A stretch of DNA of 64,000 nucleotides from Patescibacteria group bacterium. Its GTDB lineage: Bacteria; Patescibacteriota; Microgenomatia; Curtissbacterales; GWA2-41-24. The stretch is from the NCBI GenBank assembly GCA_038063735.1, contig JBBTUN010000002.1, forward strand, positions 13,321 through 77,320. Direction: 5' to 3'. Under the pieces are notes generated by a model. The model was not told the DNA's origin and made no database searches. It saw only the letters and a program-made list of their open reading frames with translations. Both the position numbers and the translations under genes were made by a program. Positions 1 to 64,000 of the stretch are shown piece after piece; the stretch's first letter is position 1, and the number at the start of each line of letters is the position of its first letter.

Positions 1-252
1 GCACTGGAGCTGAAGCGCGCCGGGATTATTGCGTCCCGTGAAGGTGCAGGCGGTGGTTACTCTCTGGCAAAAGCGGCAAATGAAATTAAAATTCTGGATG
101 TTTTGACAGTTTTGGATGGAGGTTTGGTTAAAGGTGAGTGTTTTGAAGACGACCATGAATGTAAGTGTGGGGCAAAAGGTATGTGGGGAGATATGAAAAA
201 ACAAATGGAGAAGACAATCGGCAAAAAAACAGTGGCTGATTTGGTGGCCTAA
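1..252 (+). CDS. Rrf2/IscR-family transcriptional regulator, C-terminal part (5' end outside window)
   Basis: Frame-1 translation ALELKRAGIIASREGAGGGYSLAKAANEIKILDVL...CFEDDHECKCG matches the Rrf2 wing-helix and C-terminal Cys cluster; sits directly upstream of suf genes. Confidence 0.55.
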   Translation, partial: ALELKRAGIIASREGAGGGYSLAKAANEIKILDVLTVLDGGLVKGECFEDDHECKCGAKGMWGDMKKQMEKTIGKKTVADLVA

Positions 253-253
253 C

Positions 254-556
254 ATGGATGAGAGAAAAGACCCTGTAAATGAGGTTCTCGGATATTTAGT
301 TAATCATGCCGACCCTGTAGAAGGTTCAATTCCAGATTTGGTATCTGACGCAACATGGGTAAATGAATTTATGGCTATAAGGGTAACTGCCCATGGTTTT
401 GGAGTGAAATTTGCTTGTAATTCTATGGCTGAAGAGGTTTATCTCGCAATTCGGAATGATCGTAAAGAAAATCCAGATGCAATGTATTACTTGTATAAAC
501 CAGTGATTCAAGGCCAACCCAGAGAAGGATTATTAATAGGCGGGTTGCTTAAATGA
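254..556 (+). CDS. hypothetical protein
   Basis: 100-aa ORF packed between flanking genes; no recognisable motif. Confidence 0.3.
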   Translation: MDERKDPVNEVLGYLVNHADPVEGSIPDLVSDATWVNEFMAIRVTAHGFGVKFACNSMAEEVYLAIRNDRKENPDAMYYLYKPVIQGQPREGLLIGGLLK

Positions 557-975
557 AATACTGGATTTTAGTCACGCATCCAAACAACTTTAAACTAATG
601 AAGGCCAAGAATATGGCGGCGATGAAGGCGAAGAGAAAAAGTTTTGCTCTCGCAGTTGAGCCGGGGGACAAAGTTGTTTTCTATTTGACTAAAATTGGCA
701 AATTTGGGGGAACAGCGGAGTTTACAACAAGAGCCAGAAACGAAAGTTCAAAAATATTTACGGAGGAAAAGCCCGGTGAAGTCCATCCCTGGAGGTTTGA
801 CGTGAAGTTTGAGAAAAAGCTGGACGAGGCGGATTATGTGCCGTCGGAAAAGTTTAAAGACAAACTTGTTTATCTTAAAAAATGGCCGGCAAAGTACTGG
901 AAACTGGGTTTTCAGGGAAATGTGCACGAAATTGGCCGTGATGATTTTGAGACTTTAAAGAAGGGATTGGGTTAA
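553..975 (+). CDS. hypothetical protein (possibly EVE/PUA-like)
   Basis: 140-aa ORF overlapping the upstream stop by 4 nt; N-terminus MKYWILVTHPNNF weakly resembles EVE-domain starts. Confidence 0.35.
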   Translation: MKYWILVTHPNNFKLMKAKNMAAMKAKRKSFALAVEPGDKVVFYLTKIGKFGGTAEFTTRARNESSKIFTEEKPGEVHPWRFDVKFEKKLDEADYVPSEKFKDKLVYLKKWPAKYWKLGFQGNVHEIGRDDFETLKKGLG

Positions 976-1223
976 TGGTAAAAGAAGACGGAAGAAGTTT
1001 TGGTATTAAGCCGGCATTAGAGTTTGTCAGAAGTAGATTAGGAAAGGCAAATCCAGTTGCGGCTTCTGTTGAAGGGCCGGAGTTGACGGAAGAAGAGCAA
1101 AGGGAACTTTGTCTCTCGGGAATTCCGGGGACAGCTGCGCATGCCAGGGCAGCGCAAAAACTTGTGGATTCTTTCGATCAGGTTGAATTACATAGAAAGA
1201 GGAGAAAGAAAGGAGGGAAATAG
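975..1223 (+). CDS. hypothetical basic protein
   Basis: 82-aa ORF, start overlaps the previous stop. Confidence 0.3.
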   Translation: MVKEDGRSFGIKPALEFVRSRLGKANPVAASVEGPELTEEEQRELCLSGIPGTAAHARAAQKLVDSFDQVELHRKRRKKGGK

Positions 1224-1226
1224 TAT

Positions 1227-1451
1227 ATGAACAATGGAAGAGCCAAAATGATAAGGGATCAGGCTGCAAGGAGGATGGCTGTTTTTGAGGAGGCACGAGG
1301 ATGGAGGCAGCAGGGCGTGGATTTGCAAAACAAAGGAGAAGTAGTACATGGACATTATGGTCCGTTGGTGCCGAAACGTCGCCCAGTTTCTGTTGAGGGT
1401 ACGGTTTCAAGAATTCCTGACGAGTTAAAACCTTCACAGAGGGAGAGATAA
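1227..1451 (+). CDS. hypothetical small protein
   Basis: 74-aa ORF with upstream GGAGG-like site (aaaggagggaaatagtatATG). Confidence 0.25.
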   Translation: MNNGRAKMIRDQAARRMAVFEEARGWRQQGVDLQNKGEVVHGHYGPLVPKRRPVSVEGTVSRIPDELKPSQRER

Positions 1452-1676
1452 ATGGAAAGAAGATTGCCAAAACCTGTCGAGGTGGGGAGGTTTGCCAGAA
1501 AACAAGCTACCAGTATTTCGGTGGTGGTTGGAAGTAGTGGGTTGGTTACGACTACATTTATGTCGGGACGAGTAGACACTTTGATAGGTGTTGTGGGAGG
1601 AATGGCTGCAGGTTATGTTGCGCATCGGATTATTACGCACCCAAAAGGTAGTAGAAATGAACTTAAAGATAAATAA
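1452..1676 (+). CDS. hypothetical small membrane protein
   Basis: 74-aa ORF with a hydrophobic stretch; overlaps the chosen sufC start by about 20 nt. Confidence 0.25.
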   Translation: MERRLPKPVEVGRFARKQATSISVVVGSSGLVTTTFMSGRVDTLIGVVGGMAAGYVAHRIITHPKGSRNELKDK

Positions 1677-2547
1677 ATTAAAGGTTAAAGTTGGGGGCCC
1701 ATCCTTCGCTTCATCCTACGCTAAGGCTACGGATGACAAGAAAGCTATGGAGGGCAAGGAAATTTTAAAAGGTGTTGACCTGGAGGTTGGTGCCGGTGAA
1801 GTCCATGTGGTGATGGGGCCGAATGGGAGTGGAAAAAGTACGCTGGCGCAGGTGATAGCAGGGAACCCAATGTACAAAGTTCACAGTGGACAGATCACGG
1901 TTGACGGTAAAAACATAATTAAATTAAGTCCGGATAAAAGGGCGAAGCTGGGGATATTTTTGGGTTTCCAGAACCCGATTGAAATTCCGGGCGTTAGTGT
2001 TTTCAACGTAATTAGGAAGGCAAGTCAATCTCAAGTGGGTCCTGCCAGTAGTTTCCCTCCCGTCAGTGCTCAATTGAAAACAAAATCCGTGCGTAATGGT
2101 AAATCGAGTGTCAATCTGCGCGCTGCCGGAAGCCCTTCCACTACTGTCACCCAGTTTCGTCAAGATCTTTTAAAATATGCATCTTCTTTAAAATTATCAT
2201 CCGATCATCTTTCCAGATCTTTTAATGAAGGGTTTTCCGGTGGGGAAAAAAAGAGAAATGAGATTTTGCAGATGCTGGCACTGTCGCCAAAACTTGTAAT
2301 TTTGGATGAGATAGATAGTGGGTTGGATGTGGATGGATTGAAGCTGGTAGCCGGTGCTATCAAGAAATTCTCAATTCTCAATTCTCAATCCTCAATTATC
2401 CTTATTACCCACTATGCCCGCATCCTTAAATACATCAAGGCAGATTTTGTGCATGTGATGACTGATGGGAAAATTGTTAAATCCGGAAAGCAAAAATTGG
2501 CAACGGAAATTGAGGAGAAAGGATACCAGTTCGTTAATAGTTTATAG
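1657..2547 (+). CDS. sufC: Fe-S cluster assembly ATPase SufC, with two in-frame repeat insertions
   Basis: Walker A GPNGSGKST, ABC signature FSGGEKKR, Walker B LVILDEIDSGLD and C-terminal IILITHYARIL...GYQF, typical of SufC. Start chosen at MNLKINKLKV (SufC-like MLxIxNLHV); the ORF-track start at 1588 looks like an upstream extension. Extra segments at about 1692-1739 and 2030-2160 are absent from canonical SufC. Confidence 0.85.
   Translation: MNLKINKLKVKVGGPSFASSYAKATDDKKAMEGKEILKGVDLEVGAGEVHVVMGPNGSGKSTLAQVIAGNPMYKVHSGQITVDGKNIIKLSPDKRAKLGIFLGFQNPIEIPGVSVFNVIRKASQSQVGPASSFPPVSAQLKTKSVRNGKSSVNLRAAGSPSTTVTQFRQDLLKYASSLKLSSDHLSRSFNEGFSGGEKKRNEILQMLALSPKLVILDEIDSGLDVDGLKLVAGAIKKFSILNSQSSIILITHYARILKYIKADFVHVMTDGKIVKSGKQKLATEIEEKGYQFVNSL
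1692..1739 (+). repeat. family-B in-frame element (encodes GGPSFASSYAKATDDKK) in sufC
   Basis: gggggcccatccttcgcttcatcctacgctaaggctacggatgacaag; related to 7667-7702 and 55275-55350. Confidence 0.6.
2113..2155 (+). repeat. family-A in-frame element (encodes NLRAAGSPSTTVTQ) in sufC
   Basis: aatctgcgcgctgccggaagcccttccactactgtcacccag; about 80% identical to 50494-50540. Confidence 0.7.
2375..2400 (+). repeat. CTCAATT/CTCAATC tandem tract in sufC (encodes FSILNSQSSII)
   Basis: ctcaattctcaattctcaatcctcaatt. Confidence 0.6.
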
Positions 2548-2600
2548 TTCATGGTTCATAGTATGCGATTAACGATTAACAATTTACGATTAACGAATAA
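2532..2600. repeat. family-D fragment plus (CGATTAACGA)-like tandem at the sufC 3' end
   Basis: gttaatagtttatagttcatggttcatagtatg is the reverse complement of the tatgaaccatgaac core of 40879-40945; then gcgattaacgattaacaatttacgattaacga. Confidence 0.5.
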
Positions 2601-2625
2601 AAATCTGTCCAGAAAGGAGGCATAA

Positions 2626-3093
2626 ATGGAAAAACATTGGCGCAGATTAATTGGAAAGCCGGATATGGATCCAAAGCGAGCTTTACAGATGGCAGACGAG
2701 TTATCTCAACCTTTGGATTTGGTGCAAATGTTGGTTCAAGGATATGCAGAACATGGCCCCGAAAGCACTCGGAAGTTATGCCGGAAATTTTTGGAGCACC
2801 GTGAGAATGATAGAGTGGGTTTAATTGCTTTTCCTCATGAAACATTACAAAGACCGATCGCAATTAGCAATGAAGAAATTGTAGGAAAAAGAAAGTTTAT
2901 GTTGATGGTTTCACCACTACTACACCAACAAATGTGCAGTCCAGACACCAGCCTCGAAGTTGAAAAACAGGTGCTTAGAGCAGTGAAGGCTTTAGTTGAA
3001 GAGATTGATGAATCTTTACAAAAAGGTGATGAAATAATGACAAGTGCTGAATATGACGAACTTATCAGATTGAGTAGACAATCAAGAAACTAA
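2626..3093 (+). CDS. hypothetical protein between sufC and sufB
   Basis: 155-aa ORF with strong RBS (aaaggaggcataaATG); no known motif. Confidence 0.45.
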
Positions 3094-3094
3094 T

Positions 3095-4486
3095 ATGAAC
3101 GATGTCCAGGTAACTGATTACAAATACGGTTTTTCCAAGCCGGAGAATTATGTTTTTAAATCCAAACGTGGTTTGGATGTTGGTGTGGTGGAAGAAATTT
3201 CTTCTATGAAGGGTGAACCTGTGTGGATGAGGGATTTGCGCATAAAAGCATTGGGTATTTTTGAAAAAAAGAAAATGCCGAGTTGGGGTGCGGATTTGTC
3301 TTCCATTGACTTTGACAACATTTTCTACTACATAAAGCCCACAGATAACCAAAAAACAGATTGGCGGGATCTGCCCAAAGAAATTAAAGATACTTATGAC
3401 GCAATCGGAATTCCGGAGGCGGAGCGGAATCTACTAGCGGGGGTTACTGCTCAATATGAAAGTGAGGCGGTTTACCATTCTTTCCAGAAAAAATGGGAAG
3501 ACATGGGCGTTATTTTTTGCGATATGGATACAGCGCTAAAAAAATATCCGGATATTGTCAAATCTTATTTCGGAAGAAGCATTCCGGCAGCCGACAATAA
3601 ATTTGCAGCCTTAAATTCTGCGGTTTGGTCTGGCGGTTCTTTTATCTACGTGCCTCCCGGGATAAAAGTCGATATTCCACTGCAAGCGTATTTTAGGATT
3701 AATGCTGCCAACATGGGGCAGTTTGAAAGGACGCTGATTATTGTGGACGAAGGCGCGTATGTACATTATGTCGAAGGTTGCACGGCGCCGGTTTATTCAA
3801 CGGATTCGCTGCATGCTGCGGTTGTTGAGATTTTTGTCAAAAAGGGCGCGAGGTGCAGGTATACAACTATCCAAAATTGGAGCAATAACGTTTACAACCT
3901 TGTGACCAAGCGGGCGTTTGTAGAAGAAGATGGCGTAATGGAATGGGTGGACGGTAATTTGGGAAGTAAGATTACCATGAAATATCCGAGCTGTTATTTG
4001 GTTGGGCGAGGTGCGCGGGGAGAAATTTTGTCTTTGGCACTGGCGGGGTCTGGCCAACACCAGGATGCGGGCGGAAAGTTAGTTTTTTTGGCGCCGGATA
4101 CAAGCGGGGAGATTATTTCCAAGTCAGTTAGTGTTGGAACGGGTAGGACTTCTTATCGCGGTTTGGTTAAAATAATCAAAAATGCGCAGAGGGTGAAGTG
4201 CAATGTGCGCTGTGATGCGCTGGTTATTGATGAGGAAAGTCGATCGGACACGTATCCGACAATGGAAGTTGCGGAGGATAATGTGCAGATTGGGCACGAG
4301 GCGAGTGTTTCGCGAATTGGCGAGGAGCAACTTTTCTATTTGATGAGTAGAGGTTTAACGGAGGTTGAGGCAACGTCTCTTATAGTAAATGGCTTCATCG
4401 AGCCGATTGTTAAAGAATTGCCGCTTGAATATGCAGTGGAGTTGAATCGGTTGATAAATTTAAGTATGGAAGGAGCGGTAGGATAA
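3095..4486 (+). CDS. sufB: Fe-S cluster assembly protein SufB
   Basis: 463 aa; C-terminal ...RGLVKI..N.....C..C.ALVID.....TYP..EV......[28 protein letters not shown] is characteristic of SufB. Confidence 0.9.
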
Positions 4487-4487
4487 T

Positions 4488-4907
4488 ATGGAAACTGAAA
4501 GACCAAGAAACGTAATAAATTTTAAAGAATCAGTTAGAATTCTCAAAAAGCGGCAGGTGAGAAAGAGGGTTAACTTTGATTTACATAGGACGGTGAAATT
4601 ACATGCGTTTTTAAGTGATCGATTGGGTGATGAACATGAACTGACTAGCACCTTCATGCCCCCAAAGTCACTAAAACCAAGATTTGATTTGCTAGTCACG
4701 AGACGAGGAATAGATCAGATTGCCAGGATGTTACTTGATGAACAAGATGCCAATGTCAGGAAATCTGTTGGAGAATCTTTGATCGGGTTGGATTATGCAT
4801 TTACCGGGGTCAGTGGATATCCGTGGGGTAATGTTGCATACGAAGCATTTATTGCAGAACACTATGAAGATATTAGTAGGCAAGAGGCTTTAGATATTGT
4901 TCAATGA
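4488..4907 (+). CDS. hypothetical protein (cassette 1 between sufB and sufD)
   Basis: 139-aa ORF starting 1 nt after the sufB stop; followed by repeat copy R1. Confidence 0.45.
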   Translation: METERPRNVINFKESVRILKKRQVRKRVNFDLHRTVKLHAFLSDRLGDEHELTSTFMPPKSLKPRFDLLVTRRGIDQIARMLLDEQDANVRKSVGESLIGLDYAFTGVSGYPWGNVAYEAFIAEHYEDISRQEALDIVQ

Positions 4908-4950
4908 ACCATATTATTTTACAAAAAGACGAAAAGAGGTTAAATGGGGG
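4903..4950 (+). repeat. direct repeat R1 (copy of the sufD 5' leader)
   Basis: caATGAACCATATTATTTTACAAAAAGACGAAAAGAGGTTaaatggggg; 40/40 identical to R3 over the core. Confidence 0.8.
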
Positions 4951-5363
4951 CTGAAGATTTGATCGCTCAAGCGGAGAGAGCTGCATACCATGAAGACTAC
5001 CGGAATTTCCGAGTTCGATTAGAGACTGAAACGTTTTTGGCAGTACATGGTTTATTAAAAGTCGATAAAATTTTAGAAGAAACTGATCTTCATAACAGAC
5101 AATTGTCTTTAGGAGAAGGACTTTTTACTATGCTGGCAGACAGGTTTAGAGACGCAATGCGCAAGGCGGAAGATCATGGTACGGAAACAATTGAAGTCGA
5201 TTTAAGCTACAGGGAATTGAATACGTTAGGAGATGTAGCAGTAGTCAAGGGAAATGCTGCTTTGGCACCTTATGTCTTAAACTTGAATGGGGCGTTTGTT
5301 GCTGCGGGTGGGCGCGATAATCAAAGACTGAGAGCGTATTTTGAAATGCTTACAGGGATATGA
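4944..5363 (+). CDS. hypothetical protein (cassette 2)
   Basis: 139-aa ORF; its start ATGGGGG lies immediately after repeat copy R1, which carries the RBS AAGAGG. Confidence 0.45.
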   Translation: MGAEDLIAQAERAAYHEDYRNFRVRLETETFLAVHGLLKVDKILEETDLHNRQLSLGEGLFTMLADRFRDAMRKAEDHGTETIEVDLSYRELNTLGDVAVVKGNAALAPYVLNLNGAFVAAGGRDNQRLRAYFEMLTGI

Positions 5364-5390
5364 ACCAGATTATTTTACAAAAAGACGGAC
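5361..5390 (+). repeat. direct repeat R2 (degenerate copy)
   Basis: tgaaccagattattttacaaaaagacggac. Confidence 0.7.
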
Positions 5391-5429
5391 TTAAATTCGG
5401 GTCTTTGGCTCGGAGGGGAGGATGGTAGG

Positions 5430-5990
5430 ATGAACGAGATTTTAGCGACCGCTGACTTTACAGACGAGGTTTTTGATGATGTTTATTTAAATTATTTATC
5501 GGATGCGGCGATTGCACATTTGGTGTTTGGTGTCGAAAGCGTATTAAGGTTAAATCAAGAAGCAGAGCCTAGGCTTGATTTTAACTTAAAACCAGCTCAT
5601 CCACTATTTGAGTATGACATTATGAGTAAATCTAGGCCGGATTGGCAGGATTGGAAACAAGTGCTTTTGCATCACGAAAGTTATAGTCAAATTTCCAAGT
5701 CGATGGAAGAAACCATTGGTTCTCCACCATATGCTTTTGGTTATTTAAAAGGAAAATTGCTTTTGTTAACTGCGAAAGATGCGGATACGATTAAATATGG
5801 CACGAGTTTATTTTGGGCATACTTAGATGGTGATTGTGAAGTTTCGGAAGACGGGGAATATATAAAAAGACTGATGCAACTATCGAGGGGAGTTTCTCCG
5901 GAATTTCATTATAGGCATGATATTCCTGTAGAAGACAAACAAGGTGGGGGAAAGTGGAGATCATTACTAAGAAGGATCAAAGGTAGCTAA
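5430..5990 (+). CDS. hypothetical protein (cassette 3)
   Basis: 186-aa ORF, RBS ggaggggaggatggtaggATG; followed by repeat copy R3. Confidence 0.45.
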   Translation: MNEILATADFTDEVFDDVYLNYLSDAAIAHLVFGVESVLRLNQEAEPRLDFNLKPAHPLFEYDIMSKSRPDWQDWKQVLLHHESYSQISKSMEETIGSPPYAFGYLKGKLLLLTAKDADTIKYGTSLFWAYLDGDCEVSEDGEYIKRLMQLSRGVSPEFHYRHDIPVEDKQGGGKWRSLLRRIKGS

Positions 5991-6044
5991 TCAATGAACC
6001 ATATTATTTTACAAAAAGACGAAAAGAGGTTGATTGGGATAATG
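5991..6044 (+). repeat. direct repeat R3 (sufD 5' leader)
   Basis: caatgaaccatattattttacaaaaagacgaaaagaggttgattgggataATG. Confidence 0.8.
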
Positions 6045-6614
6045 CTAGGAGACGATAAACCCGGTCATCCTGAACTTGGTTCAGAATCTAGATCCCGAAA
6101 CCCTTCGACTTCGCTCAGGGCGAGCAAGTTCGGGATGACAGAAGGGCGATTGGATGTTGTTCTTGCCGGAGAAAATTCGGAAATTGAGGTTGTAGGATTA
6201 CTAATGGCCAAAGGCGAAAGCCAAACGGCGCTGGAAGTTTACATAACCCACGTGGGGGAAAACACGAAATCAAAGGTTAATGTTAGGGCGGTTTTGCGGG
6301 GAAAATCAACGTTTGCATTTCGGGGGAATGTCAAAATAGAAAAAGGTGCAAAGGGTGCGGATGCATATTTGCGGAGTGATGCGCTTTTGTTTGACGATGC
6401 CAAAATGGGCGACGATACGCCGGCACTGGAGATTTTAGAGAGGGATGTAAAAGCCGGGCATGCGGCGACGATTGGAAAAGTGGATGAGCAAATGTTGTTT
6501 TATTTAATGAGCAGGGGAATTACAAGGAAACAAGCGGAAAAGCTGTTAATTCAGGGATTTGTGGAGCTAATACGATCAAAGCTTAACGACGAACGACTAA
6601 GGACAAAAGCATGA
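6042..6614 (+). CDS. sufD: SufD-like protein, short form (C-terminal SufBD domain only)
   Basis: C-terminal ...[36 protein letters not shown] matches the SufB/SufD C-terminus. Start placed at the ATG following GAGG in the repeat leader; the ORF track starts at 5994 inside the repeat. Carries an in-frame family-C element at 6065-6140. Confidence 0.6.
   Translation: MLGDDKPGHPELGSESRSRNPSTSLRASKFGMTEGRLDVVLAGENSEIEVVGLLMAKGESQTALEVYITHVGENTKSKVNVRAVLRGKSTFAFRGNVKIEKGAKGADAYLRSDALLFDDAKMGDDTPALEILERDVKAGHAATIGKVDEQMLFYLMSRGITRKQAEKLLIQGFVELIRSKLNDERLRTKA
6065..6140 (+). repeat. family-C double-hairpin element with a nested family-B-like core, in-frame in sufD
   Basis: catcctgaacttggttcagaatctagatcccgaaac[ccttcgacttcgctcagggcgagc]aagttcgggatgac; compare 9021-9075. 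Confidence 0.6.
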
Positions 6615-6979
6615 GCGGGAAAGGATATTTTAGATTTGAAAAACTTGATGTTTGGATTGATGCAAGACAGTTTGTATCTTTAATATACAAAGTCACAGAA
6701 GATTTCCCTGCAAAGGAGAGATTCGGATTAATCGATCAGATTAGAAGAGCAGCAGTTTCGATTGCTTTAAACATTGCGGAAGGTTCGACTAAAAATTCTG
6801 ACCCGGATTTTAGAAGGTTCTTGAGAATGTCTCAAGGTTCTGTGAATGAAGTTGTTACAGCACTTTATATTGCTTTGGATCAAAAGTTTATTAAAGAGGG
6901 AAAATTTGATGAACTATATGAATTTACATTAAGGTTAAATGCAAGGCTAAATGCACTAATAAAAAGCATTAGTCATTAG
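6611..6979 (+). CDS. four-helix-bundle protein (23S rRNA intervening-sequence protein family)
   Basis: FEKLDVW..A..F...IYK.T..FP..E.FGL..QIRRAA.SI..NIAEG is the signature of this family. Confidence 0.7.
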   Translation: MSGKGYFRFEKLDVWIDARQFVSLIYKVTEDFPAKERFGLIDQIRRAAVSIALNIAEGSTKNSDPDFRRFLRMSQGSVNEVVTALYIALDQKFIKEGKFDELYEFTLRLNARLNALIKSISH

Positions 6980-7016
6980 TCTTTTGTCTTTAGACATCCG
7001 ACGAAAGGAGGATTAT

Positions 7017-7328
7017 ATGAAAGTAAAAGTCGCTAAAAAGTCTGATATTGCTAAAGGGAAGGTGATTCCTGTTAAAGTTGGTGGCGAGGAAGTTGCGATT
7101 TATCACACAGAAAGCGATGAGTGGTTTGCGACTTCCGACATTTGCACACACGAAGCGTGCAATTTGAGCTATGAGGGTGGAAAACTGCAAGGGTATGAGA
7201 CGGAATGCGATTGTCACGGTTCCAAATTTGATATCAGAACCGGTGCGGTTACATTGCCGCCGGCATTTGAACCGCTAAAGACTTTCAAAGTTGAAACCCA
7301 AGGAGAGGATATATTAGTTGAAGATTAA
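7017..7328 (+). CDS. Rieske [2Fe-2S] ferredoxin-like protein
   Basis: CTHEAC...(17 aa)...CDCHGSKF matches CxH...CxxH Rieske ligands; RBS aaaggaggattatATG. Confidence 0.75.
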   Translation: MKVKVAKKSDIAKGKVIPVKVGGEEVAIYHTESDEWFATSDICTHEACNLSYEGGKLQGYETECDCHGSKFDIRTGAVTLPPAFEPLKTFKVETQGEDILVED

Positions 7329-7633
7329 TGGATAGAGAGCGTTTTTCAAGAGGAAAACTTAAAAAAGATTTTGTAAATATTGTGTCTGGTAGACTCAAAA
7401 GATTATTTTCCATGGAGGAATGGGATAGTATCATGGGTCATTTGAAAACCGATCGTGCTGTAGTTGTGCGTTTCCATTCAGATTCGGAAAAGAATGTCAT
7501 GTGGGGTTTATATTCGTCAAAGGGCAGGACTGAGCGTTTTTCCCAGCAATATGTCCTGGGAGGCGACCGACCAGAAGAGTTTGGAAATTATCCGGTTATT
7601 AATAAGGAATTGGGAGTTGTAGATGAATCGTAG
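7328..7633 (+). CDS. hypothetical protein
   Basis: 101-aa ORF packed between the Rieske gene and sufS. Confidence 0.35.
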   Translation: MDRERFSRGKLKKDFVNIVSGRLKRLFSMEEWDSIMGHLKTDRAVVVRFHSDSEKNVMWGLYSSKGRTERFSQQYVLGGDRPEEFGNYPVINKELGVVDES

Positions 7634-8876
7634 GCAAGATTTTCCAATATTGAATCGGAAAATAAATGGTCCCTCCTATGCTAAAGCTTCGGAGGGCAAG
7701 AAACCTTTGGTTTATCTGGACAGTGCGGCGACGTCTCAGAAGCCAAAGCAAGTTCTTAACGCAATTTCCGACTATTACCAAAAACATAACGCCAATGTGC
7801 ATCGGGGAATCCACACTTTATCTGTGGAGGCAACGGAAATGTACGAAGCGGCACGGAAGAAGGTAGCTGATTTTGTTGGTGTAAAAGATCCGGCGGAGAT
7901 TATTTTTGTGAGAAATGCTACCGAGGCGATCAATCTGGTTGCTTATTCTTGGGGTCGGTTCAACATATCAAAAGGTGATGAAATTGTAGTGACTGTCGCA
8001 GAGCACCACAGCAATTTTGTGCCGTGGCAGCAACTGGCAATCCAGAAGCAGGCAAAATTTAAAGTAGTTCCCATCAATAAAGAAACCGGTGAGATTGATC
8101 TTAAGGCGCTTGGTAAATTACTGACAAAGAAAACGAAAATAGTCGCTTTTGCCCATGTTTCTAATGTTTTAGGGACGATTAACGATGTTTTGCATTTGTC
8201 GTTAGTCGTTCGTCGTTTGGCGCCACAAGCAATAGTACTTGTGGATGGTGCCCAAGCTGTTCCGCATATGCCTGTTGATATTTCTGAAATCGGTTGCGAT
8301 TTTTATGTTTTTACCGGACACAAAATGCTGGGGCCAACCGGAATTGGGGTTTTGTGGGGAAGGCGGGAGCTTTTGGAGACGATGACACCATTTTTATTTG
8401 GGGGAGAAATGATTTCCAAAGTTTCTCTAGAAAAATCCACTTGGAACGAATTGCCGTGGAAGTTTGAAGCGGGAACCCCGGATATTGCGGGGGCGATTGG
8501 ATTAGGAGCGGCGGTTGATTATCTTGATAAAATTGGCATGGATAAGGTTCGGGAGCACGATGTAGAACTAACAAAATATGCGATTGAAAAGTTATCAAAA
8601 ATTGATGGTGTGATTATATATGGACCGAAAGATGTCAAAAAGCGCAGCGGAGTGGTTGCATTTAATGTTGGGTCAATACACGCCCATGATGTGGCATCGA
8701 TTTTGGATAGTGAGGGGATTGCTGTCCGGTCCGGTCACCACTGCGCCCAACCACTCATGGATTTTTTGGGAGTTTCGTCTGTTGCGAGAGCCAGTTTTTA
8801 TCTATATAACTCCATTGAAGAAGTGGATAGGTTAGTGGAGGGTGTTTTGAAAGTTAAGGAGGTTTTTAAAATATAA
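7623..8876 (+). CDS. sufS: cysteine desulfurase SufS (class V aminotransferase)
   Basis: Motifs ...VYLDSAATSQKP, the PLP-lysine region FYVFTGHKMLGPTGIGVLWG and the active-site region RSGHHCAQPLM are typical of group II SufS. N-terminal GPSYAKASEGKK is an inserted repeat-encoded segment. Confidence 0.9.
   Translation: MNRRQDFPILNRKINGPSYAKASEGKKPLVYLDSAATSQKPKQVLNAISDYYQKHNANVHRGIHTLSVEATEMYEAARKKVADFVGVKDPAEIIFVRNATEAINLVAYSWGRFNISKGDEIVVTVAEHHSNFVPWQQLAIQKQAKFKVVPINKETGEIDLKALGKLLTKKTKIVAFAHVSNVLGTINDVLHLSLVVRRLAPQAIVLVDGAQAVPHMPVDISEIGCDFYVFTGHKMLGPTGIGVLWGRRELLETMTPFLFGGEMISKVSLEKSTWNELPWKFEAGTPDIAGAIGLGAAVDYLDKIGMDKVREHDVELTKYAIEKLSKIDGVIIYGPKDVKKRSGVVAFNVGSIHAHDVASILDSEGIAVRSGHHCAQPLMDFLGVSSVARASFYLYNSIEEVDRLVEGVLKVKEVFKI
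7667..7702 (+). repeat. family-B in-frame element (encodes GPSYAKASEGKK) in sufS
   Basis: ggtccctcctatgctaaagcttcggagggcaagaaa; CCCTCC...GGAGGG arms. Confidence 0.55.
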
Positions 8877-9311
8877 GTGGATCTTTACCGCGAGGAAATT
8901 TTGGAACATTGGCAAAACCCGTTAAATTTTGGGGAAATGAAAAATGCCGATTTAGTGATTGAACAGGTTAACCCGCTTTGCGGAGACGAAGTGACGTTTT
9001 ACTTTAGGTTTTCGATCAGTCATCCTGAACTCGATTCAGGATCTAAAAAGATTCCGAAACAAGTTCGGAATGACGAGTGGCAAATAGCGAATGGTCAGTG
9101 GCGAATAAGTGAAGTATCGTTTACCGGTTCTGGCTGTGCTATATCTATCGCTTCGGCTTCGATTTTGTCGGAAAATATCAAGAATAAGAAAATCTCTACG
9201 TTATCCAAAATAACGGGTGAGGATGTTTTGAAATTGATTGGCGGACCAGTGGCACCGGCAAGACTTAAGTGTGCTTTTTTGTCGCTTGAGGTGATTCGCA
9301 AAATTCGATAA
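8877..9311 (+). CDS. sufU: SufU/IscU-like Fe-S scaffold protein (GTG start)
   Basis: NP.N.G.......V...NPLCGDEV and GSGCAIS..SAS with a C-terminal ...KCA.L motif are characteristic of SufU; contains the in-frame family-C element. Confidence 0.75.
   Translation: MDLYREEILEHWQNPLNFGEMKNADLVIEQVNPLCGDEVTFYFRFSISHPELDSGSKKIPKQVRNDEWQIANGQWRISEVSFTGSGCAISIASASILSENIKNKKISTLSKITGEDVLKLIGGPVAPARLKCAFLSLEVIRKIR
9021..9075 (+). repeat. family-C double-hairpin element in-frame in sufU
   Basis: cATCCTGAActcgaTTCAGGATctaaaaagaTTCCGAAacaagTTCGGAAtgac: two perfect 8-bp/7-bp hairpins. Confidence 0.65.
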
Positions 9312-9323
9312 AATACACAGATG

Positions 9324-9403
9324 GCTGATAAGAAATAAGATATCAGCAGGTCGCCTTGGCACCTTTCAGTCATGCCAAAGGCGCTTCTCTGATATTTTTA
9401 TTT
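9324..9403 (+). terminator. rho-independent terminator after sufU (two hairpins then T-rich run)
   Basis: Palindrome GCTGATAagaaataagaTATCAGC, then GGTCGCCTTGGCA...TGCCAAAGGCGC, followed by ttctctgatatttttattt. Confidence 0.5.
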
Positions 9404-9407
9404 AATT

Positions 9408-9638
9408 ATGAGTAAGATTGGTAAATATAAAATAAAAATAGACCGCAATCTCTGTATCGGGGCAGCTTCCTGTGTTGCCTTGGCGATGAAGACGTTTGAG
9501 CTGGATGAAGAGAATAAGGCAATAGTTATAGATGAAGGCGGAGATGAGGCAGAAACGATAAAGTTGGCTGCCGAATCTTGCCCGACAAAGGCAATAATTT
9601 TGGAAAATGCTGAGACCGGTGAGCAGGAATACCCCTAA
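9408..9638 (+). CDS. small single-cluster ferredoxin
   Basis: 76 aa; CIGAASC...AAESCPTKAI resembles Fe-S ferredoxins of the C-x-G...SCP class. Confidence 0.55.
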   Translation: MSKIGKYKIKIDRNLCIGAASCVALAMKTFELDEENKAIVIDEGGDEAETIKLAAESCPTKAIILENAETGEQEYP

Positions 9639-9694
9639 CTCTGCAGATGCAGAGTAATTTCAAATCTCAAATTTCAAATGTCTAATGTTAGAAT

Positions 9695-10498
9695 ATGGGC
9701 ATGGCGGAGGAAAAGGCTTCCAGGGAAAAAATAGACGGATATTTAAAGGATGTTCTGGCGCGCAAAGAAAAATACTTGTCCGAAAATGCCCAGTACAGGA
9801 AACATGAAAGCATGTATCACCGGCATACTGCCGGCAAATATATCGGTGATTTTATTTATGGTGCTAACGACGGGATTATTACAACATTTGCGGTAATTGC
9901 CGGATCGTTTGGTGCTTCGCTTACCCCGATCGTAATTATTATTTTGGGGTTTGCAAACCTTCTTGCAGACGGCCTATCAATGGGCGCAAGCAATTTTTTG
10001 GGAAGAAAATCGGAACAGGATTATGCGCGGGCACAGAGGCAGAAAGAGGAATGGGAAATTGACCATTTAAGGGAAATTGAGATTGAGGAGATTAGGGAAA
10101 TTTATGAACGCAAGGGTTTTAGCGGGAAAGACTTGAAAAGAGCGGTTGAAATTATCACCTCCGACCGTAAGATCTGGCTGGATACGATGATGAGAGATGA
10201 ACTGAACATAATTGAGGAAACGGACAATGATCCGGTAAGACACGGGATTGCCACGTTTGCTTCGTTTGTAGTGGCCGGTTTGTTTCCCTTGCTTCCTTAT
10301 TTGGTACCGAATATGCCCAGCCCGTTTTTGTTATCAATATTAGTTGGAGGTATCACATTGTTTTTCTTGGGAAGCCTTAGGTCTTTGGTTACAACTGTTT
10401 CCTGGTTGAAGGGTGGCTTAGAAGTTTTGGCAATTGGTTCGGTTGCCGCAATTGCAGCTTATATGGTTGGGAAAATAGTTGAGGGATTTATAAGATGA
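9695..10498 (+). CDS. VIT1/CCC1-family iron/manganese transporter
   Basis: GANDGIITTFAVIAG motif, acidic/helical central region and a second hydrophobic half are typical of VIT-family proteins. Confidence 0.65.
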   Translation: MGMAEEKASREKIDGYLKDVLARKEKYLSENAQYRKHESMYHRHTAGKYIGDFIYGANDGIITTFAVIAGSFGASLTPIVIIILGFANLLADGLSMGASNFLGRKSEQDYARAQRQKEEWEIDHLREIEIEEIREIYERKGFSGKDLKRAVEIITSDRKIWLDTMMRDELNIIEETDNDPVRHGIATFASFVVAGLFPLLPYLVPNMPSPFLLSILVGGITLFFLGSLRSLVTTVSWLKGGLEVLAIGSVAAIAAYMVGKIVEGFIR

Positions 10499-11760
10499 AA
10501 AAGACGGATTATTTGATTGTAGGCGGTTCGGCGGCGGGGACGACTGCTGCAGATACCATTCGAAATTTAAATTCGGATGCCACAATTGCGATTGTGACTG
10601 AAGAGGACTATCCGCAATATTCGCTTGTTTTAATTCCACATTATATCCGCGGCAAAATAAGCCGTGAACAGGTTTTTTTGAAAAAGCCCCAGTGGTATAA
10701 CGAACGGAAAATAGAGCTTATAAAAGGGGTTAGGGCGGAGGGTTTAGGGTCTAGTGAGAAGACTGTTAAGTTATCAAATAGTGAAACTATCCAATTTGGA
10801 AAGCTGCTTTTGACGGTTGGCGGGAAAGTAATTCCATTTAATGTTCCCGGGGCGGATGTCAAAAATCTTCTTTATATGAGAACCATTGATGATGCGGACA
10901 AAATTATTGATATAGCCAAAAAAAGTAAAAAAGCTTTGATTATTGGCGGAGGGTTTATTGGGCTGGAGTTTGCGTCGTGTTTTGCCAAAAATGGGGTTGT
11001 TGATATCACGGCATTAGTTCTTGAGGATTTTTACTGGCAGGGGAAGTTGGATAGTCAGTCCAGTCAAGTTGTTGCCGGAGTATTAACCAACAACGGAATT
11101 AAAATAGAGACCAAAGTTTCCGTGGATCATTTTGAAACTAAAGAAGGTATGATAACGGCAGCAATTGCCAAGGACGGTCGAAGGTTTGAGGCCGATGCTG
11201 TTGGGGTTGGTGTCGGCATCCGCAGCGATTTAAGTTTTCTTGAGGGATCCGGGCTTAAGATTGATAGAGGTATAGTCACAAACGAGTATCTGGAGACAAA
11301 TTTACCCGATGTTTACGCTGCCGGGGATTGTGCCCAGTTTTGGGACAGTGTTTTTAAAAGGGAGCATATTTTGGGTAATTGGGCAAACGCAACAAGTCAG
11401 GGTTTGGCTGTTGGAAAAACCATGACTGGCCTGCGAACGAAATTTGAGACAGCTTCTTCTTATACAACTAATTTTTTTGACGGATCTTGTTCATTTTTGG
11501 GTGTGACAGACGAAAAGTTTGCGGAAAATATAATTATTCGTGGATCTGCAGATGAAGGGAAAATCAGTAGGATATTTGTTAAAAAGTATCCTTCGCTAAG
11601 CTCAGGACAAGTGGCTCGAATTATTGGTGCAACGGTCGTAAATAATGTGGGGGAAGTTGCCCCACTTACTATGGCGATTAAGAACAAAGTCGATGTGACT
11701 AATCACGTATCCGATTTAGACAAAGTGGATTTTGATTTGAAGTCGCTTATTGCTTTGTAA
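10495..11760 (+). CDS. FAD-dependent pyridine nucleotide-disulfide oxidoreductase (NADH oxidase / rubredoxin reductase-like)
   Basis: N-terminal YLIVGGSAAGTTAA (FAD GxGxxG), second Rossmann motif LIIGGGFIGLEFA, and ...AAGDCA. Confidence 0.7.
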   Translation: MKKTDYLIVGGSAAGTTAADTIRNLNSDATIAIVTEEDYPQYSLVLIPHYIRGKISREQVFLKKPQWYNERKIELIKGVRAEGLGSSEKTVKLSNSETIQFGKLLLTVGGKVIPFNVPGADVKNLLYMRTIDDADKIIDIAKKSKKALIIGGGFIGLEFASCFAKNGVVDITALVLEDFYWQGKLDSQSSQVVAGVLTNNGIKIETKVSVDHFETKEGMITAAIAKDGRRFEADAVGVGVGIRSDLSFLEGSGLKIDRGIVTNEYLETNLPDVYAAGDCAQFWDSVFKREHILGNWANATSQGLAVGKTMTGLRTKFETASSYTTNFFDGSCSFLGVTDEKFAENIIIRGSADEGKISRIFVKKYPSLSSGQVARIIGATVVNNVGEVAPLTMAIKNKVDVTNHVSDLDKVDFDLKSLIAL

Positions 11761-11827
11761 ATTTGCGATTACACCCAGAAAACTAGTAAGCTTAATGTAG
11801 AGGTGCCAGGTGCATCTTTTTTCGTAG

Positions 11828-12274
11828 ATGAAGATTTATATTGCTGCAGATCATGCGGGTTTTTATTTAAAAAAAACACTAATCCAGTATTTGGGTATTA
11901 AAGGTTACGAGGTGGAGGATTGTGGGGCGTATGAGATGGATGAAAAGGACGATTACCCGGATTTTATAGTACCCTGTGCAAAAAAAGTTGCAAGCGATAA
12001 AGATTCACTAGGCATTGTGATTGGGGGTAGTGGGAATGGTGAGGCAATTGCGGCAAATAAGGTTAAGGGAATACGGGCTGCAGTTTATAACAGTGGAAGG
12101 GCAGAAATAGCAAAGTTAGCTCGCGAACATAATAATGCCAATATACTTTCGCTTGGTGCACGATTTATCACGCCAGATGAGGCAAAACGTGCAGTTACTG
12201 CATGGTTGGAGGCGGAATTTGAGGGTGGCAGGCATGAGGCAAGGCTAAAAAAAATGGAGGAAATAGATAAGTGA
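11828..12274 (+). CDS. rpiB: ribose-5-phosphate isomerase B
   Basis: MKIYIAADHAGFYLK...DCG...GIVIGGSGNGEAIAANK matches RpiB/LacAB. Confidence 0.85.
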   Translation: MKIYIAADHAGFYLKKTLIQYLGIKGYEVEDCGAYEMDEKDDYPDFIVPCAKKVASDKDSLGIVIGGSGNGEAIAANKVKGIRAAVYNSGRAEIAKLAREHNNANILSLGARFITPDEAKRAVTAWLEAEFEGGRHEARLKKMEEIDK

Positions 12275-12633
12275 AGCACACGAGATTGTACCTTTATTTA
12301 AATTTTATTTTTATTTTTATTTTTCTGAATGTTTGGGACTTTGCTATAAACCGTATTTTTTTCAACGGTATGCTACTTGGGCTTATTATGTTTGCCCCGA
12401 TTGGTCTGTTGTGGTTTATAGGCAAGTTTAATGCTGTGGTTTTAATCACGTTGATTTCTATTTTCGAGTTTGTTGTAATGTCTATTTTTGTCTGGGAAGG
12501 TTTTGAACTGTCGGGTGCCAGTTCTTCTGTAAAATCCGTTTTTTGGATTCCGTATTTGTTGGCTGCAGGCATAAATGGTTTTTGGGGTTTGAATATTTAT
12601 TCGAAGGCTAAGAAAAACACACAACCAGTTTAA
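12271..12633 (+). CDS. hypothetical membrane protein (GTG start)
   Basis: 120 aa, three or four hydrophobic helices; contains a (ttttatt)3 tract near the 5' end. Confidence 0.35.
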   Translation: MKHTRLYLYLNFIFIFIFLNVWDFAINRIFFNGMLLGLIMFAPIGLLWFIGKFNAVVLITLISIFEFVVMSIFVWEGFELSGASSSVKSVFWIPYLLAAGINGFWGLNIYSKAKKNTQPV

Positions 12634-12698
12634 CTTACGCCTCCTGCTTCTTTCTAATTTTGGAACATGTAATAATCTAGTAAGAGAAGGAGATCATT

Positions 12699-13580
12699 AT
12701 GACTGCCCGTGATTGGTTTACTAAAGCGAGAAAAGAAGGGTTTGCTATTGGCGCGTTTAATGTAGATTCGCTGGAGATTTTTAAAGCGATTGTGATGGCA
12801 GCCCAGCGCACGAAGTCACCGGTGATTGTGCAGTTTTCTCCGGGTGAAGTGGGATATTTTGGCATCAGGAATATTATTGATTTTACAGTCAACGCCAGGG
12901 AAGAGTTAGGAATAGCTCTCCTATTAAATCTTGACCATGGAAAGCCGGAGGAGGCAGTTTCCAAGGCGATTGATGTTTCTGAATCTATCGAAAATGGTTT
13001 CACCAATGTCCATTTTGATGGATCAGACCTTGAGTTTGAGGACAATATTAGTCAGACACAAAAAATTGTTGAATCGGCACATAAAAAGGGGATATTGGTG
13101 GAGGGGGAGATTAATAAAGTGAGTGGTTCGAGTGAAATCCACAACGAAGACATTGATTTGGAACTTCTTAAAAAAAGTTACACGGATCCCCAAAAAGCTA
13201 AGCAGTTTGTTATGGGGACAAGGGTTGATATTTTGGCTCCTATTTTCGGCAATATTCATGGTACGTTTCCTGTCCAACCGGATTTGGATATTGATCTGAT
13301 TGCCAAAATAAAAGAGGCATTAGGGGAAACATTTTTGTCACTTCATGGAGGATCCGGGATTCCTGCTGTGCAAGTTAAGGAAGCCATAAGGGTTGGTGGG
13401 ATTGTAAAAGTAAATGTTAACACGGAACTTAGGGTGACTTATAAACAGGCACTCGAAGAAAAGCTGGGTGAGCAACCCGATGAATACAAGATTTATGACC
13501 TGATGCCGGAAGTTATAGCTGCTGTGGCTGCTGTAGTCGAAGACAAAATAGATGTTTTTGGGTCTGGTGATAAAGTCTAG
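12699..13580 (+). CDS. fba: class II fructose-bisphosphate aldolase
   Basis: FAIGAFNV...PVIVQFSPGE...LNLDHG...LHGGSGIP are class II FBA/tagatose-bisphosphate aldolase motifs. Confidence 0.85.
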   Translation: MTARDWFTKARKEGFAIGAFNVDSLEIFKAIVMAAQRTKSPVIVQFSPGEVGYFGIRNIIDFTVNAREELGIALLLNLDHGKPEEAVSKAIDVSESIENGFTNVHFDGSDLEFEDNISQTQKIVESAHKKGILVEGEINKVSGSSEIHNEDIDLELLKKSYTDPQKAKQFVMGTRVDILAPIFGNIHGTFPVQPDLDIDLIAKIKEALGETFLSLHGGSGIPAVQVKEAIRVGGIVKVNVNTELRVTYKQALEEKLGEQPDEYKIYDLMPEVIAAVAAVVEDKIDVFGSGDKV

Positions 13581-13650
13581 TTCTTGATATTATTATTCTT
13601 CACTAGTTTTTGGGTTTTCAATGAATTTTTTGCAAAGGAGGGTGATAATA

Positions 13651-14073
13651 TTGAAATTTAATAAATTGAAAGTTATTGGGTTAGTTGGGGTTTTGGCGAT
13701 AATGCTTTCTGCTTGCAGTACGAATCAAAAGCAAAATGAAACAAGCGGACAGAATCCGGATCAAAATCAACTAACTGAGGTAAGCAATGCGACAGATGAG
13801 GCTAATTCTGTAGTAATTATCTATTCAGAAAGTGGATTTGCACCTGCTTCGGTAACAGTAAAGGCAGGACAGAGCGTGGTTTTCCGAAATACCAGCTCTC
13901 GTGCAGTTCAGGTAAATTCTGCTCCTCATCCTGCTCATACACTGTATCCTGAACTAAATATCGGTGTAATAAACGTGGGGGAAACAAAATCTTTGACCTT
14001 TACAAATACTGGAACAAAGAAATATCACAATCATTTGAACTCGTCGCAGAAAGGAACAATAGTTGTTGAGTAA
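13651..14073 (+). CDS. cupredoxin-like lipoprotein
   Basis: TTG start 8 nt after AAGGAGG gives MKFNKLKVIGLVGVLAIMLSAC, a lipoprotein signal. C-terminal H...H.H pattern with beta-rich sequence is cupredoxin-like. Confidence 0.4.
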   Translation: MKFNKLKVIGLVGVLAIMLSACSTNQKQNETSGQNPDQNQLTEVSNATDEANSVVIIYSESGFAPASVTVKAGQSVVFRNTSSRAVQVNSAPHPAHTLYPELNIGVINVGETKSLTFTNTGTKKYHNHLNSSQKGTIVVE

Positions 14074-14638
14074 AGTGCGCGAAATGTTGGCAAGAGTACC
14101 AATTTTAGTTTGGTTTTTATTGCCCACGCTTATTATTGTTGGAGTAGGTGTGTTTTTTGTCTCAAAATCTACGATCGGCAAGGAGGAAGACTCGTCCAAA
14201 CCTGCTCCGGTTTCCAAAGATGTTCCGGGTACGCAAGAATTCACTATTGTTAGTCGAGAGCATATTGCCTCGGGAACAAGTGGCAGTGGCTATAATTCTG
14301 ATCCGCCAACTTCCGGTCCACATTGGAATGGTCCTGCCAGTAAGGGAGTTTATGATAAAGAATTTCCGGACGAGCAGTTAATTCACAACCTGGAGCACGG
14401 TTATATTTTGATTAGCTACAAGCCGGATGTGGGGGACGATGTTATTAATAAACTTAAGGCGATAGTTCTTAAAAACGATTGGAAAATTGTGATGGAACCT
14501 AGGGAGAAAGATGACGCCAAAATTGTTCTGGCTGCCTGGGGGCGGCTGCTGAAAATGAATGATCTTGACGAAAATACGGTTCGCGATTTTATAAATACTT
14601 ACAGAAACAGGGGCCCTGAAAAGACTACGGAGAATTAA
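14063..14638 (+). CDS. DUF3105-domain membrane-anchored protein
   Basis: N-terminal TM segment; SGPHW and HNLEHGYILISY motifs are typical of DUF3105. Confidence 0.5.
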   Translation: MLSKVREMLARVPILVWFLLPTLIIVGVGVFFVSKSTIGKEEDSSKPAPVSKDVPGTQEFTIVSREHIASGTSGSGYNSDPPTSGPHWNGPASKGVYDKEFPDEQLIHNLEHGYILISYKPDVGDDVINKLKAIVLKNDWKIVMEPREKDDAKIVLAAWGRLLKMNDLDENTVRDFINTYRNRGPEKTTEN

Positions 14639-15281
14639 AGATTGTTAGGATGCTTGCTACTTTTTTTCTTAACTCAATTTGATGTTCCATATTTAATAAC
14701 TCACCCTTTCTTTCTTCGTCTGCCCAATCAAGTCTTACACCTTTGCTTTTTCCAGATTCGTATGCCTCTTGATATAAAAGATGATTGTGCCAATGGCTAA
14801 CTGTCTCTGCGGCTTCGTCAAGCACACGCTTTTTACCCATCATCCAGTCAAGATCTGACTTTTTAAAGTTCGCGTCGGATGCTGTATATACGTCGTGTAC
14901 CGCCCCAATTAAGTTGCCTGCGTAAATGTGCCTATTAATTTTGTAAGGACCTTCTTCTTCAAAAGCAAATTCGAATGCTTGGGCTGCAACTTTAAGTAGA
15001 TTTGGCCTGTCAGGGTGGTTAGGGGGCATGTCAGTTATCCTTTGTCCCAAATCATTACTCAGGAGACAGTAGTCGTTGAGACCTTTTGATTGGTGTTGCT
15101 CGTAAGCGGAGGCGTAGAGAGCCGTTATTTCTTGGGCGGAATCGTTGGACAGTTCAACATTTCTAGTGATTTCTTCAGAGTATTTTTCAAAGCTAATGCG
15201 ATGTGGTTCTTCGTCGCCAATTGCTCGGGTTAAATCTGGTAATGGTTGCACGGCTTGTGCTGTTTCCGGGGAATCGGGCAT
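14625..15281 (-). CDS. hypothetical protein
   Basis: 218-aa ORF converging on the upstream gene; no recognised motif. Confidence 0.4.
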   Translation of the reverse strand: MPDSPETAQAVQPLPDLTRAIGDEEPHRISFEKYSEEITRNVELSNDSAQEITALYASAYEQHQSKGLNDYCLLSNDLGQRITDMPPNHPDRPNLLKVAAQAFEFAFEEEGPYKINRHIYAGNLIGAVHDVYTASDANFKKSDLDWMMGKKRVLDEAAETVSHWHNHLLYQEAYESGKSKGVRLDWADEERKGELLNMEHQIELRKKVASILTIFNSP

Positions 15282-15325
15282 TGGTTAATTATGACCACAG
15301 GCGGCAGGTAGTAGTCAAATAAGAT

Positions 15326-15982
15326 TTATACGAGAGGTTTTTGGCCACTCTTTTTAAAGTCGTCCAAGAACTTTTTAAGTCCTATGTCGGTTAATGGGTG
15401 CTTAACAAGTTTTTCTAGAATATCAAACGGGCAAGTTGCAATGTCACAACTAAGCAGAGCGGCTTCTTTAACATGCTCCGGGGATCTGACGGAGGCAAAC
15501 AGGATTTGTGTTTCAAAATCATAGTTGTCGTAAATTTGTACTATTTCGTTTACAACATCAATTCCGGTTTGCCCGATATCGTCAAGCCTTCCAACAAAAG
15601 GCGAGACGATGTAAGCCCCTAATTTGGCAACGAGAAGAGCCTGGTTTGCGCTAAAAACGAGAGTCATGTTTACGCGGATTCCCTCGGCGGTTAATATTTG
15701 CAAGCCCTTGAGACCGTCCAGGGTTGTTGGTAGTTTAACCACAACATTGTGGTGGAGCGTTGCCAGCTCTCTGCCTTCTTTAACCATGCCGACCGTGTCC
15801 GTTGCAAGAACTTCCAGGGAAATGTCACCATCTACAATATCCAGTATTTCGTTAATCGCTTTTTTGTATTCTATGCCAGCCTTTGTTGCCAGAGTTGGAT
15901 TAGTTGTTACACCGTCTATAATTCCGGCGTCCCACATTTCTTTGACTTCTTTGGGGTTTGCGCTGTCGATAAAAAGCTTCAT
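15326..15982 (-). CDS. tal: transaldolase (fructose-6-phosphate aldolase family)
   Basis: MKLFIDSANPKEVKE....GIIDGVTTNPTL matches short-type transaldolase. Confidence 0.85.
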   Translation of the reverse strand: MKLFIDSANPKEVKEMWDAGIIDGVTTNPTLATKAGIEYKKAINEILDIVDGDISLEVLATDTVGMVKEGRELATLHHNVVVKLPTTLDGLKGLQILTAEGIRVNMTLVFSANQALLVAKLGAYIVSPFVGRLDDIGQTGIDVVNEIVQIYDNYDFETQILFASVRSPEHVKEAALLSCDIATCPFDILEKLVKHPLTDIGLKKFLDDFKKSGQKPLV

Positions 15983-15989
15983 ACAGACA

Positions 15990-16195
15990 TTGTAACAAGT
16001 CGGTAAAGGGATCGGTGAGTCGGTAGGTCGGTAATGTCTTTAGAGTCGGTGAGTCGGTAGGATGAGGGGGTCATACTGAATTTACTGACAATACTGGTTT
16101 TACTGATTTTACCGACGTTACTGATAATACTGATTTTACTGAAATATACTGATTTTTACCGATTTATCCTGATAGGATTCCTGATATAATTTTTG
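15990..16195. repeat. intergenic imperfect palindrome built from TCGGTA(G) and TACTGA(T)/TACCGA repeat units
   Basis: Left half carries tcggtgagtcggtagg twice plus tcggtaa; right half carries tactgac, tactggtttt, tactgatttt, taccgacg, tactgataa, tactgatttt and taccgattt, which are reverse-complement-like to the left half. Lies between divergent tal and the MIP gene. Confidence 0.6.
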
Positions 16196-16197
16196 TA

Positions 16198-16902
16198 GTG
16201 AAGTTGTCTTTTAATTTTTTACATGAATGGGTAGAGCCCTGGAGAGCATATGTGTCGGAATTTTTGGGTACGTTTTTGTTTGTCTTTTTGGCAAGTGTCT
16301 TAGTTGTTGTTTCTAAAATTTATGATCTGGACGCAATTTCTATGCCGGTTGGAATTGCATCTATTTATACCGCCCTTATTTTTGCAACTTTGCATTTGTC
16401 CGGGGGATTTTTAAATCCGGCAATTACGGTTTCTTTGTGGATTGCAAAAAAACTGACTACGTCCAAGGCGATATTTTTTATTATTTCTCAGCTTGCCGCC
16501 GGAATTGCTGCAACGTTTTTAGTGGTAACTGTTTTTGGCGGTGGTGTTTACGATTTTGCACAGGGAGCACCTGTACTTGGACTGGGTATATCGGGTGATG
16601 TTGCAATGCTTTTTGAGGCTATATTTACTGCAGGCCTTGTTTTTGTTGTATTTGCAACAATTATCGATAAGAGAGGCTTTGCTTCCTTGGGGCCACTGGC
16701 GATAGGATTTTTCTTAATTGGTGCAGAACTTATTGCAAGCCCCTTAACGGGCGGAATTTTTAACCCGGCGAGGGTAATTGGTGCGACTGTTCTTGGTCGC
16801 GACTTTGAACTTATTTCGCCCTTTATTGTAGGCCCTTTTGTGGGTTCTTTATTTGGGCTGTTTTACGAGTATGTTTTTTTGACGTCTTACAAGAAGAAAT
16901 AA
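16198..16902 (+). CDS. MIP-family channel (aquaporin/glycerol facilitator-like)
   Basis: Two NPA boxes, GGFLNPAITV and GGIFNPARV; six hydrophobic segments. Start is uncertain: GTG lies 8 nt after a TATAAT, so possibly leaderless. Confidence 0.65.
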   Translation: MKLSFNFLHEWVEPWRAYVSEFLGTFLFVFLASVLVVVSKIYDLDAISMPVGIASIYTALIFATLHLSGGFLNPAITVSLWIAKKLTTSKAIFFIISQLAAGIAATFLVVTVFGGGVYDFAQGAPVLGLGISGDVAMLFEAIFTAGLVFVVFATIIDKRGFASLGPLAIGFFLIGAELIASPLTGGIFNPARVIGATVLGRDFELISPFIVGPFVGSLFGLFYEYVFLTSYKKK

Positions 16903-16940
16903 AAAACAATACCCTTATTTCTGCTACAATTACAACATAA

Positions 16941-17498
16941 ATGTCTGTCCAAAGTAACGCACAAAAACCTCCCGTACAGACATCCGACGATACGCAAGCG
17001 TCTTCTGTTGCCGTACCTGTCGATGATGACCAGATTTCTGTAAGAGGTGGAAGTAAAGAGGTAGATTCTCAGAGGTTCGAGGAAGCAAAGTTGCTCCGGG
17101 AAGTTGTAAAAGAAAGTCATGATGCGGATAAAGAAGCTGAGAGACAGGTAAAAGATGCAATCGGAGAAGCAAAGCTGGCAAGGCCCGAGGTTAAGATAAG
17201 CGCGGATATTGCCCAACACGGTGTAAAGTCTCCGGAGGAAGATGCGTATGAGACGCTGGAAAAGGGGAGCACAATTACTCTAACTGCTACCGAGGAAGCT
17301 TATGAGAAGGGCAAAGGAACAAAAGTTAAAGGAAAAATTTCTTCAATTACGGGTAACGTTAGTGGTGTTTTATCAATCGCCGCTTTGGCTATGTATATAG
17401 GAAGGATTATTAAAATAGCTCACAGGCATGCAAGACGTGTAATTTTTAGAAACTCTTCAGCAGAGAATAGTAAAGGCGAAGGTAAGGAGAGTGAATGA
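16941..17498 (+). CDS. hypothetical acidic protein with C-terminal membrane anchor
   Basis: 185-aa ORF, D/E/K-rich, hydrophobic C-terminal segment VLSIAALAMYIG; immediately upstream of the VirD4-like gene. Confidence 0.4.
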   Translation: MSVQSNAQKPPVQTSDDTQASSVAVPVDDDQISVRGGSKEVDSQRFEEAKLLREVVKESHDADKEAERQVKDAIGEAKLARPEVKISADIAQHGVKSPEEDAYETLEKGSTITLTATEEAYEKGKGTKVKGKISSITGNVSGVLSIAALAMYIGRIIKIAHRHARRVIFRNSSAENSKGEGKESE

Positions 17499-17501
17499 CA
17501 T

Positions 17502-19868
17502 ATGCCAATAGAGAGTGTAGGTAGACAAACGGGTCAGATTGATCCGCTTTCCGGATTTCAAATAATTTTAGGTACTTTGGGAATAATTGCTTTGGTTATT
17601 CTCGTTTTAGGTGGGCTGACATTTGTTGTTGGCTGGCTGTGGATTATCTGGATGAAGAATAAAAACCGGGAAGTAAAATCTTTGGACTTTGTCCTCATGC
17701 AAATTGCAGTGCCCAGGGATAATGAGATAAAGATTGATGCTGCCGAGCAAATGTTTGCGTCAATTTATTCAATACACAAAAGTCATGGGACTTTTGGATT
17801 TTTGACCCCACAAGAACATTTTTCCTTGGAGATTGTAGCAACACCCGAGCAGATTAAATTTTATATTTCTTGTCCTAAATCGCTTCAGGATCTGGTGGAG
17901 AAGCAAATTCATGGATCATATCCGGGGGCCGAAGTAAGAGAAGTAGACGAGTACAATATTTTTTCTGAAGATGGGAAGTTGGCTTTTGCAGCTCTTAGGC
18001 TTAAGGAATCTAATTATTACCCCTTAAAGACTCATAAAGATCTTGCTGTTGATCCCTTATCTCAAGTCACTTCGGCGCTTGCCAAAATGGCTCCGGGAGA
18101 GGGTGCTGTTATTCAAATACTGGCGTCACCCGCGGATGGCAGATGGAGAAGCGCAGGCAAGAAATTCGTTTCTAAAACAAAGAGCGCGGAGCTGGACCCC
18201 AAAAAGGAACACAGTGTGCCACCTGACCCCAAGAAAATGGAGGCCATTGAGAGCAAGTGTTCAAAAGTTGGGTTTAATGTGGTTATTAGAATTATGGTTT
18301 CTGCAAAAACCGATGAAGAAGCAAAAGTTCACTTGGATAATATTAAAAGCACTTTTTCCCAGTTTGATGGTGAATACAACGGTTTTGGCAATGCCGGAAT
18401 TAGGTTTAAGAAACAGTTTTTAGTTGATTTTATTTACAGGTATATGCCGCTTTTTGGCCAGTATGGGATTATAAATAGTGAAGAGTTGGCAACCCTATTT
18501 CACTTGCCGAATAAAACTGTTGAGACGCCGGGTATTTTTTGGGTTAATGCAAAAAGAGCACCGGCTCCGGCACAAATTCCGTCATCCGGGCTACATTTGG
18601 GAAAGAGTGTTTACCGCGGTTCTACTAAGGAAGTTTTTGTTTCCGATGATGATAGAAGGCGCCATATTTACATAATAGGGAAAACCGGTACCGGAAAGAC
18701 CGAGCTTTTGAAGTACATGATAATGCAGGATATTCGTGCCGGCCATGGAGTTTGTTTTATTGATCCTCATGGTGATGCTGCCGAAGACTTACTATCTCAA
18801 ATCCCACCAGAGCGGGCAGAGGATGTTATTTACTTTAATCCGGCGGATACCGAAAGACCGATTGGAATGAACATGCTGGAGGCGTCCACCGACCAGGAAA
18901 AACACTTTGTGGCAACCTACATTGTGGGTTTGATGTATAAGCTTTACGACCCACATAAGACGGGTATTATTGGCCCCAGATTTGAGCACGCAATCAGGAA
19001 TGCAATGCTTACCGTAATGAGTGAGCCCGGAAGTACTTTTATGGAAGTTGTCAGGGTACTAACTGACGCCAATTTTGTTCAGGAACTCCTACCAAAAGTT
19101 CAGGACCCGGTTGTAAGGCGCTATTGGACGGACCAGATTGCGCAGACATCTGACTTTCATAAAAGTGAAGTTTTAGATTACATCGTTTCCAAGTTTGGCA
19201 GATTTGTAACGGACAGAATGATGAGAAACATTATTGGGCAATCGCAAAGCGCATTTAATATTCGGGATATTATGGATAACCGTAAAATACTTTTGGTTAA
19301 CCTATCTAAAGGTAAAATTTCCGAAGAAAATTCCAACTTTTTGGGCTTAATACTGGTTCCTAAAATATTAGTCGCGGCCATGAGCAGGCAGGATGTGCCG
19401 GAGGCTCAGCGGCCGGATTTTTTCCTGTATGTTGATGAGTTTCAAAACTTTGCGACAGAAACGTTTGCAGATATTTTGGCAGAAGCCAGAAAATTTCATT
19501 TGAACCTAATTGTTGCAAATCAGTTTATAGGGCAGATAGAAGAGGATGTTAAAAACGCTATCTTTGGTAACGTAGGCACGATTGTTAGCTTTAGAATCGG
19601 CGTAACAGATGGAAATTACCTGCAGCATGAATTTACGCCGGTATTTAGTGAGACGGATTTAATAAATGTTGAGCGCTTTCATGCATATGCAAAAACCATT
19701 GTTCATAATGAACCGGTACCGCCGTTTTCTTTGGATACAACCCGCGATATATCTAAGATAGAGAAGGATGATAGGATAGCGGAAATGATTAAACAGTTGT
19801 CTCGTTTGCGATACGGACGGGATGTGAACGTGGTCGATGCGGAGATAGTACATAGAGCAAGGCTTTAG
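17502..19868 (+). CDS. VirD4/TraG/TraD-like coupling-protein ATPase (type IV secretion family), membrane-anchored
   Basis: N-terminal TM helix; Walker A IIGKTGTGKTELL, CFIDPHGD and Walker B-like FLYVDEFQNF..E resemble T4SS coupling proteins and TraM-recognition domains. Confidence 0.5.
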   Translation: MPIESVGRQTGQIDPLSGFQIILGTLGIIALVILVLGGLTFVVGWLWIIWMKNKNREVKSLDFVLMQIAVPRDNEIKIDAAEQMFASIYSIHKSHGTFGFLTPQEHFSLEIVATPEQIKFYISCPKSLQDLVEKQIHGSYPGAEVREVDEYNIFSEDGKLAFAALRLKESNYYPLKTHKDLAVDPLSQVTSALAKMAPGEGAVIQILASPADGRWRSAGKKFVSKTKSAELDPKKEHSVPPDPKKMEAIESKCSKVGFNVVIRIMVSAKTDEEAKVHLDNIKSTFSQFDGEYNGFGNAGIRFKKQFLVDFIYRYMPLFGQYGIINSEELATLFHLPNKTVETPGIFWVNAKRAPAPAQIPSSGLHLGKSVYRGSTKEVFVSDDDRRRHIYIIGKTGTGKTELLKYMIMQDIRAGHGVCFIDPHGDAAEDLLSQIPPERAEDVIYFNPADTERPIGMNMLEASTDQEKHFVATYIVGLMYKLYDPHKTGIIGPRFEHAIRNAMLTVMSEPGSTFMEVVRVLTDANFVQELLPKVQDPVVRRYWTDQIAQTSDFHKSEVLDYIVSKFGRFVTDRMMRNIIGQSQSAFNIRDIMDNRKILLVNLSKGKISEENSNFLGLILVPKILVAAMSRQDVPEAQRPDFFLYVDEFQNFATETFADILAEARKFHLNLIVANQFIGQIEEDVKNAIFGNVGTIVSFRIGVTDGNYLQHEFTPVFSETDLINVERFHAYAKTIVHNEPVPPFSLDTTRDISKIEKDDRIAEMIKQLSRLRYGRDVNVVDAEIVHRARL

Positions 19869-19897
19869 AATTTTTTCATAACTGCCCAATATTTTAA

Positions 19898-20236
19898 ATG
19901 TTTTTCTTAACTCCAATTTTGGCGGGAATAATTTTGGTTGGTACTCTTGGTGCTGGTACTTATGTAACCGAGCAAGCAAGGGAAGTTGTCTCTAAATATA
20001 ATTTATCGCAAATTAGTCATGTTTTGGAAATTTATTATGTGGAGGATAGCAAATATCCGCAGAGTTTGGAAGAGGTTGTTAGAAGAGGAGAGGTTAAGAA
20101 TTTAAACGTGGCGGATTATTCGTATGAGCTTTTTGGGGATACAAAAGATGTGAAGGTTTGTGAGATTAAAATAAATATTTGTTGGACTTCTTTAGTGGGT
20201 CTGGATGGATTCGAACCATCGACGTCCACCTTATAA
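19898..20236 (+). CDS. type IV pilin/pseudopilin-like protein (3' extent uncertain)
   Basis: N-terminal hydrophobic helix ILAGIILVGTLGAGTYV followed by ...YPQSLEEV, typical of pilin-like proteins. The ORF runs antisense into the tRNA at 20195-20267, so the real stop may be earlier. Confidence 0.35.
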   Translation: MFFLTPILAGIILVGTLGAGTYVTEQAREVVSKYNLSQISHVLEIYYVEDSKYPQSLEEVVRRGEVKNLNVADYSYELFGDTKDVKVCEIKINICWTSLVGLDGFEPSTSTL

Positions 20237-20267
20237 GAGTGGCGCTCTAACCGCTGAGCTACAGACC
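20195..20267 (-). tRNA. tRNA with anticodon UAU (reads AUA; tRNA-Ile)
   Basis: Reverse complement GGGTCTG-TA-GCTC-AGCGGTTA-GAGC-G-CCACT-CTTATAA-GGTGG-ACGTC-GATGG-TTCGAAT-CCATC-CAGACCC-A folds as a cloverleaf with 7/4/5/5-bp stems and a T-loop TTCGAAT; anticodon positions 34-36 are TAT. Confidence 0.7.
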
Positions 20268-20303
20268 CAATAATTTACTGGCAAGTATACCAAAATTTAT
20301 ATT

Positions 20304-20567
20304 TTATCTACCAAGACCGTCAAAAATTAATTTTTTGATCAATGATTGGTAGGGAATATCCATCTTGTGAGCCTGAATCTTTAACCTGTCTATCATGCCT
20401 GCTGGTAGACGCAATGTAATTGGCCTACTGGTAAGCTTTAGATTTGGAAAACTTACATGTCTGGCTGATGAATAATCCACGTATTGGGTAGAATCTACTC
20501 TTTGCCAGAAATCTCTTTCCTCTTTTTCAGATTTAAATTTTGGAATCAGTTTTAACTTTTTCTTCAT
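20304..20567 (-). CDS. brnA: BrnA-like antitoxin (CopG/RHH type)
   Basis: MKKKLKLIPKFKSEKEERDFWQ..DSTQYVD matches BrnA antitoxins; RBS GGAGG 5 nt upstream. Overlaps the toxin gene by 35 nt. Confidence 0.6.
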   Translation of the reverse strand: MKKKLKLIPKFKSEKEERDFWQRVDSTQYVDYSSARHVSFPNLKLTSRPITLRLPAGMIDRLKIQAHKMDIPYQSLIKKLIFDGLGR

Positions 20568-20847
20568 ACAACCTCCTTTCCTTAAAGTTTGCAATTCTTG
20601 CCGAAATTATTCTGACTTTATCGTTTCGTACTGTAAATGCAACAAATAACATCTTTACTTTTTTTATTTTACCTATCGCAATAAATCGAACCTCTTTTCC
20701 TGAGTGTTTTATATCCTCTTGAAAAAATAGGTTTTCATCAAGAAATGCGCTTTCTGCTTCGTTTTGAGTAATCCCATGTTTGTGAAGGCTTTTGTCAATG
20801 TTACCTCTATCCCACTCAAAGCCTTTGATTTTAGTTAAATCAATCAC
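20533..20847 (-). CDS. brnT: BrnT-like toxin (DUF497 ribonuclease)
   Basis: FEWDRGNIDKSLHKHGITQNEAESAF...RFIAIGK.....LFVAFTVRNDKVRIISAR matches the DUF497/BrnT consensus; GTG start chosen just before KGFEWD. Confidence 0.6.
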   Translation of the reverse strand: MIDLTKIKGFEWDRGNIDKSLHKHGITQNEAESAFLDENLFFQEDIKHSGKEVRFIAIGKIKKVKMLFVAFTVRNDKVRIISARIANFKERRLYEEKVKTDSKI

Positions 20848-20883
20848 TGTACATATGATATATGTACAGAGTAGGCTTGTCAA
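20847..20883 (-). promoter_or_regulatory. sigma70-like promoter (TTGACA-17-TATCAT) with palindromic operator TGTACATATGATATATGTACA for brnTA
   Basis: Minus-strand reading: TTGACAagcctactctgtacataTATCATATGTACAgtg...; the 21-bp perfect palindrome overlaps the -10 and start, typical of TA autoregulation. Confidence 0.5.
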
Positions 20884-20908
20884 TATTTTATACTGGTATA
20901 ATTTCCCC

Positions 20909-21697
20909 ATGAAGATTGGAATTGTTTTCAAAGAAGGTAATGTGAAAGCGCAAAGCTTGGTAAAGGAGGCAAGTGCATACATCCGATCTAGGGGGCATGA
21001 GGTTTTAGGTGAAGATGCACTTGAAGGAGCCGATTACATAGTAACCTTTGGTGGCGACGGTACTTTGATCCATAAGGCTTGCGAGCACGTAGAGCGTAAT
21101 GTCCCATTTGTAGGTGTAAATACCGGCAATATTGGCTTTTTGACCGCTGTAGAATCGGATAGTTGGCAAGAGGCAATGGACAAGATTTTGGCTGGGAAGG
21201 TTTTTGTTTCCGAAAGGATGAGTTTGCAGGTTGCGGTGGGTGATAAATTGTACAGTGCTGTTAATGAAGTGGCGGTAAAAGGCTTGTATAGAGTAGTGAA
21301 TTTAAAAATTAATATTAAGGGTGAGGATTTTTTGAGTATTCTGGGGGATGGGGTAATTGTAGCCGGACAAACCGGTTCTACGGCTTATTCTTTATCGGCA
21401 GGAGGTCCGATTGTGGATCCGGATTTGGACTGTTTTTTGCTAACACCGATTAACCCGATAGGTTTGCCAATTCCATCGGTTGTTTTGTCATCTACCGACA
21501 CTATTTCTATTTCTGTCGCCAAGGGTGGAGATGTTTCTTTAATCATCGACGGCCAGGAACACACAAAGCTTGAAAGTGGAGCAGTGGTGGGGGTAAAAAA
21601 AGGGGAAAATAATATTAAATTTGGATATTTTGACCAGAACCACTTTTTAAAGGCATTGAATGCAAAGTTTGGATTAGGAAGTCGGGCGAAGGGTTAG
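20909..21697 (+). CDS. nadK: NAD kinase
   Basis: MKIGIVFKEGN...TFGGDGTLI (GGDG motif)...NE.....G matches PpnK/NadK; start chosen at MKIG rather than the ORF-track extension. TATAAT lies 6 nt upstream of the ATG. Confidence 0.8.
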   Translation: MKIGIVFKEGNVKAQSLVKEASAYIRSRGHEVLGEDALEGADYIVTFGGDGTLIHKACEHVERNVPFVGVNTGNIGFLTAVESDSWQEAMDKILAGKVFVSERMSLQVAVGDKLYSAVNEVAVKGLYRVVNLKINIKGEDFLSILGDGVIVAGQTGSTAYSLSAGGPIVDPDLDCFLLTPINPIGLPIPSVVLSSTDTISISVAKGGDVSLIIDGQEHTKLESGAVVGVKKGENNIKFGYFDQNHFLKALNAKFGLGSRAKG

Positions 21698-22212
21698 CTG
21701 TTAAATTTATCTACAATTTGTTTTAGCACTTCTTCTTCGGGCTTGTTCGTAGTGTCGATTTGCAGATTAAAAAACTTTGGATCGAGGTAATCTTCGTTTG
21801 AATACAGTTTTTTAAATTTAGCGTCCAGCCCAACTTCGCGTTTTTTGATTTCTTCTACCGTTTCCGCGTGGGTATGGTGTCTGGCGAGGGCCCTTTTAAA
21901 TCTTTCTTTGTCCTCGCACTTTAACAGAACTTTTAGGACTTCCGGATTATCTTTGGTAAAGTAGCCCAGATAATGGGCGTCGATAACCCAGCCACCGCTT
22001 TTGGCAAGCTCTGCTAGTTTGGCATCAGCCTCTTGGTCTACATTATCCGGAATTTGAGCTTTATCATAGAGGGGAATATTGTGCTCGAGAGCGTATTTAC
22101 GGAAGAAATCGCCCGCAGATTCGTATTTAAGATTGAGTTTTTGAGCCACATTCTTTGCAGCAGTAGATGTGCCTGAGGCTATTTGGCCGGAAATGACGAT
22201 GGAGCGATACAT
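21694..22212 (-). CDS. archaeal-type cytidylate (CMP) kinase / P-loop NMP kinase
   Basis: P-loop ISGQIASGTST at the N-terminus (start at MYRSIV), about 170 aa, characteristic of short CMP kinases. Confidence 0.5.
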   Translation of the reverse strand: MYRSIVISGQIASGTSTAAKNVAQKLNLKYESAGDFFRKYALEHNIPLYDKAQIPDNVDQEADAKLAELAKSGGWVIDAHYLGYFTKDNPEVLKVLLKCEDKERFKRALARHHTHAETVEEIKKREVGLDAKFKKLYSNEDYLDPKFFNLQIDTTNKPEEEVLKQIVDKFNS

Positions 22213-22281
22213 GGTTAATTTCCAATTACAAATTTCCAATTTCCAAATTTTGGAGCTTGGGGTTTTGTCATTTGGAATTGA

Positions 22282-22692
22282 TTATACACGTCTGTGTCTT
22301 CTTTTTATCCTGAGTTGGGCGAGGGCTTTTTGGAGATTGGCAGCAGCGTAGGCGTATTCTTCCTCGCTGAGCTCATGTTTTTTGGCCAGTGCTTCTTCTG
22401 CCTCTTTTTTGGCTGCCTCGATTGCTTTTTCTTCCAGTTCTTCTTCCGGTGCTGCCAAATCTACCAGAACTTTGACGTTGTTTTGGGCGACTTGGGCAAA
22501 ACCAAAGCCGGCCGCAAGATGATTTTCTTTTGAATGTTTTTTGTAGAGCAGCTCTCCGGGTTCTACTAAGGTGATGAGACTGGTGTGATGGGGGAGAATT
22601 GTGATTTGACCGCTTTTTGTCGGGAGACTGATCTGGTCAACCTCATCGTCGAAAACCGTTTTTTCGGGAGTGATTATTTGAAGGTGGATCAT
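22282..22692 (-). CDS. atpC: ATP synthase F1 epsilon subunit
   Basis: MIHLQIITPEKTVFDDEVDQISLPTKSGQITILPHH; last gene of the atp operon. Confidence 0.8.
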   Translation of the reverse strand: MIHLQIITPEKTVFDDEVDQISLPTKSGQITILPHHTSLITLVEPGELLYKKHSKENHLAAGFGFAQVAQNNVKVLVDLAAPEEELEEKAIEAAKKEAEEALAKKHELSEEEYAYAAANLQKALAQLRIKRRHRRV

Positions 22693-22741
22693 GTGAATAA
22701 GTTACAAATTGATTTGTGCTAATTTATGTGAATGGGCCATA

Positions 22742-23035
22742 TTAATTAAAGAAAGGGATACCTAATAAAGGGAATATTGAAATTGCACCAATAAGTAAAG
22801 GCCAGAATAAGATAATAATGATCATTGTTTTTGGTCCAGCAATGAATTGACTGGCTGCTGTAACGTCTAGATATTTCGCAATGAGTAAGGTAATCACACC
22901 AAAAAGAAAATAAATACTAAGACTGGTGATTAGTGTTGGAATTTTTCCTGAAAATAACTTTCTTGAGATGAACCAACCTAATAAATAACTAATAACTATT
23001 CCAATAATTAATGTAAAGATTAATATGATTGCCAT
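22742..23035 (-). CDS. hypothetical small membrane protein
   Basis: 97 aa, three hydrophobic helices, between atpD and atpC. Confidence 0.3.
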   Translation of the reverse strand: MAIILIFTLIIGIVISYLLGWFISRKLFSGKIPTLITSLSIYFLFGVITLLIAKYLDVTAASQFIAGPKTMIIIILFWPLLIGAISIFPLLGIPFFN

Positions 23036-23040
23036 TTATA

Positions 23041-25295
<2,255 letters not shown>

Positions 25296-26918
25296 TTATT
25301 TGTTTTTGCGGGTCCTGCCACGCTTTTCCCCCGTCCGACGTCCTCGCTTTGAGTTTGAATTTGGTAATGATGTTTTCTTTTCGCTTGCTGCGGGCGCTCG
25401 ACGGGGTCCCCCAAGCGTGTCACCCGCGTCTGGGTTTGTTGAGGTAGTTTTTCCTGTCACTAATTTTTCCAGTTGGCCTTTAACAAAATCGTCTATTTCT
25501 TTTTTATCTTCCAAATAGTCTTTTAGCTTTTTGTTTGCTTCAAACAGTGCGAGAATTTTTTCTTCCTGTTTTGCCACATCTTCTATCGGGACGCTGTCGA
25601 GATGCCCATTGGTGACTGCCCACAGTATGACTACCTGAGCAGTAACGTCCATGGGTTTTAATTGCGGTTGTTTAAGAACCTCGACGATTCTCCGGCCACG
25701 TTCGAGGCGAATTCTGGTACTTTCATCCAGGTCCGACCCAAATTGGGCAAATGCTGCCAGAGATCTGTATTGAGATAAATCCAGCCTTAGGGTTCCGGCA
25801 ACTTGTTTCATCATTTTTGTTTGAGCTGCTCCACCGACACGCGAAACTGATATTCCAGGATTTACAGCGGGGCGGATGCCAGAATTAAAAAGATCTGCTT
25901 CCAGAAAGATTTGACCATCCGTTATTGAAATAACATTGGTTGGGATGTAAGCAGACACATCTCCGGCCTGGGTTTCGATAATGGGTAGGGCAGTCAGCGA
26001 TCCACCGCCGTATTTTTCGTCCATACGGGCTGCCCGTTCCAGGAGCCTCGAGTGAAGATAAAAAATATCTCCGGGGTAAGCTTCACGACCGGAAGGTCTT
26101 TTCAAAAGAAGAGAAAGTTGACGGTATGCCCAGGCGTGTTTGGATAAGTCGTCATAAATTACCAGTGCGTCCTTTCCCTGGTCCATAAAATATTCGCCCA
26201 TTGCACAACCTGTGTATGGAGCAACATACTGCATAGAAGCGGAGTCTGCGGCAGAGGCAGCGACTATTATCGTGTGATCGAGTGCTTTGTGTTTTTCGAG
26301 TGTTGCAACAACTTGGGCGATTTTACTGGTTTTCTGGCCAATTGCTACATAGATACAAATGACACCTTTACCTTTTTGGTTAATTATGGTGTCGAGTGTA
26401 ATTGCTGTTTTTCCGAGTCCCCTGTCTCCGATAATTAGCTCCCTTTGTCCGCGTCCAATTGGTATCATGGAATCAATTGCTTTAAGGCCCGTCTGTAGGG
26501 GAGTGTTAACAGATTTTCTGTAGATTACACCAGAGGCTATTTTTTCAACAGGATAAGCTTTTTTGGCCTTTATCGCACCTTTGTTGTCGATCGGATTTCC
26601 TAGTGCATTGATCACCCGACCAATTAATTCTTCGCCAACGGGGACTTCCAGAATCCTGCCGGTTGTTTGGCACTCGTCACCTTCTTTAAGTTGTGTCCAG
26701 TCTCCGAAGATAATCACTCCGACCGAATCTTCTTCGAGATTTAAGGCCAGGCCGGTGATGTCGTGTGGGAATTTAATAAGTTCGGATGCGGCTACATCGG
26801 AGAGACCGGCAACTCTGGCAACACCGTCACCGATTTCCAAAATTGTCCCGACATTTTTCGGAGCTTGTGAGAATTTTGACTTTTCTATTTGTTTTTCTAT
26901 TTCTTCTACAATACTCAT
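25296..26918 (-). CDS. atpA: ATP synthase F1 alpha subunit with repeat-encoded C-terminal extension
   Basis: [10 protein letters not shown]-loop and alpha-subunit motifs; about 35 extra C-terminal residues encoded by the family-A element at 25390-25430. Confidence 0.95.
25390..25430 (+). repeat. family-A-like element forming the atpA C-terminal extension (opposite orientation to the gene)
   Basis: gcgggcgctcgacggggtcccccaagcgtgtcacccgcgtc aligns with gcgcgctgtcggtagcccttccaatcgtgccacccgcgaa. Confidence 0.45.
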
Positions 26919-26930
26919 ATATATAAATTT

Positions 26931-27314
26931 TTAATTTAAAATTATTTGTTCTAGCTTTACCTCCAGCGTATTATCCCAGATCCAGTCACCCTGATAAATT
27001 CGGGCGCCATATGTGATATTTGGATTTGTTTTGTTAGTAACTTTTGTTATGTGACCAATTTTTTTTAAATTATCAACAACACTTTTTTGGAGAGTTATTT
27101 TGTTGTTTGTTTCGATAATAATCTCTTCTTTTTTGAGTTTTTCGCTAATTAACCTTTTGTATGTCTTTAATATATGGGTAAGTTTAAAAGGATTTTGATT
27201 TATCAACTTGCCGGTTATAATCCGTACCTTTTTCTCGTCTACTATGCCTGCGGTTAAACTTCTTTTATATAAAGCTTTGGCAAGAACGTCTAAATATTTT
27301 TTACTTGTATTCAT
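26931..27314 (-). CDS. atpH: ATP synthase F1 delta subunit (short form)
   Basis: Position between atpF and atpA; C-terminal ...ARIYQGDWIWDNTLEVKLEQI resembles the OSCP C-terminus. Confidence 0.55.
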   Translation of the reverse strand: MNTSKKYLDVLAKALYKRSLTAGIVDEKKVRIITGKLINQNPFKLTHILKTYKRLISEKLKKEEIIIETNNKITLQKSVVDNLKKIGHITKVTNKTNPNITYGARIYQGDWIWDNTLEVKLEQIILN

Positions 27315-27818
27315 TTATATGTTTTTTGTAATTTCTGCAATAGATTTTTTTGTTAATTCTTGTTTTTCTTGAGGTTTCAGGTTTCTGCCAAGAACCTTTT
27401 TAACTACCTCTGTAACCAAGACAAGAGTTTCTTGGGCAATTTCTTCTTTCATTTTAACCTTTTGCGCTTCTATTTGATTTTGGGCAGAAGCTAGCGCTTC
27501 CGTAATAGTTTTTTTAGCTTCTTCTACGGCTTGTTTTGCTATTTCATCTGATTTTGCTCTGGCATCTTCGATTATTTGTTGTGCTTGGTCTTGGCTGGAA
27601 GCTATAATTTTTGCACTTCTTTCTTCTGTGTCTTTTAACTTTTGCTCAATAAGATCGGCGTTTTTCAGGCTTTCCTCTATAGTTTTTTTGCGGTCATCTA
27701 AAATTTTTAAGATTTTTCCATAAAAAAACTTCCTCAGTAAAAAGAGGATTATTAAGAAATTTACTATTTGTCCAAATAAAAGTGTTGGTTGGACGCCAAA
27801 ATCTTTTAGAATATCCAT
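27315..27818 (-). CDS. atpF: ATP synthase Fo b subunit
   Basis: N-terminal TM helix then a long charged coiled coil; operon position. Confidence 0.7.
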   Translation of the reverse strand: MDILKDFGVQPTLLFGQIVNFLIILFLLRKFFYGKILKILDDRKKTIEESLKNADLIEQKLKDTEERSAKIIASSQDQAQQIIEDARAKSDEIAKQAVEEAKKTITEALASAQNQIEAQKVKMKEEIAQETLVLVTEVVKKVLGRNLKPQEKQELTKKSIAEITKNI

Positions 27819-27828
27819 TTACATGCTT

Positions 27829-27918
27829 AAAGACTAACGCTTAACGACAAACGCTAGTTACCATCTAATGACTGCCTTCTAATGCCTTAGTCGTTAGACG
27901 TTGGTCGTTTAGCGTAAT

Positions 27919-27920
<2 letters not shown>
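27829..27920. repeat. palindromic intergenic element between atpE and atpF (TAACG/CTAATG units)
   Basis: ctaacgcttaacgacaaacgctag ... ctaatgactgccttctaatgcc ... gtcgttagacgttggtcgtttagcg: the arms are near reverse complements and fill the whole atpE-atpF spacer. Confidence 0.55.
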
Positions 27921-28137
<217 letters not shown>

Positions 28138-28216
28138 TCACCTCCTTTGATTAACTTGAAACAATAAACAATAAACTTAAAACTGCTTTTTTTGTTTTCT
28201 GTTTCTGGTTTATAGT

Positions 28217-28954
28217 TTAATGTTCGACAGCATGTTTTTCAGTTAAGATTACCATAAAAACCAAAGTGAGAATAGAGAAAATGAGTGCTTGGACAAAGGC
28301 GACCAGAAATTCCAAAAAGTAAAATGGGATTGGCACAATATAGGCGAATATTGATGTTGTGGCAGTTGTTAATAAAACCTCTCCTGCAAAAACGTTTCCG
28401 AAAAGCCTGAAGGATAGGGAGGCGATTTTGGTGAATTCCCCAATTAATTCCAGGATGCCAACAAACAAAAAAATAGGGTTTAGACTGAAAAATTTTCCTA
28501 AGTATCCACCAAGCCCCAGGTATTTGATTGCCAAATAATGTGTGGCAATCACAGAGACGATTGCAAGTGCCATCGTGGTGTTAAGGTCGGCATTCATACC
28601 TCTTAGAAAAGGGACAAATTTGTCGTGTTCCCAGAAGCCAATGGATCCGACACCAGGCAGGAGCCCAAAATAATTTCCGAATAAAATAAACAGGAAAAAT
28701 GTGGCAATGATTGGCAGGAATGCGTTGGTTTTTTCGGCAGCAATGGAGGAGACAAGGCCGTGAAGACCGTCGATCATGATTTCTGCAATATTCTGTAAAG
28801 TTCCGGGGACTGCTTTTGCTTTTCTGGTTGCGAGGTATGCAAAGGTGATAAGAATAATTGTTACAATCCAGGTGGTAAGAACGGAGTTTGTAACCGGAAA
28901 CGGGCCAATATTAAAAAGTTTTTCTGCTGCTAGTTCTACGTGTACTGCTGCCAT
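28217..28954 (-). CDS. atpB: ATP synthase Fo a subunit
   Basis: 245 aa polytopic; ...FRLFGNVFAGE... contains the conserved Arg region of subunit a. Confidence 0.8.
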   Translation of the reverse strand: MAAVHVELAAEKLFNIGPFPVTNSVLTTWIVTIILITFAYLATRKAKAVPGTLQNIAEIMIDGLHGLVSSIAAEKTNAFLPIIATFFLFILFGNYFGLLPGVGSIGFWEHDKFVPFLRGMNADLNTTMALAIVSVIATHYLAIKYLGLGGYLGKFFSLNPIFLFVGILELIGEFTKIASLSFRLFGNVFAGEVLLTTATTSIFAYIVPIPFYFLEFLVAFVQALIFSILTLVFMVILTEKHAVEH

Positions 28955-28979
28955 GTTTTAATTATACTTTTTTATTTCC

Positions 28980-29000
28980 AAAAAAAGGACTTCTTGTCCG
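28980..29000 (-). terminator. putative terminator after the 512-aa hypothetical gene
   Basis: Minus strand reads GGACaagaaGTCC followed by TTTTTTT. Confidence 0.35.
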
Positions 29001-29065
29001 CCTAGCTGGCGAGACAAAAGCCCTTTGGGCAAAAATATACCAAACAATTAATAAATAGGCAAGGG

Positions 29066-30604
29066 TTAATACGAGCTGGAGTGATCGAGCACGTCTAAGA
29101 CTTCACCTGTTGTGTCATCGGTTAAAACATTTATTATAGTTAGCCTGTTTTCTGTTATCCATTCTCTTATTTTTGGGTCGTAAATTATTTCATGAGTAAT
29201 ACTATCGTTGTTACTTGAGGCTCTTTTTCTTGCTTTCTTATCCTTTTTAAAGGCTTCACCACTTATTGAGTTACTGATGTAGACGATTCTGGGTCTTTCC
29301 ATGTCTACGCCTACTTTGTCCATAACTCCGTATTCTATCTTTATTTGTTCGATTGCGTCTGCGGCGTCTGCGGCTGTGCTGCCAAACGCTTGTTTGGTAT
29401 CAAATTTCCCAATGTATTCTCCGCGTATAGAAATACCCATGTAGCCTTCGGAGTGGGATGAAAATGGATGATTTGGGCCACCAGCAGGTATTTCGCTTAA
29501 TCCTGTTAGGTACTGAAAAGCGACTGATTCGGCAATCAAAAACCTTAATGCTTGGGTTTGTCCATCGGTCAAGTCAGGGTAAACATTTTCTATATGGGTG
29601 CTTATTTCATTGTAGAAATCTTTTGAGGCTTCGTTTGTGAGTAAGAATTCCATTATGTCGACCTTTTTTTCAGCAAAATCCAGAAGTAGATTAGCATCGG
29701 TAAAGTTTTGGTTAAATTCCCCGTATGTGATATCCAGCTGGGTAGCTATGGTTTCCTTATATTTATTTGTTAGGTTGGTAGCTGCCAGATCGTCGTGACC
29801 ATCTTCTCTGAGGGTTACCCCCATTGTGGCGGTGTCGTAAAGCGCACCTATCGCTATTGTTGGAAGCCCATCTTTACCTACTGTTTCTCTAACTTTGTTG
29901 TAATACTGGGTAAATGCGGGAACACTTGTTTTCCTGAGTATAATTAGGTTGGCGTCTTCTGCTCTTTGGGTGTGATTAATCTTTGAAAAATCATCGAAGG
30001 TTAATTCTCCTTGATTTGCTGGAGACATATTGTCTTTAATTACACCTAGAATTGCTGCGTTTGCCGCACAACCATGACGGGGATCCGTAGAGTCGTAGTG
30101 GGCGAACACTACCTCAAGTAGCTCTCGGTCTTCGATTGCGTCATTTTTGATGTGCCCTCTGAGTTCGGGTGAATCTGGAATAAATCGGCCGTCGGAGGTT
30201 TTTTTAACTTTGATTGATCCAAGAGGTACTTCCCAGATGTCAACAAGAACGCCCATTGCCATTCCATCGAGTCTACCGTCTACGCACCAAACTGCACCAA
30301 GTTCCGTCTTTCCCCGTAATTTCTCTTTTCTTTCTTTTAGGTGTTGGAATTTTTCGCTGCTTAAGGTTTCGGAAATTGTATTTATCCTTTGTATGTTTTC
30401 CCAAACCCTGCGTTCGACACCACTGATTTCGTTGTCCTCATGTTTGTGGCCATTTTCTGTGAGGGGTAAGTGGTAAAAATTCTGGATGGCGATAGAAGTT
30501 TTCTTTTTTAATAATTGATTTTTATTTGAAGCTGTTTCTGGATTTGGTTGTCTCATTTCGGTTTTTGGATCAAAATCGGTTATTAGTAATTTCTCTGAAA
30601 TCAT
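29066..30604 (-). CDS. hypothetical protein, 512 aa
   Basis: Long uninterrupted ORF, RBS GAGGA; no recognised domain. Confidence 0.5.
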   Translation of the reverse strand: MISEKLLITDFDPKTEMRQPNPETASNKNQLLKKKTSIAIQNFYHLPLTENGHKHEDNEISGVERRVWENIQRINTISETLSSEKFQHLKERKEKLRGKTELGAVWCVDGRLDGMAMGVLVDIWEVPLGSIKVKKTSDGRFIPDSPELRGHIKNDAIEDRELLEVVFAHYDSTDPRHGCAANAAILGVIKDNMSPANQGELTFDDFSKINHTQRAEDANLIILRKTSVPAFTQYYNKVRETVGKDGLPTIAIGALYDTATMGVTLREDGHDDLAATNLTNKYKETIATQLDITYGEFNQNFTDANLLLDFAEKKVDIMEFLLTNEASKDFYNEISTHIENVYPDLTDGQTQALRFLIAESVAFQYLTGLSEIPAGGPNHPFSSHSEGYMGISIRGEYIGKFDTKQAFGSTAADAADAIEQIKIEYGVMDKVGVDMERPRIVYISNSISGEAFKKDKKARKRASSNNDSITHEIIYDPKIREWITENRLTIINVLTDDTTGEVLDVLDHSSSY

Positions 30605-30622
30605 TTTACTTGGGTCTTCCTC

Positions 30623-30650
30623 TAAAAAAAAGGCCTCGGTGTTGAACCGA
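30623..30650 (-). promoter_or_regulatory. hairpin + T-run (terminator/attenuator-like) 20 nt upstream of the RBS of the 512-aa gene
   Basis: Minus strand reads CTCGGTtcaacACCGAGgccTTTTTTTT then agaggaagacccaagtaaaATG. Confidence 0.45.
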
Positions 30651-30716
30651 GAATCCTTTGGGCTGTATACTAACAGAGCTGAAGGGTATTTTCAAGCTAT
30701 AGTCGCTCGCAGAATG

Positions 30717-30745
30717 CTGCTCGCTCATGTAAACTTAAAGAACAA
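30717..30745 (-). repeat. 29-nt element shared with 52035-52063 (opposite strand)
   Basis: ctgctcgctcatgtaaacttaaagaacaa is the exact reverse complement of ttgttctttaagtttacatgagcgagcag at 52035-52063. Confidence 0.7.
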
Positions 30746-30775
30746 CAAAAGCCTTTAGCTTTTGAAGTTTATAGG

Positions 30776-30931
30776 ATGAATTTGCTGGTTAAAATCTGTT
30801 TTGTTTTGTTGGCAATTGGGGGAGTAGTTTTGGTTTTTTATGTTTCGTGGTTTTGGCGAGCGCTTATTATCCCGATGATATTTATTTTGCTTGTTGACGT
30901 TGTCTCCAGTTTGTTTAAAAAAAAGGTTTAG
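30776..30931 (+). CDS. possible small membrane protein (51 aa)
   Basis: MNLLVKICFVLLAIGGVVLVFYVSWFWRALIIPMIFILLVDVVSSLFKKKV: two hydrophobic helices. Below the ORF-track cutoff; may be fortuitous in a UTR. Confidence 0.2.
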   Translation: MNLLVKICFVLLAIGGVVLVFYVSWFWRALIIPMIFILLVDVVSSLFKKKV

Positions 30932-31869
30932 GCTACAAGAGTTGTTGGGTTTGGAGTTGGAACTGGCCTTAGGATTACACCATTTGGGGCTGTGATAGGT
31001 TCCTGGGGTTTGGTGCCTGCCAGGTTTATTGTGGGTGCTTTTGGCGCTTCTGGGGTTTGGACAGCTTGGACACCACGAGCTGCTTCTTCCACTTTTCTTT
31101 GCATTTCTTGCTGCATCAGGGGTGTTGGAATGGGTATCGGATCGTGGGCTACATCGGGTTTTTCCTGAAGATGTGCAATAGGTGCGGGGGTTGGCGTCGG
31201 TTCTGTTTTTGCAAACGGTGTTGAAATTGGGGTAGGTTCTTGCGTTGGAGTTGAAGCTTTAATTGGCTCGGAGGCAGAAGTTTCTGATTTTGCTGTGACG
31301 CCTACAATTTGGGAAATGGCTTCGTAGATTTTGATTCTGGTTTCCTCGTCGGTCGCATATGTTTCTCCAAGTTTTTTTATAACTTCCGCGTTATGGATGA
31401 TCCCCCCTTCGGTTGCTATATTGTAAGCTTGGATTGCTGTTTCCCAATCTTTGGTATCCAGCGCGGCTTCTCCAAAACCTTTTGTAAACCCTTCGAGCTG
31501 CATTTTTATTTTTTTGATATCGTCCGGGTTCATGACTGCTTCCATTTTGCTTGTTTGTGTCTGGAGAGAGCTTGGGAGTTCTGCTTTACTTTTAGTGTTT
31601 GGGTTGAGAGCAATTTCGCCAAGCTTAACCGGAGGAGCACTGGTAATGTCGCCCATTGAAGCAATGTCTTTGTAGTATGAGGCGCCATACTTTATAGCCT
31701 CGGCCTGCAGTAAGTTTTTTTGATGAGCGTCGATCGTCTCTTGAGTTAGTCCTAAAAGAGGCAGTATTTCTGCAGCCGTGCTCGCTGTTTCTTGGACAGG
31801 CGTGATATTTGTTTTTCCGGAATTGTTAAAAAGACCCATGGCAGAAACGTTTCTTATATTAAGCGCCAA
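30928..31869 (-). CDS. hypothetical Pro/Thr-rich protein
   Basis: 313 aa; folded N-terminal part then low-complexity PTPTP..APK tail. Confidence 0.45.
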   Translation of the reverse strand: MALNIRNVSAMGLFNNSGKTNITPVQETASTAAEILPLLGLTQETIDAHQKNLLQAEAIKYGASYYKDIASMGDITSAPPVKLGEIALNPNTKSKAELPSSLQTQTSKMEAVMNPDDIKKIKMQLEGFTKGFGEAALDTKDWETAIQAYNIATEGGIIHNAEVIKKLGETYATDEETRIKIYEAISQIVGVTAKSETSASEPIKASTPTQEPTPISTPFAKTEPTPTPAPIAHLQEKPDVAHDPIPIPTPLMQQEMQRKVEEAARGVQAVQTPEAPKAPTINLAGTKPQEPITAPNGVILRPVPTPNPTTLVA

Positions 31870-31938
31870 AGTGTAGGTGAGTCAAGAGAGGGACTGGAAT
31901 CGTCAACTATTGTCTGTGGACTATCGACCGTAGACAAA

Positions 31939-32814
31939 TTATAGCTGTTCGAGTTTGAGTTTTTCCTCACCCTTAGGAAGTTGAATAAGGGAGAGGTAGC
32001 GCTCGGTAGTTGATAGCCTTTTGTGGCCGGCTATTTTAGAAATCAGAACGAGGGATGCTCCGCTTGAGAGGTGGTGCGCAACCCAGGTGTGTCTAAGGTC
32101 GTTGACTTTAGCGCCGGTTATGCCTGCTTTTCTGTAATATCTGTCGATTGCCGTTCTTATGTTTCTAACCAGAAGCGGTTTGCCGGTTTTTGTTACGAAT
32201 AGGGCTCTATTTGTAGTTTTTGGTCTTATTTCCAGATACTTTTTAAGGGCATTTTCGGCTGCCTTATTTAAAGGAACTGTTCTTTCTCCACGATTTTCTT
32301 GAGGGCGTACGAAAAGATGGCCTTCTTTGTTTTCTTCTCCAAAAAAGACATCGTCGATTCGTAAATTTGCGAGTTCACCAATTCTAACGCCTGTTTGAAG
32401 AAGAATTTCAATAATTGCGGCAATTCGAACGTCGTCTCTGGCTGCATCTCTTAGTGCTCTGTATTCAATAGGGGTTAGGATTCTGGGAGGTTTAGTTTCG
32501 AATTTTGGGTGTTCAACAAGGGAAGCCGGGTCGTCGGTTATGTATTCTTTGATTTTAAGAAAACGGAAGAACGTTTTTGTGGAATTTAGCTTTCTGGAGA
32601 GTGATTTTTGAGTGTAGCCCGTAGATTGCAGTTTTTCCAGGAAGTTCTTAATATCGTCCGGTTTTATTTCGTGGACGTGCACCTTTTGAAGGTCGGCGAA
32701 GAATTTGATCAGCTGTTCTATGTCCTTGCCGTATGCAAGCACAGTTGCCGATGCTCTTTTCCTGCCTTTTAAATGGTCAACAAATTCCTGATGTGCTTCT
32801 TGTAATTTCTTCAT
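31939..32814 (-). CDS. tyrosine site-specific recombinase (XerC/XerD/integrase family)
   Basis: C-terminal catalytic region ...LRHTWVAHHLSSGASLVLISKIAGHKRLSTTERYLSL (R..H..R.Y motifs) and an N-terminal SAM-like domain. Confidence 0.8.
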   Translation of the reverse strand: MKKLQEAHQEFVDHLKGRKRASATVLAYGKDIEQLIKFFADLQKVHVHEIKPDDIKNFLEKLQSTGYTQKSLSRKLNSTKTFFRFLKIKEYITDDPASLVEHPKFETKPPRILTPIEYRALRDAARDDVRIAAIIEILLQTGVRIGELANLRIDDVFFGEENKEGHLFVRPQENRGERTVPLNKAAENALKKYLEIRPKTTNRALFVTKTGKPLLVRNIRTAIDRYYRKAGITGAKVNDLRHTWVAHHLSSGASLVLISKIAGHKRLSTTERYLSLIQLPKGEEKLKLEQL

Positions 32815-33025
32815 TCAACTAACAATTTTTGGGCGAGAACTTTGTGCAGGTAAGTTCAGTGGCAAGCTGAAATTACGATTAGTATACTGCTTGCTATGGG
32901 CCTTGTCAAGAGTATTCAAATGGTGTTTGTGGATTCTTCTATAAGCTCACAGATTATAAACTCGCGGCCGTGCTTATGGCGCCTATCGGTTTTTAATAAT
33001 GCTAAGCGCGTATCTTATATATATA

Positions 33026-33385
33026 ATGGTAAGGATGAGAAGAAATTTAATACTGTTGTTGGCGATTGTTGTTGCAGTGTTTTTAGGTATAAATAGTGTA
33101 AAGCGGATACTTTCGCTTCATGGGACGAGTCAGCAGGTGGAGGAGGAAGAAGCTCATCTTGAAAAACTAAGAAAGGAAAATGAGGCTTTAAAGCAGGAGC
33201 TTGAGTATAAAAAGAGTGAAAGGTTTGCAGAAGGTGAGATTAGAAACAAATTGGGAATGGCAAAGGATGGGGAAGAGGTTGTGGTGATACCAAAAGAAGA
33301 AGAGAGTAGTAAACAGGAAACAGAAAGCAAGAAACCGGTTGCGAATTGGAAGAAATGGCAAAAATTATTCTTTGGAAATGGTTAA
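33026..33385 (+). CDS. FtsB/DivIC-like septum formation initiator
   Basis: Single N-terminal TM helix LILLLAIVVAVFLGI followed by the coiled coil HLEKLRKENEALKQELEYKKS. Confidence 0.5.
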   Translation: MVRMRRNLILLLAIVVAVFLGINSVKRILSLHGTSQQVEEEEAHLEKLRKENEALKQELEYKKSERFAEGEIRNKLGMAKDGEEVVVIPKEEESSKQETESKKPVANWKKWQKLFFGNG

Positions 33386-33438
33386 TTTGATTGACAAAGA
33401 GTTGTTTTGAAGCTAGAATTAACGTTTGAAATTAATCG

Positions 33439-33510
33439 ACGCGGGGTAGAGAAACGGCATCTCGGGAGGCTCATAATCTCCAGAAGTGGGTTCGACTCCC
33501 GCCCCCGCTA
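33439..33510 (+). tRNA. tRNA with CAT anticodon (candidate initiator tRNA-Met)
   Basis: CGCGGGG-TA-GAGA-AACGGCA-TCTC-G-GGAGG-CTCATAA-TCTCC-AGAA-GTGGG-TTCGACT-CCCGC-CCCCGCT-A. Stems are consistent with a cloverleaf; anticodon CAT; positions 1 and 72 are unpaired (C-U), as in bacterial initiator tRNAs. Confidence 0.5.
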
Positions 33511-33631
33511 CAAATTTCGGCAGAAATTTGGAGCGAGGTTCGCTCAAATTTTTGAGCGACCCGCTACACGTAAACCAGACTCGGCAAAGTTGTCGGGTCT
33601 TTTTTTGTTTGATACAATTCAGTCAGCTCAT

Positions 33632-33705
33632 GGCAGGGTAGCTCAGTTGGTTAGAGCGTGGCACTCATAACGCCAAGGTCGTGGGTTCGATCCCCACCCC
33701 TGCTA
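33632..33705 (+). tRNA. tRNA with CAT anticodon (Met elongator or Ile2)
   Basis: GGCAGGG-TA-GCTC-AGTTGGTTA-GAGC-G-TGGCA-CTCATAA-CGCCA-AGGTC-GTGGG-TTCGATC-CCCAC-CCCTGCT-A: canonical cloverleaf with GG in the D-loop and TTCGATC T-loop. Confidence 0.8.
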
Positions 33706-33771
33706 CACTTTTTAAGTGATTATACACTCTACGATTGACAAGACCCATAATATCGTATACAATCCACCGTT

Positions 33772-34296
33772 ATGAATGAAGTAATGTTCGGTGAACGCGC
33801 GACTGTTGAGGCAGTAAAACAGGCTTCCAAAGATTATTTAAGACAAGCAAAAGCAAGAAGAGTGGCTGCGCATGTGGCGCGGGAAAAGGCCAACGTTGGT
33901 TTTCGGATGCTTCGTCACGGGAAATTTGTAAGGATTATACAGGAGGATGCGGCATCGTATTGGCATGGGGCCGCTGCTGAAAAAGTTGATGAAATAGTGT
34001 CTGGAGCAACTTCTCTTAGTTATTCTGAAGAACCAGAGGAAGACAGATTCGTTAAATGGGATTTGGAAATTGTTTCTGGTGGTAAAAAAATAAAAATGGG
34101 TGCTCGTCATTTTCTGGGAGGGCCTAGTTATGCAAGTGGATATATCGACCCGTTTGAGCATAAACCGTATGTTTTATATGAGGGAAAACCGGCTGGAGGC
34201 GAGGAGCTTTATACGACTACAGGAAGATTTAAAGATTTTATTGACAACCTGAAAAGCCAGGGTATTATTGGCACAAAAGTCGCAGTTAAGGCTTAA
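33772..34296 (+). CDS. hypothetical protein
   Basis: 174-aa ORF after the tRNAs; contains GGPSYASGY, resembling the repeat-encoded motif. Confidence 0.4.
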   Translation: MNEVMFGERATVEAVKQASKDYLRQAKARRVAAHVAREKANVGFRMLRHGKFVRIIQEDAASYWHGAAAEKVDEIVSGATSLSYSEEPEEDRFVKWDLEIVSGGKKIKMGARHFLGGPSYASGYIDPFEHKPYVLYEGKPAGGEELYTTTGRFKDFIDNLKSQGIIGTKVAVKA

Positions 34297-34328
34297 TTAT
34301 CACTCCCAGGCTTTGTCCGCTTATAAAT

Positions 34329-34358
34329 TTGACACTTTAAGATTTCAACTGATATAAT
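34329..34358 (+). promoter_or_regulatory. sigma70-like promoter TTGACA-18-TATAAT
   Basis: ttgacactttaagatttcaactgatataat: both hexamers are perfect consensus. Confidence 0.5.
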
Positions 34359-34563
34359 TCTGCTAGGTAATGCTCTTTTGAGGTGAAAGCTTAGCAGAGG
34401 GCAGACTGATCTGCTAAGCAGAAATTATTTCGCAGAGATTTCTGCGCATTTGTATTTAAATGAATATTAACTTAACAATTAACCGATTTTGGTTTTATTA
34501 CTTTGCTCGCTAAGGCGGGTTTTGTAGGTTGTTGAGCTAACTAAAACTTAAGAACAGATACAA
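34359..34563 (+). ncRNA. candidate structured ncRNA or regulatory leader (no ORF) between promoter and terminator
   Basis: Hairpins GCTTAGCAGA...TCTGCTAAGC, GCAGAAAT...ATTTCTGC and CGCAGAgatttTCTGCG; no ORF of 30 aa or more; ends at an intrinsic terminator. Confidence 0.3.
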
Positions 34564-34588
34564 GACTCGCGAGAATGCGAGTTTTTTT
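34564..34588 (+). terminator. rho-independent terminator
   Basis: GACTCGCgagaatGCGAGT followed by TTTTTTT. Confidence 0.6.
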
Positions 34589-34613
34589 GTGGTCTGAAAG
34601 TAGGTGAAACATT

Positions 34614-34898
34614 ATGGAAAGAAAAGAAAATTGTCAAAGACAAAGCGGTATGGATTGCCGAGGTTGCGATGTGGCGGTTGATATTGCAAAAAATGTATTA
34701 TCTAACCCTGGCGAATCTGTAGTTAAGTAGATTTTAGAAGTTGCGGCTGAGAGTTGTCCTGTAGACACAAAATTTCTATTGCACGGAGATTTTGCCGAAT
34801 TGATGGAAGTAGAGAAAAAAGTAATACAATTAAGAACGATAAATGGCGAACCTAGTACAAATACAGAAACATTTGCGTCTGTTGCAGCTGGACTTTAA
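34614..34898 (+). pseudogene. ferredoxin-like gene interrupted by an in-frame TAG at 34738-34740
   Basis: Translation MERKENCQRQSGMDCRGCDVAVDIAKNVLSNPGESVVK*ILEVAAESCPVDTKF...: both halves align with the intact ferredoxin at 9408-9638 (C.G..C ... AAESCP); RBS aggtgaaacattATG. Confidence 0.3.
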
Positions 34899-35298
34899 AG
34901 TAATTGACTTGGATCAGGAAGCTTTTACGGTTGCTGACGTGGTTGATGCTGGGATAAAGGTTGATGAAGTTGTAAAGACGCTGATCGTGCGTGTGGGCGA
35001 TGGATCTTTTATCGCACTCGCTCTGCGAGGGAATGATCGGGTGGATTTTAAAAAAGTGCGGAAGCTGTTTGGATCAAAAGCCGAGCTTGCAAAGCCGGAG
35101 GACGTTTTGAAGGTTGTGGGCGTGCCAATTGGTGCTGTTTGCCCAATTTTGGTTGGAGTGCCAGTGTATGTGGATAAGAATGTTATGGATTTGCAAAACG
35201 TGCATATGGGTTCGGGGGATTTGATGCATGGATTAGAAATGAAGCTTAAAGATTTATTAAAGGCGGTTGGAGAATATCAGGTAGAAGAATTAGCATAA
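34843..35298 (+). CDS. YbaK/ProX-family aminoacyl-tRNA deacylase
   Basis: 151 aa; ...KTLIVRVGDGSFIALALRGNDRVDFKKV...VGVPIGAVCPI resembles YbaK/EbsC deacylase domains. Confidence 0.6.
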   Translation: MANLVQIQKHLRLLQLDFKVIDLDQEAFTVADVVDAGIKVDEVVKTLIVRVGDGSFIALALRGNDRVDFKKVRKLFGSKAELAKPEDVLKVVGVPIGAVCPILVGVPVYVDKNVMDLQNVHMGSGDLMHGLEMKLKDLLKAVGEYQVEELA

Positions 35299-35307
35299 TT
35301 ATTTAAA

Positions 35308-35523
35308 ATGATGATAGAACAAGAAAATTTACAAAGAGGGTTGGTAGGTAAAGGTGTTTACTCATTCAAGTGCGTTGGTTGTGGAACAAATGAGCAAACA
35401 CGAGTAGTTGTTGAATCTGTTCAAGATCGAGGAGGTCGTATTATACGAACGACTAAGGTGCGTGTTTGCGACCCTTGTTCTGTGGATGGTCTTTCTGATG
35501 TTATGATGAGGGTGGAAATATGA
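35308..35523 (+). CDS. small zinc-ribbon protein
   Basis: 71 aa with CVGCG...(30 aa)...CDPC, i.e. C..C...C..C. Confidence 0.3.
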
Positions 35524-36524
35524 AAAAACGTATTTTGACAGGGGATAGGCCGACGGGGAAATTGCATTTGGGCCACTATGTCGGGTCACTTGCAAACAGG
35601 GTAAAGCTGCAACATGAATATGAAACTTTTATTATGGTTGCGGACGTCCAGGCCTTGACGGATAATTTTGAGCATCCGGAAAAACTGGGCGAAAATATTC
35701 GGGAAGTTGTTTTGGACTATCTTTCTGTTGGGATTGATCCTAAGGTTTCGACAATTTTTATTCAGTCCCAAGTTCCTCAAATTGCAGAGCTAACGGTTTT
35801 TTTTATGAATTTAGTGACTTTGGCACGGCTCGAGAGAAACCCGACGGTTAAGGATGAAATGAAACAAAAAGGGTATGGAGCCAATGTTCCTTTGGGGTTT
35901 TTGGCTTATCCGGTTTCTCAGGCTGCCGATATTGCGTTTTTGAAAGCAGATTTGGTGCCGGTTGGGGTTGACCAGGTGCCGATGATTGAGCAGACGCGCG
36001 AAATTGTGCGCAAGTTTAACGAGCTTTATGGAAAAGTCCTGGTGGAGCCGGAGGCGTTAGTTGGAGAGGTAGAAAGATTACCAGGGACTGATGGTAAAGC
36101 GAAGATGAGCAAGAGTTTGGGGAATGTTATTAATTTATCCGATGATCCCCAGACTGTCAGAAAACAGGTAATGGGCATGTATACGGATCCGGCGCGGGTC
36201 CATGGGGACGAACCGGGAGATGTTGAAAACAATCCGGTCTTTATATATCTTGATGCTTTTGCTTCAGAAAGTCACAAGTCACAAGTTATGAGTTATAAAT
36301 CAAAATACAAGGAGGGTAAGGTTAAAGATGTGGAGGTTAAGGAGTTTTTGGTTGGTGTTTTGGAGGAATTCTTGGAACCAATTAGGAAAAGAAGAAAAGA
36401 ATTTGAGAAGCAACCTGGTTTGGTCGATAAAATCTTGAAAGATGGGACAGAAAAAGCGAGAGCGGAGGCAGAAAAAACTTTAAAAGAGGTTAAAGCTGCC
36501 ATGAAAATTAGCTACTTTTCCTAA
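35520..36524 (+). CDS. trpS: tryptophanyl-tRNA synthetase
   Basis: [16 protein letters not shown] (HIGH-like) and KMSKS motifs with class I TrpRS-like architecture. Confidence 0.9.
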
Positions 36525-36587
36525 ACGTTTTTACATAGTTGTCTTTCTTCTTGATGCACATGTGGTTCTGGCAATTGGAGGTTTTCG

Positions 36588-38561
36588 GTGATAAAATATC
36601 CGATTACACGAATGAAATCCCAAGAACAAGACAAAATTCAAACTAATAATCAGCCAACTAATCCAAAAAAGGGTCCTATCCCCAAAGTTAATATGCCCAA
36701 AATCGGCAAAAAGACGTCCTGGCGGGGTTTTGCAATTTACGCGGTGTTTGGCCTTTTATTGTTTATTTTCTTTGCTGTTACTTCAAACCCTGCTGACCGG
36801 TTTTTGCCTGTTGAGCCGATTTCTACTGTAATAACAGACATCAAAAACGATAAGGTACAAAGCGTAGAAATTGATGGTAGCAAGATAAATGTAAAACTTA
36901 GGGATGGTAAAATTTATACTTCCAGAAAAGAAGACAATGAGTCTATCTTTGGTGCTCTTCAAGCAGGAGGTGCGGATCCAACAAAAGTTGCAATTACGGT
37001 GAAGGATAGGACAATGTCGGAAGCGTGGTTAACCCTTTTGACCACATTTTTACCACTTGGGATTATTATTCTTTTCTTCTTCTTCATTTTCCGTCAGGCA
37101 AGAGAGGGTGCGTCCAGTGTATTTTCGTTTGGACAGTCCAGGGCTAAGCAATTTTCGCGCGATATGCCCAAGATTACTTTCAAGGATGTTGCCGGTGTTG
37201 ATGAGGCGAAACAGGAGTTAATGGAGATTGTCGATTTTTTAAGACATTCGGAAAAATATAAAGCAATTGGAGCCAGGACTCCTAAAGGTGTACTTTTGGT
37301 AGGGCCTGCAGGTACCGGCAAGACTTTGCTGGCAAAGGCTGTTGCAGGTGAGGCAGGGGTACCGTTTTATTCGGTTGCAGGAAGTGAATTTATGGAAATG
37401 TTAGTAGGGGTGGGAGCCGCCCGTGTTCGGGATCTTTTTGCACAAGCCAAAAAGACGGCGCCTGCAATTATTTTTATAGACGAAATAGAGTCGATCGGTA
37501 GAGTGCGGGGTTCCGGCTTTAGTGGCGGACACGATGAGCGTGAACAAACCTTAAATCAAATACTGGTGGAAATGGATGGTTTTGCGCCGAACGAAAATGT
37601 AATGGTGATGGCGGCTACCAATAGGCCAGACATGCTAGACCCGGCACTAACTAGGCCGGGCAGGTTTGACAGGCGTGTTGCTCTGGACCTTCCGGACATT
37701 GAAGGCAGAAAGGCTATTATTCAGATTCATATGAAGGGTAAGCCGTTTGACAAGAATGTTGATATTGAAAGGTTGGCTAAGCGTACGGTTGGTTTTAGCG
37801 GTGCTGACCTTGCGAACATGCTTAACGAAGCGGCCATTTTAGCAGCCCGCGAAGCGCGTAAGGAAATAACCAATGTGGATTTGGAGGAAGCCGCAACAAA
37901 GACAAAATTGGGACCACAGAGAAAGAGAATGCAAAGCGAAGAAGAGAGAAAGATGACAGCTTATCACGAAGGAGGTCATGCAATTGTTGCTCATTTTCTG
38001 CCGAATGTTGACCCGGTACACAGAATTTCTATCGTTGCCCGTGCCAATACCGGAGGGCACACGGAGGTTCATCCACAGTTTGACAGAAACCTGGAAACAA
38101 AAACGAGGCTTTTGGACAGAATTGCGATGGCTTTGGGTGGTAGGGCGGCCGAAGAATTGATATTTCATGAGCTTACCAGTGGGGCGTCTTCCGATTTGCT
38201 GGTTGCAACTAATATTGCCCATGCGATGGTTGAGGAGCTTGGTATGAGTGATTTGGGGCCGACTGTGATGCAAGGGCGGGCGCAGTTTGGAATATGGCCT
38301 GTTCCGGGTGAGGGGGCACAAATGTCCCAAGATACGGCAGCTAAAGTTGACCGTGAGGTACAAAAAATGATTGATACCGGGTATAAAAAAGCGAAAGAAA
38401 CGCTTATTCGGCACAAGAAAGATTTGGATAAAGTTGCAGCGGCTCTTTTGGATCGCGAAACTTTGGAGCGTGACGACTTTGAGAAGATTGTTGGTAAACC
38501 TGCAACAAATGGTGAAGTAAAGTTTCATATTCCCAAAAAAACAAAGCCTGCTCAGGCTTAA
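36588..38561 (+). CDS. ftsH: ATP-dependent zinc metalloprotease FtsH
   Basis: Two TM helices, AAA module [13 protein letters not shown] / [14 protein letters not shown], and zinc site HEGGHA. Confidence 0.9.
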
Positions 38562-38588
38562 ACTTGTAGATTTCCTTTGTGCTAGAAT

Positions 38589-39605
38589 TTGGGCATGAGT
38601 TCTCCAAAAATTCTTCTGTTAATTGATGGGAATAATCTTTTCCATCGTGCGTATCATGCCTTGCCTGCATTAACTGACAAAACGGGTGAGAATGCCAACG
38701 CCGTTTTTGGATTTTCTAATATGCTGATTAGGGCAGTAAAGGAGGTCGAACCTACTTATATCGCCTGTGCATTTGATACCAAGGCGCCAACATTCCGCCA
38801 TGTAGAATTTGAGGCTTATAAAGCGCAAAGAAAAGCCCCGCCGGAGGATTTATATCCACAGCTGCCAAAAGTTAAGGCAGTATTGGATGCTTTTGGTGTT
38901 AAATATTTTGAAAAAGCGGGTTATGAAGCAGACGACATACTCGCGACTGTAGCGTCGCGAGCAGTTAATAGTTCACAGTTAATAGTTCACGGTAAGAAAA
39001 ATGAGAAAACTGTGAACCCCTCTGGAATCGGGGTAAACCGTGAACCGTCTACTGTTGACCAAGTGGTGATTCTTTCCGGCGACCGTGACCTACTTCAACT
39101 CGTTGATGGAAATATCAAGGTTCAGGCGCCCGGGTGGAACCTGAGCTCAACCACATTATATGGTTCAAAAGAGGTGGAAGAAAAGTTTGGAATCACACCC
39201 CTTCAAATGGTCGATTATAAGGCGATGATCGGAGACCCGAGTGATAACATTCCGGGGATTGCCGGCATTGGACCAAAAACGGCCTCGGCATTACTTCAAA
39301 AATACAAAACACTTGAGGGAATTTATGACAATATTGATGAAATTTCGGGAACAACAAAAGATAAGTTGGAAAAGGATAAAGAAATTGCCCTGGCTGCTAA
39401 AAAACTTGTTAAGCTGGATTGTAATGTAGATATTAGCTTTAAGCTGTCAGAGCTTAGATTTAATCCGGATTGGGAAAAAGTAATAAAAGAATTTGAAGGC
39501 TTGGGGTTTAAAAGTATTGTTGCTAAATTGCAAGGTAAAGCAGTGGGCAATGCAAAATCTGTACATGTTGCTGATAATAATAAAGACCAGCTTGAGTTAA
39601 TTTAA
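38589..39605 (+). CDS. 5'-3' exonuclease (DNA polymerase I N-terminal/FEN-like domain) with in-frame repeat insertion
   Basis: ILLLIDGNNLFHRAYHA..., acidic catalytic residues and the H3TH region GIPGIAGIGPKTA; about 30 extra residues encoded by the family-D element at 38962-39056. Confidence 0.8.
   Translation: MGMSSPKILLLIDGNNLFHRAYHALPALTDKTGENANAVFGFSNMLIRAVKEVEPTYIACAFDTKAPTFRHVEFEAYKAQRKAPPEDLYPQLPKVKAVLDAFGVKYFEKAGYEADDILATVASRAVNSSQLIVHGKKNEKTVNPSGIGVNREPSTVDQVVILSGDRDLLQLVDGNIKVQAPGWNLSSTTLYGSKEVEEKFGITPLQMVDYKAMIGDPSDNIPGIAGIGPKTASALLQKYKTLEGIYDNIDEISGTTKDKLEKDKEIALAAKKLVKLDCNVDISFKLSELRFNPDWEKVIKEFEGLGFKSIVAKLQGKAVGNAKSVHVADNNKDQLELI
38962..39056 (+). repeat. family-D nested-hairpin element in-frame in the 5'-3' exonuclease gene
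   Basis: GTTCACAGTTaatagttcacggtaagaaaaatgagaaAACTGTGAACccctctggaatcggggtaaaccgtgaaccgtc: 10-bp and 8-bp inverted repeats. Confidence 0.65.
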
Positions 39606-40286
39606 ATGATGGAAGGTCAAACAAAGAGAGAAACCGAAAAACAGCGCATTAACGCCATAATTTTTGATTTGGATGGTTTGCTTATCGACTCCGAACCTGT
39701 CTGGAATGATGCGTATGTGAAATTCATTTCTGTTAAAGGTCTTCCTGATGAGCCTGCTGTTTCTAGTCACTTTAGAGGAATGGGTATTAAAGAGATTGTT
39801 GGAATTTGGAAAAAAGAATATGGTTTGGAGGGAGAAATAGATCAGCTTGCAGCCGAATATAGGTCGTGTTTGTATGGGCTGATTTTAGAACCCGGAAGAC
39901 TTAAATTAATGGATGGTGCTACAGTTCTCCTTGAAAAATTGAAAGGGAAATATGTTCTTGGTGTGGCGACAAGTGGGCATCGTGATGAGATGGCGAGGAA
40001 GATTTTGGGATTGCTAGGTGTAGAAAATTATTTTGATCAAATAATTTCGGGGGATGATGTCACTCATGGCAAACCAGCTCCGGATGTCTATTTAGAAAGT
40101 GCGAGAAAGATTGCGCAGAGACCTATTAATTGTTTAGCTCTTGAGGATTCTGTAAACGGAGTGTTGTCAGGAAAGGCTTCAGGTATGAAAGTGATTGGGG
40201 TTAACGCAGATGAGAAACTAAGACAACAATTACAAGAAGCTGGGGCTGATGAAGTTTATAGTACCTTGGGGGATGTCCGGCTATGA
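39606..40286 (+). CDS. HAD-family hydrolase (beta-phosphoglucomutase-like)
   Basis: Motif I IIFDLDGLLIDSE, ...VATSG... and C-terminal ..EDS.NGV..G..AGM..I. Confidence 0.7.
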   Translation: MMEGQTKRETEKQRINAIIFDLDGLLIDSEPVWNDAYVKFISVKGLPDEPAVSSHFRGMGIKEIVGIWKKEYGLEGEIDQLAAEYRSCLYGLILEPGRLKLMDGATVLLEKLKGKYVLGVATSGHRDEMARKILGLLGVENYFDQIISGDDVTHGKPAPDVYLESARKIAQRPINCLALEDSVNGVLSGKASGMKVIGVNADEKLRQQLQEAGADEVYSTLGDVRL

Positions 40287-41482
40287 AAGTAGCTCTAGTC
40301 CATGATTATTTAAACGAGTTTGGGGGTGCGGAGAGGGTGCTACTAGCATTGTCGGAGATTTATCCGGACGCGCCGATTTATACGGCTTTTTACCAGGAGG
40401 GATCTTCGGCTTACAAAAGGTTTAAAGGAAAAAAAATAATTACTTCCTGGGCACAGAATGTGCCATTTTTTGCAAGTAAATTACATAGTCCATTACGGTT
40501 TTTGGCCCCGTTTATTTGGAACAGTTTTGTCCACCAGCTGGCGGATTACGATGTGGTGATTGGTTCGAGTAGCTGGTACGTAACGAAGGGGTTCAAACGT
40601 ATCAAAAGTATCAAAGGTAACAAAAGTTTCGTTGAGATTTGTTATTGCCATACTCCGCCAAGGTATTTGTATGGATATCCTACTGCTTCAAATTTACAAA
40701 AGCATTTTTTGGTTAGGGTATATGCACTTTTGGTTAACCATTTTATGCGAGTTTATGATTTTGAGGCGGCGCAACGCGTTGACTGGTTTATTGCCAATTC
40801 CAAAGAGGTTGCAGGTAGGGTTAAGAAGTTTTATCGAAGAGAATCCACGGTGATTTATCCACCGGTGGATGTAAAAAAGTTCACAGTTAATAGTTCACAG
40901 TTAATAGTTAATAAAAATACTATGAACCATGAACCGTCAACTAATTACTTTCTGGTTGTTTCCCGGCTTGTGGCGGCGAAAAATGTAGACATTGCAGTGG
41001 AAGTTTGTACAAATTTGAAATTGCCTTTGAAAATAGTTGGAACGGGTAAGGAGATGCAAGCTCTTAAGGAGCTAGCAAGTTCACAGTCCTCAGTGAACGG
41101 TGAACAGTCAACAATTGAGTTTCTCGGTGATGTTAGTGATAGTGAACTGGTTGAGCTTTATCAAAATTGTCGTTCCTTAATTTTTTCCGGGAGCCAGGAA
41201 GATTTTGGGATTGTGCCGGTTGAGGCAATGGCCGCGGGTAAGCCTGTCATTGCTTTAGCGGAGGGCGGAATCAAGGAGACTGTAATTGATGGTAAAACCG
41301 GGCTTTGGGTAGAGGATTTGGCGCCGGGCGCATTTGTCATTGCCATTAATAAATTTTTGGAAATGGAGAAAAAGGGGCAGTGGGATAGCGAATTTATCCG
41401 CAAACACGCCCAAAAATTCAGCAAGGAACGTTTTAAGCGCGAAATTAAGAAATTTGTGGAAAGTAAGCACAAAAAAGCTTGA
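40283..41482 (+). CDS. glycosyltransferase family 4 (GT-B)
   Basis: C-terminal EDFGIVPVEAMAAGKPVIA (E..7E-like) with preceding Rossmann-like segments; start overlaps the HAD stop. Confidence 0.8.
   Translation: MKVALVHDYLNEFGGAERVLLALSEIYPDAPIYTAFYQEGSSAYKRFKGKKIITSWAQNVPFFASKLHSPLRFLAPFIWNSFVHQLADYDVVIGSSSWYVTKGFKRIKSIKGNKSFVEICYCHTPPRYLYGYPTASNLQKHFLVRVYALLVNHFMRVYDFEAAQRVDWFIANSKEVAGRVKKFYRRESTVIYPPVDVKKFTVNSSQLIVNKNTMNHEPSTNYFLVVSRLVAAKNVDIAVEVCTNLKLPLKIVGTGKEMQALKELASSQSSVNGEQSTIEFLGDVSDSELVELYQNCRSLIFSGSQEDFGIVPVEAMAAGKPVIALAEGGIKETVIDGKTGLWVEDLAPGAFVIAINKFLEMEKKGQWDSEFIRKHAQKFSKERFKREIKKFVESKHKKA
40596..40628 (+). repeat. GTATCAAA tandem units in-frame in the GT4 gene (encodes KRIKSIKGNK)
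   Basis: acgtatcaaaagtatcaaaggtaacaaaag; same unit as 62765-62805. Confidence 0.55.
40879..40945 (+). repeat. family-D element in-frame in the GT4 gene
   Basis: ttcacagttaatagttcacagttaatagttaataaaaatactatgaaccatgaaccgtcaactaat. Confidence 0.65.
41078..41112 (+). repeat. family-D short hairpin in-frame in the GT4 gene
   Basis: aGTTCACagtcctcaGTGAACggtgaacagtcaac. Confidence 0.5.
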
Positions 41483-42273
41483 ATATGACTGGAAATGCCC
41501 CAATCCTTGAAGTAAAAAACCTGGTCAAAAATTTTGCTACGTATTGTGCTGTCGACGACATCTCTTTTTCTGTTGGAGAAGGCGAAATTTTGGGTTTTTT
41601 GGGACCAAATGGAGCTGGGAAGAGCACGACAATAAATTGCTTGCTTGGAGTTGTTGAGAAAGACAATGGACAGATAAAGATGTTTGGCCTGGATGTTGCA
41701 AAACATCGGGTCAGTGTAATGCAAAATGTGAATTATTGTTCTGCGGAATATGTTTTACCTTGGAACTTAACATTGTACGAAAATTTGTTAGTTTACGCTA
41801 AATTGTATGAAGTAAAAAAAGCCAAACAACGAGTCTTGGAGGTTTTAGAAGAGCTAGAAATGACAGATATGAGAAATACAATAATAAGAAGTCTTTCCTT
41901 AGGCCAGCGGGCGAGAGCTAACTTTTGCAAGGCACTTATAAACAGGCCTAAGCTGTTGCTTTTGGATGAACCAATGGCGTCGATGGATCCGGATGTAGTT
42001 GACCGTGGTATAAACTTGATTAAAAAGATACAAAAAGAGGAAAAAATGACAATTTTATATACGTCTCACAACATGTGGGAAATTGAACAAGTTGCCGATA
42101 ATGTTGTTTTTATTAATCATGGCAAAATAATTGCTCAAGGTAGCCCACTTGAATTAACGAGGCAGGAATTGGCACTCGAAGCAAAAGAACCGAATTTGCG
42201 GGAGGTATTCATACAGCTTTCAAGAAAAAAGCTCAGTAGGGATTCTGGAGGGGATAAAGATGTCTCGAGATAG
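41479..42273 (+). CDS. ABC transporter ATP-binding protein
   Basis: Walker A GPNGAGKST, signature LSLGQRAR, Walker B LLLLDEP. Confidence 0.8.
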   Translation: MNMTGNAPILEVKNLVKNFATYCAVDDISFSVGEGEILGFLGPNGAGKSTTINCLLGVVEKDNGQIKMFGLDVAKHRVSVMQNVNYCSAEYVLPWNLTLYENLLVYAKLYEVKKAKQRVLEVLEELEMTDMRNTIIRSLSLGQRARANFCKALINRPKLLLLDEPMASMDPDVVDRGINLIKKIQKEEKMTILYTSHNMWEIEQVADNVVFINHGKIIAQGSPLELTRQELALEAKEPNLREVFIQLSRKKLSRDSGGDKDVSR

Positions 42274-43036
42274 AATTTACGCAATGTTACTCCGGCATTA
42301 TTTTCTGACTACTCATCATTTGGAGCGATTTGCCGACTTGTTGATATTTCCAATTGTGGGGCTTGTTATGTGGGGATTTTTAGCAAATTACATTCAGGTA
42401 CAATCATCATCTTTGGCTGCCTTTTTTTTGGGTGGAATGATTTTATGGGTTATTTTTGAACGGGTTGGAACATCCATTGGGATTGATTTTATGTATGAAC
42501 TTTGGGAAAAAAATTTGGTTAATATACTGGCTAGCCCAATTACTACTGTTGAGCTTATTTTTAGTTTGGTTTTGGTATCGGTTACAAAAGTTCTGATTTC
42601 TTTTGCTGCAATGGTAGTTTTGGCAATATTATTTTATGGATTTAATATTTTTTCGTTGGGTTTTATGTTGATACTTTTTTGGATTAATTTAATATTATTT
42701 GCGGTGTCCCTTGGAGTTTTTAGTATAGGTTTAATTACAAGGTGGGGGCATTCTGCCGGCCCTTTAACTTGGGTTTTGCCTTTTATGATTCAGCCATTTG
42801 CTGCTGTTTTTTATCCCGTTCGTGTGCTACCTCAGTTTTTCCAAAAATTGGTTTGGTTTTTGCCGATCTCCCATGTATTTGAAGGTATGCGTTATACTTT
42901 TGAGACGAAAATGTTTAATTCGGGCGAATTTTTTATATCTTTAGGACTAAACGTTATTTATTTTTCTATGGCTGTTGCCTTTTTTACCTATATGCTAAGA
43001 GGATCGAGAAGGAAAGGGACACTTGCCAAGCTTTAA
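42260..43036 (+). CDS. ABC-2 type transporter permease
   Basis: Six hydrophobic segments; overlaps the upstream ABC ATPase by 14 nt. Confidence 0.6.
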   Translation: MSRDRIYAMLLRHYFLTTHHLERFADLLIFPIVGLVMWGFLANYIQVQSSSLAAFFLGGMILWVIFERVGTSIGIDFMYELWEKNLVNILASPITTVELIFSLVLVSVTKVLISFAAMVVLAILFYGFNIFSLGFMLILFWINLILFAVSLGVFSIGLITRWGHSAGPLTWVLPFMIQPFAAVFYPVRVLPQFFQKLVWFLPISHVFEGMRYTFETKMFNSGEFFISLGLNVIYFSMAVAFFTYMLRGSRRKGTLAKL

Positions 43037-43038
43037 AA

Positions 43039-43950
43039 ATGCCTGAATTACCCGAAGTAACGGTTGTAGTTAATAGTTTGAATAATGCAATAAAGGGCTT
43101 AACTTTTGATTCAGTTGAATACGACTGGAAGCCGAAGTTTTATTGGAATGGATTTTCGATAAAAGATTTAAAAGGGGCAAAAGTAAAGGATGTCCGTAGG
43201 TGGGGGAAAGTGATTGTAATTGATCTAGAGACAAGCAAAAAGCAAAAAGCAAAAAGTAGAGGTATGTCGATAGTTATCCACCTTAAATTGACCGGGCAGC
43301 TGGTCTATCAGGACAAAAGGATAAGGGTGGGCGGTGGACATCCTATTCCGCCTCTTAATAAACCTGTTCCAAATGGTACTACCCGGGCTACTTTTGCTTT
43401 TACAAATGGAGGACATTTGTATTTTAACGACATGCGTAAGTTTGGATGGGTAAAGATAGTTGCAAGCGATGAGCGATCTATAAAGGACGCTATCGGAAAG
43501 ATTGAGCTGGGGCCAGACCCAATGACGATGAAATTTGAAGAATTTCGCCAAAGGCTAAAGGCCAAAGGCCAAAGGCGGATAAAACAATTATTAATGGATC
43601 AGGCTTTTGTTGCCGGAGTTGGCAATATTTACAGTGATGAAGCTTTGTGGCGTGCTAAGGTGCACCCAAAAAGGTCTGTTGTGAGTTTAACTGATGCTGA
43701 AATAAAGGCAATATTTAAAGGTTTGATTGACAGTTTTAATTTGGCTATAGAAAAAGGCGGATCTAGCGCTAATTCTTTTGTAGATGGTCGAGGCGAAAAA
43801 GGACTCTATCTTAGTTTTGCAAATGCTTATCATATGACCGGTACGCCATGTAAGCGCTGCAAAACACCAATTGTGCGCGAAAAAATGGATGGCAGGAGTG
43901 CACACTACTGTCCAAATTGTCAAAAGTTGCAACAGCAACTGTTGGTATAG
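43039..43950 (+). CDS. fpg: formamidopyrimidine-DNA glycosylase (Fpg/Nei family)
   Basis: N-terminal MPELPEV catalytic Pro2/Glu3, H2TH region, and C-terminal zinc finger C.RC......GRS...CP.CQ. Confidence 0.8.
   Translation: MPELPEVTVVVNSLNNAIKGLTFDSVEYDWKPKFYWNGFSIKDLKGAKVKDVRRWGKVIVIDLETSKKQKAKSRGMSIVIHLKLTGQLVYQDKRIRVGGGHPIPPLNKPVPNGTTRATFAFTNGGHLYFNDMRKFGWVKIVASDERSIKDAIGKIELGPDPMTMKFEEFRQRLKAKGQRRIKQLLMDQAFVAGVGNIYSDEALWRAKVHPKRSVVSLTDAEIKAIFKGLIDSFNLAIEKGGSSANSFVDGRGEKGLYLSFANAYHMTGTPCKRCKTPIVREKMDGRSAHYCPNCQKLQQQLLV
43231..43258 (+). repeat. AAGCAAAA tandem units in-frame in fpg (encodes KKQKAKS)
   Basis: aaagcaaaaagcaaaaagcaaaaagtag; compare 49921-49944. Confidence 0.55.
43555..43575 (+). 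repeat. AAGGCC tandem in fpg
   Basis: aaggccaaaggccaaaggcgg. Confidence 0.45.
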
Positions 43951-44007
43951 TGCCTAAAATGCACTATATACAACAATTGTCACATCAGTCGAAGTTAACT
44001 TAAATAA

Positions 44008-45240
44008 ATGCCGTTTTTGCCAAAAACCTACTTAGCACTTTTTAAAAATCGTGATTTTTTTATTCTGTCAGCAATAATTTTTTTTGGTCAAGCAGCGTCT
44101 GCTTTTTTAGTGCTGACGCTTATTATTTCTGTATTTTTAAAAACCGGTAGCAATATCGGAGTATCCGGAGTAGTTCTTTCCTTTACAATCCCTTCATTTT
44201 TTTTGATGGCATTTTCTGGGCTGCTTGCCGATATTTTTGATCGCAGAAAAACGATAATTTTTGCCAATGTGTTTATTACACTGGTTGTTCTTATGATTAT
44301 TTACACTCAAAAGGCTGTTTATGCTTCTATCCCCTTGTCCTTTTTATATTTTGCAGGGAACTCTTTTTTTATACCGGCGTCCAGTGCTGCGACTGCACAA
44401 CTTGTCAAAAAGAATGAGTTACTGGTTGCCAATTCTATTTTTATATTTAATTTGGCTGGGGGTGTTCTTTTGGGTCTTTTTGCGGCGGCTGTCGTTTATT
44501 TTTTCTTTGGGGCATATGTGACACTTGTGATTTGTGAAGTGTTTTTGCTGGTCGCGGCAGTACTTTCATTCTTTTTACCAAAACTTGTACCTCTTGAAAA
44601 AAGTGAAGATTCTTTTCGAAAGCGCGTTAGTAATATTTGGGACGGTTTTGTCTATATGTTTAAATCCCGAACAGTCTGGTTCTTTTTTGTAGCTTTTGCG
44701 GCAATACAGGGTGTAATTGTTTTTGGAATAACCTTGGCGCCTGGCTTTTTTACAGAAATAGTCGGAATTTCTATTGAAAAAGCTTTAGTTTTCGTTTTCC
44801 CGCTTATCACCGTGGGGGTCCTGTTTGGCATTGGGGTTATTAATAAACCTAAAATTAACGAACTGTCCCTCTTGTCGCTTGGAAATTTGGTGATGGGTGC
44901 AAGCCTCTTTTTTTATGGTATTTCTTTAAAAATTCAACTGTTTTCCAGATTGGCACTGGCTTTTTTGGCTGTGCCATTTTTAATTGGTTTAGGGTTTGGG
45001 ACTATCCTTATTATGATTGCCTCCCGGACTGTTCTTCAAAAAAAAATACCGCACACTCACCAGGGGACAGTTTTTGGGGCAAATATAATACTGGCATCGC
45101 TATTCGCCGCATTTGCATCTCCACTTGCAGTAATGTTTGAGGTTATTTTTGGCTATTTGGGCACTTTGGTGTTGGGGGGAACTGCTTTAGGGTTTTCTGG
45201 AGCGCTTTTTATTTATTTGGGTAAAAAGTGGAAATATTAA
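44008..45240 (+). CDS. MFS transporter
   Basis: 410 aa, about 12 hydrophobic segments; GLLADIFDRRK after TM2 resembles the MFS signature. Confidence 0.6.
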   Translation: MPFLPKTYLALFKNRDFFILSAIIFFGQAASAFLVLTLIISVFLKTGSNIGVSGVVLSFTIPSFFLMAFSGLLADIFDRRKTIIFANVFITLVVLMIIYTQKAVYASIPLSFLYFAGNSFFIPASSAATAQLVKKNELLVANSIFIFNLAGGVLLGLFAAAVVYFFFGAYVTLVICEVFLLVAAVLSFFLPKLVPLEKSEDSFRKRVSNIWDGFVYMFKSRTVWFFFVAFAAIQGVIVFGITLAPGFFTEIVGISIEKALVFVFPLITVGVLFGIGVINKPKINELSLLSLGNLVMGASLFFYGISLKIQLFSRLALAFLAVPFLIGLGFGTILIMIASRTVLQKKIPHTHQGTVFGANIILASLFAAFASPLAVMFEVIFGYLGTLVLGGTALGFSGALFIYLGKKWKY

Positions 45241-45304
45241 AAAGTGATAGAGATATTAAGGGTCAGAGTGTGAGAGAGAGAAGAGTTATAATTCCCCTAA
45301 AATA

Positions 45305-46468
45305 ATGCGCATAGATTCTCTTAAGCTTACGAACTACCGGAATTTTACTGCTCAGAAGATATCGTTTGACGGAAAACTCACAGCGATTGTGGGTAAAAAC
45401 GGTGCCGGTAAAAGCAATATTTTAGAGGCTGTCGCTATGCTATCCGGAATTAGGCCGATAAGGGTAGAAACGGATTTGGATTTAGTCCGTTTTGGGGCAG
45501 AAAGTGCCAAAGTTGAAGGGGAAATTTCTTCTGAGGGTGACACCAAAAGTTTAATAGTTAACCTACAAGTTATAGATAGGCGAGTTGGTAAGTCTTTTTA
45601 TATAGGTGCATTTAAAAAGAGGCTCGTGGATTTTGTGGAAGTTTTTTCTATAGTTGTTTTCGAGCCAAGTGATTTAGATTTGGTTTCCGGTTCTCCGTCT
45701 TTGCGTCGTCGTCACCTGGACAGGTTTTTATCATCCATTGACGGTAAATACTGGAGAAGTGTCAGCGCTTATGGAAAGATTGTGACGAGAAGAAATAAGA
45801 TTTTGGGAAGAATTGGAGAAGGCAGGGCGAAACCTTTGGAGCTTGGTTTTTGGGACTCACGCCTCTTGGAGCACGGAAAGTATGTTTCGAAAGTGCGTGA
45901 GGAGTTTTTTGAGTTTTTGAATTTTGTCGAAGCGGTTAATGACTCGGGTCCTGTCAGTTCTTTCCTTCCCACTCCTTCGATCGTCTCAGGACAAGCAGTG
46001 CAGCGCGTTTATCCTGAGCGAAGTCGAAGGGCTGTCGGGAACCCTTCTAGAACTGCCACCCGCGAAAATATTAGCGGATTTTTCTGGAACTTAAAGCAGA
46101 GTGTTTTAACTGAGGAGAAGCTCAAGAATAATAGAGAGCGCGATATTGCAGCAGGCATTACGCTTTCTGGCCCGCATCGCGATGATTTCAGATTTGTTCA
46201 CAAAAAACGCGATTTGGAGTTTTTCGGTTCTCGCGGGCAGCAGCGTATGGCAGTTTTGGCACTAAAGCTTGCAGAGCTTGAGTACCACCGTGTCAAGCGC
46301 GGGCAACGGCCGGTACTAGCGCTGGATGATATTTTTTCGGAATTGGATTGGGAGCACAGGAATACTGTTTTGTCGGTAATATCAAATCAACAAACAATTA
46401 TTACGGCAGCGGAAAAAGAATCCATCCCGAGGGAAATTTTCAAAAAGGCAAAGATTGTGGAACTGTAA
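45305..46468 (+). CDS. recF: DNA replication/repair protein RecF, with in-frame repeat insertion
   Basis: MRIDSLKLTNYRNF......F.....AIVGKNGAGKSNILEA and C-terminal ...LDDIFSELD; about 40 extra residues at 45960-46080 encoded by the family-A element. Confidence 0.75.
   Translation: MRIDSLKLTNYRNFTAQKISFDGKLTAIVGKNGAGKSNILEAVAMLSGIRPIRVETDLDLVRFGAESAKVEGEISSEGDTKSLIVNLQVIDRRVGKSFYIGAFKKRLVDFVEVFSIVVFEPSDLDLVSGSPSLRRRHLDRFLSSIDGKYWRSVSAYGKIVTRRNKILGRIGEGRAKPLELGFWDSRLLEHGKYVSKVREEFFEFLNFVEAVNDSGPVSSFLPTPSIVSGQAVQRVYPERSRRAVGNPSRTATRENISGFFWNLKQSVLTEEKLKNNRERDIAAGITLSGPHRDDFRFVHKKRDLEFFGSRGQQRMAVLALKLAELEYHRVKRGQRPVLALDDIFSELDWEHRNTVLSVISNQQTIITAAEKESIPREIFKKAKIVEL
46029..46068 (+). repeat. family-A in-frame element (encodes RRAVGNPSRTATRE) in recF
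   Basis: gggctgtcgggaacccttctagaactgccacccgcgaaaa. Confidence 0.65.
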
Positions 46469-46494
46469 GGACATTATCTGTATAATTCTCGTTT

Positions 46495-48057
46495 ATGGTT
46501 GAGCATAATGATTTACGGTTTGAAGTTGGACCGACTTCCCAGGAGAGTGATAAACAGGGGTCAAATAAAAAACAAGCGAATCGTGTAGTTTATGCAGGCT
46601 GCGCTGTGGTGATTGGAGGATTTGCTGGAATCTCGGGTTTGGCTGGATATGGTTCTTATCGTCTTGTGAAAGATAATGAACCTCGAGTTCAATATAGTTA
46701 TTCATATCAACCTTTGAATGAGAGACCAATTGATCGCTTGGAAGAGTATATAAAATTTCCCGTTGATAATCCTCCAAAACCGGAAATTGTAAAACAATAT
46801 TTAATTAATAATTACTATTTGGGCAGAATTGGTCTTGATACTTTTTCTGATTTTGAATTAAAAACAGAAAAAAGTGATGAAATTAAAAAGACAATTAGCG
46901 AAAAGCGAATCAAACTCGCATTTTTAGGTGCTGAGATTTTAGCCAAAGAGGTTCCTAATAAAAATATAGCATTTGATGAAAAAAATGGCATTATTACGTT
47001 TGAGGGTAGATATTTTGATGTTAAAAACCCTAGACACTTATTTATCTTAGATGAGTTAATTGAGCAGAATTTATATTTGTTAGATTCCGATAAAAGTCCA
47101 CAAGAAAAATATAAGGCGAGTTTATGGATAGAGGATTTGAACTGGCTTGCAGACTCTCAAGTTCCGGTACAATTTGAAGCAAATGATATTGGTTACCCTG
47201 CAGACGGCTCACTACGAGCGCTTGCAAGGTTTTACAGGACATTGGATGGTGTTGGTATTAAAAATCTTCCCAAAAAAATTATATATGTGCCTTATTTGAT
47301 GGATAAAGACACTGGTTATGCAGGTGGAATTTATAGAAGTGAAAATCAGGAAATAGATGTGTCAGAAAGTTCTGGGCCGGATACGATACCCCACGAAGAA
47401 GGGCATCATCAAGCATATAAAAATGCTGATTTTAACCAGGATAAATACAACCAGCTTGTAGCGGAGGCAAAGGCAAAAACCAAAAACGGTTATGACGAAA
47501 AAGACGTTTATATTACACCAGGGGTTATAGATGCCGGTAAAATGAGGAGTAATGTAGAGGTTGAGGATTATGCCGAAACAATGGGGGCATATTTTTGGGA
47601 TGGTGTGGCTTTTAGGCGCAGGATTCAGGAATTGAAATATGCAAAAAGTGATGCTGCAATCGTTCTTGAAGCAAAATATGATTTTGCAAAATTGTTTTTC
47701 AAAGGACTGGAGTTTACAAAAGAAGGCGAAGTTTTTAGTGTGCAGATAGGGGATGTTTTTGCAATTTCAGACTCTGATCCGGTAAAAGAACCGATTCCTT
47801 TGCGCCAGGAACCTATGCAAAATACTGTAAAAACTTATTATGTTTTAGATACAAATTCGGTAAAAATACTTGAAGGACCCATTACGACAATATTTAGAGA
47901 AGAAGAGGTAATAATGTGGAAGGTTGAGATTAGTAGTAAAGAGAAAGACGTTGGGTTTGTAGAAAAGCATGATGCTGGTCAAGGCTGGATTTCAGAGGGT
48001 TGGTTTGGGGAACAAGTTTGGGCAAACGTTGCGGAACTTTTTAAGAGTGAGAAGTAA
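46495..48057 (+). CDS. membrane-anchored hypothetical protein with HExxH zinc-metallopeptidase-like motif
   Basis: N-terminal TM helix VVYAGCAVVIGGFAGISGLAG; IPHEEGHHQAY contains HEEGH; otherwise unassigned. Confidence 0.45.
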   Translation: MVEHNDLRFEVGPTSQESDKQGSNKKQANRVVYAGCAVVIGGFAGISGLAGYGSYRLVKDNEPRVQYSYSYQPLNERPIDRLEEYIKFPVDNPPKPEIVKQYLINNYYLGRIGLDTFSDFELKTEKSDEIKKTISEKRIKLAFLGAEILAKEVPNKNIAFDEKNGIITFEGRYFDVKNPRHLFILDELIEQNLYLLDSDKSPQEKYKASLWIEDLNWLADSQVPVQFEANDIGYPADGSLRALARFYRTLDGVGIKNLPKKIIYVPYLMDKDTGYAGGIYRSENQEIDVSESSGPDTIPHEEGHHQAYKNADFNQDKYNQLVAEAKAKTKNGYDEKDVYITPGVIDAGKMRSNVEVEDYAETMGAYFWDGVAFRRRIQELKYAKSDAAIVLEAKYDFAKLFFKGLEFTKEGEVFSVQIGDVFAISDSDPVKEPIPLRQEPMQNTVKTYYVLDTNSVKILEGPITTIFREEEVIMWKVEISSKEKDVGFVEKHDAGQGWISEGWFGEQVWANVAELFKSEK

Positions 48058-48111
48058 TTTGAGCTTCTGAGCGTTGATTTTTGTTTTTATTTAACGCATA
48101 ATTAACGCATA

Positions 48112-49179
48112 ATGTACTCCCCGAAATATCGAGTTTCAAATTTAATTTTAAAATATATCGGTAAGATAGAAGCCTCAAAGGAAGTTATCGAAAACGCACC
48201 ACTAGTGCCTGCGTACGAAGCTAAATTTCGACAGGAAGCGATAATCAGGACTGTCCATCACGGAACACATATAGAAGGCAATCCATTGGATAGCGGTGAG
48301 GTGGCTGCAGTACTCGAGGGTGGTAATGTTCCGGCTCGTGATCGTGATGTCCAGGAAATTTTAAATTATCGGGAAGTACTAAAGTACATTGATAAAACTC
48401 AAAACTCGAAACTCAAAATTCCAAATTTTAGCGAGAAAGATATTCTTACAATTCACAAATTAACGGTCGATAAAGTTTTGTCTGCTGCGACCGCAGGTAC
48501 ATATCGTCTAAATCAGGTTGTTGTTAAAAATTCTAAAACTGGAGAGATTAGTTTTAAACCTCCCGAGGCGAACAAAGTTAAAAAACTGGTAGGGGATTTT
48601 TTGGATTGGTTAAACGGAAAAGAAGCCAGCGATGTGCATCCGGTTCTAAAGGCAGGAATTACCCATTATGTTTTGGCTTTTATACATCCGTTTGTGGACG
48701 GAAACGGAAGGGCGTCACGTGCTTTTGCGACTTTGGTTTTGTTTCGTGGGGGTTATGATATTAAAAAGTTCTTTTCGATAGAAGAATATTTTGATAGGGA
48801 CTCTAAAAGATATTACGAAACTTTGCAGAGTGTTTCAAACCAAAAGGTGAATAGTCTATCTGAGCGGGATTTAACAGGTTGGCTTGAATATTTTTGTGAG
48901 GGAGTGGCGGAAGAGCTGGAGAGAGTCAAACAAAGAGTGCAAAAATTGTCACTGGATACAAAATTGAAAGGGAGAACGGGGCAGATAGTGCTTAACGAGA
49001 GGCAGGTAAAGCTTGTTGAGTATATCGAGGCTAATGGGTCTATTAATAATAAACAGTGGAGGGTTATTTTGCGTGATTTTTCCGATGACACAATTTTGCG
49101 GGATTTGAAGGATTTGCAGAAGAAAAAACTGGTAAAAAAGAAGGGGTCTACAAAGGGGGCCGTTTACGTACTGAGATGA
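48112..49179 (+). CDS. Fic-family protein (AMPylation fold) with C-terminal winged-helix domain
   Basis: Fic motif HPFVDGNGRASR (HPF.[DE]GNGR) and a C-terminal basic wHTH-like tail. Confidence 0.75.
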   Translation: MYSPKYRVSNLILKYIGKIEASKEVIENAPLVPAYEAKFRQEAIIRTVHHGTHIEGNPLDSGEVAAVLEGGNVPARDRDVQEILNYREVLKYIDKTQNSKLKIPNFSEKDILTIHKLTVDKVLSAATAGTYRLNQVVVKNSKTGEISFKPPEANKVKKLVGDFLDWLNGKEASDVHPVLKAGITHYVLAFIHPFVDGNGRASRAFATLVLFRGGYDIKKFFSIEEYFDRDSKRYYETLQSVSNQKVNSLSERDLTGWLEYFCEGVAEELERVKQRVQKLSLDTKLKGRTGQIVLNERQVKLVEYIEANGSINNKQWRVILRDFSDDTILRDLKDLQKKKLVKKKGSTKGAVYVLR

Positions 49180-49580
49180 AGAGTGATAGTGAGAGAGAGT
49201 TAGAGAGTAAAAGTGTCAGAACTAAGGGTTATCATAAGTTGATTTTGTGGCAGAAGGCAAGGGAATTTTTAAAGTTGGTGTACAAGCATTCAGAAAAGTT
49301 TCCTAAAAGTGAAGAATATGGTCTAAAGAGTCAGCTAAGGAGAGCGACAGTTTCAGTACTTTTAAACATAGTAGAGGGATATCGGAGAAATTCTACAAAA
49401 GAATTTATCAGGTTTTTGAATATTTCTGGTGCCTCTTTAAGCGAGGTAGAAGCTTGTATTGAGATAGCCATCGACCTTGGGTATTTTACTCAAACGGAAT
49501 ATAAAATTCTTGAAGAAAGGAGAGTGGAAATAGAAGTTATTTTATTCTCTTTTGAGAAATCTCTAAGAAAAAAACTATAA
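49176..49580 (+). CDS. four-helix-bundle protein (23S rRNA intervening-sequence protein family)
   Basis: ...GYHKLILWQKAREF...YKHSEKFPKSEEYGLKSQLRRATVSVLLNIVEGY, same family as 6611-6979. Confidence 0.7.
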   Translation: MKSDSERELESKSVRTKGYHKLILWQKAREFLKLVYKHSEKFPKSEEYGLKSQLRRATVSVLLNIVEGYRRNSTKEFIRFLNISGASLSEVEACIEIAIDLGYFTQTEYKILEERRVEIEVILFSFEKSLRKKL

Positions 49581-49593
49581 CTCTATTACTCTT

Positions 49594-51507
49594 ATGCTCT
49601 TTGCAACTTTATCGAAATATTACGAAAAGTTGGAGTCAACGAGTAAACGTTTGGAGCTTGTTGATATTTTATCCAAACTTTTTGGAGAATCGGACAGTGC
49701 GGAAATTGGCAAGATTTGTTATTTGTTGCAGGGAAGAGTTGCGCCGTTTTATATGCCTGTTGAAATGGGAATGGCCGAATCTATGGTCGCGCAGGCAATT
49801 GCCAAGGCGTATGGCCCCACTTCGCCAAGGCTTCGAGGGGTAAACATTACAAAAGATGAAGTTATTAAGCTTTATCGTAAGTTGGGGAATATGGGGCTAG
49901 CGGCACAAGAGTTAAGCAATAAGCAAAAAGCAAAAAGTAATAAGTTGTCAGTAAGCGATGTATTTGAGGAGCTTTTAAAGATTGCAAATACTGGAGGAGA
50001 AGGGTCGGTAGAGCAAAAGATAACAACCCTGGCAAACATTTTGAAAGATTTGGATTCTGTTTCCGTTAAACATGTGGTAAATATTCCGTTGGGAACGTTG
50101 AGGTTGGGAATTGGTGACCCGACGGTTATGGACGCACTTTCCATTGCCAAAACGGGAGACAAAAAACTGCGGCCGGTAATCGAAGATGCTTATAACAAAA
50201 CCAGCGATCTTGGATACGTTGCCGAAGAATTTTTTAAGTATGGAGAAAAGGGTTTGGCGACTATTAAATTAATCGTTGGAAAACCGGTTAGGCCGGCTTT
50301 GGCCGAGCGGATGCCAAATGCAGACGAAGTTGTTAAGCGAATGGGCGACAAATTTGCGGCAGAACCCAAGTTTGACGGATTTAGGGTGCAAATTCATTTG
50401 GACCGGCGCGGTATTGCGGGTCCTGTCACGATTTTCCCTCCCGCCAGTGCTCGATCAGGAAAGAAAACAGATCGTGATCAGTCGGAAAATGTTGATCTGC
50501 GCGCTGTCGGTAGCCCTTCCAATCGTGCCACCCGCGAAGTCGAGATTTTTTCCCGAAACCTGGAAGATATGACACATTCTTTTCCGGATTTAGCGCAAGG
50601 GGTTTTAAAAGAAGTCAAGGCAAAATCTGTGATTATGGAGGGGGAGGCAATTGCTTATAACCCGCAGACGGAGGAATTTTTACCGTTTCAGGAAACAACA
50701 AAGAGAAGGCGCAAATATAAGATCGAAGAAACTGCAAAAGCACTGCCACTTGTCTGTTTTGCCTTTGATATTTTGTATTTGGACGGGCAGGATATAACGG
50801 GAAAGCCGGAGGTTGAGCGCAGAAAACTGTTGGAAAAAATTGTTTCGAAAGACCTGCCTGCCGGCAGGCAGGGTAACCAAACGATTAGAATTGCCGAACA
50901 AAGGGTAATTTCTACTGCCAAAGAAATCCAGGAATTTTTTAATGAGGCAATTTCGGATGGGCTCGAAGGTTTGATGATTAAAAAACTGGATGCGCCATAT
51001 AAAGCAGGCGGGCGGGGTTTCCATTGGATTAAGTTTAAGCGGGCTTCCAGCGGAGATTTGGCAGATACGGTGGATTGTGTTTTGTTGGGGATTTATAGTG
51101 GCAAAGGCAAAAGGACGGAATTTGGGGATGGTGGGCTTTTGGTTGGGATTTATAACGATAAAGATGATGTTTTTGAGACGATTTCGCGGGTTGGGACGGG
51201 TTTGACGGATGAAGAGTTTAGAAAAGTCCATGAAATTGGCAAAAAGTTAAGGCTTGGTCATAAACCGGCAAGAGTAAGGTCTAAAATTGAACCGAGTTAT
51301 TGGGTAGAGCCGAAAGAAGTTTTGGAAATTTACGCCGACGAAATTACCAAATCTCCGATTCATACGGCTGGAGAAGAAGATGGAATTGGGTATGCGTTAA
51401 GATTTCCGAGATTAGTTAAATTTAGAGAGGCAGACAAAAGGGCTGAAGATGCAACTACGGTTGAGGAGATTAAAAAATTGTATAAAAATCAGTATGGCAA
51501 GAAGTAG
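49594..51507 (+). CDS. ATP-dependent DNA ligase, with in-frame repeat insertion
   Basis: Adenylation motif I AEPKFDGFRVQIH (K.DG.R), ...EGLMIKK.... and ...GIY..KG; about 40 extra residues at 50440-50560 encoded by the family-A element. Confidence 0.8.
   Translation: MLFATLSKYYEKLESTSKRLELVDILSKLFGESDSAEIGKICYLLQGRVAPFYMPVEMGMAESMVAQAIAKAYGPTSPRLRGVNITKDEVIKLYRKLGNMGLAAQELSNKQKAKSNKLSVSDVFEELLKIANTGGEGSVEQKITTLANILKDLDSVSVKHVVNIPLGTLRLGIGDPTVMDALSIAKTGDKKLRPVIEDAYNKTSDLGYVAEEFFKYGEKGLATIKLIVGKPVRPALAERMPNADEVVKRMGDKFAAEPKFDGFRVQIHLDRRGIAGPVTIFPPASARSGKKTDRDQSENVDLRAVGSPSNRATREVEIFSRNLEDMTHSFPDLAQGVLKEVKAKSVIMEGEAIAYNPQTEEFLPFQETTKRRRKYKIEETAKALPLVCFAFDILYLDGQDITGKPEVERRKLLEKIVSKDLPAGRQGNQTIRIAEQRVISTAKEIQEFFNEAISDGLEGLMIKKLDAPYKAGGRGFHWIKFKRASSGDLADTVDCVLLGIYSGKGKRTEFGDGGLLVGIYNDKDDVFETISRVGTGLTDEEFRKVHEIGKKLRLGHKPARVRSKIEPSYWVEPKEVLEIYADEITKSPIHTAGEEDGIGYALRFPRLVKFREADKRAEDATTVEEIKKLYKNQYGKK
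49921..49944 (+). repeat. AAGCAAAA tandem units in-frame in the ligase gene (encodes NKQKAKSNK)
   Basis: aagcaaaaagcaaaaagtaataag. Confidence 0.5.
50494..50540 (+). repeat. family-A in-frame element (encodes DLRAVGSPSNRATRE) in the ligase gene
   Basis: gatctgcgcgctgtcggtagcccttccaatcgtgccacccgcgaagt. Confidence 0.7.
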
Positions 51508-51528
51508 GAATATGACTAAATTTTCGAA

Positions 51529-51867
51529 TTACTCTTTTTCTGTTTTTACCTGCATTGTATCTATTTCTTTTTGAATTTTTAACTTTGTCTCCGGATTTCT
51601 GGTAGTTTTTTGCCAGGTTTTCATAAATAGGTAGTGATGTGTGCCCTTTATTGTATCCATTAAGCCGTCTAATGCCAAAAATGTATAAGGAGTACAAAAT
51701 ATTGTTTCTAAACTGGCTCTTAATATGGTCGGGTCTGTGTCTTTGAATCTGTAAATTACAAGTGCGTCAAGTGAGGTACCGATTCCAGTATTAATTAACC
51801 CAACGATTCTTGCTTTATTTCTCCAACTTTTTAGCTTTTCATCGTATGATTTTTGTCGTTCTGACAT
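51529..51867 (-). CDS. hypothetical protein
   Basis: 112-aa ORF with a hydrophobic central segment. Confidence 0.35.
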   Translation of the reverse strand: MSERQKSYDEKLKSWRNKARIVGLINTGIGTSLDALVIYRFKDTDPTILRASLETIFCTPYTFLALDGLMDTIKGTHHYLFMKTWQKTTRNPETKLKIQKEIDTMQVKTEKE

Positions 51868-52034
51868 GTGCAGATTATATTCTTGGCTATAGTATTTTTC
51901 AATTTAGCCCCTCGATGCTTCGGGCAACAGGAAACCTTAAACTAGAAACTTCACTGCGTTTTAACTAAACTATAATTGTCATGCTGAACTTGTTTCAGCA
52001 TCTATAAACTTCCGAGGGATAAGAGCCCTCGGTA

Positions 52035-52063
52035 TTGTTCTTTAAGTTTACATGAGCGAGCAG
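52035..52063 (+). repeat. 29-nt element shared with 30717-30745, embedded in hairpins
   Basis: ttgttctttaagtttacatgagcgagcag; flanked by CTTCCGAG...CTCGGAAG and CCGAGGGataagagCCCTCGG stems. Confidence 0.7.
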
Positions 52064-52148
52064 AACACTTATCTTCTCGGAAGTATGTATTTTCTCGCAT
52101 TCATCCTTGGACTGATAGTCCATGGTGTTCTGCGAACAAATATAAATA

Positions 52149-52175
52149 AGATCCTGAATTAAATTCAGGATGACG
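52149..52175 (+). repeat. family-C first hairpin, intergenic copy
   Basis: gATCCTGAATtaaATTCAGGATgac. Confidence 0.5.
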
Positions 52176-52188
52176 TTGAAAGAAATGT

Positions 52189-53403
52189 ATGGACACTTCT
52201 AAAATTGCTAAGCAGATTCGGGTTAGTGAGAAAGATCTCCAATCAGTACTCAAATACATTGAAGACTACTGGCCTAAGTTGGTAAGAGAGCATAAAAAAG
52301 ATGTCCGCAGTTTGATTGGTTTGCCAAACCCCTACATTGTGCCTACAGACGGTGAAGCGTTTCAGGAACAGTATTATTGGGACAGTTATCCGATTGTGCG
52401 GGCTCTTATCGACCACCCAAAATATTCTAAGCTGGCGATTGGGATGGTAGACAATTTACTTTATTTAGTTAAACGGTTTGGGATTATTCCCAATGCTTCG
52501 CGCTATTTTTTTCTTTCACGGTCACAGCCGCCGGTTTTATCTATGATGGTTTTTTTGGTTTACGAAAAAACAAAAAATAAAAAGTGGTTTGCCAACGCGA
52601 TCAAGTTAGTTGAGGAAGAATATAGAGATGTTTGGATGGGTAGAGTGCATCTACGAAATTTTCGCAATGTTCACAGAGGACTTTCGCGCTATTATGACCT
52701 AAATGCTTTAAATGTTTTGGCGGAAGCGGAAAGTGGTTGGGATATGACTAGCCGTTTCATGGGGAAGTGTTTGGATATTTTGCCGGTTGATTTAAACTGC
52801 CTTCTTTATTTATATGAAGTTGATTTGGCCCGTGCATATGATATTTTGGGAAGTCCCGGGAAAAAGAAAAAATATCTGGATTTGGCTAAGAAAAGAGTTA
52901 GGTCAATTAATAATTTAATGTGGAGTGAACGAGGGGGATATTTTTTTGATTACGATTGGGTTGAGCGCAAAATTAGCCATTTGATTACGGTTGCCGGTGT
53001 TTTTCCGCTGTCGGTAGGATTAGCTTCTAAATCTCAGGCAGAGCGGGTTGTTAACGTAGTTGAAAAGACGCTACAGAAAAATTATGGTGTGGTGCAATCG
53101 GTACGTTTTTTTCAGAATATGCAGTGGGATTACCCCAATGGATGGGCGCCAATGCAGCTACGGGTTGTGGAGGGTCTTTTTAACTATGGCTTTGATCATT
53201 TGGCTGAGCGGATTATCAAAAAATGGCTTTTTCTGAACATTAAAGTCTTTGGCGAAACCGGATTTTTGTGGGAAAAATATGAAGTTGTCCATGGGCGGGT
53301 TGGGGTACCGGACAGGTACCCGACACAAGCCGGGTTTGGCTGGACAAATGCCGTGTTTTTGATTTTTTGTGAGATGCTTTCAAAATCTTCTAAAATTGCT
53401 TGA
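52189..53403 (+). CDS. trehalase (glycoside hydrolase family 37)
   Basis: Both trehalase signatures: ...F.EQYYWDSY and QWDYPNGWAPMQ. Confidence 0.8.
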   Translation: MDTSKIAKQIRVSEKDLQSVLKYIEDYWPKLVREHKKDVRSLIGLPNPYIVPTDGEAFQEQYYWDSYPIVRALIDHPKYSKLAIGMVDNLLYLVKRFGIIPNASRYFFLSRSQPPVLSMMVFLVYEKTKNKKWFANAIKLVEEEYRDVWMGRVHLRNFRNVHRGLSRYYDLNALNVLAEAESGWDMTSRFMGKCLDILPVDLNCLLYLYEVDLARAYDILGSPGKKKKYLDLAKKRVRSINNLMWSERGGYFFDYDWVERKISHLITVAGVFPLSVGLASKSQAERVVNVVEKTLQKNYGVVQSVRFFQNMQWDYPNGWAPMQLRVVEGLFNYGFDHLAERIIKKWLFLNIKVFGETGFLWEKYEVVHGRVGVPDRYPTQAGFGWTNAVFLIFCEMLSKSSKIA

Positions 53404-53426
53404 CATAACAGTTCTTATATTCAAAA

Positions 53427-54065
53427 ATGGTTGTGGCAATTATGGATAAAAAATCACAACTGTTGGATCTTAAAAAACGTATGCAGGATGATGTAAAGCT
53501 GCCGCTTAGACATGGAGCAACCCAGCTTGTTTTTGGTGAAGGTAATGCCAACACAGATGTGTATTTTTTGGGGGAAGCTCCGGGTTATTTTGAGGATAAA
53601 CAGGGCAGACCATTCGTGGGTTTGGCAGGGCAGCTTTTGGATAAATTAATAGAATCTATTGGACTCGTTCGGAAAGATGTTTATATTTCTAACGTTATCA
53701 GGTTTAGACCTCCCGGAAATCGAGATCCCGAGCCGGACGAACTTGGAGCGTTTGCTCCTTATGTTGATGAAGAAATAAAGATAATCGAGCCTAAAGTTAT
53801 TGTCACTCTAGGGCGTTTTTCGATGAATAAGTTCTTGCCGGACGCGAGAATTTCTGCTGTCCATGGCAAAAAATTTGTGGTTGAATTTAATGGAAAAAAA
53901 CAAATTGTTCTTCCTATGTATCATCCGGCAGCAGCTCTTAGAAATGGGGCTATTATGAATTTGTTAAAGGAGGATTTTCAAATTATAAAGCTTGCACTTG
54001 CCGGTGATATAGCAGAATCTGGCGCTCCAAAAAGCGGTAATAATTCGCAGTTAAGTTTAGTTTAG
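53427..54065 (+). CDS. uracil-DNA glycosylase, family 4
   Basis: GEGNANTDVYFLGEAPG (motif A of family 4 UDG) and ...HPAA.LRN. Confidence 0.8.
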   Translation: MVVAIMDKKSQLLDLKKRMQDDVKLPLRHGATQLVFGEGNANTDVYFLGEAPGYFEDKQGRPFVGLAGQLLDKLIESIGLVRKDVYISNVIRFRPPGNRDPEPDELGAFAPYVDEEIKIIEPKVIVTLGRFSMNKFLPDARISAVHGKKFVVEFNGKKQIVLPMYHPAAALRNGAIMNLLKEDFQIIKLALAGDIAESGAPKSGNNSQLSLV

Positions 54066-54098
54066 GGTGGGAAGAGGTAAAATAAATAATAAAACAAA

Positions 54099-54440
54099 AT
54101 GAGTAGTCGGGATTCCAGTAGAAACATGGTTGCTGCTATGTCTTATTTTTTGGGATTTGTGAGCGGAATAGTTATTTTGATGGTGGAGGCAGATGACAAA
54201 TTTATCCGTTTTCATGCGATGCAGTCGACGATGGCAACAGGCACACTTTTTATTTTAAATCTATTGCTTGGGGTTGTATTGAATCCACTGGGGATATTTA
54301 GTTTTATTTCTACTATTAGTGGGCTTATTATTTGGGCAGTAATCATTTACATCTGTGTGCGCTGCGCGACTAGTGCGTATCGCGGTAAAGTATATAAGTT
54401 ACCCATTTTTGGCAATATAGCCGAAAGGCGAGTAAGGTAA
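54099..54440 (+). CDS. hypothetical membrane protein
   Basis: 113 aa with three hydrophobic helices. Confidence 0.35.
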   Translation: MSSRDSSRNMVAAMSYFLGFVSGIVILMVEADDKFIRFHAMQSTMATGTLFILNLLLGVVLNPLGIFSFISTISGLIIWAVIIYICVRCATSAYRGKVYKLPIFGNIAERRVR

Positions 54441-54449
54441 TATTTTTAG

Positions 54450-55010
54450 ATGAAATTAATAGTTGGTTTAGGTAATCCTGGAGCGAAATATGGAAAAAAC
54501 AGGCATAATTTGGGATTTATGGTTGTGGATCTCTTTGTGAAGAATTTTGGGCTTTCGTGGAGGTATAGCCCGGATTGGATTGCTTTTTATGCAAAAGATA
54601 AGAATGTTTATTTAAAGCCGTCCACTTTTATGAATAAAAGTGGAGTGTCAATCGCAGCTCTTGCAAATTTTTATAACATAGACAGTAAAGATATTCTGAT
54701 AATTTATGATGAAGTAGATTTACCGCTTGGCAAAATAAGGCTGGCATTTAATGGGTTGTCTGCCGGCCACCATGGAATTGATTCTATCATTGAATGTTTG
54801 GGTGGGGTGGAGTTTGCAAGACTCAGGGTAGGAATTGGTAGGCCGGAAAAAAGTGAAAAAGGTTATACAAAAGAGGTTTCTGATTATGTGCTTGAGGATT
54901 TTAACAAAGAGGAAGAGAAACGATTGCCAGGGTTGATAAAAAATTGTGAAGAGGCAATAAACTCGTATATTTCGGACGGAATTGAGGCGACTATGAACAA
55001 ATTCAATTGA
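54450..55010 (+). CDS. pth: peptidyl-tRNA hydrolase
   Basis: MKLIVGLGNPGAKYGKNRHNLGFMVVD matches the Pth N-terminus with catalytic His. Confidence 0.85.
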   Translation: MKLIVGLGNPGAKYGKNRHNLGFMVVDLFVKNFGLSWRYSPDWIAFYAKDKNVYLKPSTFMNKSGVSIAALANFYNIDSKDILIIYDEVDLPLGKIRLAFNGLSAGHHGIDSIIECLGGVEFARLRVGIGRPEKSEKGYTKEVSDYVLEDFNKEEEKRLPGLIKNCEEAINSYISDGIEATMNKFN

Positions 55011-55013
55011 ATA

Positions 55014-55442
55014 GTGATAAGCAAGAAGCAACCCATTCGAGGGGCTCAGGGCAAGCAAGCAACAAGACATCAAAATAAAAACTTTAGGGAAGAGGTTTTT
55101 AAGCAAGTTAAGAAAATTCCCAAGGGAAAGGTGACAACGTATGGAGAAATCGCGACTAAACTGGGAAACCCAAGATTGTCTCGACAAGTTGGTTGGGCAT
55201 TACACCAAAATAAATCGGCTGATGTTCCGTGTCACAGGGTTGTTGATAGAAATGGCAGACTAGCCCCTAATTTTGGCGGCCCTTCGCTTGAAAGCTTCGG
55301 ACGCCGAGCATTTTCGTCCAGAGGACGACCAGCCTTTGGCTGGGATGGGGCAAGTGAGCAGAAAAGAAGACTAGCGGTTGAGGGAGTAAAGTTTGTTGAC
55401 GAGATGCATGTAAATCTGAATACCTCTTTGTGGCAAAAGTAG
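55014..55442 (+). CDS. methylated-DNA-protein-cysteine methyltransferase family protein (DNA-binding domain) with in-frame repeat insertion
   Basis: ...YGEIA...G.P...R.VG.A....N......PCHRVV matches the MGMT C-terminal domain; about 25 extra residues (PSLESFGRRAFSSRGRPAF...) encoded by the family-B element. Confidence 0.55.
   Translation: MISKKQPIRGAQGKQATRHQNKNFREEVFKQVKKIPKGKVTTYGEIATKLGNPRLSRQVGWALHQNKSADVPCHRVVDRNGRLAPNFGGPSLESFGRRAFSSRGRPAFGWDGASEQKRRLAVEGVKFVDEMHVNLNTSLWQK
55275..55350 (+). repeat. family-B in-frame element in the MGMT-like gene
   Basis: ggcggcccttcgcttgaaagcttcggacgccgagcattttcgtccagaggacgaccagcctttggctgggatgggg; shares GG.GGCCC.TCGCTT and aaagcttcgga with the sufC and sufS copies. 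Confidence 0.55.
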
Positions 55443-55520
55443 AAAGTGTTGAGGTAGAGTGGAAAAAGAATTTAGAAGACTTAGTGAGTTTGAGGTACCT
55501 GGATGATATAATTCTCCTCC

Positions 55521-56696
55521 ATGAAAGCAGGATCCATAAACATTTCTGTACTTGGTTCGACGGGGTCGATTGGTACACAAACTCTTGAAGTAGTAGACCA
55601 GTTCAAAGATTCCATTAAAGTGGTCGGTCTGGCGGCCGGTGGAAATGTAAATTTAATAAAGAATCAAATCGAGAAATACAAGCCTAAAATTGTATCCGTG
55701 GCGGAAGAAAAGACAGCAGGGCTCTTGCGAAAGTCTAAAAAATTAGGATCGACCAAAGTTAGTTTTGGGGACGAAGGTAATTGTGCCGTTGCGATTATAA
55801 ATTTGGCAGATAAAGTTGTAATTGCTACGCCTGGGCTATTTGGAATAAAACCAACTCTACTTGCTATCAAAAACAAAAAAACGATTGCACTGGCGACCAA
55901 AGAGGTTTTAGTCGCGGCAGGCGAATTGATAGTATCGGAGGCTAGGAAACATAAGGTGGATTTGCTACCGATTGATTCGGAGCATTCGGCGATATTTCAG
56001 TGCATTGCCGGTCGAAGTGCTGATGAGGTTAAGAGAGTAATCCTGACTTGCTCCGGGGGTCCTTTTAGGGGAATGAAGCCAAAGCAGCTGAAAAAAATCA
56101 CTCCGGCTCAAGCGCTTGCGCATCCAACTTGGAAAATGGGCCAGAAAATTACGATAGACAGCGCAACACTTATGAACAAAGGTTTTGAGGTAATTGAGGC
56201 GATGTGGCTTTTTGGCGTTCCTCTTTCTAAAATCGAAGTTGTTGTCCATCCCCAGAGTATTATCCATTCGGCAGTCGAGTTTGTAGACGGTTCAATAATT
56301 GCCCAAATGGGTGCATCTGACATGCGTTTGCCAATTCAATACGCACTTTTTTATCCCGGTAAACGTTTAGGAAATAAATTCAGAAGGTTTTCATTTACAG
56401 ATGGCAAAGGACTTTCGTTTGAAGAGCCGGATAGAAAGACATTTAGGTGTTTGGACTTGGCATTCAAAGCAATTGGCGAGGGGAAAACGGCTCCGGCGAT
56501 TCTGACCGCTGCAAATGATGTTGCAGTTGAGGCATTTATTGCCGGACGATTGTCTTTTTTGAGGATCGCGGATGTAGTCGAGGCGACACTTAATGCTCAT
56601 ACTCCAAAGAAATACTCAAATTTAGAGCAGATTTTGGTTGTTGACGGGTGGGCAAGGGATAAAGCAGCCCAGTTTGTAGTAAAATTCGGCAGATAA
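55521..56696 (+). CDS. dxr: 1-deoxy-D-xylulose-5-phosphate reductoisomerase
   Basis: ISVLGSTGSIGTQTL NADPH-binding N-terminus, ...LPIDSEHSAIFQC... Confidence 0.9.
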   Translation: MKAGSINISVLGSTGSIGTQTLEVVDQFKDSIKVVGLAAGGNVNLIKNQIEKYKPKIVSVAEEKTAGLLRKSKKLGSTKVSFGDEGNCAVAIINLADKVVIATPGLFGIKPTLLAIKNKKTIALATKEVLVAAGELIVSEARKHKVDLLPIDSEHSAIFQCIAGRSADEVKRVILTCSGGPFRGMKPKQLKKITPAQALAHPTWKMGQKITIDSATLMNKGFEVIEAMWLFGVPLSKIEVVVHPQSIIHSAVEFVDGSIIAQMGASDMRLPIQYALFYPGKRLGNKFRRFSFTDGKGLSFEEPDRKTFRCLDLAFKAIGEGKTAPAILTAANDVAVEAFIAGRLSFLRIADVVEATLNAHTPKKYSNLEQILVVDGWARDKAAQFVVKFGR

Positions 56697-56757
56697 TATA
56701 TCACAGGTCGCACTTCGATAAACTCAGTGCGCTCCTCTGATATTTTTGTAGACAAAT

Positions 56758-57465
56758 ATGAATCACTTGATAATAGTTGCCGGGGGCAGCGGTAAGCGCA
56801 TGAATTTAGGGTTTAATAAGATTTTTGTTAAGCTTGGCGGTTTTCCGATAATTTACTGGACAATTTTGGCTTTCGAGAGAAGTAAGACTGTCCAAAACAT
56901 AATTATTTCGGCAAGCGAGGAGGATATTTTAAAAATTAGAGCTCTTGTTAAACGAAGCGGATTTGGTAAAGTTAAGGATATAACTGTTGCAGGTCCGACA
57001 AGGCAGCAATCCACTTTTGAAATTCTAAAAATGATTAAGTTAAAAATTAAAGACAAAGATTTAGTAGGTATTCATAACGGTGCAAATCCGTTTGTGACAG
57101 CGGAGGAAATAAAAAAGGTGTTTTTGGCTGCAAAAAAACATGGGGCTGCACTTCTGGCACAGCCTGCGAGGGACACTGTTAAGATAGCGGACGCGGATAC
57201 TTTTGTTGAAAGTACCCCACTGCGACAGTTTTCCTGGTATGCGCAAACTCCGCAGGTAGCCACTTTTGGAAATTTATGGAAGGCATTTGTTTTTGCCGAA
57301 CGCCAAAAGTTTACGGGAACAGACGATGCCCAGCTTTTGGAAAGAGTAGGTATAAGGCCGAAAATAATCGCTTGTACAAATTTAAACGTTAAGATTACTT
57401 TCAGGGAAGATATACAACTAGCAAAGCAGATTTTAAAAAATTTCTTGAAAAACAATAAGTTATGA
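56758..57465 (+). CDS. ispD: 2-C-methyl-D-erythritol 4-phosphate cytidylyltransferase
   Basis: IIVAGGSGKRM...K.F matches the IspD N-terminal motif. Confidence 0.85.
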   Translation: MNHLIIVAGGSGKRMNLGFNKIFVKLGGFPIIYWTILAFERSKTVQNIIISASEEDILKIRALVKRSGFGKVKDITVAGPTRQQSTFEILKMIKLKIKDKDLVGIHNGANPFVTAEEIKKVFLAAKKHGAALLAQPARDTVKIADADTFVESTPLRQFSWYAQTPQVATFGNLWKAFVFAERQKFTGTDDAQLLERVGIRPKIIACTNLNVKITFREDIQLAKQILKNFLKNNKL

Positions 57466-57956
57466 AAAATACTTCCGACTTTAGAATCGGGATAGGTCAG
57501 GATTCACATAGATTCGAAAAAAGATCAAAACCTTTGTTTTTAGGAGGAATTGAGGTTGCGAAGTCGGGTGGGCTCGCAGGCAAATCTGATGCCGATGTTA
57601 TTTTGCACAGTCTTTGTAATGCGCTTTCTTCGGCAATCGGCGGAGATTCGCTTTCTACATGGTCTGATAAAATGTGCAGCCAAGGGATAGTAAACAGTCA
57701 AAAATATTTGGAGCATATATTTGATGTAATCTGCAAAAAGAACTATAAAGTTTTGAATGTTTCCATATCGGTTGAGGCGAAAAAGCCCTATTTTGTACTT
57801 GAGACGATCAAAAAAATGAAAAACAAAATTGCCAAGCTTTTGGACATTGATGCTGCGCTGGTAGGAATTACGTTCACATCGGGTGAAGGGCTGACGCCGT
57901 TTGGCCGGGGACTTGGAATTCAGTCTTTTGCCCAAGTATTGCTGTGTCGAAAATAA
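57462..57956 (+). CDS. ispF: 2-C-methyl-D-erythritol 2,4-cyclodiphosphate synthase
   Basis: FRIGIGQDSHRF...G......GL.G.SDADV.LH. Confidence 0.85.
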   Translation: MKNTSDFRIGIGQDSHRFEKRSKPLFLGGIEVAKSGGLAGKSDADVILHSLCNALSSAIGGDSLSTWSDKMCSQGIVNSQKYLEHIFDVICKKNYKVLNVSISVEAKKPYFVLETIKKMKNKIAKLLDIDAALVGITFTSGEGLTPFGRGLGIQSFAQVLLCRK

Positions 57957-58825
57957 CCAAAAAAGCGTTTGCCAAGTTAGACTTAGGCATTCATATAAAC
58001 CCGAAAAAATCCAAAGAAGGATTTTTCCCTGTTTCCTATATAGATTGCCAATTGGATATTTGTGACGAACTTCTATTTGAGAGGGCAAAGGGCGGGATTG
58101 AAATTATTTGTGACGAGCCGGAGGTTCCGATAAATGAGGATAATTTTATTTACCAGGCAGGGATTTTATTAAAAGAAGCGAGTGGTAAGGGGGAATTGGG
58201 GGCAAAAATTACTCTGAAAAAGAGGATTCCGATAAAGGCCGGTTTTGGCGGAGGCAGCAGTGATGGGGCGGCGGCACTTTTTGGGCTTTCGCAGCTTTGG
58301 GATATTCGTCTTTCGCCAAATCAGATGCGCGAATTTTCCAAAAAATTAGGTAAAGATTTCTACTACAGTTTATATGGCGGTCTTTCGGAAGTTCAAAGTG
58401 TCGGCAGGAATTATAAAACAAGCAGGATTTCCGGTCGACTTGACGGATTTTGGACGGTTGTCGTAGTACCTGTTTTGGAAAAGCCTTCTACGGGTTGGAT
58501 TTATGAACACTTGGATAGAAAAAAAATTGGCAAGAGTCTTAGTCGATTCAAAAAATTAAAGCAGGCGCTTTTAAAAAAGGACAAAGAAAAGATTATGGCG
58601 AGTTTATTCAACGATTTTGAGAGTTCGGTTTCTGTTTATTACCCCATAATTTCCCAAATAAAGCGGGATTTGGCAGAAGCTGGCGCATCTGGTAAACTCA
58701 TGGCTGGCGCGGGTCTTTCGGTTGTAGGTTTTTTCGACAGCCAGAAAAGTGCAGAATCTGTAGCCTTTGGATTAGGCAAGAATCAAAAATATAAACAGAT
58801 TCTGATTTCAAAGACAATTTTTTAA
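57944..58825 (+). CDS. ispE: 4-diphosphocytidyl-2-C-methyl-D-erythritol kinase (GHMP kinase)
   Basis: AFAKLDLGIHI...K.IP..AGFGGGSSDGAAAL is the GHMP ATP-binding motif; operon context. Confidence 0.75.
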   Translation: MSKITKKAFAKLDLGIHINPKKSKEGFFPVSYIDCQLDICDELLFERAKGGIEIICDEPEVPINEDNFIYQAGILLKEASGKGELGAKITLKKRIPIKAGFGGGSSDGAAALFGLSQLWDIRLSPNQMREFSKKLGKDFYYSLYGGLSEVQSVGRNYKTSRISGRLDGFWTVVVVPVLEKPSTGWIYEHLDRKKIGKSLSRFKKLKQALLKKDKEKIMASLFNDFESSVSVYYPIISQIKRDLAEAGASGKLMAGAGLSVVGFFDSQKSAESVAFGLGKNQKYKQILISKTIF

Positions 58826-58830
58826 AGTTT

Positions 58831-59931
58831 ATGTTTACTCGTGATAAAACCAGACCGGTTAAAATAGGCAAGCTGACAATTGGCGGCGGCAATCCTGTGC
58901 GGGTGCAGTCTATGACCCAGACCAGAACTCACGATGTTGCCGCAACGGTTGCTCAGATTAACGAACTAGCCAAGGCAGGCTGCGAAATAATAAGGGTGAC
59001 TGCGCCGGATATGGACAGTGCCAAAGCACTAGGCCCTATAAAGCGTCAAATTAAAATTCCGCTTATTGTTGATATTCACTTTCAGTATCAGTTGGCGCTT
59101 GAGGCGATCAGGCAGGGTGTCGACAAGGTGCGCATTAATCCGGGCAATATTGGCGGGGAAGACCGGGTAAAAGAGGTTGTTTTGGCCTGTAAAAAGAAAA
59201 ATATTCCAATTAGGATTGGGGTTAATATGGGGTCTTTGGAAAAGGATCTTTTTGCAAAGTACGGAAAATATGGTGTGCCGCGGGTAATGGTGGAATCGGC
59301 AACGCGGCATGTAAAAATTCTGGAAGGGCTAAAATTCTATGATATTGTTGTTTCACTAAAAGGTGATAACCCCGTGTTTGCCAAAGAAGCGTATATGCTT
59401 TTTGCTAAACGTTTTAATTACCCACTGCATGTTGGTATAACTGAGGCTGGAACTCTTTGGGCCGGGACTATTAAATCAGCCGTGGGGATAGGCGCGATTC
59501 TTTCTGAAGGAATCGGAGATACGATTCGTGTTTCTATTGCAGACGACCCTAAAGATCAGGTTAAGATCGGTTGGGAAATTCTAAAATCACTGGAACTTAG
59601 GCAAAAAGGGGTTAATATTATTGCCTGTCCGACTTGCGGGCGAACGGAAATTAATCTGATTGAACTTGCCAAGGAAGTAGAATCGATCGTTTCGGTACTT
59701 GATGCGCCTCTTAAGATTGCGGTGATGGGTTGTGTGGTAAACGGGCCGGGGGAGGCCAGTTTTGCGGATATCGGTGTTTGCGGCGGCAAAAACCAGGGCG
59801 CAATATTTAAGCGCGGAAAGCTGGTTGCTACTTATAAGGAAGCGGAACTTTTGCCGGCTTTTATAGGAGAAATTAAAAAGCTCTTGGTGGAAAAAGGCTA
59901 CAAGTCAGAGGTTAAAAAGCTGCACATATGA
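58831..59931 (+). CDS. ispG: 4-hydroxy-3-methylbut-2-enyl diphosphate synthase
   Basis: ...VQSMT.T.T.DV.ATV.QI..L..AGCEI.R...IACPTCGR.... Confidence 0.9.
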   Translation: MFTRDKTRPVKIGKLTIGGGNPVRVQSMTQTRTHDVAATVAQINELAKAGCEIIRVTAPDMDSAKALGPIKRQIKIPLIVDIHFQYQLALEAIRQGVDKVRINPGNIGGEDRVKEVVLACKKKNIPIRIGVNMGSLEKDLFAKYGKYGVPRVMVESATRHVKILEGLKFYDIVVSLKGDNPVFAKEAYMLFAKRFNYPLHVGITEAGTLWAGTIKSAVGIGAILSEGIGDTIRVSIADDPKDQVKIGWEILKSLELRQKGVNIIACPTCGRTEINLIELAKEVESIVSVLDAPLKIAVMGCVVNGPGEASFADIGVCGGKNQGAIFKRGKLVATYKEAELLPAFIGEIKKLLVEKGYKSEVKKLHI

Positions 59932-60932
59932 TTTCGAAAATAATTCTTGTTAGGCCACGCGGGTTTTGCGCGGGCGTTGATCGAGCGATTGATGTTGTGG
60001 AGACTGCGCTGGAGATTTTCGGGGCGCCAGTTTACGTTAAACATGCAATTGTTCATAATACTCACGTTGTTGGTGACCTTACCGAAAAAGGTGCTAAATT
60101 TATTGAAGAACTTGCTGAAATACCCAAGGGGAAAAAAGTCATTCTGGTTTTTTCTGCGCACGGAACGCCACCTTCTGTAAAGGAAGAGGCTAAAGCTCGC
60201 GGTCATAGGGTTATTGATGCGACTTGTCCACTGGTAACAAAAGTTCATTTGGAGGCAAAACGCTATGCCAATGAGGGTTACTTCATTATTTATGTCGGGC
60301 ATCGCGGCCATCCGGAACCGATTGGGGTAATGGGGGAGATTAACCCCGCGTTGATAGTTCTTATTGAAAATGCAAACGAAGTGGAGACCCTCAAGGTTCC
60401 TCAGGAGGAAAAATTAGTGTACTTGAATCAAACAACGCTTTCCATACCCGATGTTTCCCAAACAATTGAAGCTTTGAAAAAACGTTTTGTGAACATTGTC
60501 GCTCCTCCTTCTTCGGATATTTGTTATGCGACCACAAACAGGCAAAAATCGGCAAGGGAACTTGCAAAAAAAAGTGATGCGGTTTTGGTGATCGGTTCGG
60601 TCACAAGTTCTAATTCTCAAAGGCTTAGAGACGTAAGTGAAGAAGAAGGTGCGAAAGCTTACTTAATTGATGATGAGACTGTAATTGATCCAAAGTGGTT
60701 TGAGGGAGTGAAAACTTTGGGAATAACCAGCGGCGCGTCTGCCCCCGAGTATTTAATCGAGAGACTTGTTAACTATCTTAAGGAGAGATTCCCAGGAGTT
60801 GAAATTACAAATCTTGACGTTATGCGTGAGGAGATTAAGTTTCCTCTGCCGGATGATCTGGTTTCTATGGCCAAGCAAACAGAAAAAGGTAATGTTTGGG
60901 TCGAGAAACACAGGGTGGCTACACAAAAATAA
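59928..60932 (+). CDS. ispH: 4-hydroxy-3-methylbut-2-enyl diphosphate reductase
   Basis: ...PRGFCAGVDRAI...HN..V.... Confidence 0.9.
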   Translation: MISKIILVRPRGFCAGVDRAIDVVETALEIFGAPVYVKHAIVHNTHVVGDLTEKGAKFIEELAEIPKGKKVILVFSAHGTPPSVKEEAKARGHRVIDATCPLVTKVHLEAKRYANEGYFIIYVGHRGHPEPIGVMGEINPALIVLIENANEVETLKVPQEEKLVYLNQTTLSIPDVSQTIEALKKRFVNIVAPPSSDICYATTNRQKSARELAKKSDAVLVIGSVTSSNSQRLRDVSEEEGAKAYLIDDETVIDPKWFEGVKTLGITSGASAPEYLIERLVNYLKERFPGVEITNLDVMREEIKFPLPDDLVSMAKQTEKGNVWVEKHRVATQK

Positions 60933-60933
60933 A

Positions 60934-61998
60934 ATGAGTTTAGCTTTGCTGGGAAATGAAGGTTTTTCGGACCTTTTGGATGAATTTTTAACGGTATTTG
61001 AGCCATATGCCCGATTGTATTTTAAAAAGAGGAAGACAGAACTTAATAAATATCCGGAGTTAATTGGCAGATTCTACGAGGACCTTTGGGACATATCTGC
61101 AGGGGGTAAGAGGTTGAGAGGCTTTTTGGTTTATTTGGGTTATCTGGTGGGCGGCAGAAGTGACCTCGAGAAAATTTTACCGATATCGCTGGCTATTGAA
61201 ACAATTCATACGTTTCTTTTGATTCATGATGACGTGATTGATAAGTCCGATACAAGGCATGGTAAGCTTACTATCCACAGGCGGCTGGAAAAGCTATTTG
61301 GGGCCCACTACGGGATGAGTCAGGCCATTATAGTTGGGGACATTGCCTGTTTTGAGGCGTTTGCGCTTGTTAATTCTTCGCGGCTTAGTGCGCAGGCGAA
61401 AGTTGAATGTCAGAAGAAAATCTATGAAGTTCTTTTGGAAACTGCATACGGTGAAGCGCTTGATGTTGAAAACAGTTACAAGAAGGCAAGTGTTGATGAC
61501 ATCAAACAAGTGACTGATTTAAAGACAGCGAGGTACTCTTTTGTCGGGCCACTCGCTATTGGGGCAATACTCGCAGGCAAGGCTAGTAGCAATCAACTAG
61601 ATGCAATAAGTAAATTTGGACGACTCGTTGGTGTTGCGTTTCAATTACAAGATGATTTATTGGGTTTATTTGGAGATGAAAAGGTGCTTGGTAAATCTGT
61701 TCTCTCGGATATGCGGGAGGGTAAGAATACCCTGGTTATTTACAAGGCGCGAGAATTGGCAACAAACAGTGATAGACAAATGCTTAGCACCTTGTGGGGA
61801 AAACAGACTGCGAGTAAAGCGGATCTAATAACAGTGCAGGAAATAGTTAAAAGATCCGGTGCATACGTATGGTGCACTGGCGAAATGGACAGGTTAAATA
61901 AAAAAGCGAATATGTGTAGAAGTTTGATTTCTAAGGATAAAAATATTCAGACAATTTTTGCGCAAATGGCACAGTTTATTGTTTCAAGGAGGAGCTAG
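60934..61998 (+). CDS. polyprenyl diphosphate synthase (trans-isoprenyl diphosphate synthase family)
   Basis: First DD..D motif LIHDDVIDKSDTRHG, second FQLQDDLLGLFGDE; start placed at MSLALLGNEGF just after the ispH stop. The ORF-track start at 60766 overlaps ispH. Confidence 0.8.
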   Translation: MSLALLGNEGFSDLLDEFLTVFEPYARLYFKKRKTELNKYPELIGRFYEDLWDISAGGKRLRGFLVYLGYLVGGRSDLEKILPISLAIETIHTFLLIHDDVIDKSDTRHGKLTIHRRLEKLFGAHYGMSQAIIVGDIACFEAFALVNSSRLSAQAKVECQKKIYEVLLETAYGEALDVENSYKKASVDDIKQVTDLKTARYSFVGPLAIGAILAGKASSNQLDAISKFGRLVGVAFQLQDDLLGLFGDEKVLGKSVLSDMREGKNTLVIYKARELATNSDRQMLSTLWGKQTASKADLITVQEIVKRSGAYVWCTGEMDRLNKKANMCRSLISKDKNIQTIFAQMAQFIVSRRS

Positions 61999-62057
61999 AG
62001 GTAGAATTAAGTTGAAAGGCTAGCGCCTTTTTGATATCCTTTCCAATAGGTTTAAGT

Positions 62058-62756
62058 ATGCATAAAACTAGTAAGAATTTTCCAAAACACGTGATAATTA
62101 TTCCGGATGGTAATCGCAGGTGGGCCAAAAAACGGGGTCTGGCGCCTATTGAAGGCCACAAAAAGGGTTTGGAAACAGCACTTGAAGTTGTGCGTGGTTC
62201 AAGAAACCTGGGTGTGAGGATGCTAACTCTTTGGGGGTTTTCTACAGAAAATTGGAAGAGGCCTAATATTGAAGTTAAATACCTAATGCGCATATATGTG
62301 CTGTTTTTTAAAAAGCATCTTCGCGAATTGATGAAAGAAGGGGTAAGGTTCAGGTGGCTTGGAAGACGAGACAGGGTTCCAATTTCACTTCGTGAGGTAC
62401 TTGTAAAAATGGAAAAAGCGACTGCAAAAAATAAAAAATATATGCTTAATATTTGCATAGATTATGGCGGACACGAAGAAATTGTGAACGCATTCAAGAA
62501 AATAGTTTCTAAAAAAATCAGGCCATCCCAAATAACTCCGGAGCTAATTTCCCAAAATCTGCAGACCCGCGGAATGCCGGATCCGGACCTTTTAATTAGA
62601 ACATCCGGCGAAATGAGAACGAGTGGAATAATGCCGTGGCAAACGGCCTACACAGAACTTTTCTTCTCCAAGCTTCTGTTCCCGGATTTTTCTGTGCTTG
62701 AGCTCAAAAAGGCGATTAATGGTTATCAAATGAGACAAAGACGCTTTGGGCAGTAG
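62058..62756 (+). CDS. uppS: undecaprenyl diphosphate synthase (cis-prenyltransferase)
   Basis: HVIIIPDGNRRWAKKRGL..........G.......LT.WGFSTENW.R. Confidence 0.85.
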   Translation: MHKTSKNFPKHVIIIPDGNRRWAKKRGLAPIEGHKKGLETALEVVRGSRNLGVRMLTLWGFSTENWKRPNIEVKYLMRIYVLFFKKHLRELMKEGVRFRWLGRRDRVPISLREVLVKMEKATAKNKKYMLNICIDYGGHEEIVNAFKKIVSKKIRPSQITPELISQNLQTRGMPDPDLLIRTSGEMRTSGIMPWQTAYTELFFSKLLFPDFSVLELKKAINGYQMRQRRFGQ

Positions 62757-62764
62757 GTAGAAGT

Positions 62765-62805
62765 ATCAGAAGTTACAAAGGTATCAAGGGTATCAAATGT
62801 CGAAA
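62765..62805 (+). repeat. GTATCA(A/G) tandem units, intergenic upstream of the SIS isomerase gene
   Basis: aagtatcagaagttacaaaggtatcaagggtatcaaatg. Confidence 0.5.
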
Positions 62806-62822
62806 AACGAGTTAACCCAAGT

Positions 62823-63863
62823 ATGGTAAACGCTGTGAATTCCCCACATAAATTTGATAAATCCAATTTAAGACAGGTAATAATAGACGCGCCGAAACAA
62901 TTTGCGGTAGGTTTTGATATCGCAGGTGATGTAAAAGTTGAAGGTGAATTTGAAAGGGTTGTCTTTTTTGGTGAGGGTGGGTCTGCTTTTCCGGCATCTT
63001 TTGTGCGAATTTTGATTGCCGATAAAAGGTACCTTTCGGGACAATTGCCAATAAAATTCATGCAAAATTATACATACAACCTTACTCCGGATAGTTTTGG
63101 CAACACACTTAACGTCTTTTGTTCATATTCCGGAAACACAGAAGAGACAATCTCTACACTGAGACAAGCAATTGAGAAAAAACTTCCGGCGGTTGCGATT
63201 TCATCCGGCGGACAGGTTGAGCAAATATGCAGGCAAAGTGATATTCCATTTGTAAAATTGCCGATGCCAAGCGAGAGTTTTCAGCCAAGAATGGGAACTG
63301 GTTACTTTGTAGCGGCAATGCTTGCGGTTTTGGAAAATGCCAGATTGACGAGCGATTTTTCGGATGAAATTTTAGAAAGTGCAACAGGATTCGGAGAAAA
63401 AATGGAGGGTTTTGAGAAAAAAGGTTTGGAGTCGGCTTTGAAAATTGCCGGAAAAACTCCGCTTGTTTGGGCAAACCAGATGTATCATGAATTGGCTCGT
63501 GTTTGGACGATCAAGTTTAACGAACACGCTAAAAACCCAGCTTTTTGGAACTACTTTTCCGAACTTAACCATAATCTGATGGTTGGGATGTCCCATTTGG
63601 GAGAGGGGTATTTTGTCATTATGCTTAAAGACCCAGCCGATGACCCCAGAAACCATAAAAGATACGAGGTGACAGCAGGGATTTTGAGAGAGGTTGGAGT
63701 GGAATCTGAAATTTTGGAACTTGAGGGCGAGACAGTTTTTGAAAAGCTTTTTAATTCAATTTACTTAGCGGATTTTGCCGCTTATTATCTTGCAGAAAAG
63801 AACCAAGTTGATCCTACCCCGGTTGTGATGGTTGAGGAGCTTAAAAAAAGGCTCAAAGGCTAA
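62823..63863 (+). CDS. SIS-domain sugar isomerase (bifunctional phosphoglucose/phosphomannose isomerase-like)
   Basis: 346 aa with two SIS-like segments (FFGEGGSAFPA..., VAISSGG...); located immediately before glmS. Confidence 0.5.
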   Translation: MVNAVNSPHKFDKSNLRQVIIDAPKQFAVGFDIAGDVKVEGEFERVVFFGEGGSAFPASFVRILIADKRYLSGQLPIKFMQNYTYNLTPDSFGNTLNVFCSYSGNTEETISTLRQAIEKKLPAVAISSGGQVEQICRQSDIPFVKLPMPSESFQPRMGTGYFVAAMLAVLENARLTSDFSDEILESATGFGEKMEGFEKKGLESALKIAGKTPLVWANQMYHELARVWTIKFNEHAKNPAFWNYFSELNHNLMVGMSHLGEGYFVIMLKDPADDPRNHKRYEVTAGILREVGVESEILELEGETVFEKLFNSIYLADFAAYYLAEKNQVDPTPVVMVEELKKRLKG

Positions 63864-63908
63864 TTTATCCTTTACATAAGTCTTCTTAAAATATAAAATT
63901 CCCAAGGT

Positions 63909-64000
63909 ATGTGTGGAATATTTGGATATGTAGGCAAGCGTACAGATGCCGAAAAGATTGTTTTTGAGGGCATAAAAAGTCTTGAGTATAGAGGATACGA
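63909..64000 (+). CDS. glmS: glutamine--fructose-6-phosphate aminotransferase, N-terminal fragment (continues beyond window)
   Basis: [31 protein letters not shown]: Ntn amidotransferase Cys2 start. Confidence 0.7.
   Translation, partial: [30 protein letters not shown]

Follow-up and report, generated by a model that had tools for sequence, protein, structure and literature searches.

A probable leader-peptide transcription attenuator before the ybaK-trpS operon of an uncultivated Curtissbacterales bacterium

Described leader systems and the locus compared

In the E. coli trpL leader, which serves Trp biosynthesis, a 1:2 pause hairpin, a 2:3 antiterminator and a 3:4 terminator are combined with a tandem pair of Trp codons and a stop codon just before region 2. 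The E. coli pheST-ihfA leader (pheM) is a leader-peptide attenuator before an aminoacyl-tRNA synthetase operon, with a short peptide (PheM, 14 aa) whose Phe-rich end includes one Tyr, and with an intrinsic terminator preceded by an overlapping antiterminator. In Firmicutes, trpS is usually controlled by a T-box, in which the tRNA is bound directly. CPR/Patescibacteria genomes are tiny, come from uncultivated organisms and are thought to be poor in regulators, and the control of gene expression in these bacteria is barely known. Classical attenuators before aaRS genes include that of pheST and those predicted for trpS2 (S. avermitilis) and leuS in Streptomyces (PMC1262725).

The locus considered here lies in a 64,000-nucleotide stretch of DNA (the window; contig JBBTUN010000002.1, positions 13,321 to 77,320) from an uncultivated groundwater bacterium of the Curtissbacterales. 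An interval upstream of a ybaK-trpS operon in this window is probably a ribosome-mediated attenuator of transcription with a leader peptide, as known from E. coli trpL and pheM. Our verdict is that the leader has a textbook mechanism and is not an sRNA, riboswitch or T-box; no description for the lineage, or of any attenuator of this type in CPR/Patescibacteria, was found in the literature searched. The finding corrects an annotation risk, since without it an annotator would list the interval as an sRNA or as an orphan riboswitch candidate.

The likeness to trpL extends to the three alternative hairpins, to a stop codon just before region 2 and to a Trp codon in region 1, whereas the present leader has a single Trp codon in place of the tandem pair and precedes a synthetase/editing operon. 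With pheM it shares the position before a synthetase operon, the terminator with its overlapping antiterminator and a short peptide of similar ending (compare ..KTFFFYFTR in L107 and ..TIWFRFYFTR in L092, two homologous loci). In contrast to pheM, control falls on trpS and a YbaK-like deacylase gene in place of pheST, most versions of the peptide have a Trp codon together with 1–2 Tyr codons, the leader AUG has no Shine-Dalgarno (SD) sequence, and an invariant 5' box and a hairpin are added; the Patescibacteria are unrelated, and no sequence homology is detectable. The Streptomyces trpS2 candidate, likened here by its description, is a non-proteobacterial leader-peptide attenuator before a tryptophanyl-tRNA synthetase gene; the Streptomyces candidates belong to another phylum and concern single genes, whereas the present operon starts with other genes and has a mixed aromatic run (PMC1262725).

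Promoter, transcript and downstream operon

An earlier, sequence-only reading of this interval had placed a promoter at 34329-34358, a terminator at its far end and the ribosome-binding site of the next gene close behind, and all three stand (Table 1). The promoter matches the TTGACA-18-TATAAT consensus at 12/12 positions, is the top-scoring site in 32000-38000, and its arrangement (TTGACAC...TGATATAAT) recurs at equal distance in homologous leaders; the ribosome-binding site (AGGTGA) occupies 34602-34607, ahead of an ATG at 34614. The 227-nt RNA folds at -68.9 kcal/mol (z = -4.75), a value equalled by 0/200 shuffles. The Rfam search that the same reading had proposed returned no match in the interval at gathering thresholds, and at E ≤ 10 over 34250-34650 it gave only sub-threshold, terminator-driven matches to Trp, Phe and Leu leaders. 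The best of these was Trp_leader (RF00513; 24.9 bits, E 0.006, gathering 41), owed mainly to the terminator; Phe_leader (RF01859; pheA leader) reached 24.1 bits, below its cut-off of 55. T-box, SRP, 6S and riboswitch families gave no match at gathering score or at E ≤ 10, in agreement with the earlier inspection by eye, which had seen no SRP, 6S or T-box motif.

Table 1. Features of the leader and of the operon behind it, in window positions
Feature	Position	Strand	Detail
sigma-70-type promoter	34329..34358	+	-35 TTGACA 34329-34334, 18-nt spacer, TG-extended -10 TATAAT 34353-34358
5' box	34369..34385	+	AATGCTCTTTTGAGGTG; SD-like GAGGUG and 3-codon mini-ORF AUG CUC UUU UGA
Hairpin A	34389..34419	+	GCTTAGCAGA (34389-34398), apical GGGCAGA, TCTGCTAAGC (34410-34419)
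Spacer hairpin	34431..34446	+	CGCAGA-gatt-TCTGCG; weakly terminator-like
Leader-peptide ORF	34460..34513	+	MNINLTINRFWFYYFAR then stop; 17 codons; ATG 34460-34462, stop TAA 34511-34513
1:2 hairpin	34471..34536	+	anti-antiterminator and probable pause hairpin
1:2 basal helix	34471-34480 : 34527-34536	+	CTTAACAATT : GGTTGTTGAG
Aromatic run	34487-34504	+	FWFYYF; Trp codon 34490-34492
1:2 middle helix	34499-34501 : 34524-34526	+	TAC : GTA
1:2 apical helix	34505-34510 : 34515-34520	+	GCTCGC : GCGGGT, stop codon in loop
2:3 antiterminator	34515..34570	+	12 bp; GCGGGTTTTGTA (34515-34526) : TACAAGACTCGC (34559-34570)
3:4 intrinsic terminator	34562..34588	+	AAGACTCGC - GAGAAT - GCGAGTTTT; T-run 34582-34588
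Small Cys-rich protein, first regulated gene	34614..34898	+	94 aa in sister strains
YbaK/ProX-type aminoacyl-tRNA editing-domain protein	34843..35298	+	151 aa; PF04073, 91.8 bits
71-aa ORF, zinc-ribbon-like	35308..35523	+	two CxxC pairs; 4-nt overlap with trpS start
trpS, tryptophan--tRNA ligase	35520..36524	+	334 aa; TIGR00233 284 bits (cut-off 177); PF00579

Two of the downstream genes, ybaK-like and trpS, keep the names first given to them on the strength of their PF04073 and TIGR00233 matches. The YbaK-like protein falls under the NCBIfam YbaK cut-off, and its nearest solved structures are APE2540 and TTHA1699. The label "ferredoxin-like" for the first gene is not upheld: the Cys-rich protein matches no Pfam or NCBIfam family, and in this strain its ORF is interrupted by an in-frame TAG (34728-34730), the TAG/TTG change being the sole difference in 620 nt among 10 near-identical contigs. 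The 71-aa zinc-ribbon-like ORF likewise has no Pfam or NCBIfam family match. The last gene of the attenuated operon in the window is trpS, which corresponds to the Trp codon of the leader; the operon holds no Phe- or Tyr-specific gene.

A YbaK-like gene lies downstream of the leader, in the same orientation, in 14/14 homologous loci, an association that is partly built in because the loci were recovered by searching with the YbaK-like protein (L005 via a TrpRS scan). Of the matches from this TrpRS scan across species genomes, most were cross-phylum, at 55-66% identity, and L005 and L012 alone were useful. Since every recovered locus, sampled in this way via YbaK, places the leader before a YbaK/ProX-type deacylase gene, a shortage of aromatic amino acids may be the condition under which the enzyme is required. 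The link between leader and trpS is not universal, as in L005, L102 and L107 an opposite-strand gene splits the leader/ybaK unit from trpS.

Leader peptide and alternative RNA structures

The interval had been described as ORF-less, which holds for longer frames, as no ORF of at least 25 aa lies wholly inside 34359-34590 on the + strand; it overlooked the 17-codon ORF at 34460-34513, which is present in every homologue. The sequence-only reading had named a small protein encoded here in relatives as evidence against it, and such an ORF is found in 14/14 distinct leaders from related Microgenomates/Curtissbacteria genomes, with start, frame and stop kept. An ATG-initiated ORF spans the aromatic run in one frame in 14/14 and in each other frame in 0/14. 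TAA, TAG and TGA alternate as stop codon at one site in 13/14 homologues, TTT/TTC and TAT/TAC swaps are present, and the ORFs range from 45 to 84 nt with whole-codon differences only. On this pattern of conservation the leader ORF is read as a translated sensor peptide, not as part of an ORF-less structured RNA.

Aromatic residues make up 6/17 of the leader peptide, against 8.8% in the window proteins (Trp 0.89%). Across the 14 homologues each peptide has 2-5 Phe, 1-2 Tyr and 0-1 Trp codons, so the run is mixed with Phe predominant, and the single Trp codon is missing in three of them (L107, L108, L111). Examples of homologous peptides that end in the aromatic run, each followed by its stop codon, are MKLGLKHTIWFRFYFTR, MENNLKHTIWFYFTR, MKLDLNSNKVFWFFYFTR, MLVSLKTFFFYFTR and MKKDLRTFQYFYFTR. 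The conserved short ORF and the regulatory codon run near its 3' end are thus as expected of an attenuator; the efficient ribosome-binding site also expected for a leader ORF is not seen. No SD-like sequence occurs within 20 nt upstream of the leader AUG in 14/14 homologues, unlike ordinary genes here, which have strong GGAGGTGA SD sites, and the sole SD-like element, GAGGUG (34380-34385), lies 74 nt upstream. A role of the box as a hairpin-bridged SD is not supported, as it would still stand 16-27 nt from the leader AUG with the hairpins left out, depending on the leader. An ORF from the TTG inside the box was rejected, L092 being the sole leader in which it shares the frame of the peptide.

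The ORF overlaps a 1:2 hairpin that is mutually exclusive with an antiterminator, which in turn is mutually exclusive with the terminator, as in described attenuators. All three conformations fold in 12/12 homologues tested, and the whole-leader minimum free energy (MFE) structures are split between two states. In a partial-transcript fold the 1:2 hairpin has -20.9 kcal/mol here and -19 to -24.5 in 12/12 homologues. Its basal helix forms runs of 6-12 bp in all, with 11/15 pairs changed on both sides and 1/500 shuffles reaching the covariation score, a count that is biased by picking the register per sequence. The 2:3 antiterminator is the MFE structure of the whole leader here; with region 1 masked it has -22.3 kcal/mol, and -19.8 to -24.1 in 12/12 homologues. 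Its ungapped complementarity covers 8-14 of 14 positions in all 14 homologues, and the helix is largely conserved in sequence, with changes of G-U/A-U type only, so that covariation support is thin. The terminator alone has -11.5 kcal/mol here and -11 to -13.6 in 12/12 homologues, is predicted by RNAalifold in 12/12 sequences with its top pair changed on both sides in 5, and is kept between leader ORF and structural genes in all homologues. From the MAFFT alignment RNAalifold yields just two helices, the apical one of 1:2 and that of the terminator; the long-range helices come from per-sequence folds and anchored mini-alignments. Further evidence for the attenuator is a paralogue in L106 (5436-5588), which retains the peptide motif (..AFWFYFTFQA, then stop) and the four-region layout on wholly different stems (CCAAGC/GCUUGG in place of CUCGC/GCGAG). 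The earlier choice between an sRNA and a riboswitch or attenuator is therefore borne out in its attenuator half, with antiterminator against terminator in 12/12 folded leaders and the same operon downstream, while a riboswitch is unsupported, Rfam giving no match.

Transcription is predicted to start near 34365, from where the polymerase would make the 5' box, hairpin A and then the 17-codon ORF. ORF codons 4-8 and the last codons would pair with the sequence after the stop codon to give the long 1:2 hairpin. Its apex (GCUCGC-UAAG-GCGGGU, with UUUU behind it) resembles a pause hairpin, and the translating ribosome would open the 1:2 hairpin. With charged tRNA-Phe, tRNA-Tyr and tRNA-Trp plentiful, the ribosome would reach the stop codon, 1 nt before region 2, where it would mask region 2 or allow 1:2 to re-form; the 3:4 terminator would then fold and transcription would end at 34588. 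If one of these tRNAs were poorly charged, the ribosome would stall in FWFYYF, 10-28 nt upstream of region 2, covering region 1 and leaving region 2 free, so that the 12-bp 2:3 helix could form and block the terminator. Read-through into the Cys-rich ORF, the YbaK-like deacylase gene, the zinc-ribbon ORF and trpS would then rise on starvation for the aromatic amino acids presumed to be sensed. For the lineage, such an attenuator would imply coupling of transcription and translation, regulatory use of intrinsic termination and monitoring of aromatic tRNA charging.

Module A and competing explanations

The 5' box and hairpin A together (module A, 34369-34419) precede the switch. The box core TGCTCTTTTGAGGTG is invariant in 13/13 sequences of A2 and 15/15 of A5, is degenerate only in the L108/L109 lineage, where the attenuator stays intact, and has a single occurrence in the window when up to 3 mismatches are allowed. 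Its mini-ORF has a synonymous CUU in one lineage and a Phe-to-Leu change in a sister strain. On A5, 96.6% of hairpin A cells are paired, 13 are changed on both sides and 0/500 shuffles reach the covariation score, counts that lean towards model R1, to whose own structure A5 was aligned. Model R1 finds module A in 15 distinct loci at 41-74 bits, and in about half of the members hairpin A is followed by U5-U9. Among the stems first named, GCTTAGCAGA/TCTGCTAAGC is thus real, conserved and covarying, whereas GCAGAAAT/ATTTCTGC and CGCAGA-gatt-TCTGCG occur in 0/14 aligned leaders. The latter is probably an insertion in the spacer between module A and the switch, which varies in sequence and in length (about 10-75 nt); only L106 shows a spacer of a similar kind (AGAAATTATTTC), and the hairpin after it is another and stronger one. 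No pairing between module A and regions 1-4 was found. A box:loop pseudoknot (UGCUCU:AGGGCA) looks attractive in duplex predictions, yet it is no better than with shuffled loops (p 0.6-0.9) and partly clashes with the extended hairpin apex.

Module A could act as a 5' stabiliser or as a ribosome standby site, the latter role being proposed because an SD is lacking at the leader AUG itself. Standalone copies of module A lie immediately before trpS in L012 and, equipped with a separate terminator, in L106; both may be relics, given the 100-N scaffold gap beside L012 and the rearrangement of the L106 locus. There is a minor chance that module A, with its invariant AAUGCUCUUUUGAGGUG box and its covarying hairpin topped by GGG(C/U)AGA, forms an undescribed Microgenomates RNA element in its own right, which might bind the 30S subunit, a protein or a small ligand, would act as a first checkpoint and could stand alone as an sRNA (L106, L012). 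At that checkpoint termination at hairpin A could be leaky, or ribosomes could be loaded onto the ORF that lacks an SD. Were this so, module A and the serial Trp-containing leader peptides of relatives would amount to multi-layer sensing of tRNA charging around a YbaK-type editing enzyme in reduced genomes.

The translated peptide might itself be the sensor, as in leaders of the TnaC/SecM/Erm type: prompted by a small molecule, e.g. a free aromatic amino acid, a conserved C-terminal (W)F-x-Y-F-T-R inside the exit tunnel would halt the ribosome, and the arrested ribosome, not tRNA charging, would pick terminator or antiterminator. Conservation is indeed far stronger in the C-terminal than in the N-terminal half of the peptide, the stop codon keeps a fixed place in the hairpin loop, and even the L106 paralogue with its different stems retains FWFYF. 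We nevertheless consider arrest of this kind improbable. The distance from run to stop differs between leaders (6, 7, 8 and 16 codons), which is easier to reconcile with codon sensing than with arrest at one fixed site, and three lineages have Phe or Tyr in place of Trp. The Thr-Arg codons overlie region 1 (ACUCGC, which repeats region 3), so that their conservation calls for no peptide function, and a run of codons for related amino acids is the hallmark of starvation sensing.

Control by a protein bound to module A (TrpRS, the YbaK-like or a TrpR-like protein), added to or replacing the leader-peptide switch, would suit the invariant box, the occurrence of module A alone in L106 and upstream of trpS in L012, and a Trp_repressor-family gene (PF01371) in the L103 operon. 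It is hardly to be expected, as the box has no visible operator-type repeat or palindrome, the TrpR-like gene is found in that one locus only, and both standalone copies may be the relics described above.

A ligand- or tRNA-binding switch, in which the structured 5' half as a metabolite riboswitch or T-box-like element would drive terminator choice, is very unlikely. It could draw on a box invariant over 15-17 nt while the YbaK proteins of the same genomes are only 58-83% identical, as is typical of binding sites, on the covarying hairpin with its conserved apical loop, and on trpS being a common T-box target. T-box leaders are alike in giving a terminator-versus-antiterminator output before trpS and, if our mechanism holds, in answering to tRNA charging. 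They differ in having a Stem I with specifier loop and a T-box sequence, of which the present leader has neither; RF00230 gave no match (34250-34650 at E ≤ 10; the window and four homologous loci at gathering score), and no other Rfam family reached gathering score in the window or in the four relatives. The variable spacers, the lack of pairing found between module A and regions 1-4, the failed pseudoknot and the decayed box beside an intact attenuator in L108/L109 speak against it as well, and in the leader-peptide attenuator sensing would pass through the translating ribosome.

An independent trans-acting sRNA of ~225 nt, running from promoter to terminator with incidental downstream effects, is scarcely credible: the strong promoter, the efficient-looking terminator, the unusually low fold energy, the L106 module A with its own terminator and attenuator-derived sRNAs such as rnTrpL of Sinorhizobium would allow for one, but the element lies directly upstream of the same operon in 14/14 homologues, its conserved antiterminator overlaps the terminator 5' arm exactly, the conserved feature of its 3' half is a reading frame, and nothing points to the terminated transcript acting in trans. 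The N-runs beside module A (L012) and ahead of trpS (L005) have the look of scaffold gaps, not of masked features.

Promoter, terminator and reading frame of the leader

The interval 34329-34588, which the sequence-only reading had put forward as an 'ORF-less' small RNA or a riboswitch or attenuator leader, is very probably a leader-peptide attenuator, with a mechanism matching that of classical attenuators. The attenuator part of that proposal thus holds, while a translated leader ORF takes the place of an RNA without one. The promoter described there is indeed perfect and is the top promoter-like site within 32000-38000; the terminator is present, with the RBS and ATG of the next gene closely 3' of it. 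The predicted fold energy of the 227-nt RNA (34364-34590) is -68.9 kcal/mol against a shuffle mean of -49.9 (z = -4.75), and none of 200 shuffles folded as well.

At gathering thresholds, Rfam returned three tRNAs only from the whole window. With E<=10 across 34250-34650, only sub-threshold leader-peptide attenuator families and chance matches appeared, among them Trp_leader (24.9 bits, cut-off 41) and Phe_leader (24.1 bits, cut-off 55), and the element is a member of neither family. Even at this level no T-box or riboswitch family was matched, in line with the earlier statement that no T-box was recognisable; the element is not a T-box.

No plus-strand ORF of at least 25 aa lies wholly inside the interval, but a 17-codon ORF had been overlooked (ATG AAT ATT AAC TTA ACA ATT AAC CGA TTT TGG TTT TAT TAC TTT GCT CGC TAA). 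Contigs identical to the window are found in the MAG GCA_964362505.1 ('Patescibacteria group bacterium') and in groundwater assemblies from Hainich (0.1-um filters), and ten near-identical contigs share the leader unchanged. More distant relatives, several from genomes named Curtissbacteria (Microgenomates), came from a scan of metagenomes using the YbaK-like protein, a protein search with contig look-ups, and a TrpRS scan (two loci). These gave 14 distinct homologous leaders and one paralogue, the YbaK-like proteins of the homologous loci being 58-83% identical to that of the window.

On this comparison, the mini-ORF has kept its reading frame. In 14/14 leaders a single frame holds an ORF with an ATG start that spans the aromatic run, and in no leader does either of the other two frames hold one; ORFs (45-84 nt) differ in length by whole codons without exception, codons vary synonymously at the third position (TTT/TTC, TAT/TAC), and in 13/14 leaders a common position is occupied by TAA, TAG or TGA and in no case by a sense codon. 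Phe predominates in the peptides (2-5 Phe, 1-2 Tyr, 0-1 Trp); in window proteins overall, aromatic residues make up 8.8% and Trp 0.89%. None of the homologous leaders has its own SD upstream of the leader AUG. The strongest single evidence is the paralogue in L106, which has its own TTGACA promoter and keeps the peptide motif but not the RNA sequence: its stems (CCAAGC-uua-GCUUGG ... CAACCAAGC-uguuaau-GGCUUGG-U7) are all rewritten within the same four-region layout.

Features of the leader, its operon and related loci (L-numbers are loci of related genomes; each peptide is followed by a stop codon)
Feature	Locus	Position	Strand	Remarks
Promoter	window	34329-34358		TTGACA-18-TATAAT, 12/12 match, -10 TG-extended
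Module A box	window	34369-34385		AAUGCUCUUUUGAGGUG
Module A hairpin	window	34389-34419
Leader peptide	window	34460-34513	+	MNINLTINRFWFYYFAR
Terminator	window	34562-34588		AAGACTCGC-GAGAAT-GCGAGTTTT + T-run
RBS	window	34602-34607
Cys-rich ORF, 94 aa	window	34614-34898	+	first gene; no family match
YbaK/ProX-type tRNA-editing domain protein	window			PF04073; below NCBIfam YbaK cut-off
71-aa CxxC ORF (zinc-ribbon)	window			between YbaK-like gene and trpS
trpS	window			last listed gene of operon
1:2 apical helix				ACUCGC : GCGRGU; stop codon in loop
1:2 middle helix				Tyr codon UAC/UAU : GUA
1:2 basal helix				codons 4-8, consensus CUUAAAAAC : GGUUUUUAAG immediately 3' of region 2
Leader peptide	L092			MKLGLKHTIWFRFYFTR; stop TAG
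Leader peptide	L095			MENNLKHTIWFYFTR
Leader peptide	L103, L096			MENNLKHTVWFYFTR
Leader peptide	L094			MKLDLNSNKVFWFFYFTR
Leader peptide	L100			MKSNLNSSRVFWFFYFTR
Leader peptide	L102			MKLDLGSNNVFWFFYITR; stop TGA
Leader peptide	L101			MNKDLKTLKNFWFFYFTR
Leader peptide	L105			MTFDLKLLQNFWFYYFTR
Leader peptide	L005			(GTG)RDLKTQNFWFFYVTR; start GTG
Leader peptide	L107			MLVSLKTFFFYFTR; no Trp
Leader peptide	L108			MKKDLRTFQYFYFTR; no Trp
Leader peptide	L111			MLIIRTTLHNFFKFFFTRKAAGYVVVR; no Trp; ORF continues through region 2
Paralogue	L106	5436-5588		MIRSRRAFWFYFTFQA
Module A alone	L106	3571-3639	-	rearranged locus, opposite strand
Module A alone	L012	1423-1475
Extra units	L101	5857-5960, 4464-4590
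Extra units	L106	6580-6708, 5460-5588
Extra unit	L095	1413-1535
Extra unit	L093	1551-1672
Extra unit	L092	3490-3620
Extra unit	L094	3484-3607
Trp_repressor-family gene	L103	4993-5304		PF01371; downstream of YbaK-like gene
tRNA(CAU) genes	window	33440-33510, 33632-33705		promoter-like and terminator-like sites nearby (33391-33705)
174-aa ORF	window	33772-34296		no family match; between tRNA(CAU) genes and leader
tRNA	window	20196-20268	-	anticodon loop CUUAUAA

Alternative helices and proposed control by the ribosome

The leader ORF and its alternative helices together are classical attenuator anatomy. In the window, a small hairpin (GCUCGC-UAAG-GCGGGU) carries the stop codon in its loop, and the minimum free energy (MFE) fold of the whole leader lacks the terminator, pairing GCGGGUUUUGUA (34515-34526) with UACAAGACUCGC (34559-34570) and so using up the 5' arm of the terminator. 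Partial transcripts of 12 homologues were folded, with regions 1-4 denoting the switch segments (1:2 hairpin, 2:3 antiterminator, 3:4 terminator). RNA ending just 5' of region 3 forms a long 1:2 hairpin (-19 to -24.5 kcal/mol), masking region 1 to mimic a stalled ribosome gives the 2:3 antiterminator (-19.8 to -24.1 kcal/mol), and the isolated terminator reaches -10.7 to -13.6 kcal/mol. The full-length MFE is either '1:2 + 3:4' or '2:3' depending on the sequence, a split expected of a balanced switch.

Most 1:2 folds leave the Trp-Phe codons unpaired within an internal loop, and all sequences have uninterrupted runs of 6-12 bp in the basal helix. In an anchored mini-alignment of this helix, with the register optimised per sequence, 11/15 pairs changed on both sides, 77.6% of cells were paired (29-53% in slid registers) and the covariation score was matched by 1/500 shuffles. 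From a plain alignment, RNAalifold recovered the terminator, whose top pair shows five double changes, and the apical 1:2 helix. The 2:3 helix forms 8-14 of 14 ungapped pairs in 14/14 sequences; as its variation is mostly G-U/A-U, support comes mainly from conservation.

On the E. coli trp model, a ribosome terminating at the leader stop codon, which ends 1 nt short of region 2, would occlude region 2, favouring 3:4. The starts of the aromatic codons are 10-28 nt upstream of region 2 (Trp codon, 25 nt), and a stall on the first four or five would unwind the basal helix and leave region 2 free for 2:3; at the last Phe codon (34502), a stalled ribosome would probably be starting to mask region 2. 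Followed by UUUU, the apical hairpin resembles a hairpin-dependent pause site and could synchronise polymerase with ribosome. Because the codon run is Phe-dominated, the sensor is read as one of general aromatic tRNA charging, not of Trp alone. Both in its logic and in its peptide, the element most resembles E. coli pheM (14 aa) before pheST. Attenuators have been predicted before trpS2 and leuS in Streptomyces (PMC1262725); the searchable literature yielded no account of leader-peptide attenuators in CPR/Patescibacteria.

The 5' module

A distinct conserved unit (module A), a box followed by a hairpin, makes up the first 55 nt of the transcript. The stems pointed out in the sequence-only reading fared unevenly under comparison: the module's hairpin has compensatory changes, but two stems in 34420-34446 occur in 0/14 aligned leaders. 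The 15-nt core of the box is invariant in 15/15 sequences of the model alignment, and the box contains GAGGUG, the SD used by genes of these genomes. In the hairpin, 96.6% of cells are paired and 0/500 shuffles match the covariation score, in an alignment fitted to the model's structure; its apex carries a GGG(C/U)AGA motif, and a U5-U9 stretch follows the hairpin in about half of the members.

Module A also occurs without the leader peptide. The copy in L106 carries both a promoter of its own and a strong terminator (AGACCC-gaagatt-CGGGTCT-T7) and is located upstream of a tRNA(CAU); the L012 copy, its hairpin followed by U9, lies about 100 nt before trpS and adjoins a 100-N scaffold gap. In the L108/L109 lineage the module is decayed and the attenuator intact. 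Our best guess is that module A stabilises the 5' end or acts as a standby site for ribosomes. A box:loop pseudoknot was unsupported.

Proposed target operon and neighbourhood

The leader has a YbaK-like gene downstream of it in 14/14 homologous loci, a constancy partly built in since most loci were found with that protein, whose nearest structures are APE2540 and TTHA1699. In the window, a TAG at 34728-34730 interrupts the Cys-rich ORF (38-aa product), where sister strains have TTG (Leu). TTG and the 94-aa product occur in 4/10 near-identical contigs and TAG in the window and remaining strains; as the sole difference in 620 nt, this indicates a nonsense polymorphism segregating in the population. 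The 3' end of this ORF overlaps the YbaK-like gene start by 56 nt in another frame (34843-34898), as in most relatives (locus positions 4056 for the gene end and 4001 for the ybaK start).

The small ORFs of the operon differ among relatives, and inserts between ybaK and trpS include an Asp/Glu racemase gene and, in L103, a Trp_repressor-family gene, a further tryptophan-related link for the locus; trpS is absent from the genes called in L103. A gene on the opposite strand stands between ybaK and trpS in L005, L102 and L107.

The ybaK-trpS region of relatives holds further promoter/leader-peptide/terminator units that look like serial attenuators, with Trp in every peptide: MKLKNNFWWCKTN, with tandem Trp, immediately before trpS, and MKLKEENTNTRSNSWYSKTN, MCSLVGNNWIYTIIISH, MVNRPNSIIWINEIITPTGQ, MNRPIVMLIWIYRIITPTGQ, MNRPNVITRLSEGQVWIKIINPSGR and MKKILVDQYKWQSLPIREVCF. 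There is none between ybaK and the zinc-ribbon ORF of the window, which are 9 nt apart.

In L095 the leader directly follows a tRNA. The minus-strand tRNA of the window apparently has anticodon UAU (Ile, AUA-reading), from the Rfam alignment. Gene order is kept between the window (31939-33385) and relatives, namely XerC-like integrase (-), DivIC-like gene, tRNAs, leader, ybaK, trpS, ftsH and 5'-3' exonuclease, with lineage-specific insertions of riboflavin, Fic and DNA ligase genes.

Follow-up and report, generated by a model that had tools for sequence, protein, structure and literature searches.

Repeat insertions in an exonuclease gene and a glycosyltransferase gene

The window, by which we mean the whole 64-kb stretch of DNA analysed, contains a gene for a stand-alone 5'-3' exonuclease of the Pol I type (FEN-like) and a gene for a GT4 glycosyltransferase, and both carry short repetitive insertions of one family, here called family D (Table 1). 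Homologues of the exonuclease ORF were named 5'-3' exonuclease and came from Candidatus Curtissbacteria or Patescibacteria. Within this ORF, the 14-nt direct repeat CAGTTAATAGTTCA occurs twice at 38962-38989, a perfect 10-bp inverted repeat (GTTCACAGTT/AACTGTGAAC) lies at 38971-80 and 39008-17, and a CCCC..GGGG stem was found at 39017-39033, the inverted repeat and the stem as described in an earlier sequence-only reading of this DNA. The second inverted repeat noted in that reading is also present, but it measures 9 bp (GTTCACGGT/ACCGTGAAC) rather than 8 bp. The insertion is in frame and lies between conserved blocks of the FEN-like domain, as had been proposed, and its size, put at about 30 residues, proved to be 27 extra residues relative to empty orthologues (the distance from YEADD to LSGDRD is 56 vs. 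29 residues). Its last right-arm unit (TGTTGAC) overlaps the native V-D-Q codons, and the 21-nt insert nested in the right arm is a single copy within the window.

Related copies had also been proposed for the GT4 ORF, and both were recovered, the second in a short form. The first unit of the copy at GT4 site 1 begins inside the native K-F codons AAG TTC, and the nearest relatives, L071 and L075, have no insert at GT4 site 2. In the window, AGTTCACAGTTAATAGTT has 3 exact occurrences vs. 0.02 expected, and GTTCACRGT has 8 vs. 0.41 expected. The exonuclease and GT4 inserts are related far above chance, which bears out the proposal of a dispersed repeat family with an inverted-repeat architecture.

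In the solved Pol I structure 6vde, a loop of 3 residues occupies the position of the exonuclease insert. In the AlphaFold2 model, residues 128-153 form a coil that connects H114-126 with E158-162 and has pLDDT values below 50, while GT4 site 1 has pLDDT values of about 45-57 and GT4 site 2 is a loop. The expectation that the inserts are surface-exposed agrees with the poorly modelled loops predicted for the exonuclease and GT4 site 1; the loop at GT4 site 2 is modelled confidently.

Table 1. Host genes, family D copies and other heptamer repeats in the window
Feature	Position	Strand	Basis
Stand-alone Pol I-type 5'-3' exonuclease (FEN-like) gene, element host	38589..39605	+	Homologues with PF02739 and PF01367; PDB matches to Pol I N-terminal domains
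Family D left arm, 4 heptamers: AGTTAAT AGTTCAC AGTTAAT AGTTCAC	38963..38990	+	TRF period 14, 100% matches
A-rich spacer GGTAAGAAAAATGAGAAAA, coding GKKNEK	38991..39009	+	Sequence reading of exonuclease copy
Family D right arm: CTGTGAAC, nested 21-nt insert, then CGTGAAC CGTCTAC TGTTGAC	39010..39059	+	Comparison with L069
Nested 21-nt (3 x 7) insert, CCCC..GGGG mini-stem, coding VNPSGIG	39018..39038	+	Missing from L069
GT4 glycosyltransferase gene, host of two copies	40283..41482	+	Homologues with PF00534, PF13439, PF13692
Family D copy, GT4 site 1: (AGTTCAC AGTTAAT)2 AGTTAAT, spacer AAAAATACT, ATGAACC ATGAACC GTCAACT AATTACT	40878..40949	+	Sequence reading
Short family D-like copy, GT4 site 2: AGTTCAC AGTCCTC AGTGAAC GGTGAAC AGTCAAC	41078..41112	+	Sequence reading
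Heptamer hairpin across sufC stop codon, (GTTNATA)4 then (CGATTAA)5	2533..2600	+	Folding z-score -1.87
Further in-ORF heptamer array (AATTCTC) in sufC	2366..2396	+	Period-7 array search
Plain tandem heptamer array (TCAACCA)5 in atpG, no inverted partner	24695..24730	-	Same class, other family
More class members (heptamer arrays)	6967, 8198, 9656, 22217, 28159, 36269, 43233, 43550, 48394, 49913		Period-7 array search

Three other tracts had been attached to the family. The one at the 3' end of sufC, described as a reversed partial copy, is instead a complete hairpin of a related heptamer family in the same orientation. In atpG, the tract is a plain tandem array of its own on the sense strand, and it adds only about 5 residues. 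At 34847-34870, where the peptide GEPSTN had been noted, there is no heptamer array; the peptide belongs to a 39-aa ORF overlapping the start of the ORF 34843..35298, and we treated it as a chance match. A repeat-search match at 1876-1911, inside the sufC ORF, was judged by eye to be native coding sequence and rejected as a family copy. The recurrence of the EPST tail had also been remarked on. It is partly forced by coding, because the third right-arm unit must change to escape an in-frame TGA; a third tandem GTGAACC, which would create this stop, was found in no D copy.

A class of heptamer repeats with weak folding

The hairpin had been regarded as the organising unit of the element. Our analysis revealed that this unit is instead a 7-nt tandem repeat, and that family D is one of many heptamer families. 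Its layout is (AGTTCAC/AGTTAAT)n, an A-rich spacer and (GTGAACC)n, with each arm a tandem 7-nt array; the spacer, which encodes lysines, was found in nearly all D copies, and arm length differs between copies by whole heptamers. Period-7 arrays number 15 in the window vs. 0.05 expected from shuffles, an excess of about 300-fold, while other periods number at most 3 except for the harmonic 14 (11 vs. 0.05 expected). About 10 of the 16 arrays in the window sit inside ORFs. Per 100 kb, there are 23.4 arrays in the window and 23.8 in close Curtissbacteria loci, vs. 7.8 in other CPR and 1.8 outside the CPR. A reverse-complement partner within 90 nt was found for 37 of 171 arrays, vs. 5 in the control, and most arrays are plain, with no inverted partner. 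Element lengths range from 35 to 97 nt. Family D is thus one family of a Curtissbacteria-wide class of tiny DNA cassettes, about 35-100 nt long, consisting of two inverted heptamer arrays and an A-rich spacer. Likenesses of CACAGT plus an A-rich tract to the V(D)J recombination signal heptamer/nonamer, of TGTGA/TCACA to a CRP site and of GAAC/GTTC to a LexA box, as well as a restriction-site reading of the periodic ACNGT core, were considered and dropped as numerology.

The nested hairpin described in the sequence-only reading is weak. DNA folding z-scores ranged from -1.2 to -1.9, and every 7th base of the hairpin is a conserved mismatch. The RNAalifold consensus of the D copies reached -0.64 kcal/mol, with a double change in 2 of 13 pairs, so there is almost no covariation, and an Rfam scan of the window returned three tRNAs only. 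The cassettes do not have the conserved stable fold with compensatory changes that marks a structured RNA or an Rfam family.

Distribution of family D and turnover at orthologous loops

Relatives were sampled over about 2 Mb around one gene neighbourhood. In these sampled loci, nhmmer detected about 23 distinct D copies, which lie in the exonuclease, at its loop and its C-terminal tail, and in GT4 at site 1. Except for one weak partial match, they are in sense orientation. In L096, L098, L125 and L137, the same internal order (AGTTCAY AGTCGAC AGTTCAY AGAAAG..) recurs at three different sites, and because of this recurrence the D copies have a common source. Between lineages, D elements are 82-90% identical vs. 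42-69% third-codon identity in the flanks, values to be read knowing that alignment inflates identities among short repetitive sequences. D copies are as similar within one genome or at one site as they are when neither is shared (values of 0.76, 0.77 and 0.75), which shows no difference between concerted evolution within genomes and inheritance at sites. In a hitch-hiking test, the flanks of shared cassettes showed a 2-6 point excess in third-position identity; since this effect is weak, long-tract allelic transfer does not explain the conservation of the element. Individual copies can be altered further: in L117, a 21-nt variant of a 20-nt dispersed palindrome is nested in the D left arm, and in L095 the arms are (AGTTCAC)4 and (CGACAAC)4, with no pairing between them. 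D patterns had no match in IMG/VR, while the same pattern does match the Curtissbacteria loci, and thus there is no evidence for a phage vector. Concatenated D peptides found only 2 weak matches in a database of 5.8 billion proteins.

The sequence-only reading held that homologous segments in orthologues of the host genes from distant taxa would speak against it. Orthologues at 60-76% protein identity do bear homologous D segments at the same sites, and therefore the inserts did not arise recently in this genome alone. Outgroup CPR orthologues and solved homologues lack them. Loop content varies across the 70 distinct exonuclease alleles and 50 GT4 sequences compared: one and the same loop may be empty or carry plain heptamer arrays, D, or one of at least 6 other families, and every one of these sequences is open and in frame. 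The cassette families are polyphyletic on the gene tree, with empty outgroups. The D sites are recurrent hot spots common to the clade, with fast turnover. Two of the other families, GPV..LRAVG (about 115 nt) and LRxTT..SRSSL, likewise turn up repeatedly at unrelated sites, and in L090 and L111 (GAAGTTC)2 arrays have grown de novo from native K-F codons.

Comparison of close relatives captured this turnover. L003 and L088 are identical over 6589 nt and 99.96% identical over a further 5168 nt, yet they carry different cassettes at GT4 site 1. This swap takes in six diverged native residues (VELNRL vs. VDIEKF), and for this reason the import of a foreign allele fits it better than intragenomic copying. 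Between L128 and L138, the exonuclease site marks the exact point at which identity shifts from 88.5% to 98.2%. The comparison of close locus pairs, which covered about 100 kb in pairs of at least 90% identity, gave no indel of 7, 14 or 21 nt.

Comparison with known repeat systems

We found no paper on repeats in Curtissbacteria. The closest known systems are the Rickettsia palindromic elements (RPE) and the cyanobacterial STRR/SDR repeats. In 2000, Ogata and colleagues reportedly described RPE as short palindromic repeats lying in frame in genes for conserved proteins, translated, compatible with the protein surface and read as selfish DNA. RPE are about 100-150 bp long and are hosted by Rickettsiales. 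Like them, the cassettes are palindromic repeats set in frame into conserved protein genes at positions where the structure permits it, and both occur in reduced genomes with little intergenic space. By their description, RPE are set apart in that they are not made of tandem heptamers, whereas the elements here are built of heptamers, measure 35-97 nt and are hosted by Curtissbacteria (CPR). Here, moreover, the same loops are reused by many families, replacement is very fast, and elements may be as small as 21-35 nt.

Heptanucleotide repeats (STRR) and small dispersed repeats (SDR) of cyanobacteria are said to have been described by Mazel in 1990 and by Elhai and colleagues in 2008. STRR have the units CCCCAGT, TTGGTCA and CAACAGT and are described as mainly intergenic, and SDR are 21-27 nt hairpins nested in heptamer arrays. 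To our knowledge, the tandem heptamer repeats of cyanobacteria have been unexplained since about 1990. Tandem heptanucleotide repeats of several unit families were likewise found in excess in the window and the sampled loci, and the single-copy 21-nt insert in the D right arm and the 21-nt palindrome variant in L117 may be comparable to SDR. In contrast to STRR, the units here are AGTTCAC, GTGAACC and others, most window arrays lie in ORFs and are predicted to be translated, the phylum is CPR, and organised arrays mostly consist of paired inverted arms around an A-rich spacer.

The remaining systems are more distant. In Borgs, the units of in-ORF repeats are reportedly direct and multiples of 3 nt, whereas the unit here is 7 nt and the arrays often stand in inverted pairs. 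The Borg amino-acid tandem repeats resemble the cassettes as rapidly evolving in-ORF repeats that make disordered protein segments (PMC9879509). The GGGAATC/GGGGAYT repeats of Xanthomonas and Nostoc also show a heptamer-specific excess, usually about 4 units per array, occasional inverted pairs, and same-locus variation in sequence and length between close relatives; however, they are G-rich, quadruplex-forming and intergenic (PMC4692102), whereas the arrays here are AT-rich, lack G-tracts and lie within coding sequence. REPINs, which are extragenic and tied to a RAYT gene, share with the cassettes short inverted hairpin doublets, the behaviour of a non-autonomous replicator and a lineage-wide consensus (PMC3116915). 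The elements here instead lie inside ORFs with tandem heptamers as arms, and no RAYT was found, the scanned window ORFs having no Y1_Tnp domain.

Possible modes of spread of the cassettes

We read the cassettes as DNA-level repeats and not as functional protein modules or structured RNAs. The explanation that we prefer, with confidence and doubt about evenly balanced, is that D cassettes are selfish or neutral copy-and-paste DNA, probably without function, tolerated in permissive protein loops and spread by templated copying. Templated repair or template switching, and not classical cut-and-paste, would place a copy of an existing cassette elsewhere, with junctions landing where native codons already resemble the unit. 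Candidate seeds of this microhomology are AAGTTC (K-F), GTTGACC (V-D-Q) and GATAACC (D-N-Q) at D junctions and GTAGAC and GTAGTC (V-D, V-V) at those of family E, a pattern that was defined post hoc from a handful of junctions and could equally reflect element ends reshaped to encode native residues. The arrays would then gain, lose and homogenise 7-nt units, and whole cassettes would be replaced fast, partly through recombination with breakpoints at the cassette. Selection would act as a filter alone, limiting the survivors to disordered surface loops, to the orientation with the A-rich spacer on the sense strand (a Lys-rich peptide) and to copies without in-frame stops; such filtering would account for the reuse of the same three or four loops across the clade. 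We identified no pair of donor and recipient copies. The scanned ORFs of the 64-kb window (of a genome of about 1 Mb) include no transposase or reverse transcriptase, and neither was seen within 10 kb on either side in L069 and L071. That the family consensus is conserved across lineages could instead point to recognition of the sequence by something.

An alternative idea is that the cassettes are classical non-autonomous mobile elements of the MITE, REPIN or RPE type, each family being moved by a transposase or RAYT-like enzyme supplied in trans from another part of the genome, with the hot spots reflecting only survival in permissive loops. This is possible but, in our judgement, doubtful. 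The common internal order of dispersed copies, the polyphyletic presence and absence, the nested insertions and the replacement of cassettes in otherwise identical backgrounds all favour it, and a consensus kept across lineages and alike at all sites looks as if it came from a conserved master copy. However, the junctions examined showed no target-site duplication and no terminal inverted repeat apart from the arrays, at boundaries that are blurred by heptamer-like native codons; arm length varies by whole heptamers; partnerless plain arrays are the majority; neither a transposase nor a Y1 domain was seen in the scanned window ORFs or syntenic loci; and D is missing from IMG/VR.

A bolder proposal, which we think unlikely, is that Curtissbacteria, and to a lesser extent other CPR, possess a dedicated 7-nt-phased copy-and-replace process that writes translated cassettes into unit-like native codons and swaps whole cassettes in near-clonal genomes, the same phenomenon as the cyanobacterial STRR/SDR. 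An enzyme working in 7-nt steps, such as a polymerase, primase or recombinase, could drive such a process.

It is improbable that the cassettes arose purely locally, by 7-nt slippage of native sequence with fold-back synthesis of the inverted arms, so that the families would be convergent through similar seeds and the coding filter. Local growth evidently occurs, as in the (GAAGTTC)2 arrays derived from K-F codons; the pure arrays with differing units at the same exonuclease site in different lineages and the independent homogenisation of the arms in L095 also speak for a local origin, and the heptamer SSR excess of bacteria has been ascribed to polymerase slippage (PMC4692102). Yet convergence is hard to reconcile with the 18-nt exact sequence shared by the exonuclease and GT4 copies of the window (again 3 vs. 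0.02 expected), with the joint occurrence of left arm, A-rich spacer and (GTGAACC)2 right arm in a shared variant order at three unrelated sites, or with the recurrence of GPV..LRAVG and LRxTT..SRSSL at unrelated sites. Rare variants common to copies at different loci of one genome, which were partly seen, also argue against it.

Selection might instead keep the GTTCAC/GTGAAC arrays as a functional cis-element, that is, a binding site or a DNA or RNA structure serving regulation, replication or recombination. The sequence is more conserved than neighbouring synonymous sites, the layout of arms and A-rich spacer is kept across lineages, and recombination breakpoints coincide with the sites. We nevertheless consider this very improbable, as sister lineages have the site empty or filled with unrelated families, folding is weak without covariation, the L095 arms are non-complementary, Rfam gave no match, and the hosts are coding loops of unrelated housekeeping enzymes with no obvious regulatory logic. 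That the arrays are contingency loci switching host genes on and off is hardly credible, even though gain or loss of a single 7-nt unit inside an ORF is a frameshift and heptanucleotide phase variation is known (neuO, HMW1A), for the hosts are housekeeping genes (atpG, sufC, the exonuclease), the arrays are short (3-5 units), all exonuclease alleles and GT4 sequences are in frame, and the limited sample of close pairs showed neither indels of whole units nor frame-switching unit-number polymorphism between close strains.

Implications

If a dedicated 7-nt process were true, the cassettes would be among the smallest mobile units known. The presence of different repeat families in the same few loops of related lineages suggests a spreading route for very small DNA elements of which we found no description in the literature. 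Heptamer repeats appear to pervade this CPR lineage in dense, comparable coding sequence, so that junctions, turnover and selection can be read from orthologue alignments, and the full swap of a cassette between two near-identical loci opens a way to study recombination and repair in unculturable organisms. The cassettes also make CPR proteins vary in length and add odd low-complexity peptides to them (VNSSQLIVH..NREPST, LPAGRQG and IASS..PRNDK), and these peptides affect annotation, orthology calls and structure prediction.

Family D copies in the exonuclease and GT4 genes

The nested inverted repeats that the sequence-only reading had described in the stand-alone exonuclease gene, whose homologues are named Candidatus Curtissbacteria or Patescibacteria, were all recovered. 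The copy of family D, the in-frame inverted-repeat element of the exonuclease and GT4 genes, lies between the YEADD helix and the ILSGDRD strand and contains CAGTTAATAGTTCA twice in tandem, a perfect 10-bp inverted repeat (GTTCACAGTT/AACTGTGAAC), the pair GTTCACGGT/ACCGTGAAC and a CCCC..GGGG mini-stem. The two related in-frame copies reported for the GT4 gene were also found, a longer one at GT4 site 1 and a short one at GT4 site 2. The similarity between the exonuclease and GT4 copies is far above chance, with three exact occurrences of AGTTCACAGTTAATAGTT against 0.02 expected and eight of GTTCACRGT against 0.41 expected. Read in 7-nt steps, the left arm of the exonuclease copy is AGTTAAT AGTTCAC AGTTAAT AGTTCAC, followed by an A-rich spacer and a right arm of CTGTGAAC, 21 extra nucleotides and CGTGAAC CGTCTAC TGTTGAC; the longer GT4 copy is (AGTTCAC AGTTAAT)2 AGTTAAT, a spacer and ATGAACC ATGAACC GTCAACT AATTACT. 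The 21 nt (3 x 7), which are extra relative to the related locus L069, contain the CCCC..GGGG stem and occur as a single copy within the window.

Table. Positions, units, peptides and junctions of the cassettes and other features (window positions unless a locus is named)
Feature	Position	Unit, peptide or remark
Pol I-type 5'-3' exonuclease ORF	38589..39605	homologues with PF02739 and PF01367
GT4 glycosyltransferase ORF	40283..41482	
Family D, GT4 site 1	40878-40949	related copy
Family D, GT4 site 2	41078-41112	short copy
sufC 3'-end hairpin	2533-2600	(GTTNATA)4/(CGATTAA)5; related to D
GPV family, approximately 115 nt	2036-2152, 45945-46061, 50417-50533	partial: 25306-25330, 44548-44573
Palindrome CCTGCCTGCCGGCAGGCAGG	50853-50872	in frame (LPAGRQG), ATP-dependent DNA ligase ORF
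tRNA-Ile	20195-20268	anticodon TAT
Differing GT4 site 1 cassettes	L003:10196-10291 vs L088:6589-6738	
Other family, exonuclease site		LRxTTKxK..ALDVSRSSL
Family E, exonuclease site		LQTTDYRLQKKKKAVDSRQLTV; (AGACTAC)n/(AGTAGAC)n
Other family, exonuclease site		AISHL..
Other family, exonuclease site		VIASEAKQS..IASSSTPRNDK
Other family, exonuclease site		GPV..LRAVGSP..ATR
D junction, GT4 site 1		start in K-F codons AAG TTC
D junction, exonuclease loop		end in V-D/N-Q (GTTGACC or GTGAACC)
D junction, exonuclease tail		end at D-N-Q (GATAACC)
E junction, exonuclease site		end in V-V (GTAGTC)
E junction, GT4 site 2		end in V-D (GTAGAC)
E junction, GT4 site 1		start after P-V-D (CCAGTAGA)

A lineage-wide class of heptamer arrays

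Tandem Repeats Finder revealed many period-7 arrays with differing units in the window. A period scan gave 15 such arrays against 0.05 expected from dinucleotide-preserving shuffles, and each period other than 7 and its harmonic 14 gave at most 3. Approximately 10 of 16 heptamer arrays lie inside ORFs; the remaining 6 occupy gene ends or intergenic sequence, which makes up approximately 11% of the window. Per 100 kb, the window has 23.4 arrays and 760 kb of close Curtissbacteria loci have 23.8; the figure drops to 7.8 for other loci of the CPR (the bacterial group that includes Patescibacteria) and to 1.8 for non-CPR loci that the same query brought in. The window-wide excess and its density in relatives therefore make family D an organised member of a heptamer class found across the lineage. 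For about a fifth of the arrays (37 of 171), a reverse-complement partner lies no more than 90 nt away, against 5 in the control.

Several sequences that had been linked to family D, or came up as possible copies, had to be classed differently. The sufC 3' end, taken for a reversed partial copy, carries instead a full hairpin of a related family in the same orientation. The atpG tract is indeed a repeat, but it is a plain (TCAACCA)5 array rather than a D-like copy, and it extends a loop by approximately 5 residues relative to solved gamma subunits. The 'GEPSTN' peptide at 34847 is non-repetitive and falls in an ORF of 39 aa that overlaps the start of a gene. The stretch 1876-1911 was considered as a repeat copy and judged to be native sufC sequence.

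Other features were also noted in the window. A 64-nt repeat with (AAGCAAA)n (43195-43258 and 49876-49939) is common to an Fpg-like ORF and the DNA ligase and reads SxKQKAKS in both. In the stretch 3095-6979, a full SufBD ORF precedes three unknown ORFs (4488..4907, 4944..5363, 5430..5990), each bordered by a 48-nt repeat (4901, 5357, 5991); after these come an ORF with only SUFBD_core positions 91-232 and then a 23S-rRNA-intervening-sequence protein. There are two 23S_rRNA_IVP four-helix-bundle genes; the first (6611-6979) has a CATTAGT heptamer array at its 3' end and the second (49176-49580) weakly matches bAvd-like.

Hot spots and cassette turnover

The loci compared comprised 5 close ones from reference genomes and 80 from metagenomes, together with the contigs of two close homologues, and they showed clade-wide hot spots with rapid cassette replacement. 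Among 70 distinct exonuclease alleles, the YEADD-to-LSGDRD stretch ranges from 27 to 70 residues. The site is empty (27-30 residues) in outgroup CPR and several Curtissbacteria lineages, and the solved Pol I structure 6vde has 3 residues there versus 30 in the window. Some alleles are pure heptamer arrays, such as (AATGTCA)4, encoding KCQMSNVKCQI, or arrays of AATTTCA or AAACTCC units; others are family D, with the peptide VNSSQLIVH-KKxKK-TVNREPSTV; and at least six further families are present, most of them inverted arrays with a Lys-rich centre. GT4 sites 1 and 2 match the exonuclease site in behaviour and families, and the exonuclease C-terminal tail is a third hot spot for D.

Every cassette family is polyphyletic in a neighbour-joining tree of the conserved exonuclease parts; of the window's nearest neighbours, L071 has an empty exonuclease site and L075 holds a different family. 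Upstream of GT4 site 1, loci L003 and L088 show 100% identity over 6589 nt, and downstream 99.96% over 5168 nt. At the site itself, one locus has a 94-nt family E cassette and the other a 148-nt GPV cassette; six differing native residues fall within the swapped stretch. L099 and L107 (90% identical) differ at the exonuclease site, with an E hairpin in one locus and (TGTCAAG)4 in the other. Between L128 and L138, identity jumps from 88.5% to 98.2% exactly at the exonuclease site, a recombination breakpoint. The GPV family of the window (GPV..RF.PASARS...LRAVGSP..ATR) is translated in sufC, a recF-like gene and DNA ligase, and in other lineages it occupies the hot spots of the exonuclease and GT4 genes. 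In the GT4 C-terminal domain, L112 (1999-2114) and L142, which are 99% identical, differ by a deletion or insertion of 114 nt within the gene.

Coding constraint and protein structure

All alleles are open and in frame (70 distinct exonuclease alleles and the GT4 sequences). An in-frame TGA would result from a third tandem GTGAACC, and a TAG from a third AGTAGAC; this unit is altered in every copy, and the recurring 'EP(S/K)T' tail is the outcome. The sense strand always carries the A-rich spacer, which encodes Lys-rich peptides. Structure modelling had been suggested earlier as a check on surface exposure; in AlphaFold2 models, the exonuclease insert (residues 128-153, pLDDT <50) is a predicted coil between helix 114-126 and strand 158-162, and GT4 site 1 is likewise of low pLDDT (approximately 45-57); at GT4 site 2, the loop from H258-269 to E278-282 is modelled with confidence.

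Origin and maintenance of the cassettes

An nhmmer search, run with the L069 copy on related loci, recovered approximately 23 distinct, dispersed D copies, all in sense orientation except for one weak partial match. MITE-like mobility driven by a transposase or RAYT is an unlikely, if conceivable, source of such copies. Most window ORFs were scanned with Pfam; those scanned are housekeeping genes, with no transposase, Y1/RAYT or reverse-transcriptase domain among them; no transposase, Y1/RAYT or reverse transcriptase was found in the syntenic loci, and family D was not found in IMG/VR. The flanks at the D and E junctions examined showed neither the target-site duplication that had been looked for nor a terminal repeat distinct from the arrays. 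An arm's terminal unit repeatedly overlaps unit-like native codons, a putative pattern that was set post hoc. A 20-nt perfect palindrome, CCTGCCTGCCGGCAGGCAGG, is itself a candidate very small dispersed repeat (L117, L153-L187 and the window): the fetched loci, nearly all of them Curtissbacteria, contain it in 13 distinct contexts, and IMG/VR has it in 35 stretches, including one 29.5-kb contig with at least six copies; a 21-nt variant is nested within the D left arm of L117 (L117:10858-10935).

Some arrays have clearly grown from native codons, for example (GAAGTTC)2. As an account of family D, however, purely local convergent slippage is improbable. The order AGTTCAY AGTCGAC AGTTCAY AGAAAGAAAAAAACC GTGAACC GTGAACC is common to unrelated sites, namely the exonuclease loop, exonuclease tail and GT4 (L096, L098, L125, L137), and the AGTTAAT variant marks both window copies, which excludes independent slippage as their explanation. 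D elements are 82-90% identical between lineages, compared with 42-69% at third codon positions of the flanks, and copy similarity is alike (0.75-0.77) for a shared genome, a shared site or neither. Where cassettes are shared, third-position identity of the flanks rises by only 2-6 points. The family consensus is thus renewed or maintained, not decaying in place.

The inverted layout of the nested-hairpin element is real, yet no stable fold is maintained. DNA folding gave z-scores of -1.2 to -1.9 for the copies in the window and approximately 0 for L069, and the RNAalifold consensus of 14 copies was -0.64 kcal/mol with nearly no compensatory change. An A.C mismatch is conserved in each D unit pair, the units of family E carry two mismatches apiece, and the L095 arms are homogenised to (AGTTCAC)4 and (CGACAAC)4 with no pairing between them. 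There is no sign of a selected fold, and a functional binding site or structure seems quite improbable. Phase variation is highly improbable; no 7-, 14- or 21-nt indels were seen in the arrays of close locus pairs (identity of at least 90%), compared over approximately 100 kb.

Rickettsia palindromic elements are in-frame selfish palindromes, and cyanobacterial STRR/SDR repeats are heptamer arrays with nested tiny hairpin repeats; family D works in a similar way to both, the nesting of tiny repeats being a possible parallel. A heptamer excess with occasional inverted pairs has been documented for Xanthomonas and Nostoc and tentatively ascribed to polymerase slippage (PMC4692102). The cassettes belong to none of these families, from which they differ in units, host, location or length, and the literature searched describes no cassettes of this kind from CPR bacteria.

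Family D is a heptamer-based, dispersed, translated repeat family in permissive loops. Most likely, these are selfish or neutral cassettes that would be copied via templated repair or template switching beginning at short matches with native codons. They would be reshaped as 7-nt units are gained, lost and homogenised, and also by recombination at cassettes, and selection would filter for open, hydrophilic, disordered peptides.

What the first reader, a model, noticed from the sequence alone, without database searches (positions are those of the whole stretch)
40596..40628. Microsatellite-like units shared between coding and intergenic DNA (GTATCAAA, AAGCAAAA, AAGGCC, CTCAATT, AAACTCAAA, TTGATGG)
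Short tandem units occur in frame inside conserved genes. Examples: GT4 40596-40628 (acgtatcaaaagtatcaaaggtaacaaaag, KRIKSIKGNK); fpg 43231-43258 and ligase 49921-49944 (aagcaaaaagcaaaaag, KQKAKS in both); fpg 43555-43575; sufC 2375-2400; Fic 48399-48421 (aaaactcaaaactcgaaactcaaaa); atpG 24700-24745. The same GTATCAA unit is found intergenically at 62765-62805, so coding and non-coding copies share an origin. Units whose length is not a multiple of three (8-nt GTATCAAA and AAGCAAAA) sitting in essential genes could cause slipped-strand frameshifts, a possible contingency or phase-variation mechanism. Alternatively they are another facet of the same invasive-repeat biology as families A-D.
Basis: partly seen in the sequence, partly recalled or inferred. 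Interest (0 to 1): 0.55.

Follow-up and report, generated by a model that had tools for sequence, protein, structure and literature searches.

The report
Seven-base repeat tracts inside essential genes
The short repeats are real and far commoner than chance, but they are fixed tracts of mostly 7-base units sitting in tolerant protein loops and spacers of an uncultured groundwater bacterium, not on/off switches.

Summary
The tracts exist at the stated places and lie in frame in GT4, Fpg, ligase, SufC, Fic and AtpG. The unit lengths were misread. AAGCAAA, AAAGGCC, AAAACTC, AATTCTC and TGGTTGA are 7-mers, and the headline GT4 tract is a 9-mer array, so there are no 8-mers.

Period 7 is about 200-fold enriched: 14 arrays against 0.07 in shuffles. 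It is also enriched in Curtissbacteria relatives, absent from an E. coli control, and patchy in other lineages.

Phase variation is not supported:
- The arrays are short (2.6-5 units) and often imperfect, and sit mid-gene in housekeeping genes.
- 21 alternative contigs of the same population (9 sample or assembly accessions) show no indel in any array.
- The headline tract is base-for-base identical in a relative whose GT4 gene is only 79% identical.

Unit families recur at unrelated coding and intergenic sites more than chance allows. The arrays occupy hypervariable, low-confidence loops that hold different repeat families in sister lineages. A subclass forms array, A-rich loop, inverted array hairpins.

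Best reading: a lineage-specific population of heptanucleotide-phased repeats, made uniform and copied at the DNA level, and kept only where they are tolerated. It is a new variant of known heptamer repeats and in-frame palindromic elements.

The parts
40593..40627 (+). Headline tract: 9-nt unit (TCAAAAGTA / GTATCAAAR) x3.9, in frame in the GT4 glycosyltransferase (aa 104-115, KRIKSIKGNKS). It fills hypervariable loop 'hotspot 2'.
   Evidence: The loop is 5-38 aa long in 64 homologues. The tract lies in a coil stretch (DSSP residues 97-116) where pLDDT dips below 50 at residues 99-101 and 109-112. It is conserved in P0012, P0013 and P0020 and is identical in DNA in L113.
62763..62797 (+). Intergenic copy of the same 9-mer family (GTATCAGAA GTTACAAAG GTATCAAGG GTATCAAA), in the spacer between uppS (ends 62756) and pgi (starts 62823).
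   Evidence: It matches 40593-40627 at 25 of 32 bases, and 0 of 3000 random 35-mers reach that score.
43233..43256 (+). (AAGCAAA)x3.4, perfect, in Fpg loop 'hotspot 1'. The loop insert is about 9 aa longer than in orthologues that lack it.
49913..49945 (+). (TAAGCAA/AAGCAAA)x4.6 in the N-terminal domain loop of the ATP-dependent DNA ligase. It shares a 19-nt exact string with the Fpg tract. The sister lineage L113 has an (AACGACN) array at the same site with the same length.
   Evidence: (D9).
43547..43576 (+). (GCCAAAG)x4.3 in Fpg, lying over a conserved-length segment (RLKAKGQRR) and not an insertion. Three window-specific substitutions each convert a unit to GCCAAAG.
48394..48427 (+). (AAAACTC)x3.6 in a Fic loop. 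It is a +15 nt insert relative to L113, which carries the same family, (AAACTCG)x4, in GT4 hotspot 3 instead.
24695..24730 (-). (TGGTTGA)x5.1 on the + strand, which is ATCAACC on the coding strand, in AtpG ([13 protein letters not shown]). The loop is about 5 aa longer than in the solved gamma subunit shown in the alignment.
   Evidence: No variation in 6 alternative contigs.
2366..2397 (+). (AATTCTC)x4.6 in the SufC-like ABC ATPase (KFSILNSQSSI).
   Evidence: No variation in L116.
2530..2600 (+). Hairpin made of two heptamer arrays, (GTTCATA)x4.3 and (CGATTAA)x5. It spans the SufC stop codon.
   Evidence: I1: 30-nt arms, 77% complementary, 8-nt loop.
38962..39058 (+). In-frame hairpin cassette in the 5'-3' exonuclease: (CAGTTAA/TAGTTCA) array, an A-rich loop, then a GTGAACC-type inverted array (AVNSSQLIVH...VNREPSTV).
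   Evidence: (I10).
40878..40945 (+). In-frame hairpin cassette in GT4 hotspot 3: (AGTTCAC/AGTTAAT)x5, loop AAAAATACT, then (ATGAACC...) (FTVNSSQLIVNKNTMNHEPSTN).
   Evidence: pLDDT is below 50 at residues 205-219. Sister lineages hold other families here.
41078..41115 (+). Small AGTTCAC / GTGAAC inverted cassette in GT4 hotspot 4 (SSQSSVNGEQST).
   Evidence: (D1).
36269..36296 (+). (AAGTCAC/AAGTTAT) array in a variable TrpRS loop of constant length.
8173..8217 (+). ACGATTAACGATG paired with (GTCGTTA)x2.9, forming a hairpin inside the cysteine desulfurase gene.
   Evidence: (z -3.6).
6967..6997 (+). (CATTAGT)x4.4 across the stop codon of a 23S_rRNA_IVP-family gene.
9656..9688 (+). (AATTTCA)x4.7, intergenic, upstream of the VIT-family gene.
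   Evidence: The same unit occurs in the L007 exonuclease hotspot.
22217..22250 (+). (AATTTCC)x4.3 forming a hairpin with the adjacent TTTGGAGCTTGGGG, downstream of atpC. The same unit occurs as (AATTTCC)x5.7 inside fpg of L004.
   Evidence: (z -3.2).
16019..16173 (+). 155-nt intergenic imperfect palindrome built from (GTCGGTRR)n and (TACYGAYNN)n arrays of period 8-9.
   Evidence: z -7.2. The related unit CCGACCTAC occurs in the L003 fpg insert.

Best explanation
The window comes from a Curtissbacteria-type CPR (Patescibacteria) genome. Like its relatives, it carries a dense population of short-period DNA repeats, about 200 per Mb. Heptanucleotide units dominate, with rarer 8- and 9-nt units such as the headline GTATCAAAR tract.

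The periodicity is a property of the DNA, not of the protein. An array of 24-36 nt holds fewer than two 7-residue peptide periods, and identical units also occur in spacers.

The proposed mechanism has three steps.
1. Misalignment in 7-nt register (slipped-strand pairing or short-patch conversion) creates neighbouring units and makes them uniform.
2. The same unit families are copied to unrelated sites. A subclass appears as array, A-rich loop, inverted array hairpins.
3. Selection acts as a filter. In a genome that is 88% coding, copies survive only in spacers, at gene ends, or in frame and stop-free in surface loops that tolerate extra low-complexity residues.

Once fixed, the short imperfect arrays are stable. 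They behave as tolerated or selfish insertions that remodel protein loops over evolutionary time, not as switches.

Shown here: the enrichment, the period, the spread across the clade, the location in loops, the stability in the population and between species, the sharing of units, the hairpin subclass and the homogenising substitutions. Inferred: the molecular mechanism of homogenisation and copying, and the neutrality of the tracts.
For: Period-7 excess:
- 14 arrays against 0.07 expected in the window.
- 43 arrays in 265 kb of 18 related loci, against 0-4 for periods 4-6.
- 0 arrays in 50 kb of E. coli.
- 30 arrays in 0.89 Mb of diverse AtpD-linked loci, 28 of them in 6 loci.

Organism.

Loop location: alignments of GT4, Fpg, Fic, the exonuclease, the ligase and TrpRS. 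The GT4 loop lengths range over 5-38, 11-54 and 14-58 aa in 64 homologues. pLDDT is low at residues 109-112 and 205-219. AtpG has a small loop insertion.

Stability: no array indels in 21 alternative contigs. The headline tract is conserved in relatives.

Shared repertoire: 19 identical-unit pairs against 2-3 expected, and 116 pairs within one mismatch against 40-51 expected. Within-genome sharing exceeds between-genome sharing (10% against 5.9%, p = 0.018). Exact copies of 19 nt (fpg and ligase) and 18 nt (two sites in L113 fpg) link separate sites.

Homogenisation in place: three derived substitutions in fpg array 2 all move units toward GCCAAAG.

Hairpin subclass: 7 of 56 arrays have a reverse-complement partner at >=12 of 14 bases, against 2.3% in controls.

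Literature: heptanucleotides are the most abundant long simple repeats in most of the prokaryote genomes surveyed, and polymerase slippage has been proposed as the cause (PMC4679880 and PMC4692102).
Against: - No mechanism was observed directly.
- Sharing of units could be inflated by constraints my null models ignore: arrays in genes must be stop-free in all three frames and encode hydrophilic peptides. Some orthologous sites are also counted as pairs.
- The repeated occupation of one loop by different families in sister lineages fits true mobile elements as well as it fits conversion.
- The headline tract lies in the longest identical run (62 nt) of a gene that is only 79% identical to L113. 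That hints at constraint or recent exchange rather than neutrality.
- The population evidence comes from consensus assemblies, not reads. Some contigs may derive from the same reads.
Confidence: 0.6

Rival explanations
1. Contingency loci: unit gain or loss in the non-3n tracts switches the genes on and off by frameshift (phase variation).
For: Heptamer units are not multiples of three, so a change of one unit would shift the frame. Heptanucleotide phase variation is known elsewhere, for example in Haemophilus (PMC2651432 and PMC8262952).
Against: - The tracts have 2.6-5.1 units and are often imperfect.
- They lie mid-gene in AtpG, Fpg, the ligase, SufC and TrpRS. A frameshift there would destroy the protein.
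- No array indels occur in 21 alternative contigs that do differ by substitutions.
- The headline tract has 9-nt units and the same number of units in species whose GT4 genes are 79% identical at the DNA level.
Confidence: 0.03
2. The arrays are arms or fragments of true miniature mobile elements (MITE-, REP- or RPE-like hairpins). A trans-acting enzyme moves them, and they insert repeatedly into the same permissive or targeted sites.
For: - The architecture of array, A-rich loop, inverted array recurs in genes and spacers.
- In four lineages whose GT4 proteins are 75-85% identical to the window's, GT4 hotspot 3 holds three different families. The exonuclease hotspot holds three different hairpins and one empty site.
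- The same families appear at other loci in sister genomes.
- In-frame palindromic elements are a precedent in Rickettsia (PMC10969869).
Against: - No conserved element ends, terminal inverted repeats or target-site duplications appear in the flank alignments.
- No transposase is encoded in the window.
- Some arrays overlie segments of conserved length with no insertion.
Confidence: 0.22
3. The tracts are functional cis elements: heptamer- or nonamer-spaced protein-binding sites or RNA hairpins. Their sequence is under direct selection.
For: - A 62-nt run including the headline tract is identical to L113 in a gene that is 79% identical overall. The core GTATCAAAAGTATCAAAG is the same in three of the four compared lineages (window, L113, L115) and differs by one base in L114.
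- Several hairpins fold better than shuffles, with z scores from -3 to -7.
- The arms stay complementary while the units differ between lineages.
- A regulatory role has been proposed for TAACTGA heptamer repeats.
Against: - Unit sequences are very diverse.
- There are no Rfam matches, and no terminator- or promoter-like sites coincide with the arrays.
- The tracts are absent from many orthologues.
- The antisense strand folds better than the mRNA strand. Mutations that weaken mRNA hairpins in coding copies explain this simply.
Confidence: 0.1
4. Selection at the protein level for lysine-, serine- and glutamine-rich flexible linkers produced the repeats.
For: The encoded peptides are hydrophilic and of low complexity, and lie in low-confidence loops. 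Borg tandem repeats are reported to create disordered regions (PMC9879509).
Against: - The period is 7 nt, so the peptide does not repeat within an array.
- The same units occur in spacers.
- The enrichment is specific to period 7, not to periods 3, 6 or 9.
Confidence: 0.04

Closest known systems
Over-represented heptanucleotide long simple sequence repeats of prokaryotes (Mrazek, Guo & Shah 2007, as summarised in PMC4679880 and PMC4692102), including the cyanobacterial tandem heptamers of Calothrix and Nostoc
   Same: Tandem 7-nt units are strongly over-represented in some lineages and absent in most. The units are diverse within a genome, the function is unknown, and polymerase slippage has been proposed (here).
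   Different: The lineage here is CPR, and my literature searches found no report for it. Most arrays here are inside genes, in frame and in essential proteins. The cited work, by contrast, found that units whose length is a multiple of three are the ones favoured in coding DNA, and reported an intergenic excess in Xanthomonas and Nostoc. A subclass here forms paired inverted arrays.
Rickettsia palindromic elements (Ogata et al. 2000, 2002, via PMC10969869)
   Same: Repeated palindromic DNA is inserted in frame into unrelated housekeeping genes, at positions compatible with the protein fold (here).
   Different: Rickettsia elements are about 150 bp, belong to ten families and encode a conserved peptide. 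Here the cassettes are 25-100 nt with no conserved consensus beyond the 7-nt unit and an A-rich loop, and most arrays are not palindromic.
TAACTGA heptamer direct repeats of marine Beggiatoaceae and some cyanobacteria (PMC4679880)
   Same: Short sets of 2-6 heptamer copies. That paper also notes that stop codons limit which orientation can enter genes.
   Different: There, one dominant heptamer lies mostly just upstream of start codons. Here there are dozens of unit families, mostly inside genes.
Phase-variable simple-repeat contingency loci (for example Haemophilus influenzae, PMC2651432)
   Same: Tandem units that are not multiples of three lie inside reading frames.
   Different: The tracts here are short and imperfect, in housekeeping genes, and show no copy-number polymorphism.
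Tandem repeats of Borg elements that create disordered protein regions (PMC9879509)
   Same: Nucleotide-level repeats add low-complexity, probably disordered segments to proteins (abstract; here).
   Different: The abstract describes Borg repeats as recently formed and rapidly evolving. Here the arrays are often imperfect, are built on a 7-nt unit, and are stable within the population and, for the headline tract, between species.

Membership tests
Phase-variable contingency locus | Long, perfect tract of short units | tested here: not met
   The tracts have 2.6-5.1 units at 73-100% match.
Phase-variable contingency locus | Tract lies in the promoter or 5' part of a dispensable surface, restriction or virulence gene | tested here: not met
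   The tracts lie mid-gene in AtpG, Fpg, the DNA ligase, SufC, TrpRS, Fic and GT4.
Phase-variable contingency locus | Unit number varies between cells or strains | tested here: not met
   No array indels in 21 alternative contigs covering the whole window. The headline tract has the same unit number in four lineages. These are consensus sequences only; read-level data were not available.
Heptanucleotide long simple sequence repeats | Tandem head-to-tail copies of a 7-nt unit | tested here: met
   TRF and offset self-comparison. The headline tract itself has a 9-nt unit built on the GTATCAA core, which occurs as a 7-mer array in L008.
Heptanucleotide long simple sequence repeats | Over-representation against a composition-matched expectation, specific to that period | tested here: met
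   14 arrays against 0.07 expected, with other periods near zero. Relatives have 43 arrays against 0-4 for periods 4-6. The E. coli control has none.
Heptanucleotide long simple sequence repeats | Lineage-specific, phylogenetically patchy occurrence | tested here: met
   28 of 30 arrays fall in 6 of 80 diverse loci.
Rickettsia-palindromic-element-like in-frame selfish DNA | Inserted in frame in unrelated conserved genes at structurally permissive positions | tested here: met
   Alignments and the structure model.
Rickettsia-palindromic-element-like in-frame selfish DNA | Palindromic (hairpin-forming) sequence | tested here: inconclusive
True for a subclass. 7 of 56 arrays have a strong inverted partner, against 2.3% in controls.
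Rickettsia-palindromic-element-like in-frame selfish DNA | Copies share a conserved full-length consensus that defines families | tested here: not met
   Similarity is limited to the 7-nt unit and an A-rich loop, with no conserved ends.
MITE / REP element | Terminal inverted repeats, target-site duplication, and a cognate transposase in the genome | tested here: inconclusive
   None is visible in the flanks, and no transposase lies in the 64-kb window. The rest of the genome was not examined.

The most novel reading that the evidence does not exclude
Heptamer-phased cassettes, often hairpins with an A-rich loop, may be a new class of miniature intragenic element in CPR bacteria. On this reading they have no terminal repeats, target duplications or transposase. 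A copy or conversion process working in 7-nt register spreads them and keeps them uniform. It continually rewrites the surface loops of essential proteins, and it may be the same process behind the unexplained heptamer repeats of cyanobacteria. The nucleotide-level conservation of the headline tract might additionally reflect a cis-acting role.
Probability: 0.2. Interest if true: 0.7.

Novelty: new variant of a known kind. Interest (0 to 1): 0.45.

Why it matters
Heptanucleotide repeats have long been known to be over-represented in scattered bacterial lineages (literature of 2007-2015), and no mechanism has been established. Here the same signal appears at high density in a tiny, streamlined, 88%-coding CPR genome, inside essential genes. 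The same loops carry different repeat families in sister lineages, while each tract is fixed within a population. That gives a compact comparative system for three questions: how such repeats arise, how they spread, and how they add disordered loops to conserved proteins. It also warns annotators that insertions in CPR proteins can be repeat-derived. For the specific claim of phase variation, the result is negative.

Tried and rejected
- Palindromic units. I tested whether units are '6-bp palindrome plus one base'. Unit self-complementarity is not enriched: 7 of 56 against 9% in the null.
- D1 repeat at 1876-1911. It looked like a fourth AGTTCAC copy, but it is the conserved SufC motif YKVHSGQITVDG.
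- 5' flank similarity between the fpg and ligase AAGCAAA tracts (D9). In fpg this flank encodes a segment (RRxGK...IDL) that is conserved across orthologues, so I did not count it as part of a shared element.
- Canonical signals. No Rfam family other than tRNAs matches. No terminator-like site and no excess of promoter-like sites coincides with the arrays.
- Recent gain and loss between close species. The closest locus pair among the genome-collection relatives is only 75.6% identical in DNA. The protein search found nothing between 85% and 99% identity. L113-L115 were the best available relatives.
- Exact look-ups of SufC, the exonuclease and SufB failed because of start-codon or sequence differences. 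SufS and IspG were used instead.
- The Mrazek 2007 paper is not held. Its content is cited second-hand.
- The TIGR-Tas array idea raised by a literature hit was not pursued. The 16-kb palindrome has no adjacent candidate effector gene.
Full report
**Observation**

TRF reports arrays at 40593-40627 (period 9, 3.9 copies), 43233-43256 (AAGCAAA, 3.4 perfect copies) and 43547-43576 (GCCAAAG, 4.3). It also reports 48394-48418 (AAAACTC, 3.6), 49913-49944 (TAAGCAA, 4.6), 2366-2397 (AATTCTC, 4.6), 24695-24730 (TGGTTGA, 5.1) and 62763-62797 (period 9, 3.9).

Pfam confirms the host genes: a GT4 glycosyltransferase, Fpg, a Fic protein, an ATP-dependent DNA ligase, the ATP synthase gamma subunit and a SufC-like ABC ATPase.

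The unit lengths are wrong. There are no 8-mers. The common unit is 7 nt, and the headline tract and its intergenic twin have 9-nt units.

**Is it more than chance?**

I compared the window with itself at each offset. Period 7 gives 14 arrays (score >=11), against 0.07 in dinucleotide-preserving shuffles. Periods 4, 5, 8 and 10 give none, period 9 gives two, and period 14 only echoes period 7. With exact matching, period 7 gives 7 arrays against 0.08. The same scan finds no period-7 array in 50 kb of E. coli K-12.

**Organism and spread**

RecF relatives place the window among Candidatus Curtissbacteria (CPR/Patescibacteria). The proteins are on record as a 'Patescibacteria group bacterium' MAG from Hainich groundwater.

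In 265 kb from 18 related MAG loci, period 7 again dominates: 43 arrays, against 0-4 for periods 4-6 and 12 and 10 for periods 8 and 9.

In 0.89 Mb around AtpD genes from 80 diverse metagenomic contigs there are 30 period-7 arrays. Of these, 28 sit in six loci, including the closest relative, and 72 of the 80 loci have none.

The trait is therefore specific to certain lineages and patchy. That matches what the literature says of heptanucleotide long simple repeats: they are the most abundant class in most of the genomes surveyed, and repeat-rich genomes are scattered phylogenetically. Polymerase slippage has been proposed as the cause (PMC4679880 and PMC4692102). My searches found no report for CPR bacteria.

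**Where the tracts sit in proteins**

I aligned the window's genes with syntenic orthologues. The arrays fall in loops of variable length between conserved blocks in GT4, in Fpg and Fic, in the 5'-3' exonuclease, and in the ligase and TrpRS. AtpG has a loop about 5 residues longer than in the solved gamma subunit shown in the alignment.

In 64 GT4 homologues, the loop holding the headline tract ranges from 5 to 38 residues. The next two hotspots range from 11 to 54 and from 14 to 58 residues.

An AlphaFold model (pTM 0.84) places residues 97-116 in a coil. pLDDT falls below 50 at residues 109-112 and again at 205-219, which is the second array.

Not every array is an insertion. The second Fpg tract, the ligase tract and the TrpRS tract overlie segments of the same length as in orthologues.

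The window is 88% coding. Of 16 heptamer arrays, ten are fully inside genes, three straddle gene ends and three are intergenic.

**Test of phase variation**

Exact-protein look-ups retrieved 21 alternative contigs of the same population under nine sample or assembly accessions. Together they cover the whole window at 99.9-100% identity. They differ by up to eight substitutions each, but no array carries an indel. The single indel is one base in an A9 run at 45042.

The nearest GT4 homologues are 75-85% identical in protein. P0012 carries KRIKSIKGNKS unchanged, and P0013 and P0020 carry it with one to three substitutions. Others lack nine residues, which equals three 9-nt units.

At the DNA level the tract in L113 is identical base for base. 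The unit number is the same in all four lineages compared.

The tracts are short and often imperfect, sit in housekeeping genes, are fixed in the population, and are stable between species in the headline case. The contingency-locus reading fails on every feature I could test. The remaining caveat is that only consensus assemblies were compared, not reads.

**Shared origin of coding and non-coding copies**

The headline tract and the intergenic tract at 62763 match at 25 of 32 positions. None of 3000 random 35-mers from the window does as well. The same 9-mer family occurs in L014, and its GTATCAA core forms a 7-mer array in L008.

Among 56 heptamer arrays from the window and its relatives, 19 pairs have identical units allowing rotation and strand, against 2-3 expected and a maximum of 9. 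A further count gives 116 pairs within one mismatch, against 40-51 expected.

Many of these pairs lie at unrelated loci:
- AATTTCC occurs downstream of atpC in the window, inside fpg of L004, and in L016.
- CGATTTA occurs after sufC in the window, in the exonuclease of three relatives, and next to fic in L013.
- AGTTCAC occurs in the exonuclease and in two GT4 loops of the window.

Sharing is somewhat higher within genomes than between them, 10% against 5.9%, p = 0.018.

Two exact copies link separate sites. The Fpg and ligase tracts share a 19-nt string that includes the non-periodic end. In L113, the Fpg loop insert contains an 18-nt exact copy of the array 315 nt downstream in the same gene.

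**Turnover at hotspots**

In four lineages whose GT4 proteins are 75-85% identical to the window's, GT4 hotspot 3 holds three different families. The window has an AGTTCAC hairpin. L113 and L115 have (AAACTCG)x4, the family found in the window's Fic gene. L114 has a CCAGAGA hairpin.

The exonuclease hotspot holds three different hairpins and one empty site. The ligase loop holds AAGCAAA in the window and AACGACN in L113, at the same length.

Fpg hotspot 1 is filled differently in almost every relative. Examples are (AATTTCC)x5.7 in L004 and a CTAAACG/CGTTAGT hairpin in L007. L005 carries a GC-rich element that also occurs in the SufC, RecF and ligase genes of the window.

**Homogenisation in place**

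In the second Fpg tract, the window differs from L113 at three positions inside the array. L007 agrees with L113 at these positions. Each change turns a unit into GCCAAAG, and two of the three alter the amino acid. Units are therefore made alike in 7-nt register without any change of length.

**Hairpin subclass**

Some arrays are paired with an inverted array across an A-rich loop: 2530-2600, 38962-39058, 40878-40945, 41078-41115 and 8173-8217. The large 16019-16173 palindrome belongs with them.

Across the set, 7 of 56 arrays have a reverse-complement partner at >=12 of 14 bases within 90 nt, against 2.3% for shuffled units.

At GT4 hotspot 3, most of the relatives with a long insert here carry such a hairpin with lineage-specific units, and it is clearest in the window, L002, L004, L006, L007 and L013. 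The antisense strand usually folds better than the mRNA strand, for example -25.9 against -14.5 and -32.5 against -16.9 kcal/mol. An intergenic copy in L004 keeps perfect complementarity. I read this as decay of the coding copies by changes that weaken mRNA structure. That reading is an inference.

None shows a strongly significant fold, with z scores from -1.7 to +0.4.

**Interpretation**

The best-supported account is a lineage-specific population of short-period repeats, mostly heptanucleotide, governed at the DNA level. The repeats are created and made uniform by misalignment in 7-nt register, copied among sites, and kept only where the genome tolerates them. In a genome this compact, that means spacers, gene ends and permissive protein loops.

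Whether the copying is true transposition of miniature hairpin elements or conversion-like templated repair cannot be decided here. I found no element ends, target duplications or transposase, but I examined only 64 kb.

A direct function is not excluded. The headline tract lies in the longest identical run (62 nt) of a gene that is 79% identical between the window and L113. I cannot explain that.

**Comparison with known systems**

The finding belongs with the over-represented heptanucleotide repeats known from cyanobacteria, Xanthomonas and others, and it meets their defining features. It resembles Rickettsia palindromic elements in being in frame in housekeeping genes. It lacks their conserved 150-bp consensus. 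It is not a contingency locus.

The new elements are the CPR host, the predominance of non-3n arrays inside essential genes, the heptamer-built hairpins, and the rapid exchange of families at fixed hotspots.

Noticed in passing
window 40592-40653 and L113 (GCA_000404925.1, ASNZ01000012.1): The longest identical run between the window's GT4 gene and its L113 orthologue is 62 nt. It contains the headline tract, yet the genes are only 79% identical overall. The second longest run (39 nt, 41107-41145) abuts hotspot 4. This could mean constraint at the nucleotide level or recent exchange.
   Followed up: partly
window 2033-2152, 45945-46061, 50414-50533; fragments at 25306-25330 and 44548-44573: A GC-rich in-frame element of about 120 nt encodes 'GPxxxFPPxSA...LRAxGSPS'. 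It sits inside the SufC, RecF and ligase genes. The same family fills Fpg hotspot 1 in L005, the ligase of L007 and GT4 hotspot 3 of P0016. It is a separate family of invasive intragenic repeats.
   Followed up: partly
window 6064-6090, 9019-9045, 25119-25145, 51978-52004: A dispersed 27-nt hairpin repeat, GTCATCCTGAACTTGGTTCAGAATCTA, resembling a REP element (D4).
   Followed up: no
window 16019-16173: A 155-nt intergenic imperfect palindrome of period-8 and period-9 arrays (GTCGGTRR / TACYGAYNN) lies between divergent genes. Its fold z score is -7.2, and it is invariant in the alternative contig L020.
   Followed up: partly
window 4488-6614: Three small ORFs without Pfam matches (4488-4907, 4944-5363, 5430-5990) lie between SufB and a truncated SufBD-core ORF (5994-6614). 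A 48-nt direct repeat occurs at 4901, 5357 and 5991 (D2, 54). This could be an insertion or duplication in sufD.
   Followed up: no
window 20195-20268 (-): A tRNA-Ile with anticodon UAU. From my own background knowledge, this is an unusual way for a bacterium to read AUA.
   Followed up: no
window 6611-6979 and 49176-49580: Two genes of the 23S_rRNA_IVP family. The second also has a weak hit to bAvd, the accessory protein of diversity-generating retroelements, and lies between fic and the ligase. No reverse transcriptase was seen in the window.
   Followed up: no
window 1-64000: GC skew is strongly positive throughout (+0.16 to +0.29). It falls to +0.02 to +0.12 only where genes are on the minus strand. 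On the coding strand the repeat units tend to have C equal to or above G, against this skew. I judged this by eye from the unit list and did not count it.
   Followed up: no
window 45042: One alternative contig (SRR32696710) has a one-base deletion in an A9 run, which shortens the MFS gene to 359 aa. It is either an assembly error or a real homopolymer variant. It is the only indel seen in the population.
   Followed up: partly
L081, L091, L039 (metagenome contigs found through AtpD): Other unidentified lineages are also rich in heptamer arrays. L081 has 10 arrays in 21 kb, including an AAATTCC/TTTGGAA inverted pair. L091 (63% GC) has six AGGAGCC/GCTCCTN arrays in 4.3 kb.
   Followed up: no
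L001 3193-3220, L004 3736-3757, L005 2942-2971: In three relatives, a conserved exonuclease segment (RFTIxDLRF) is encoded by a (CGATTTA)n heptamer array. The homologous window segment is SFKLSELRF. It suggests that an old array can become part of a conserved protein segment.
   Followed up: partly
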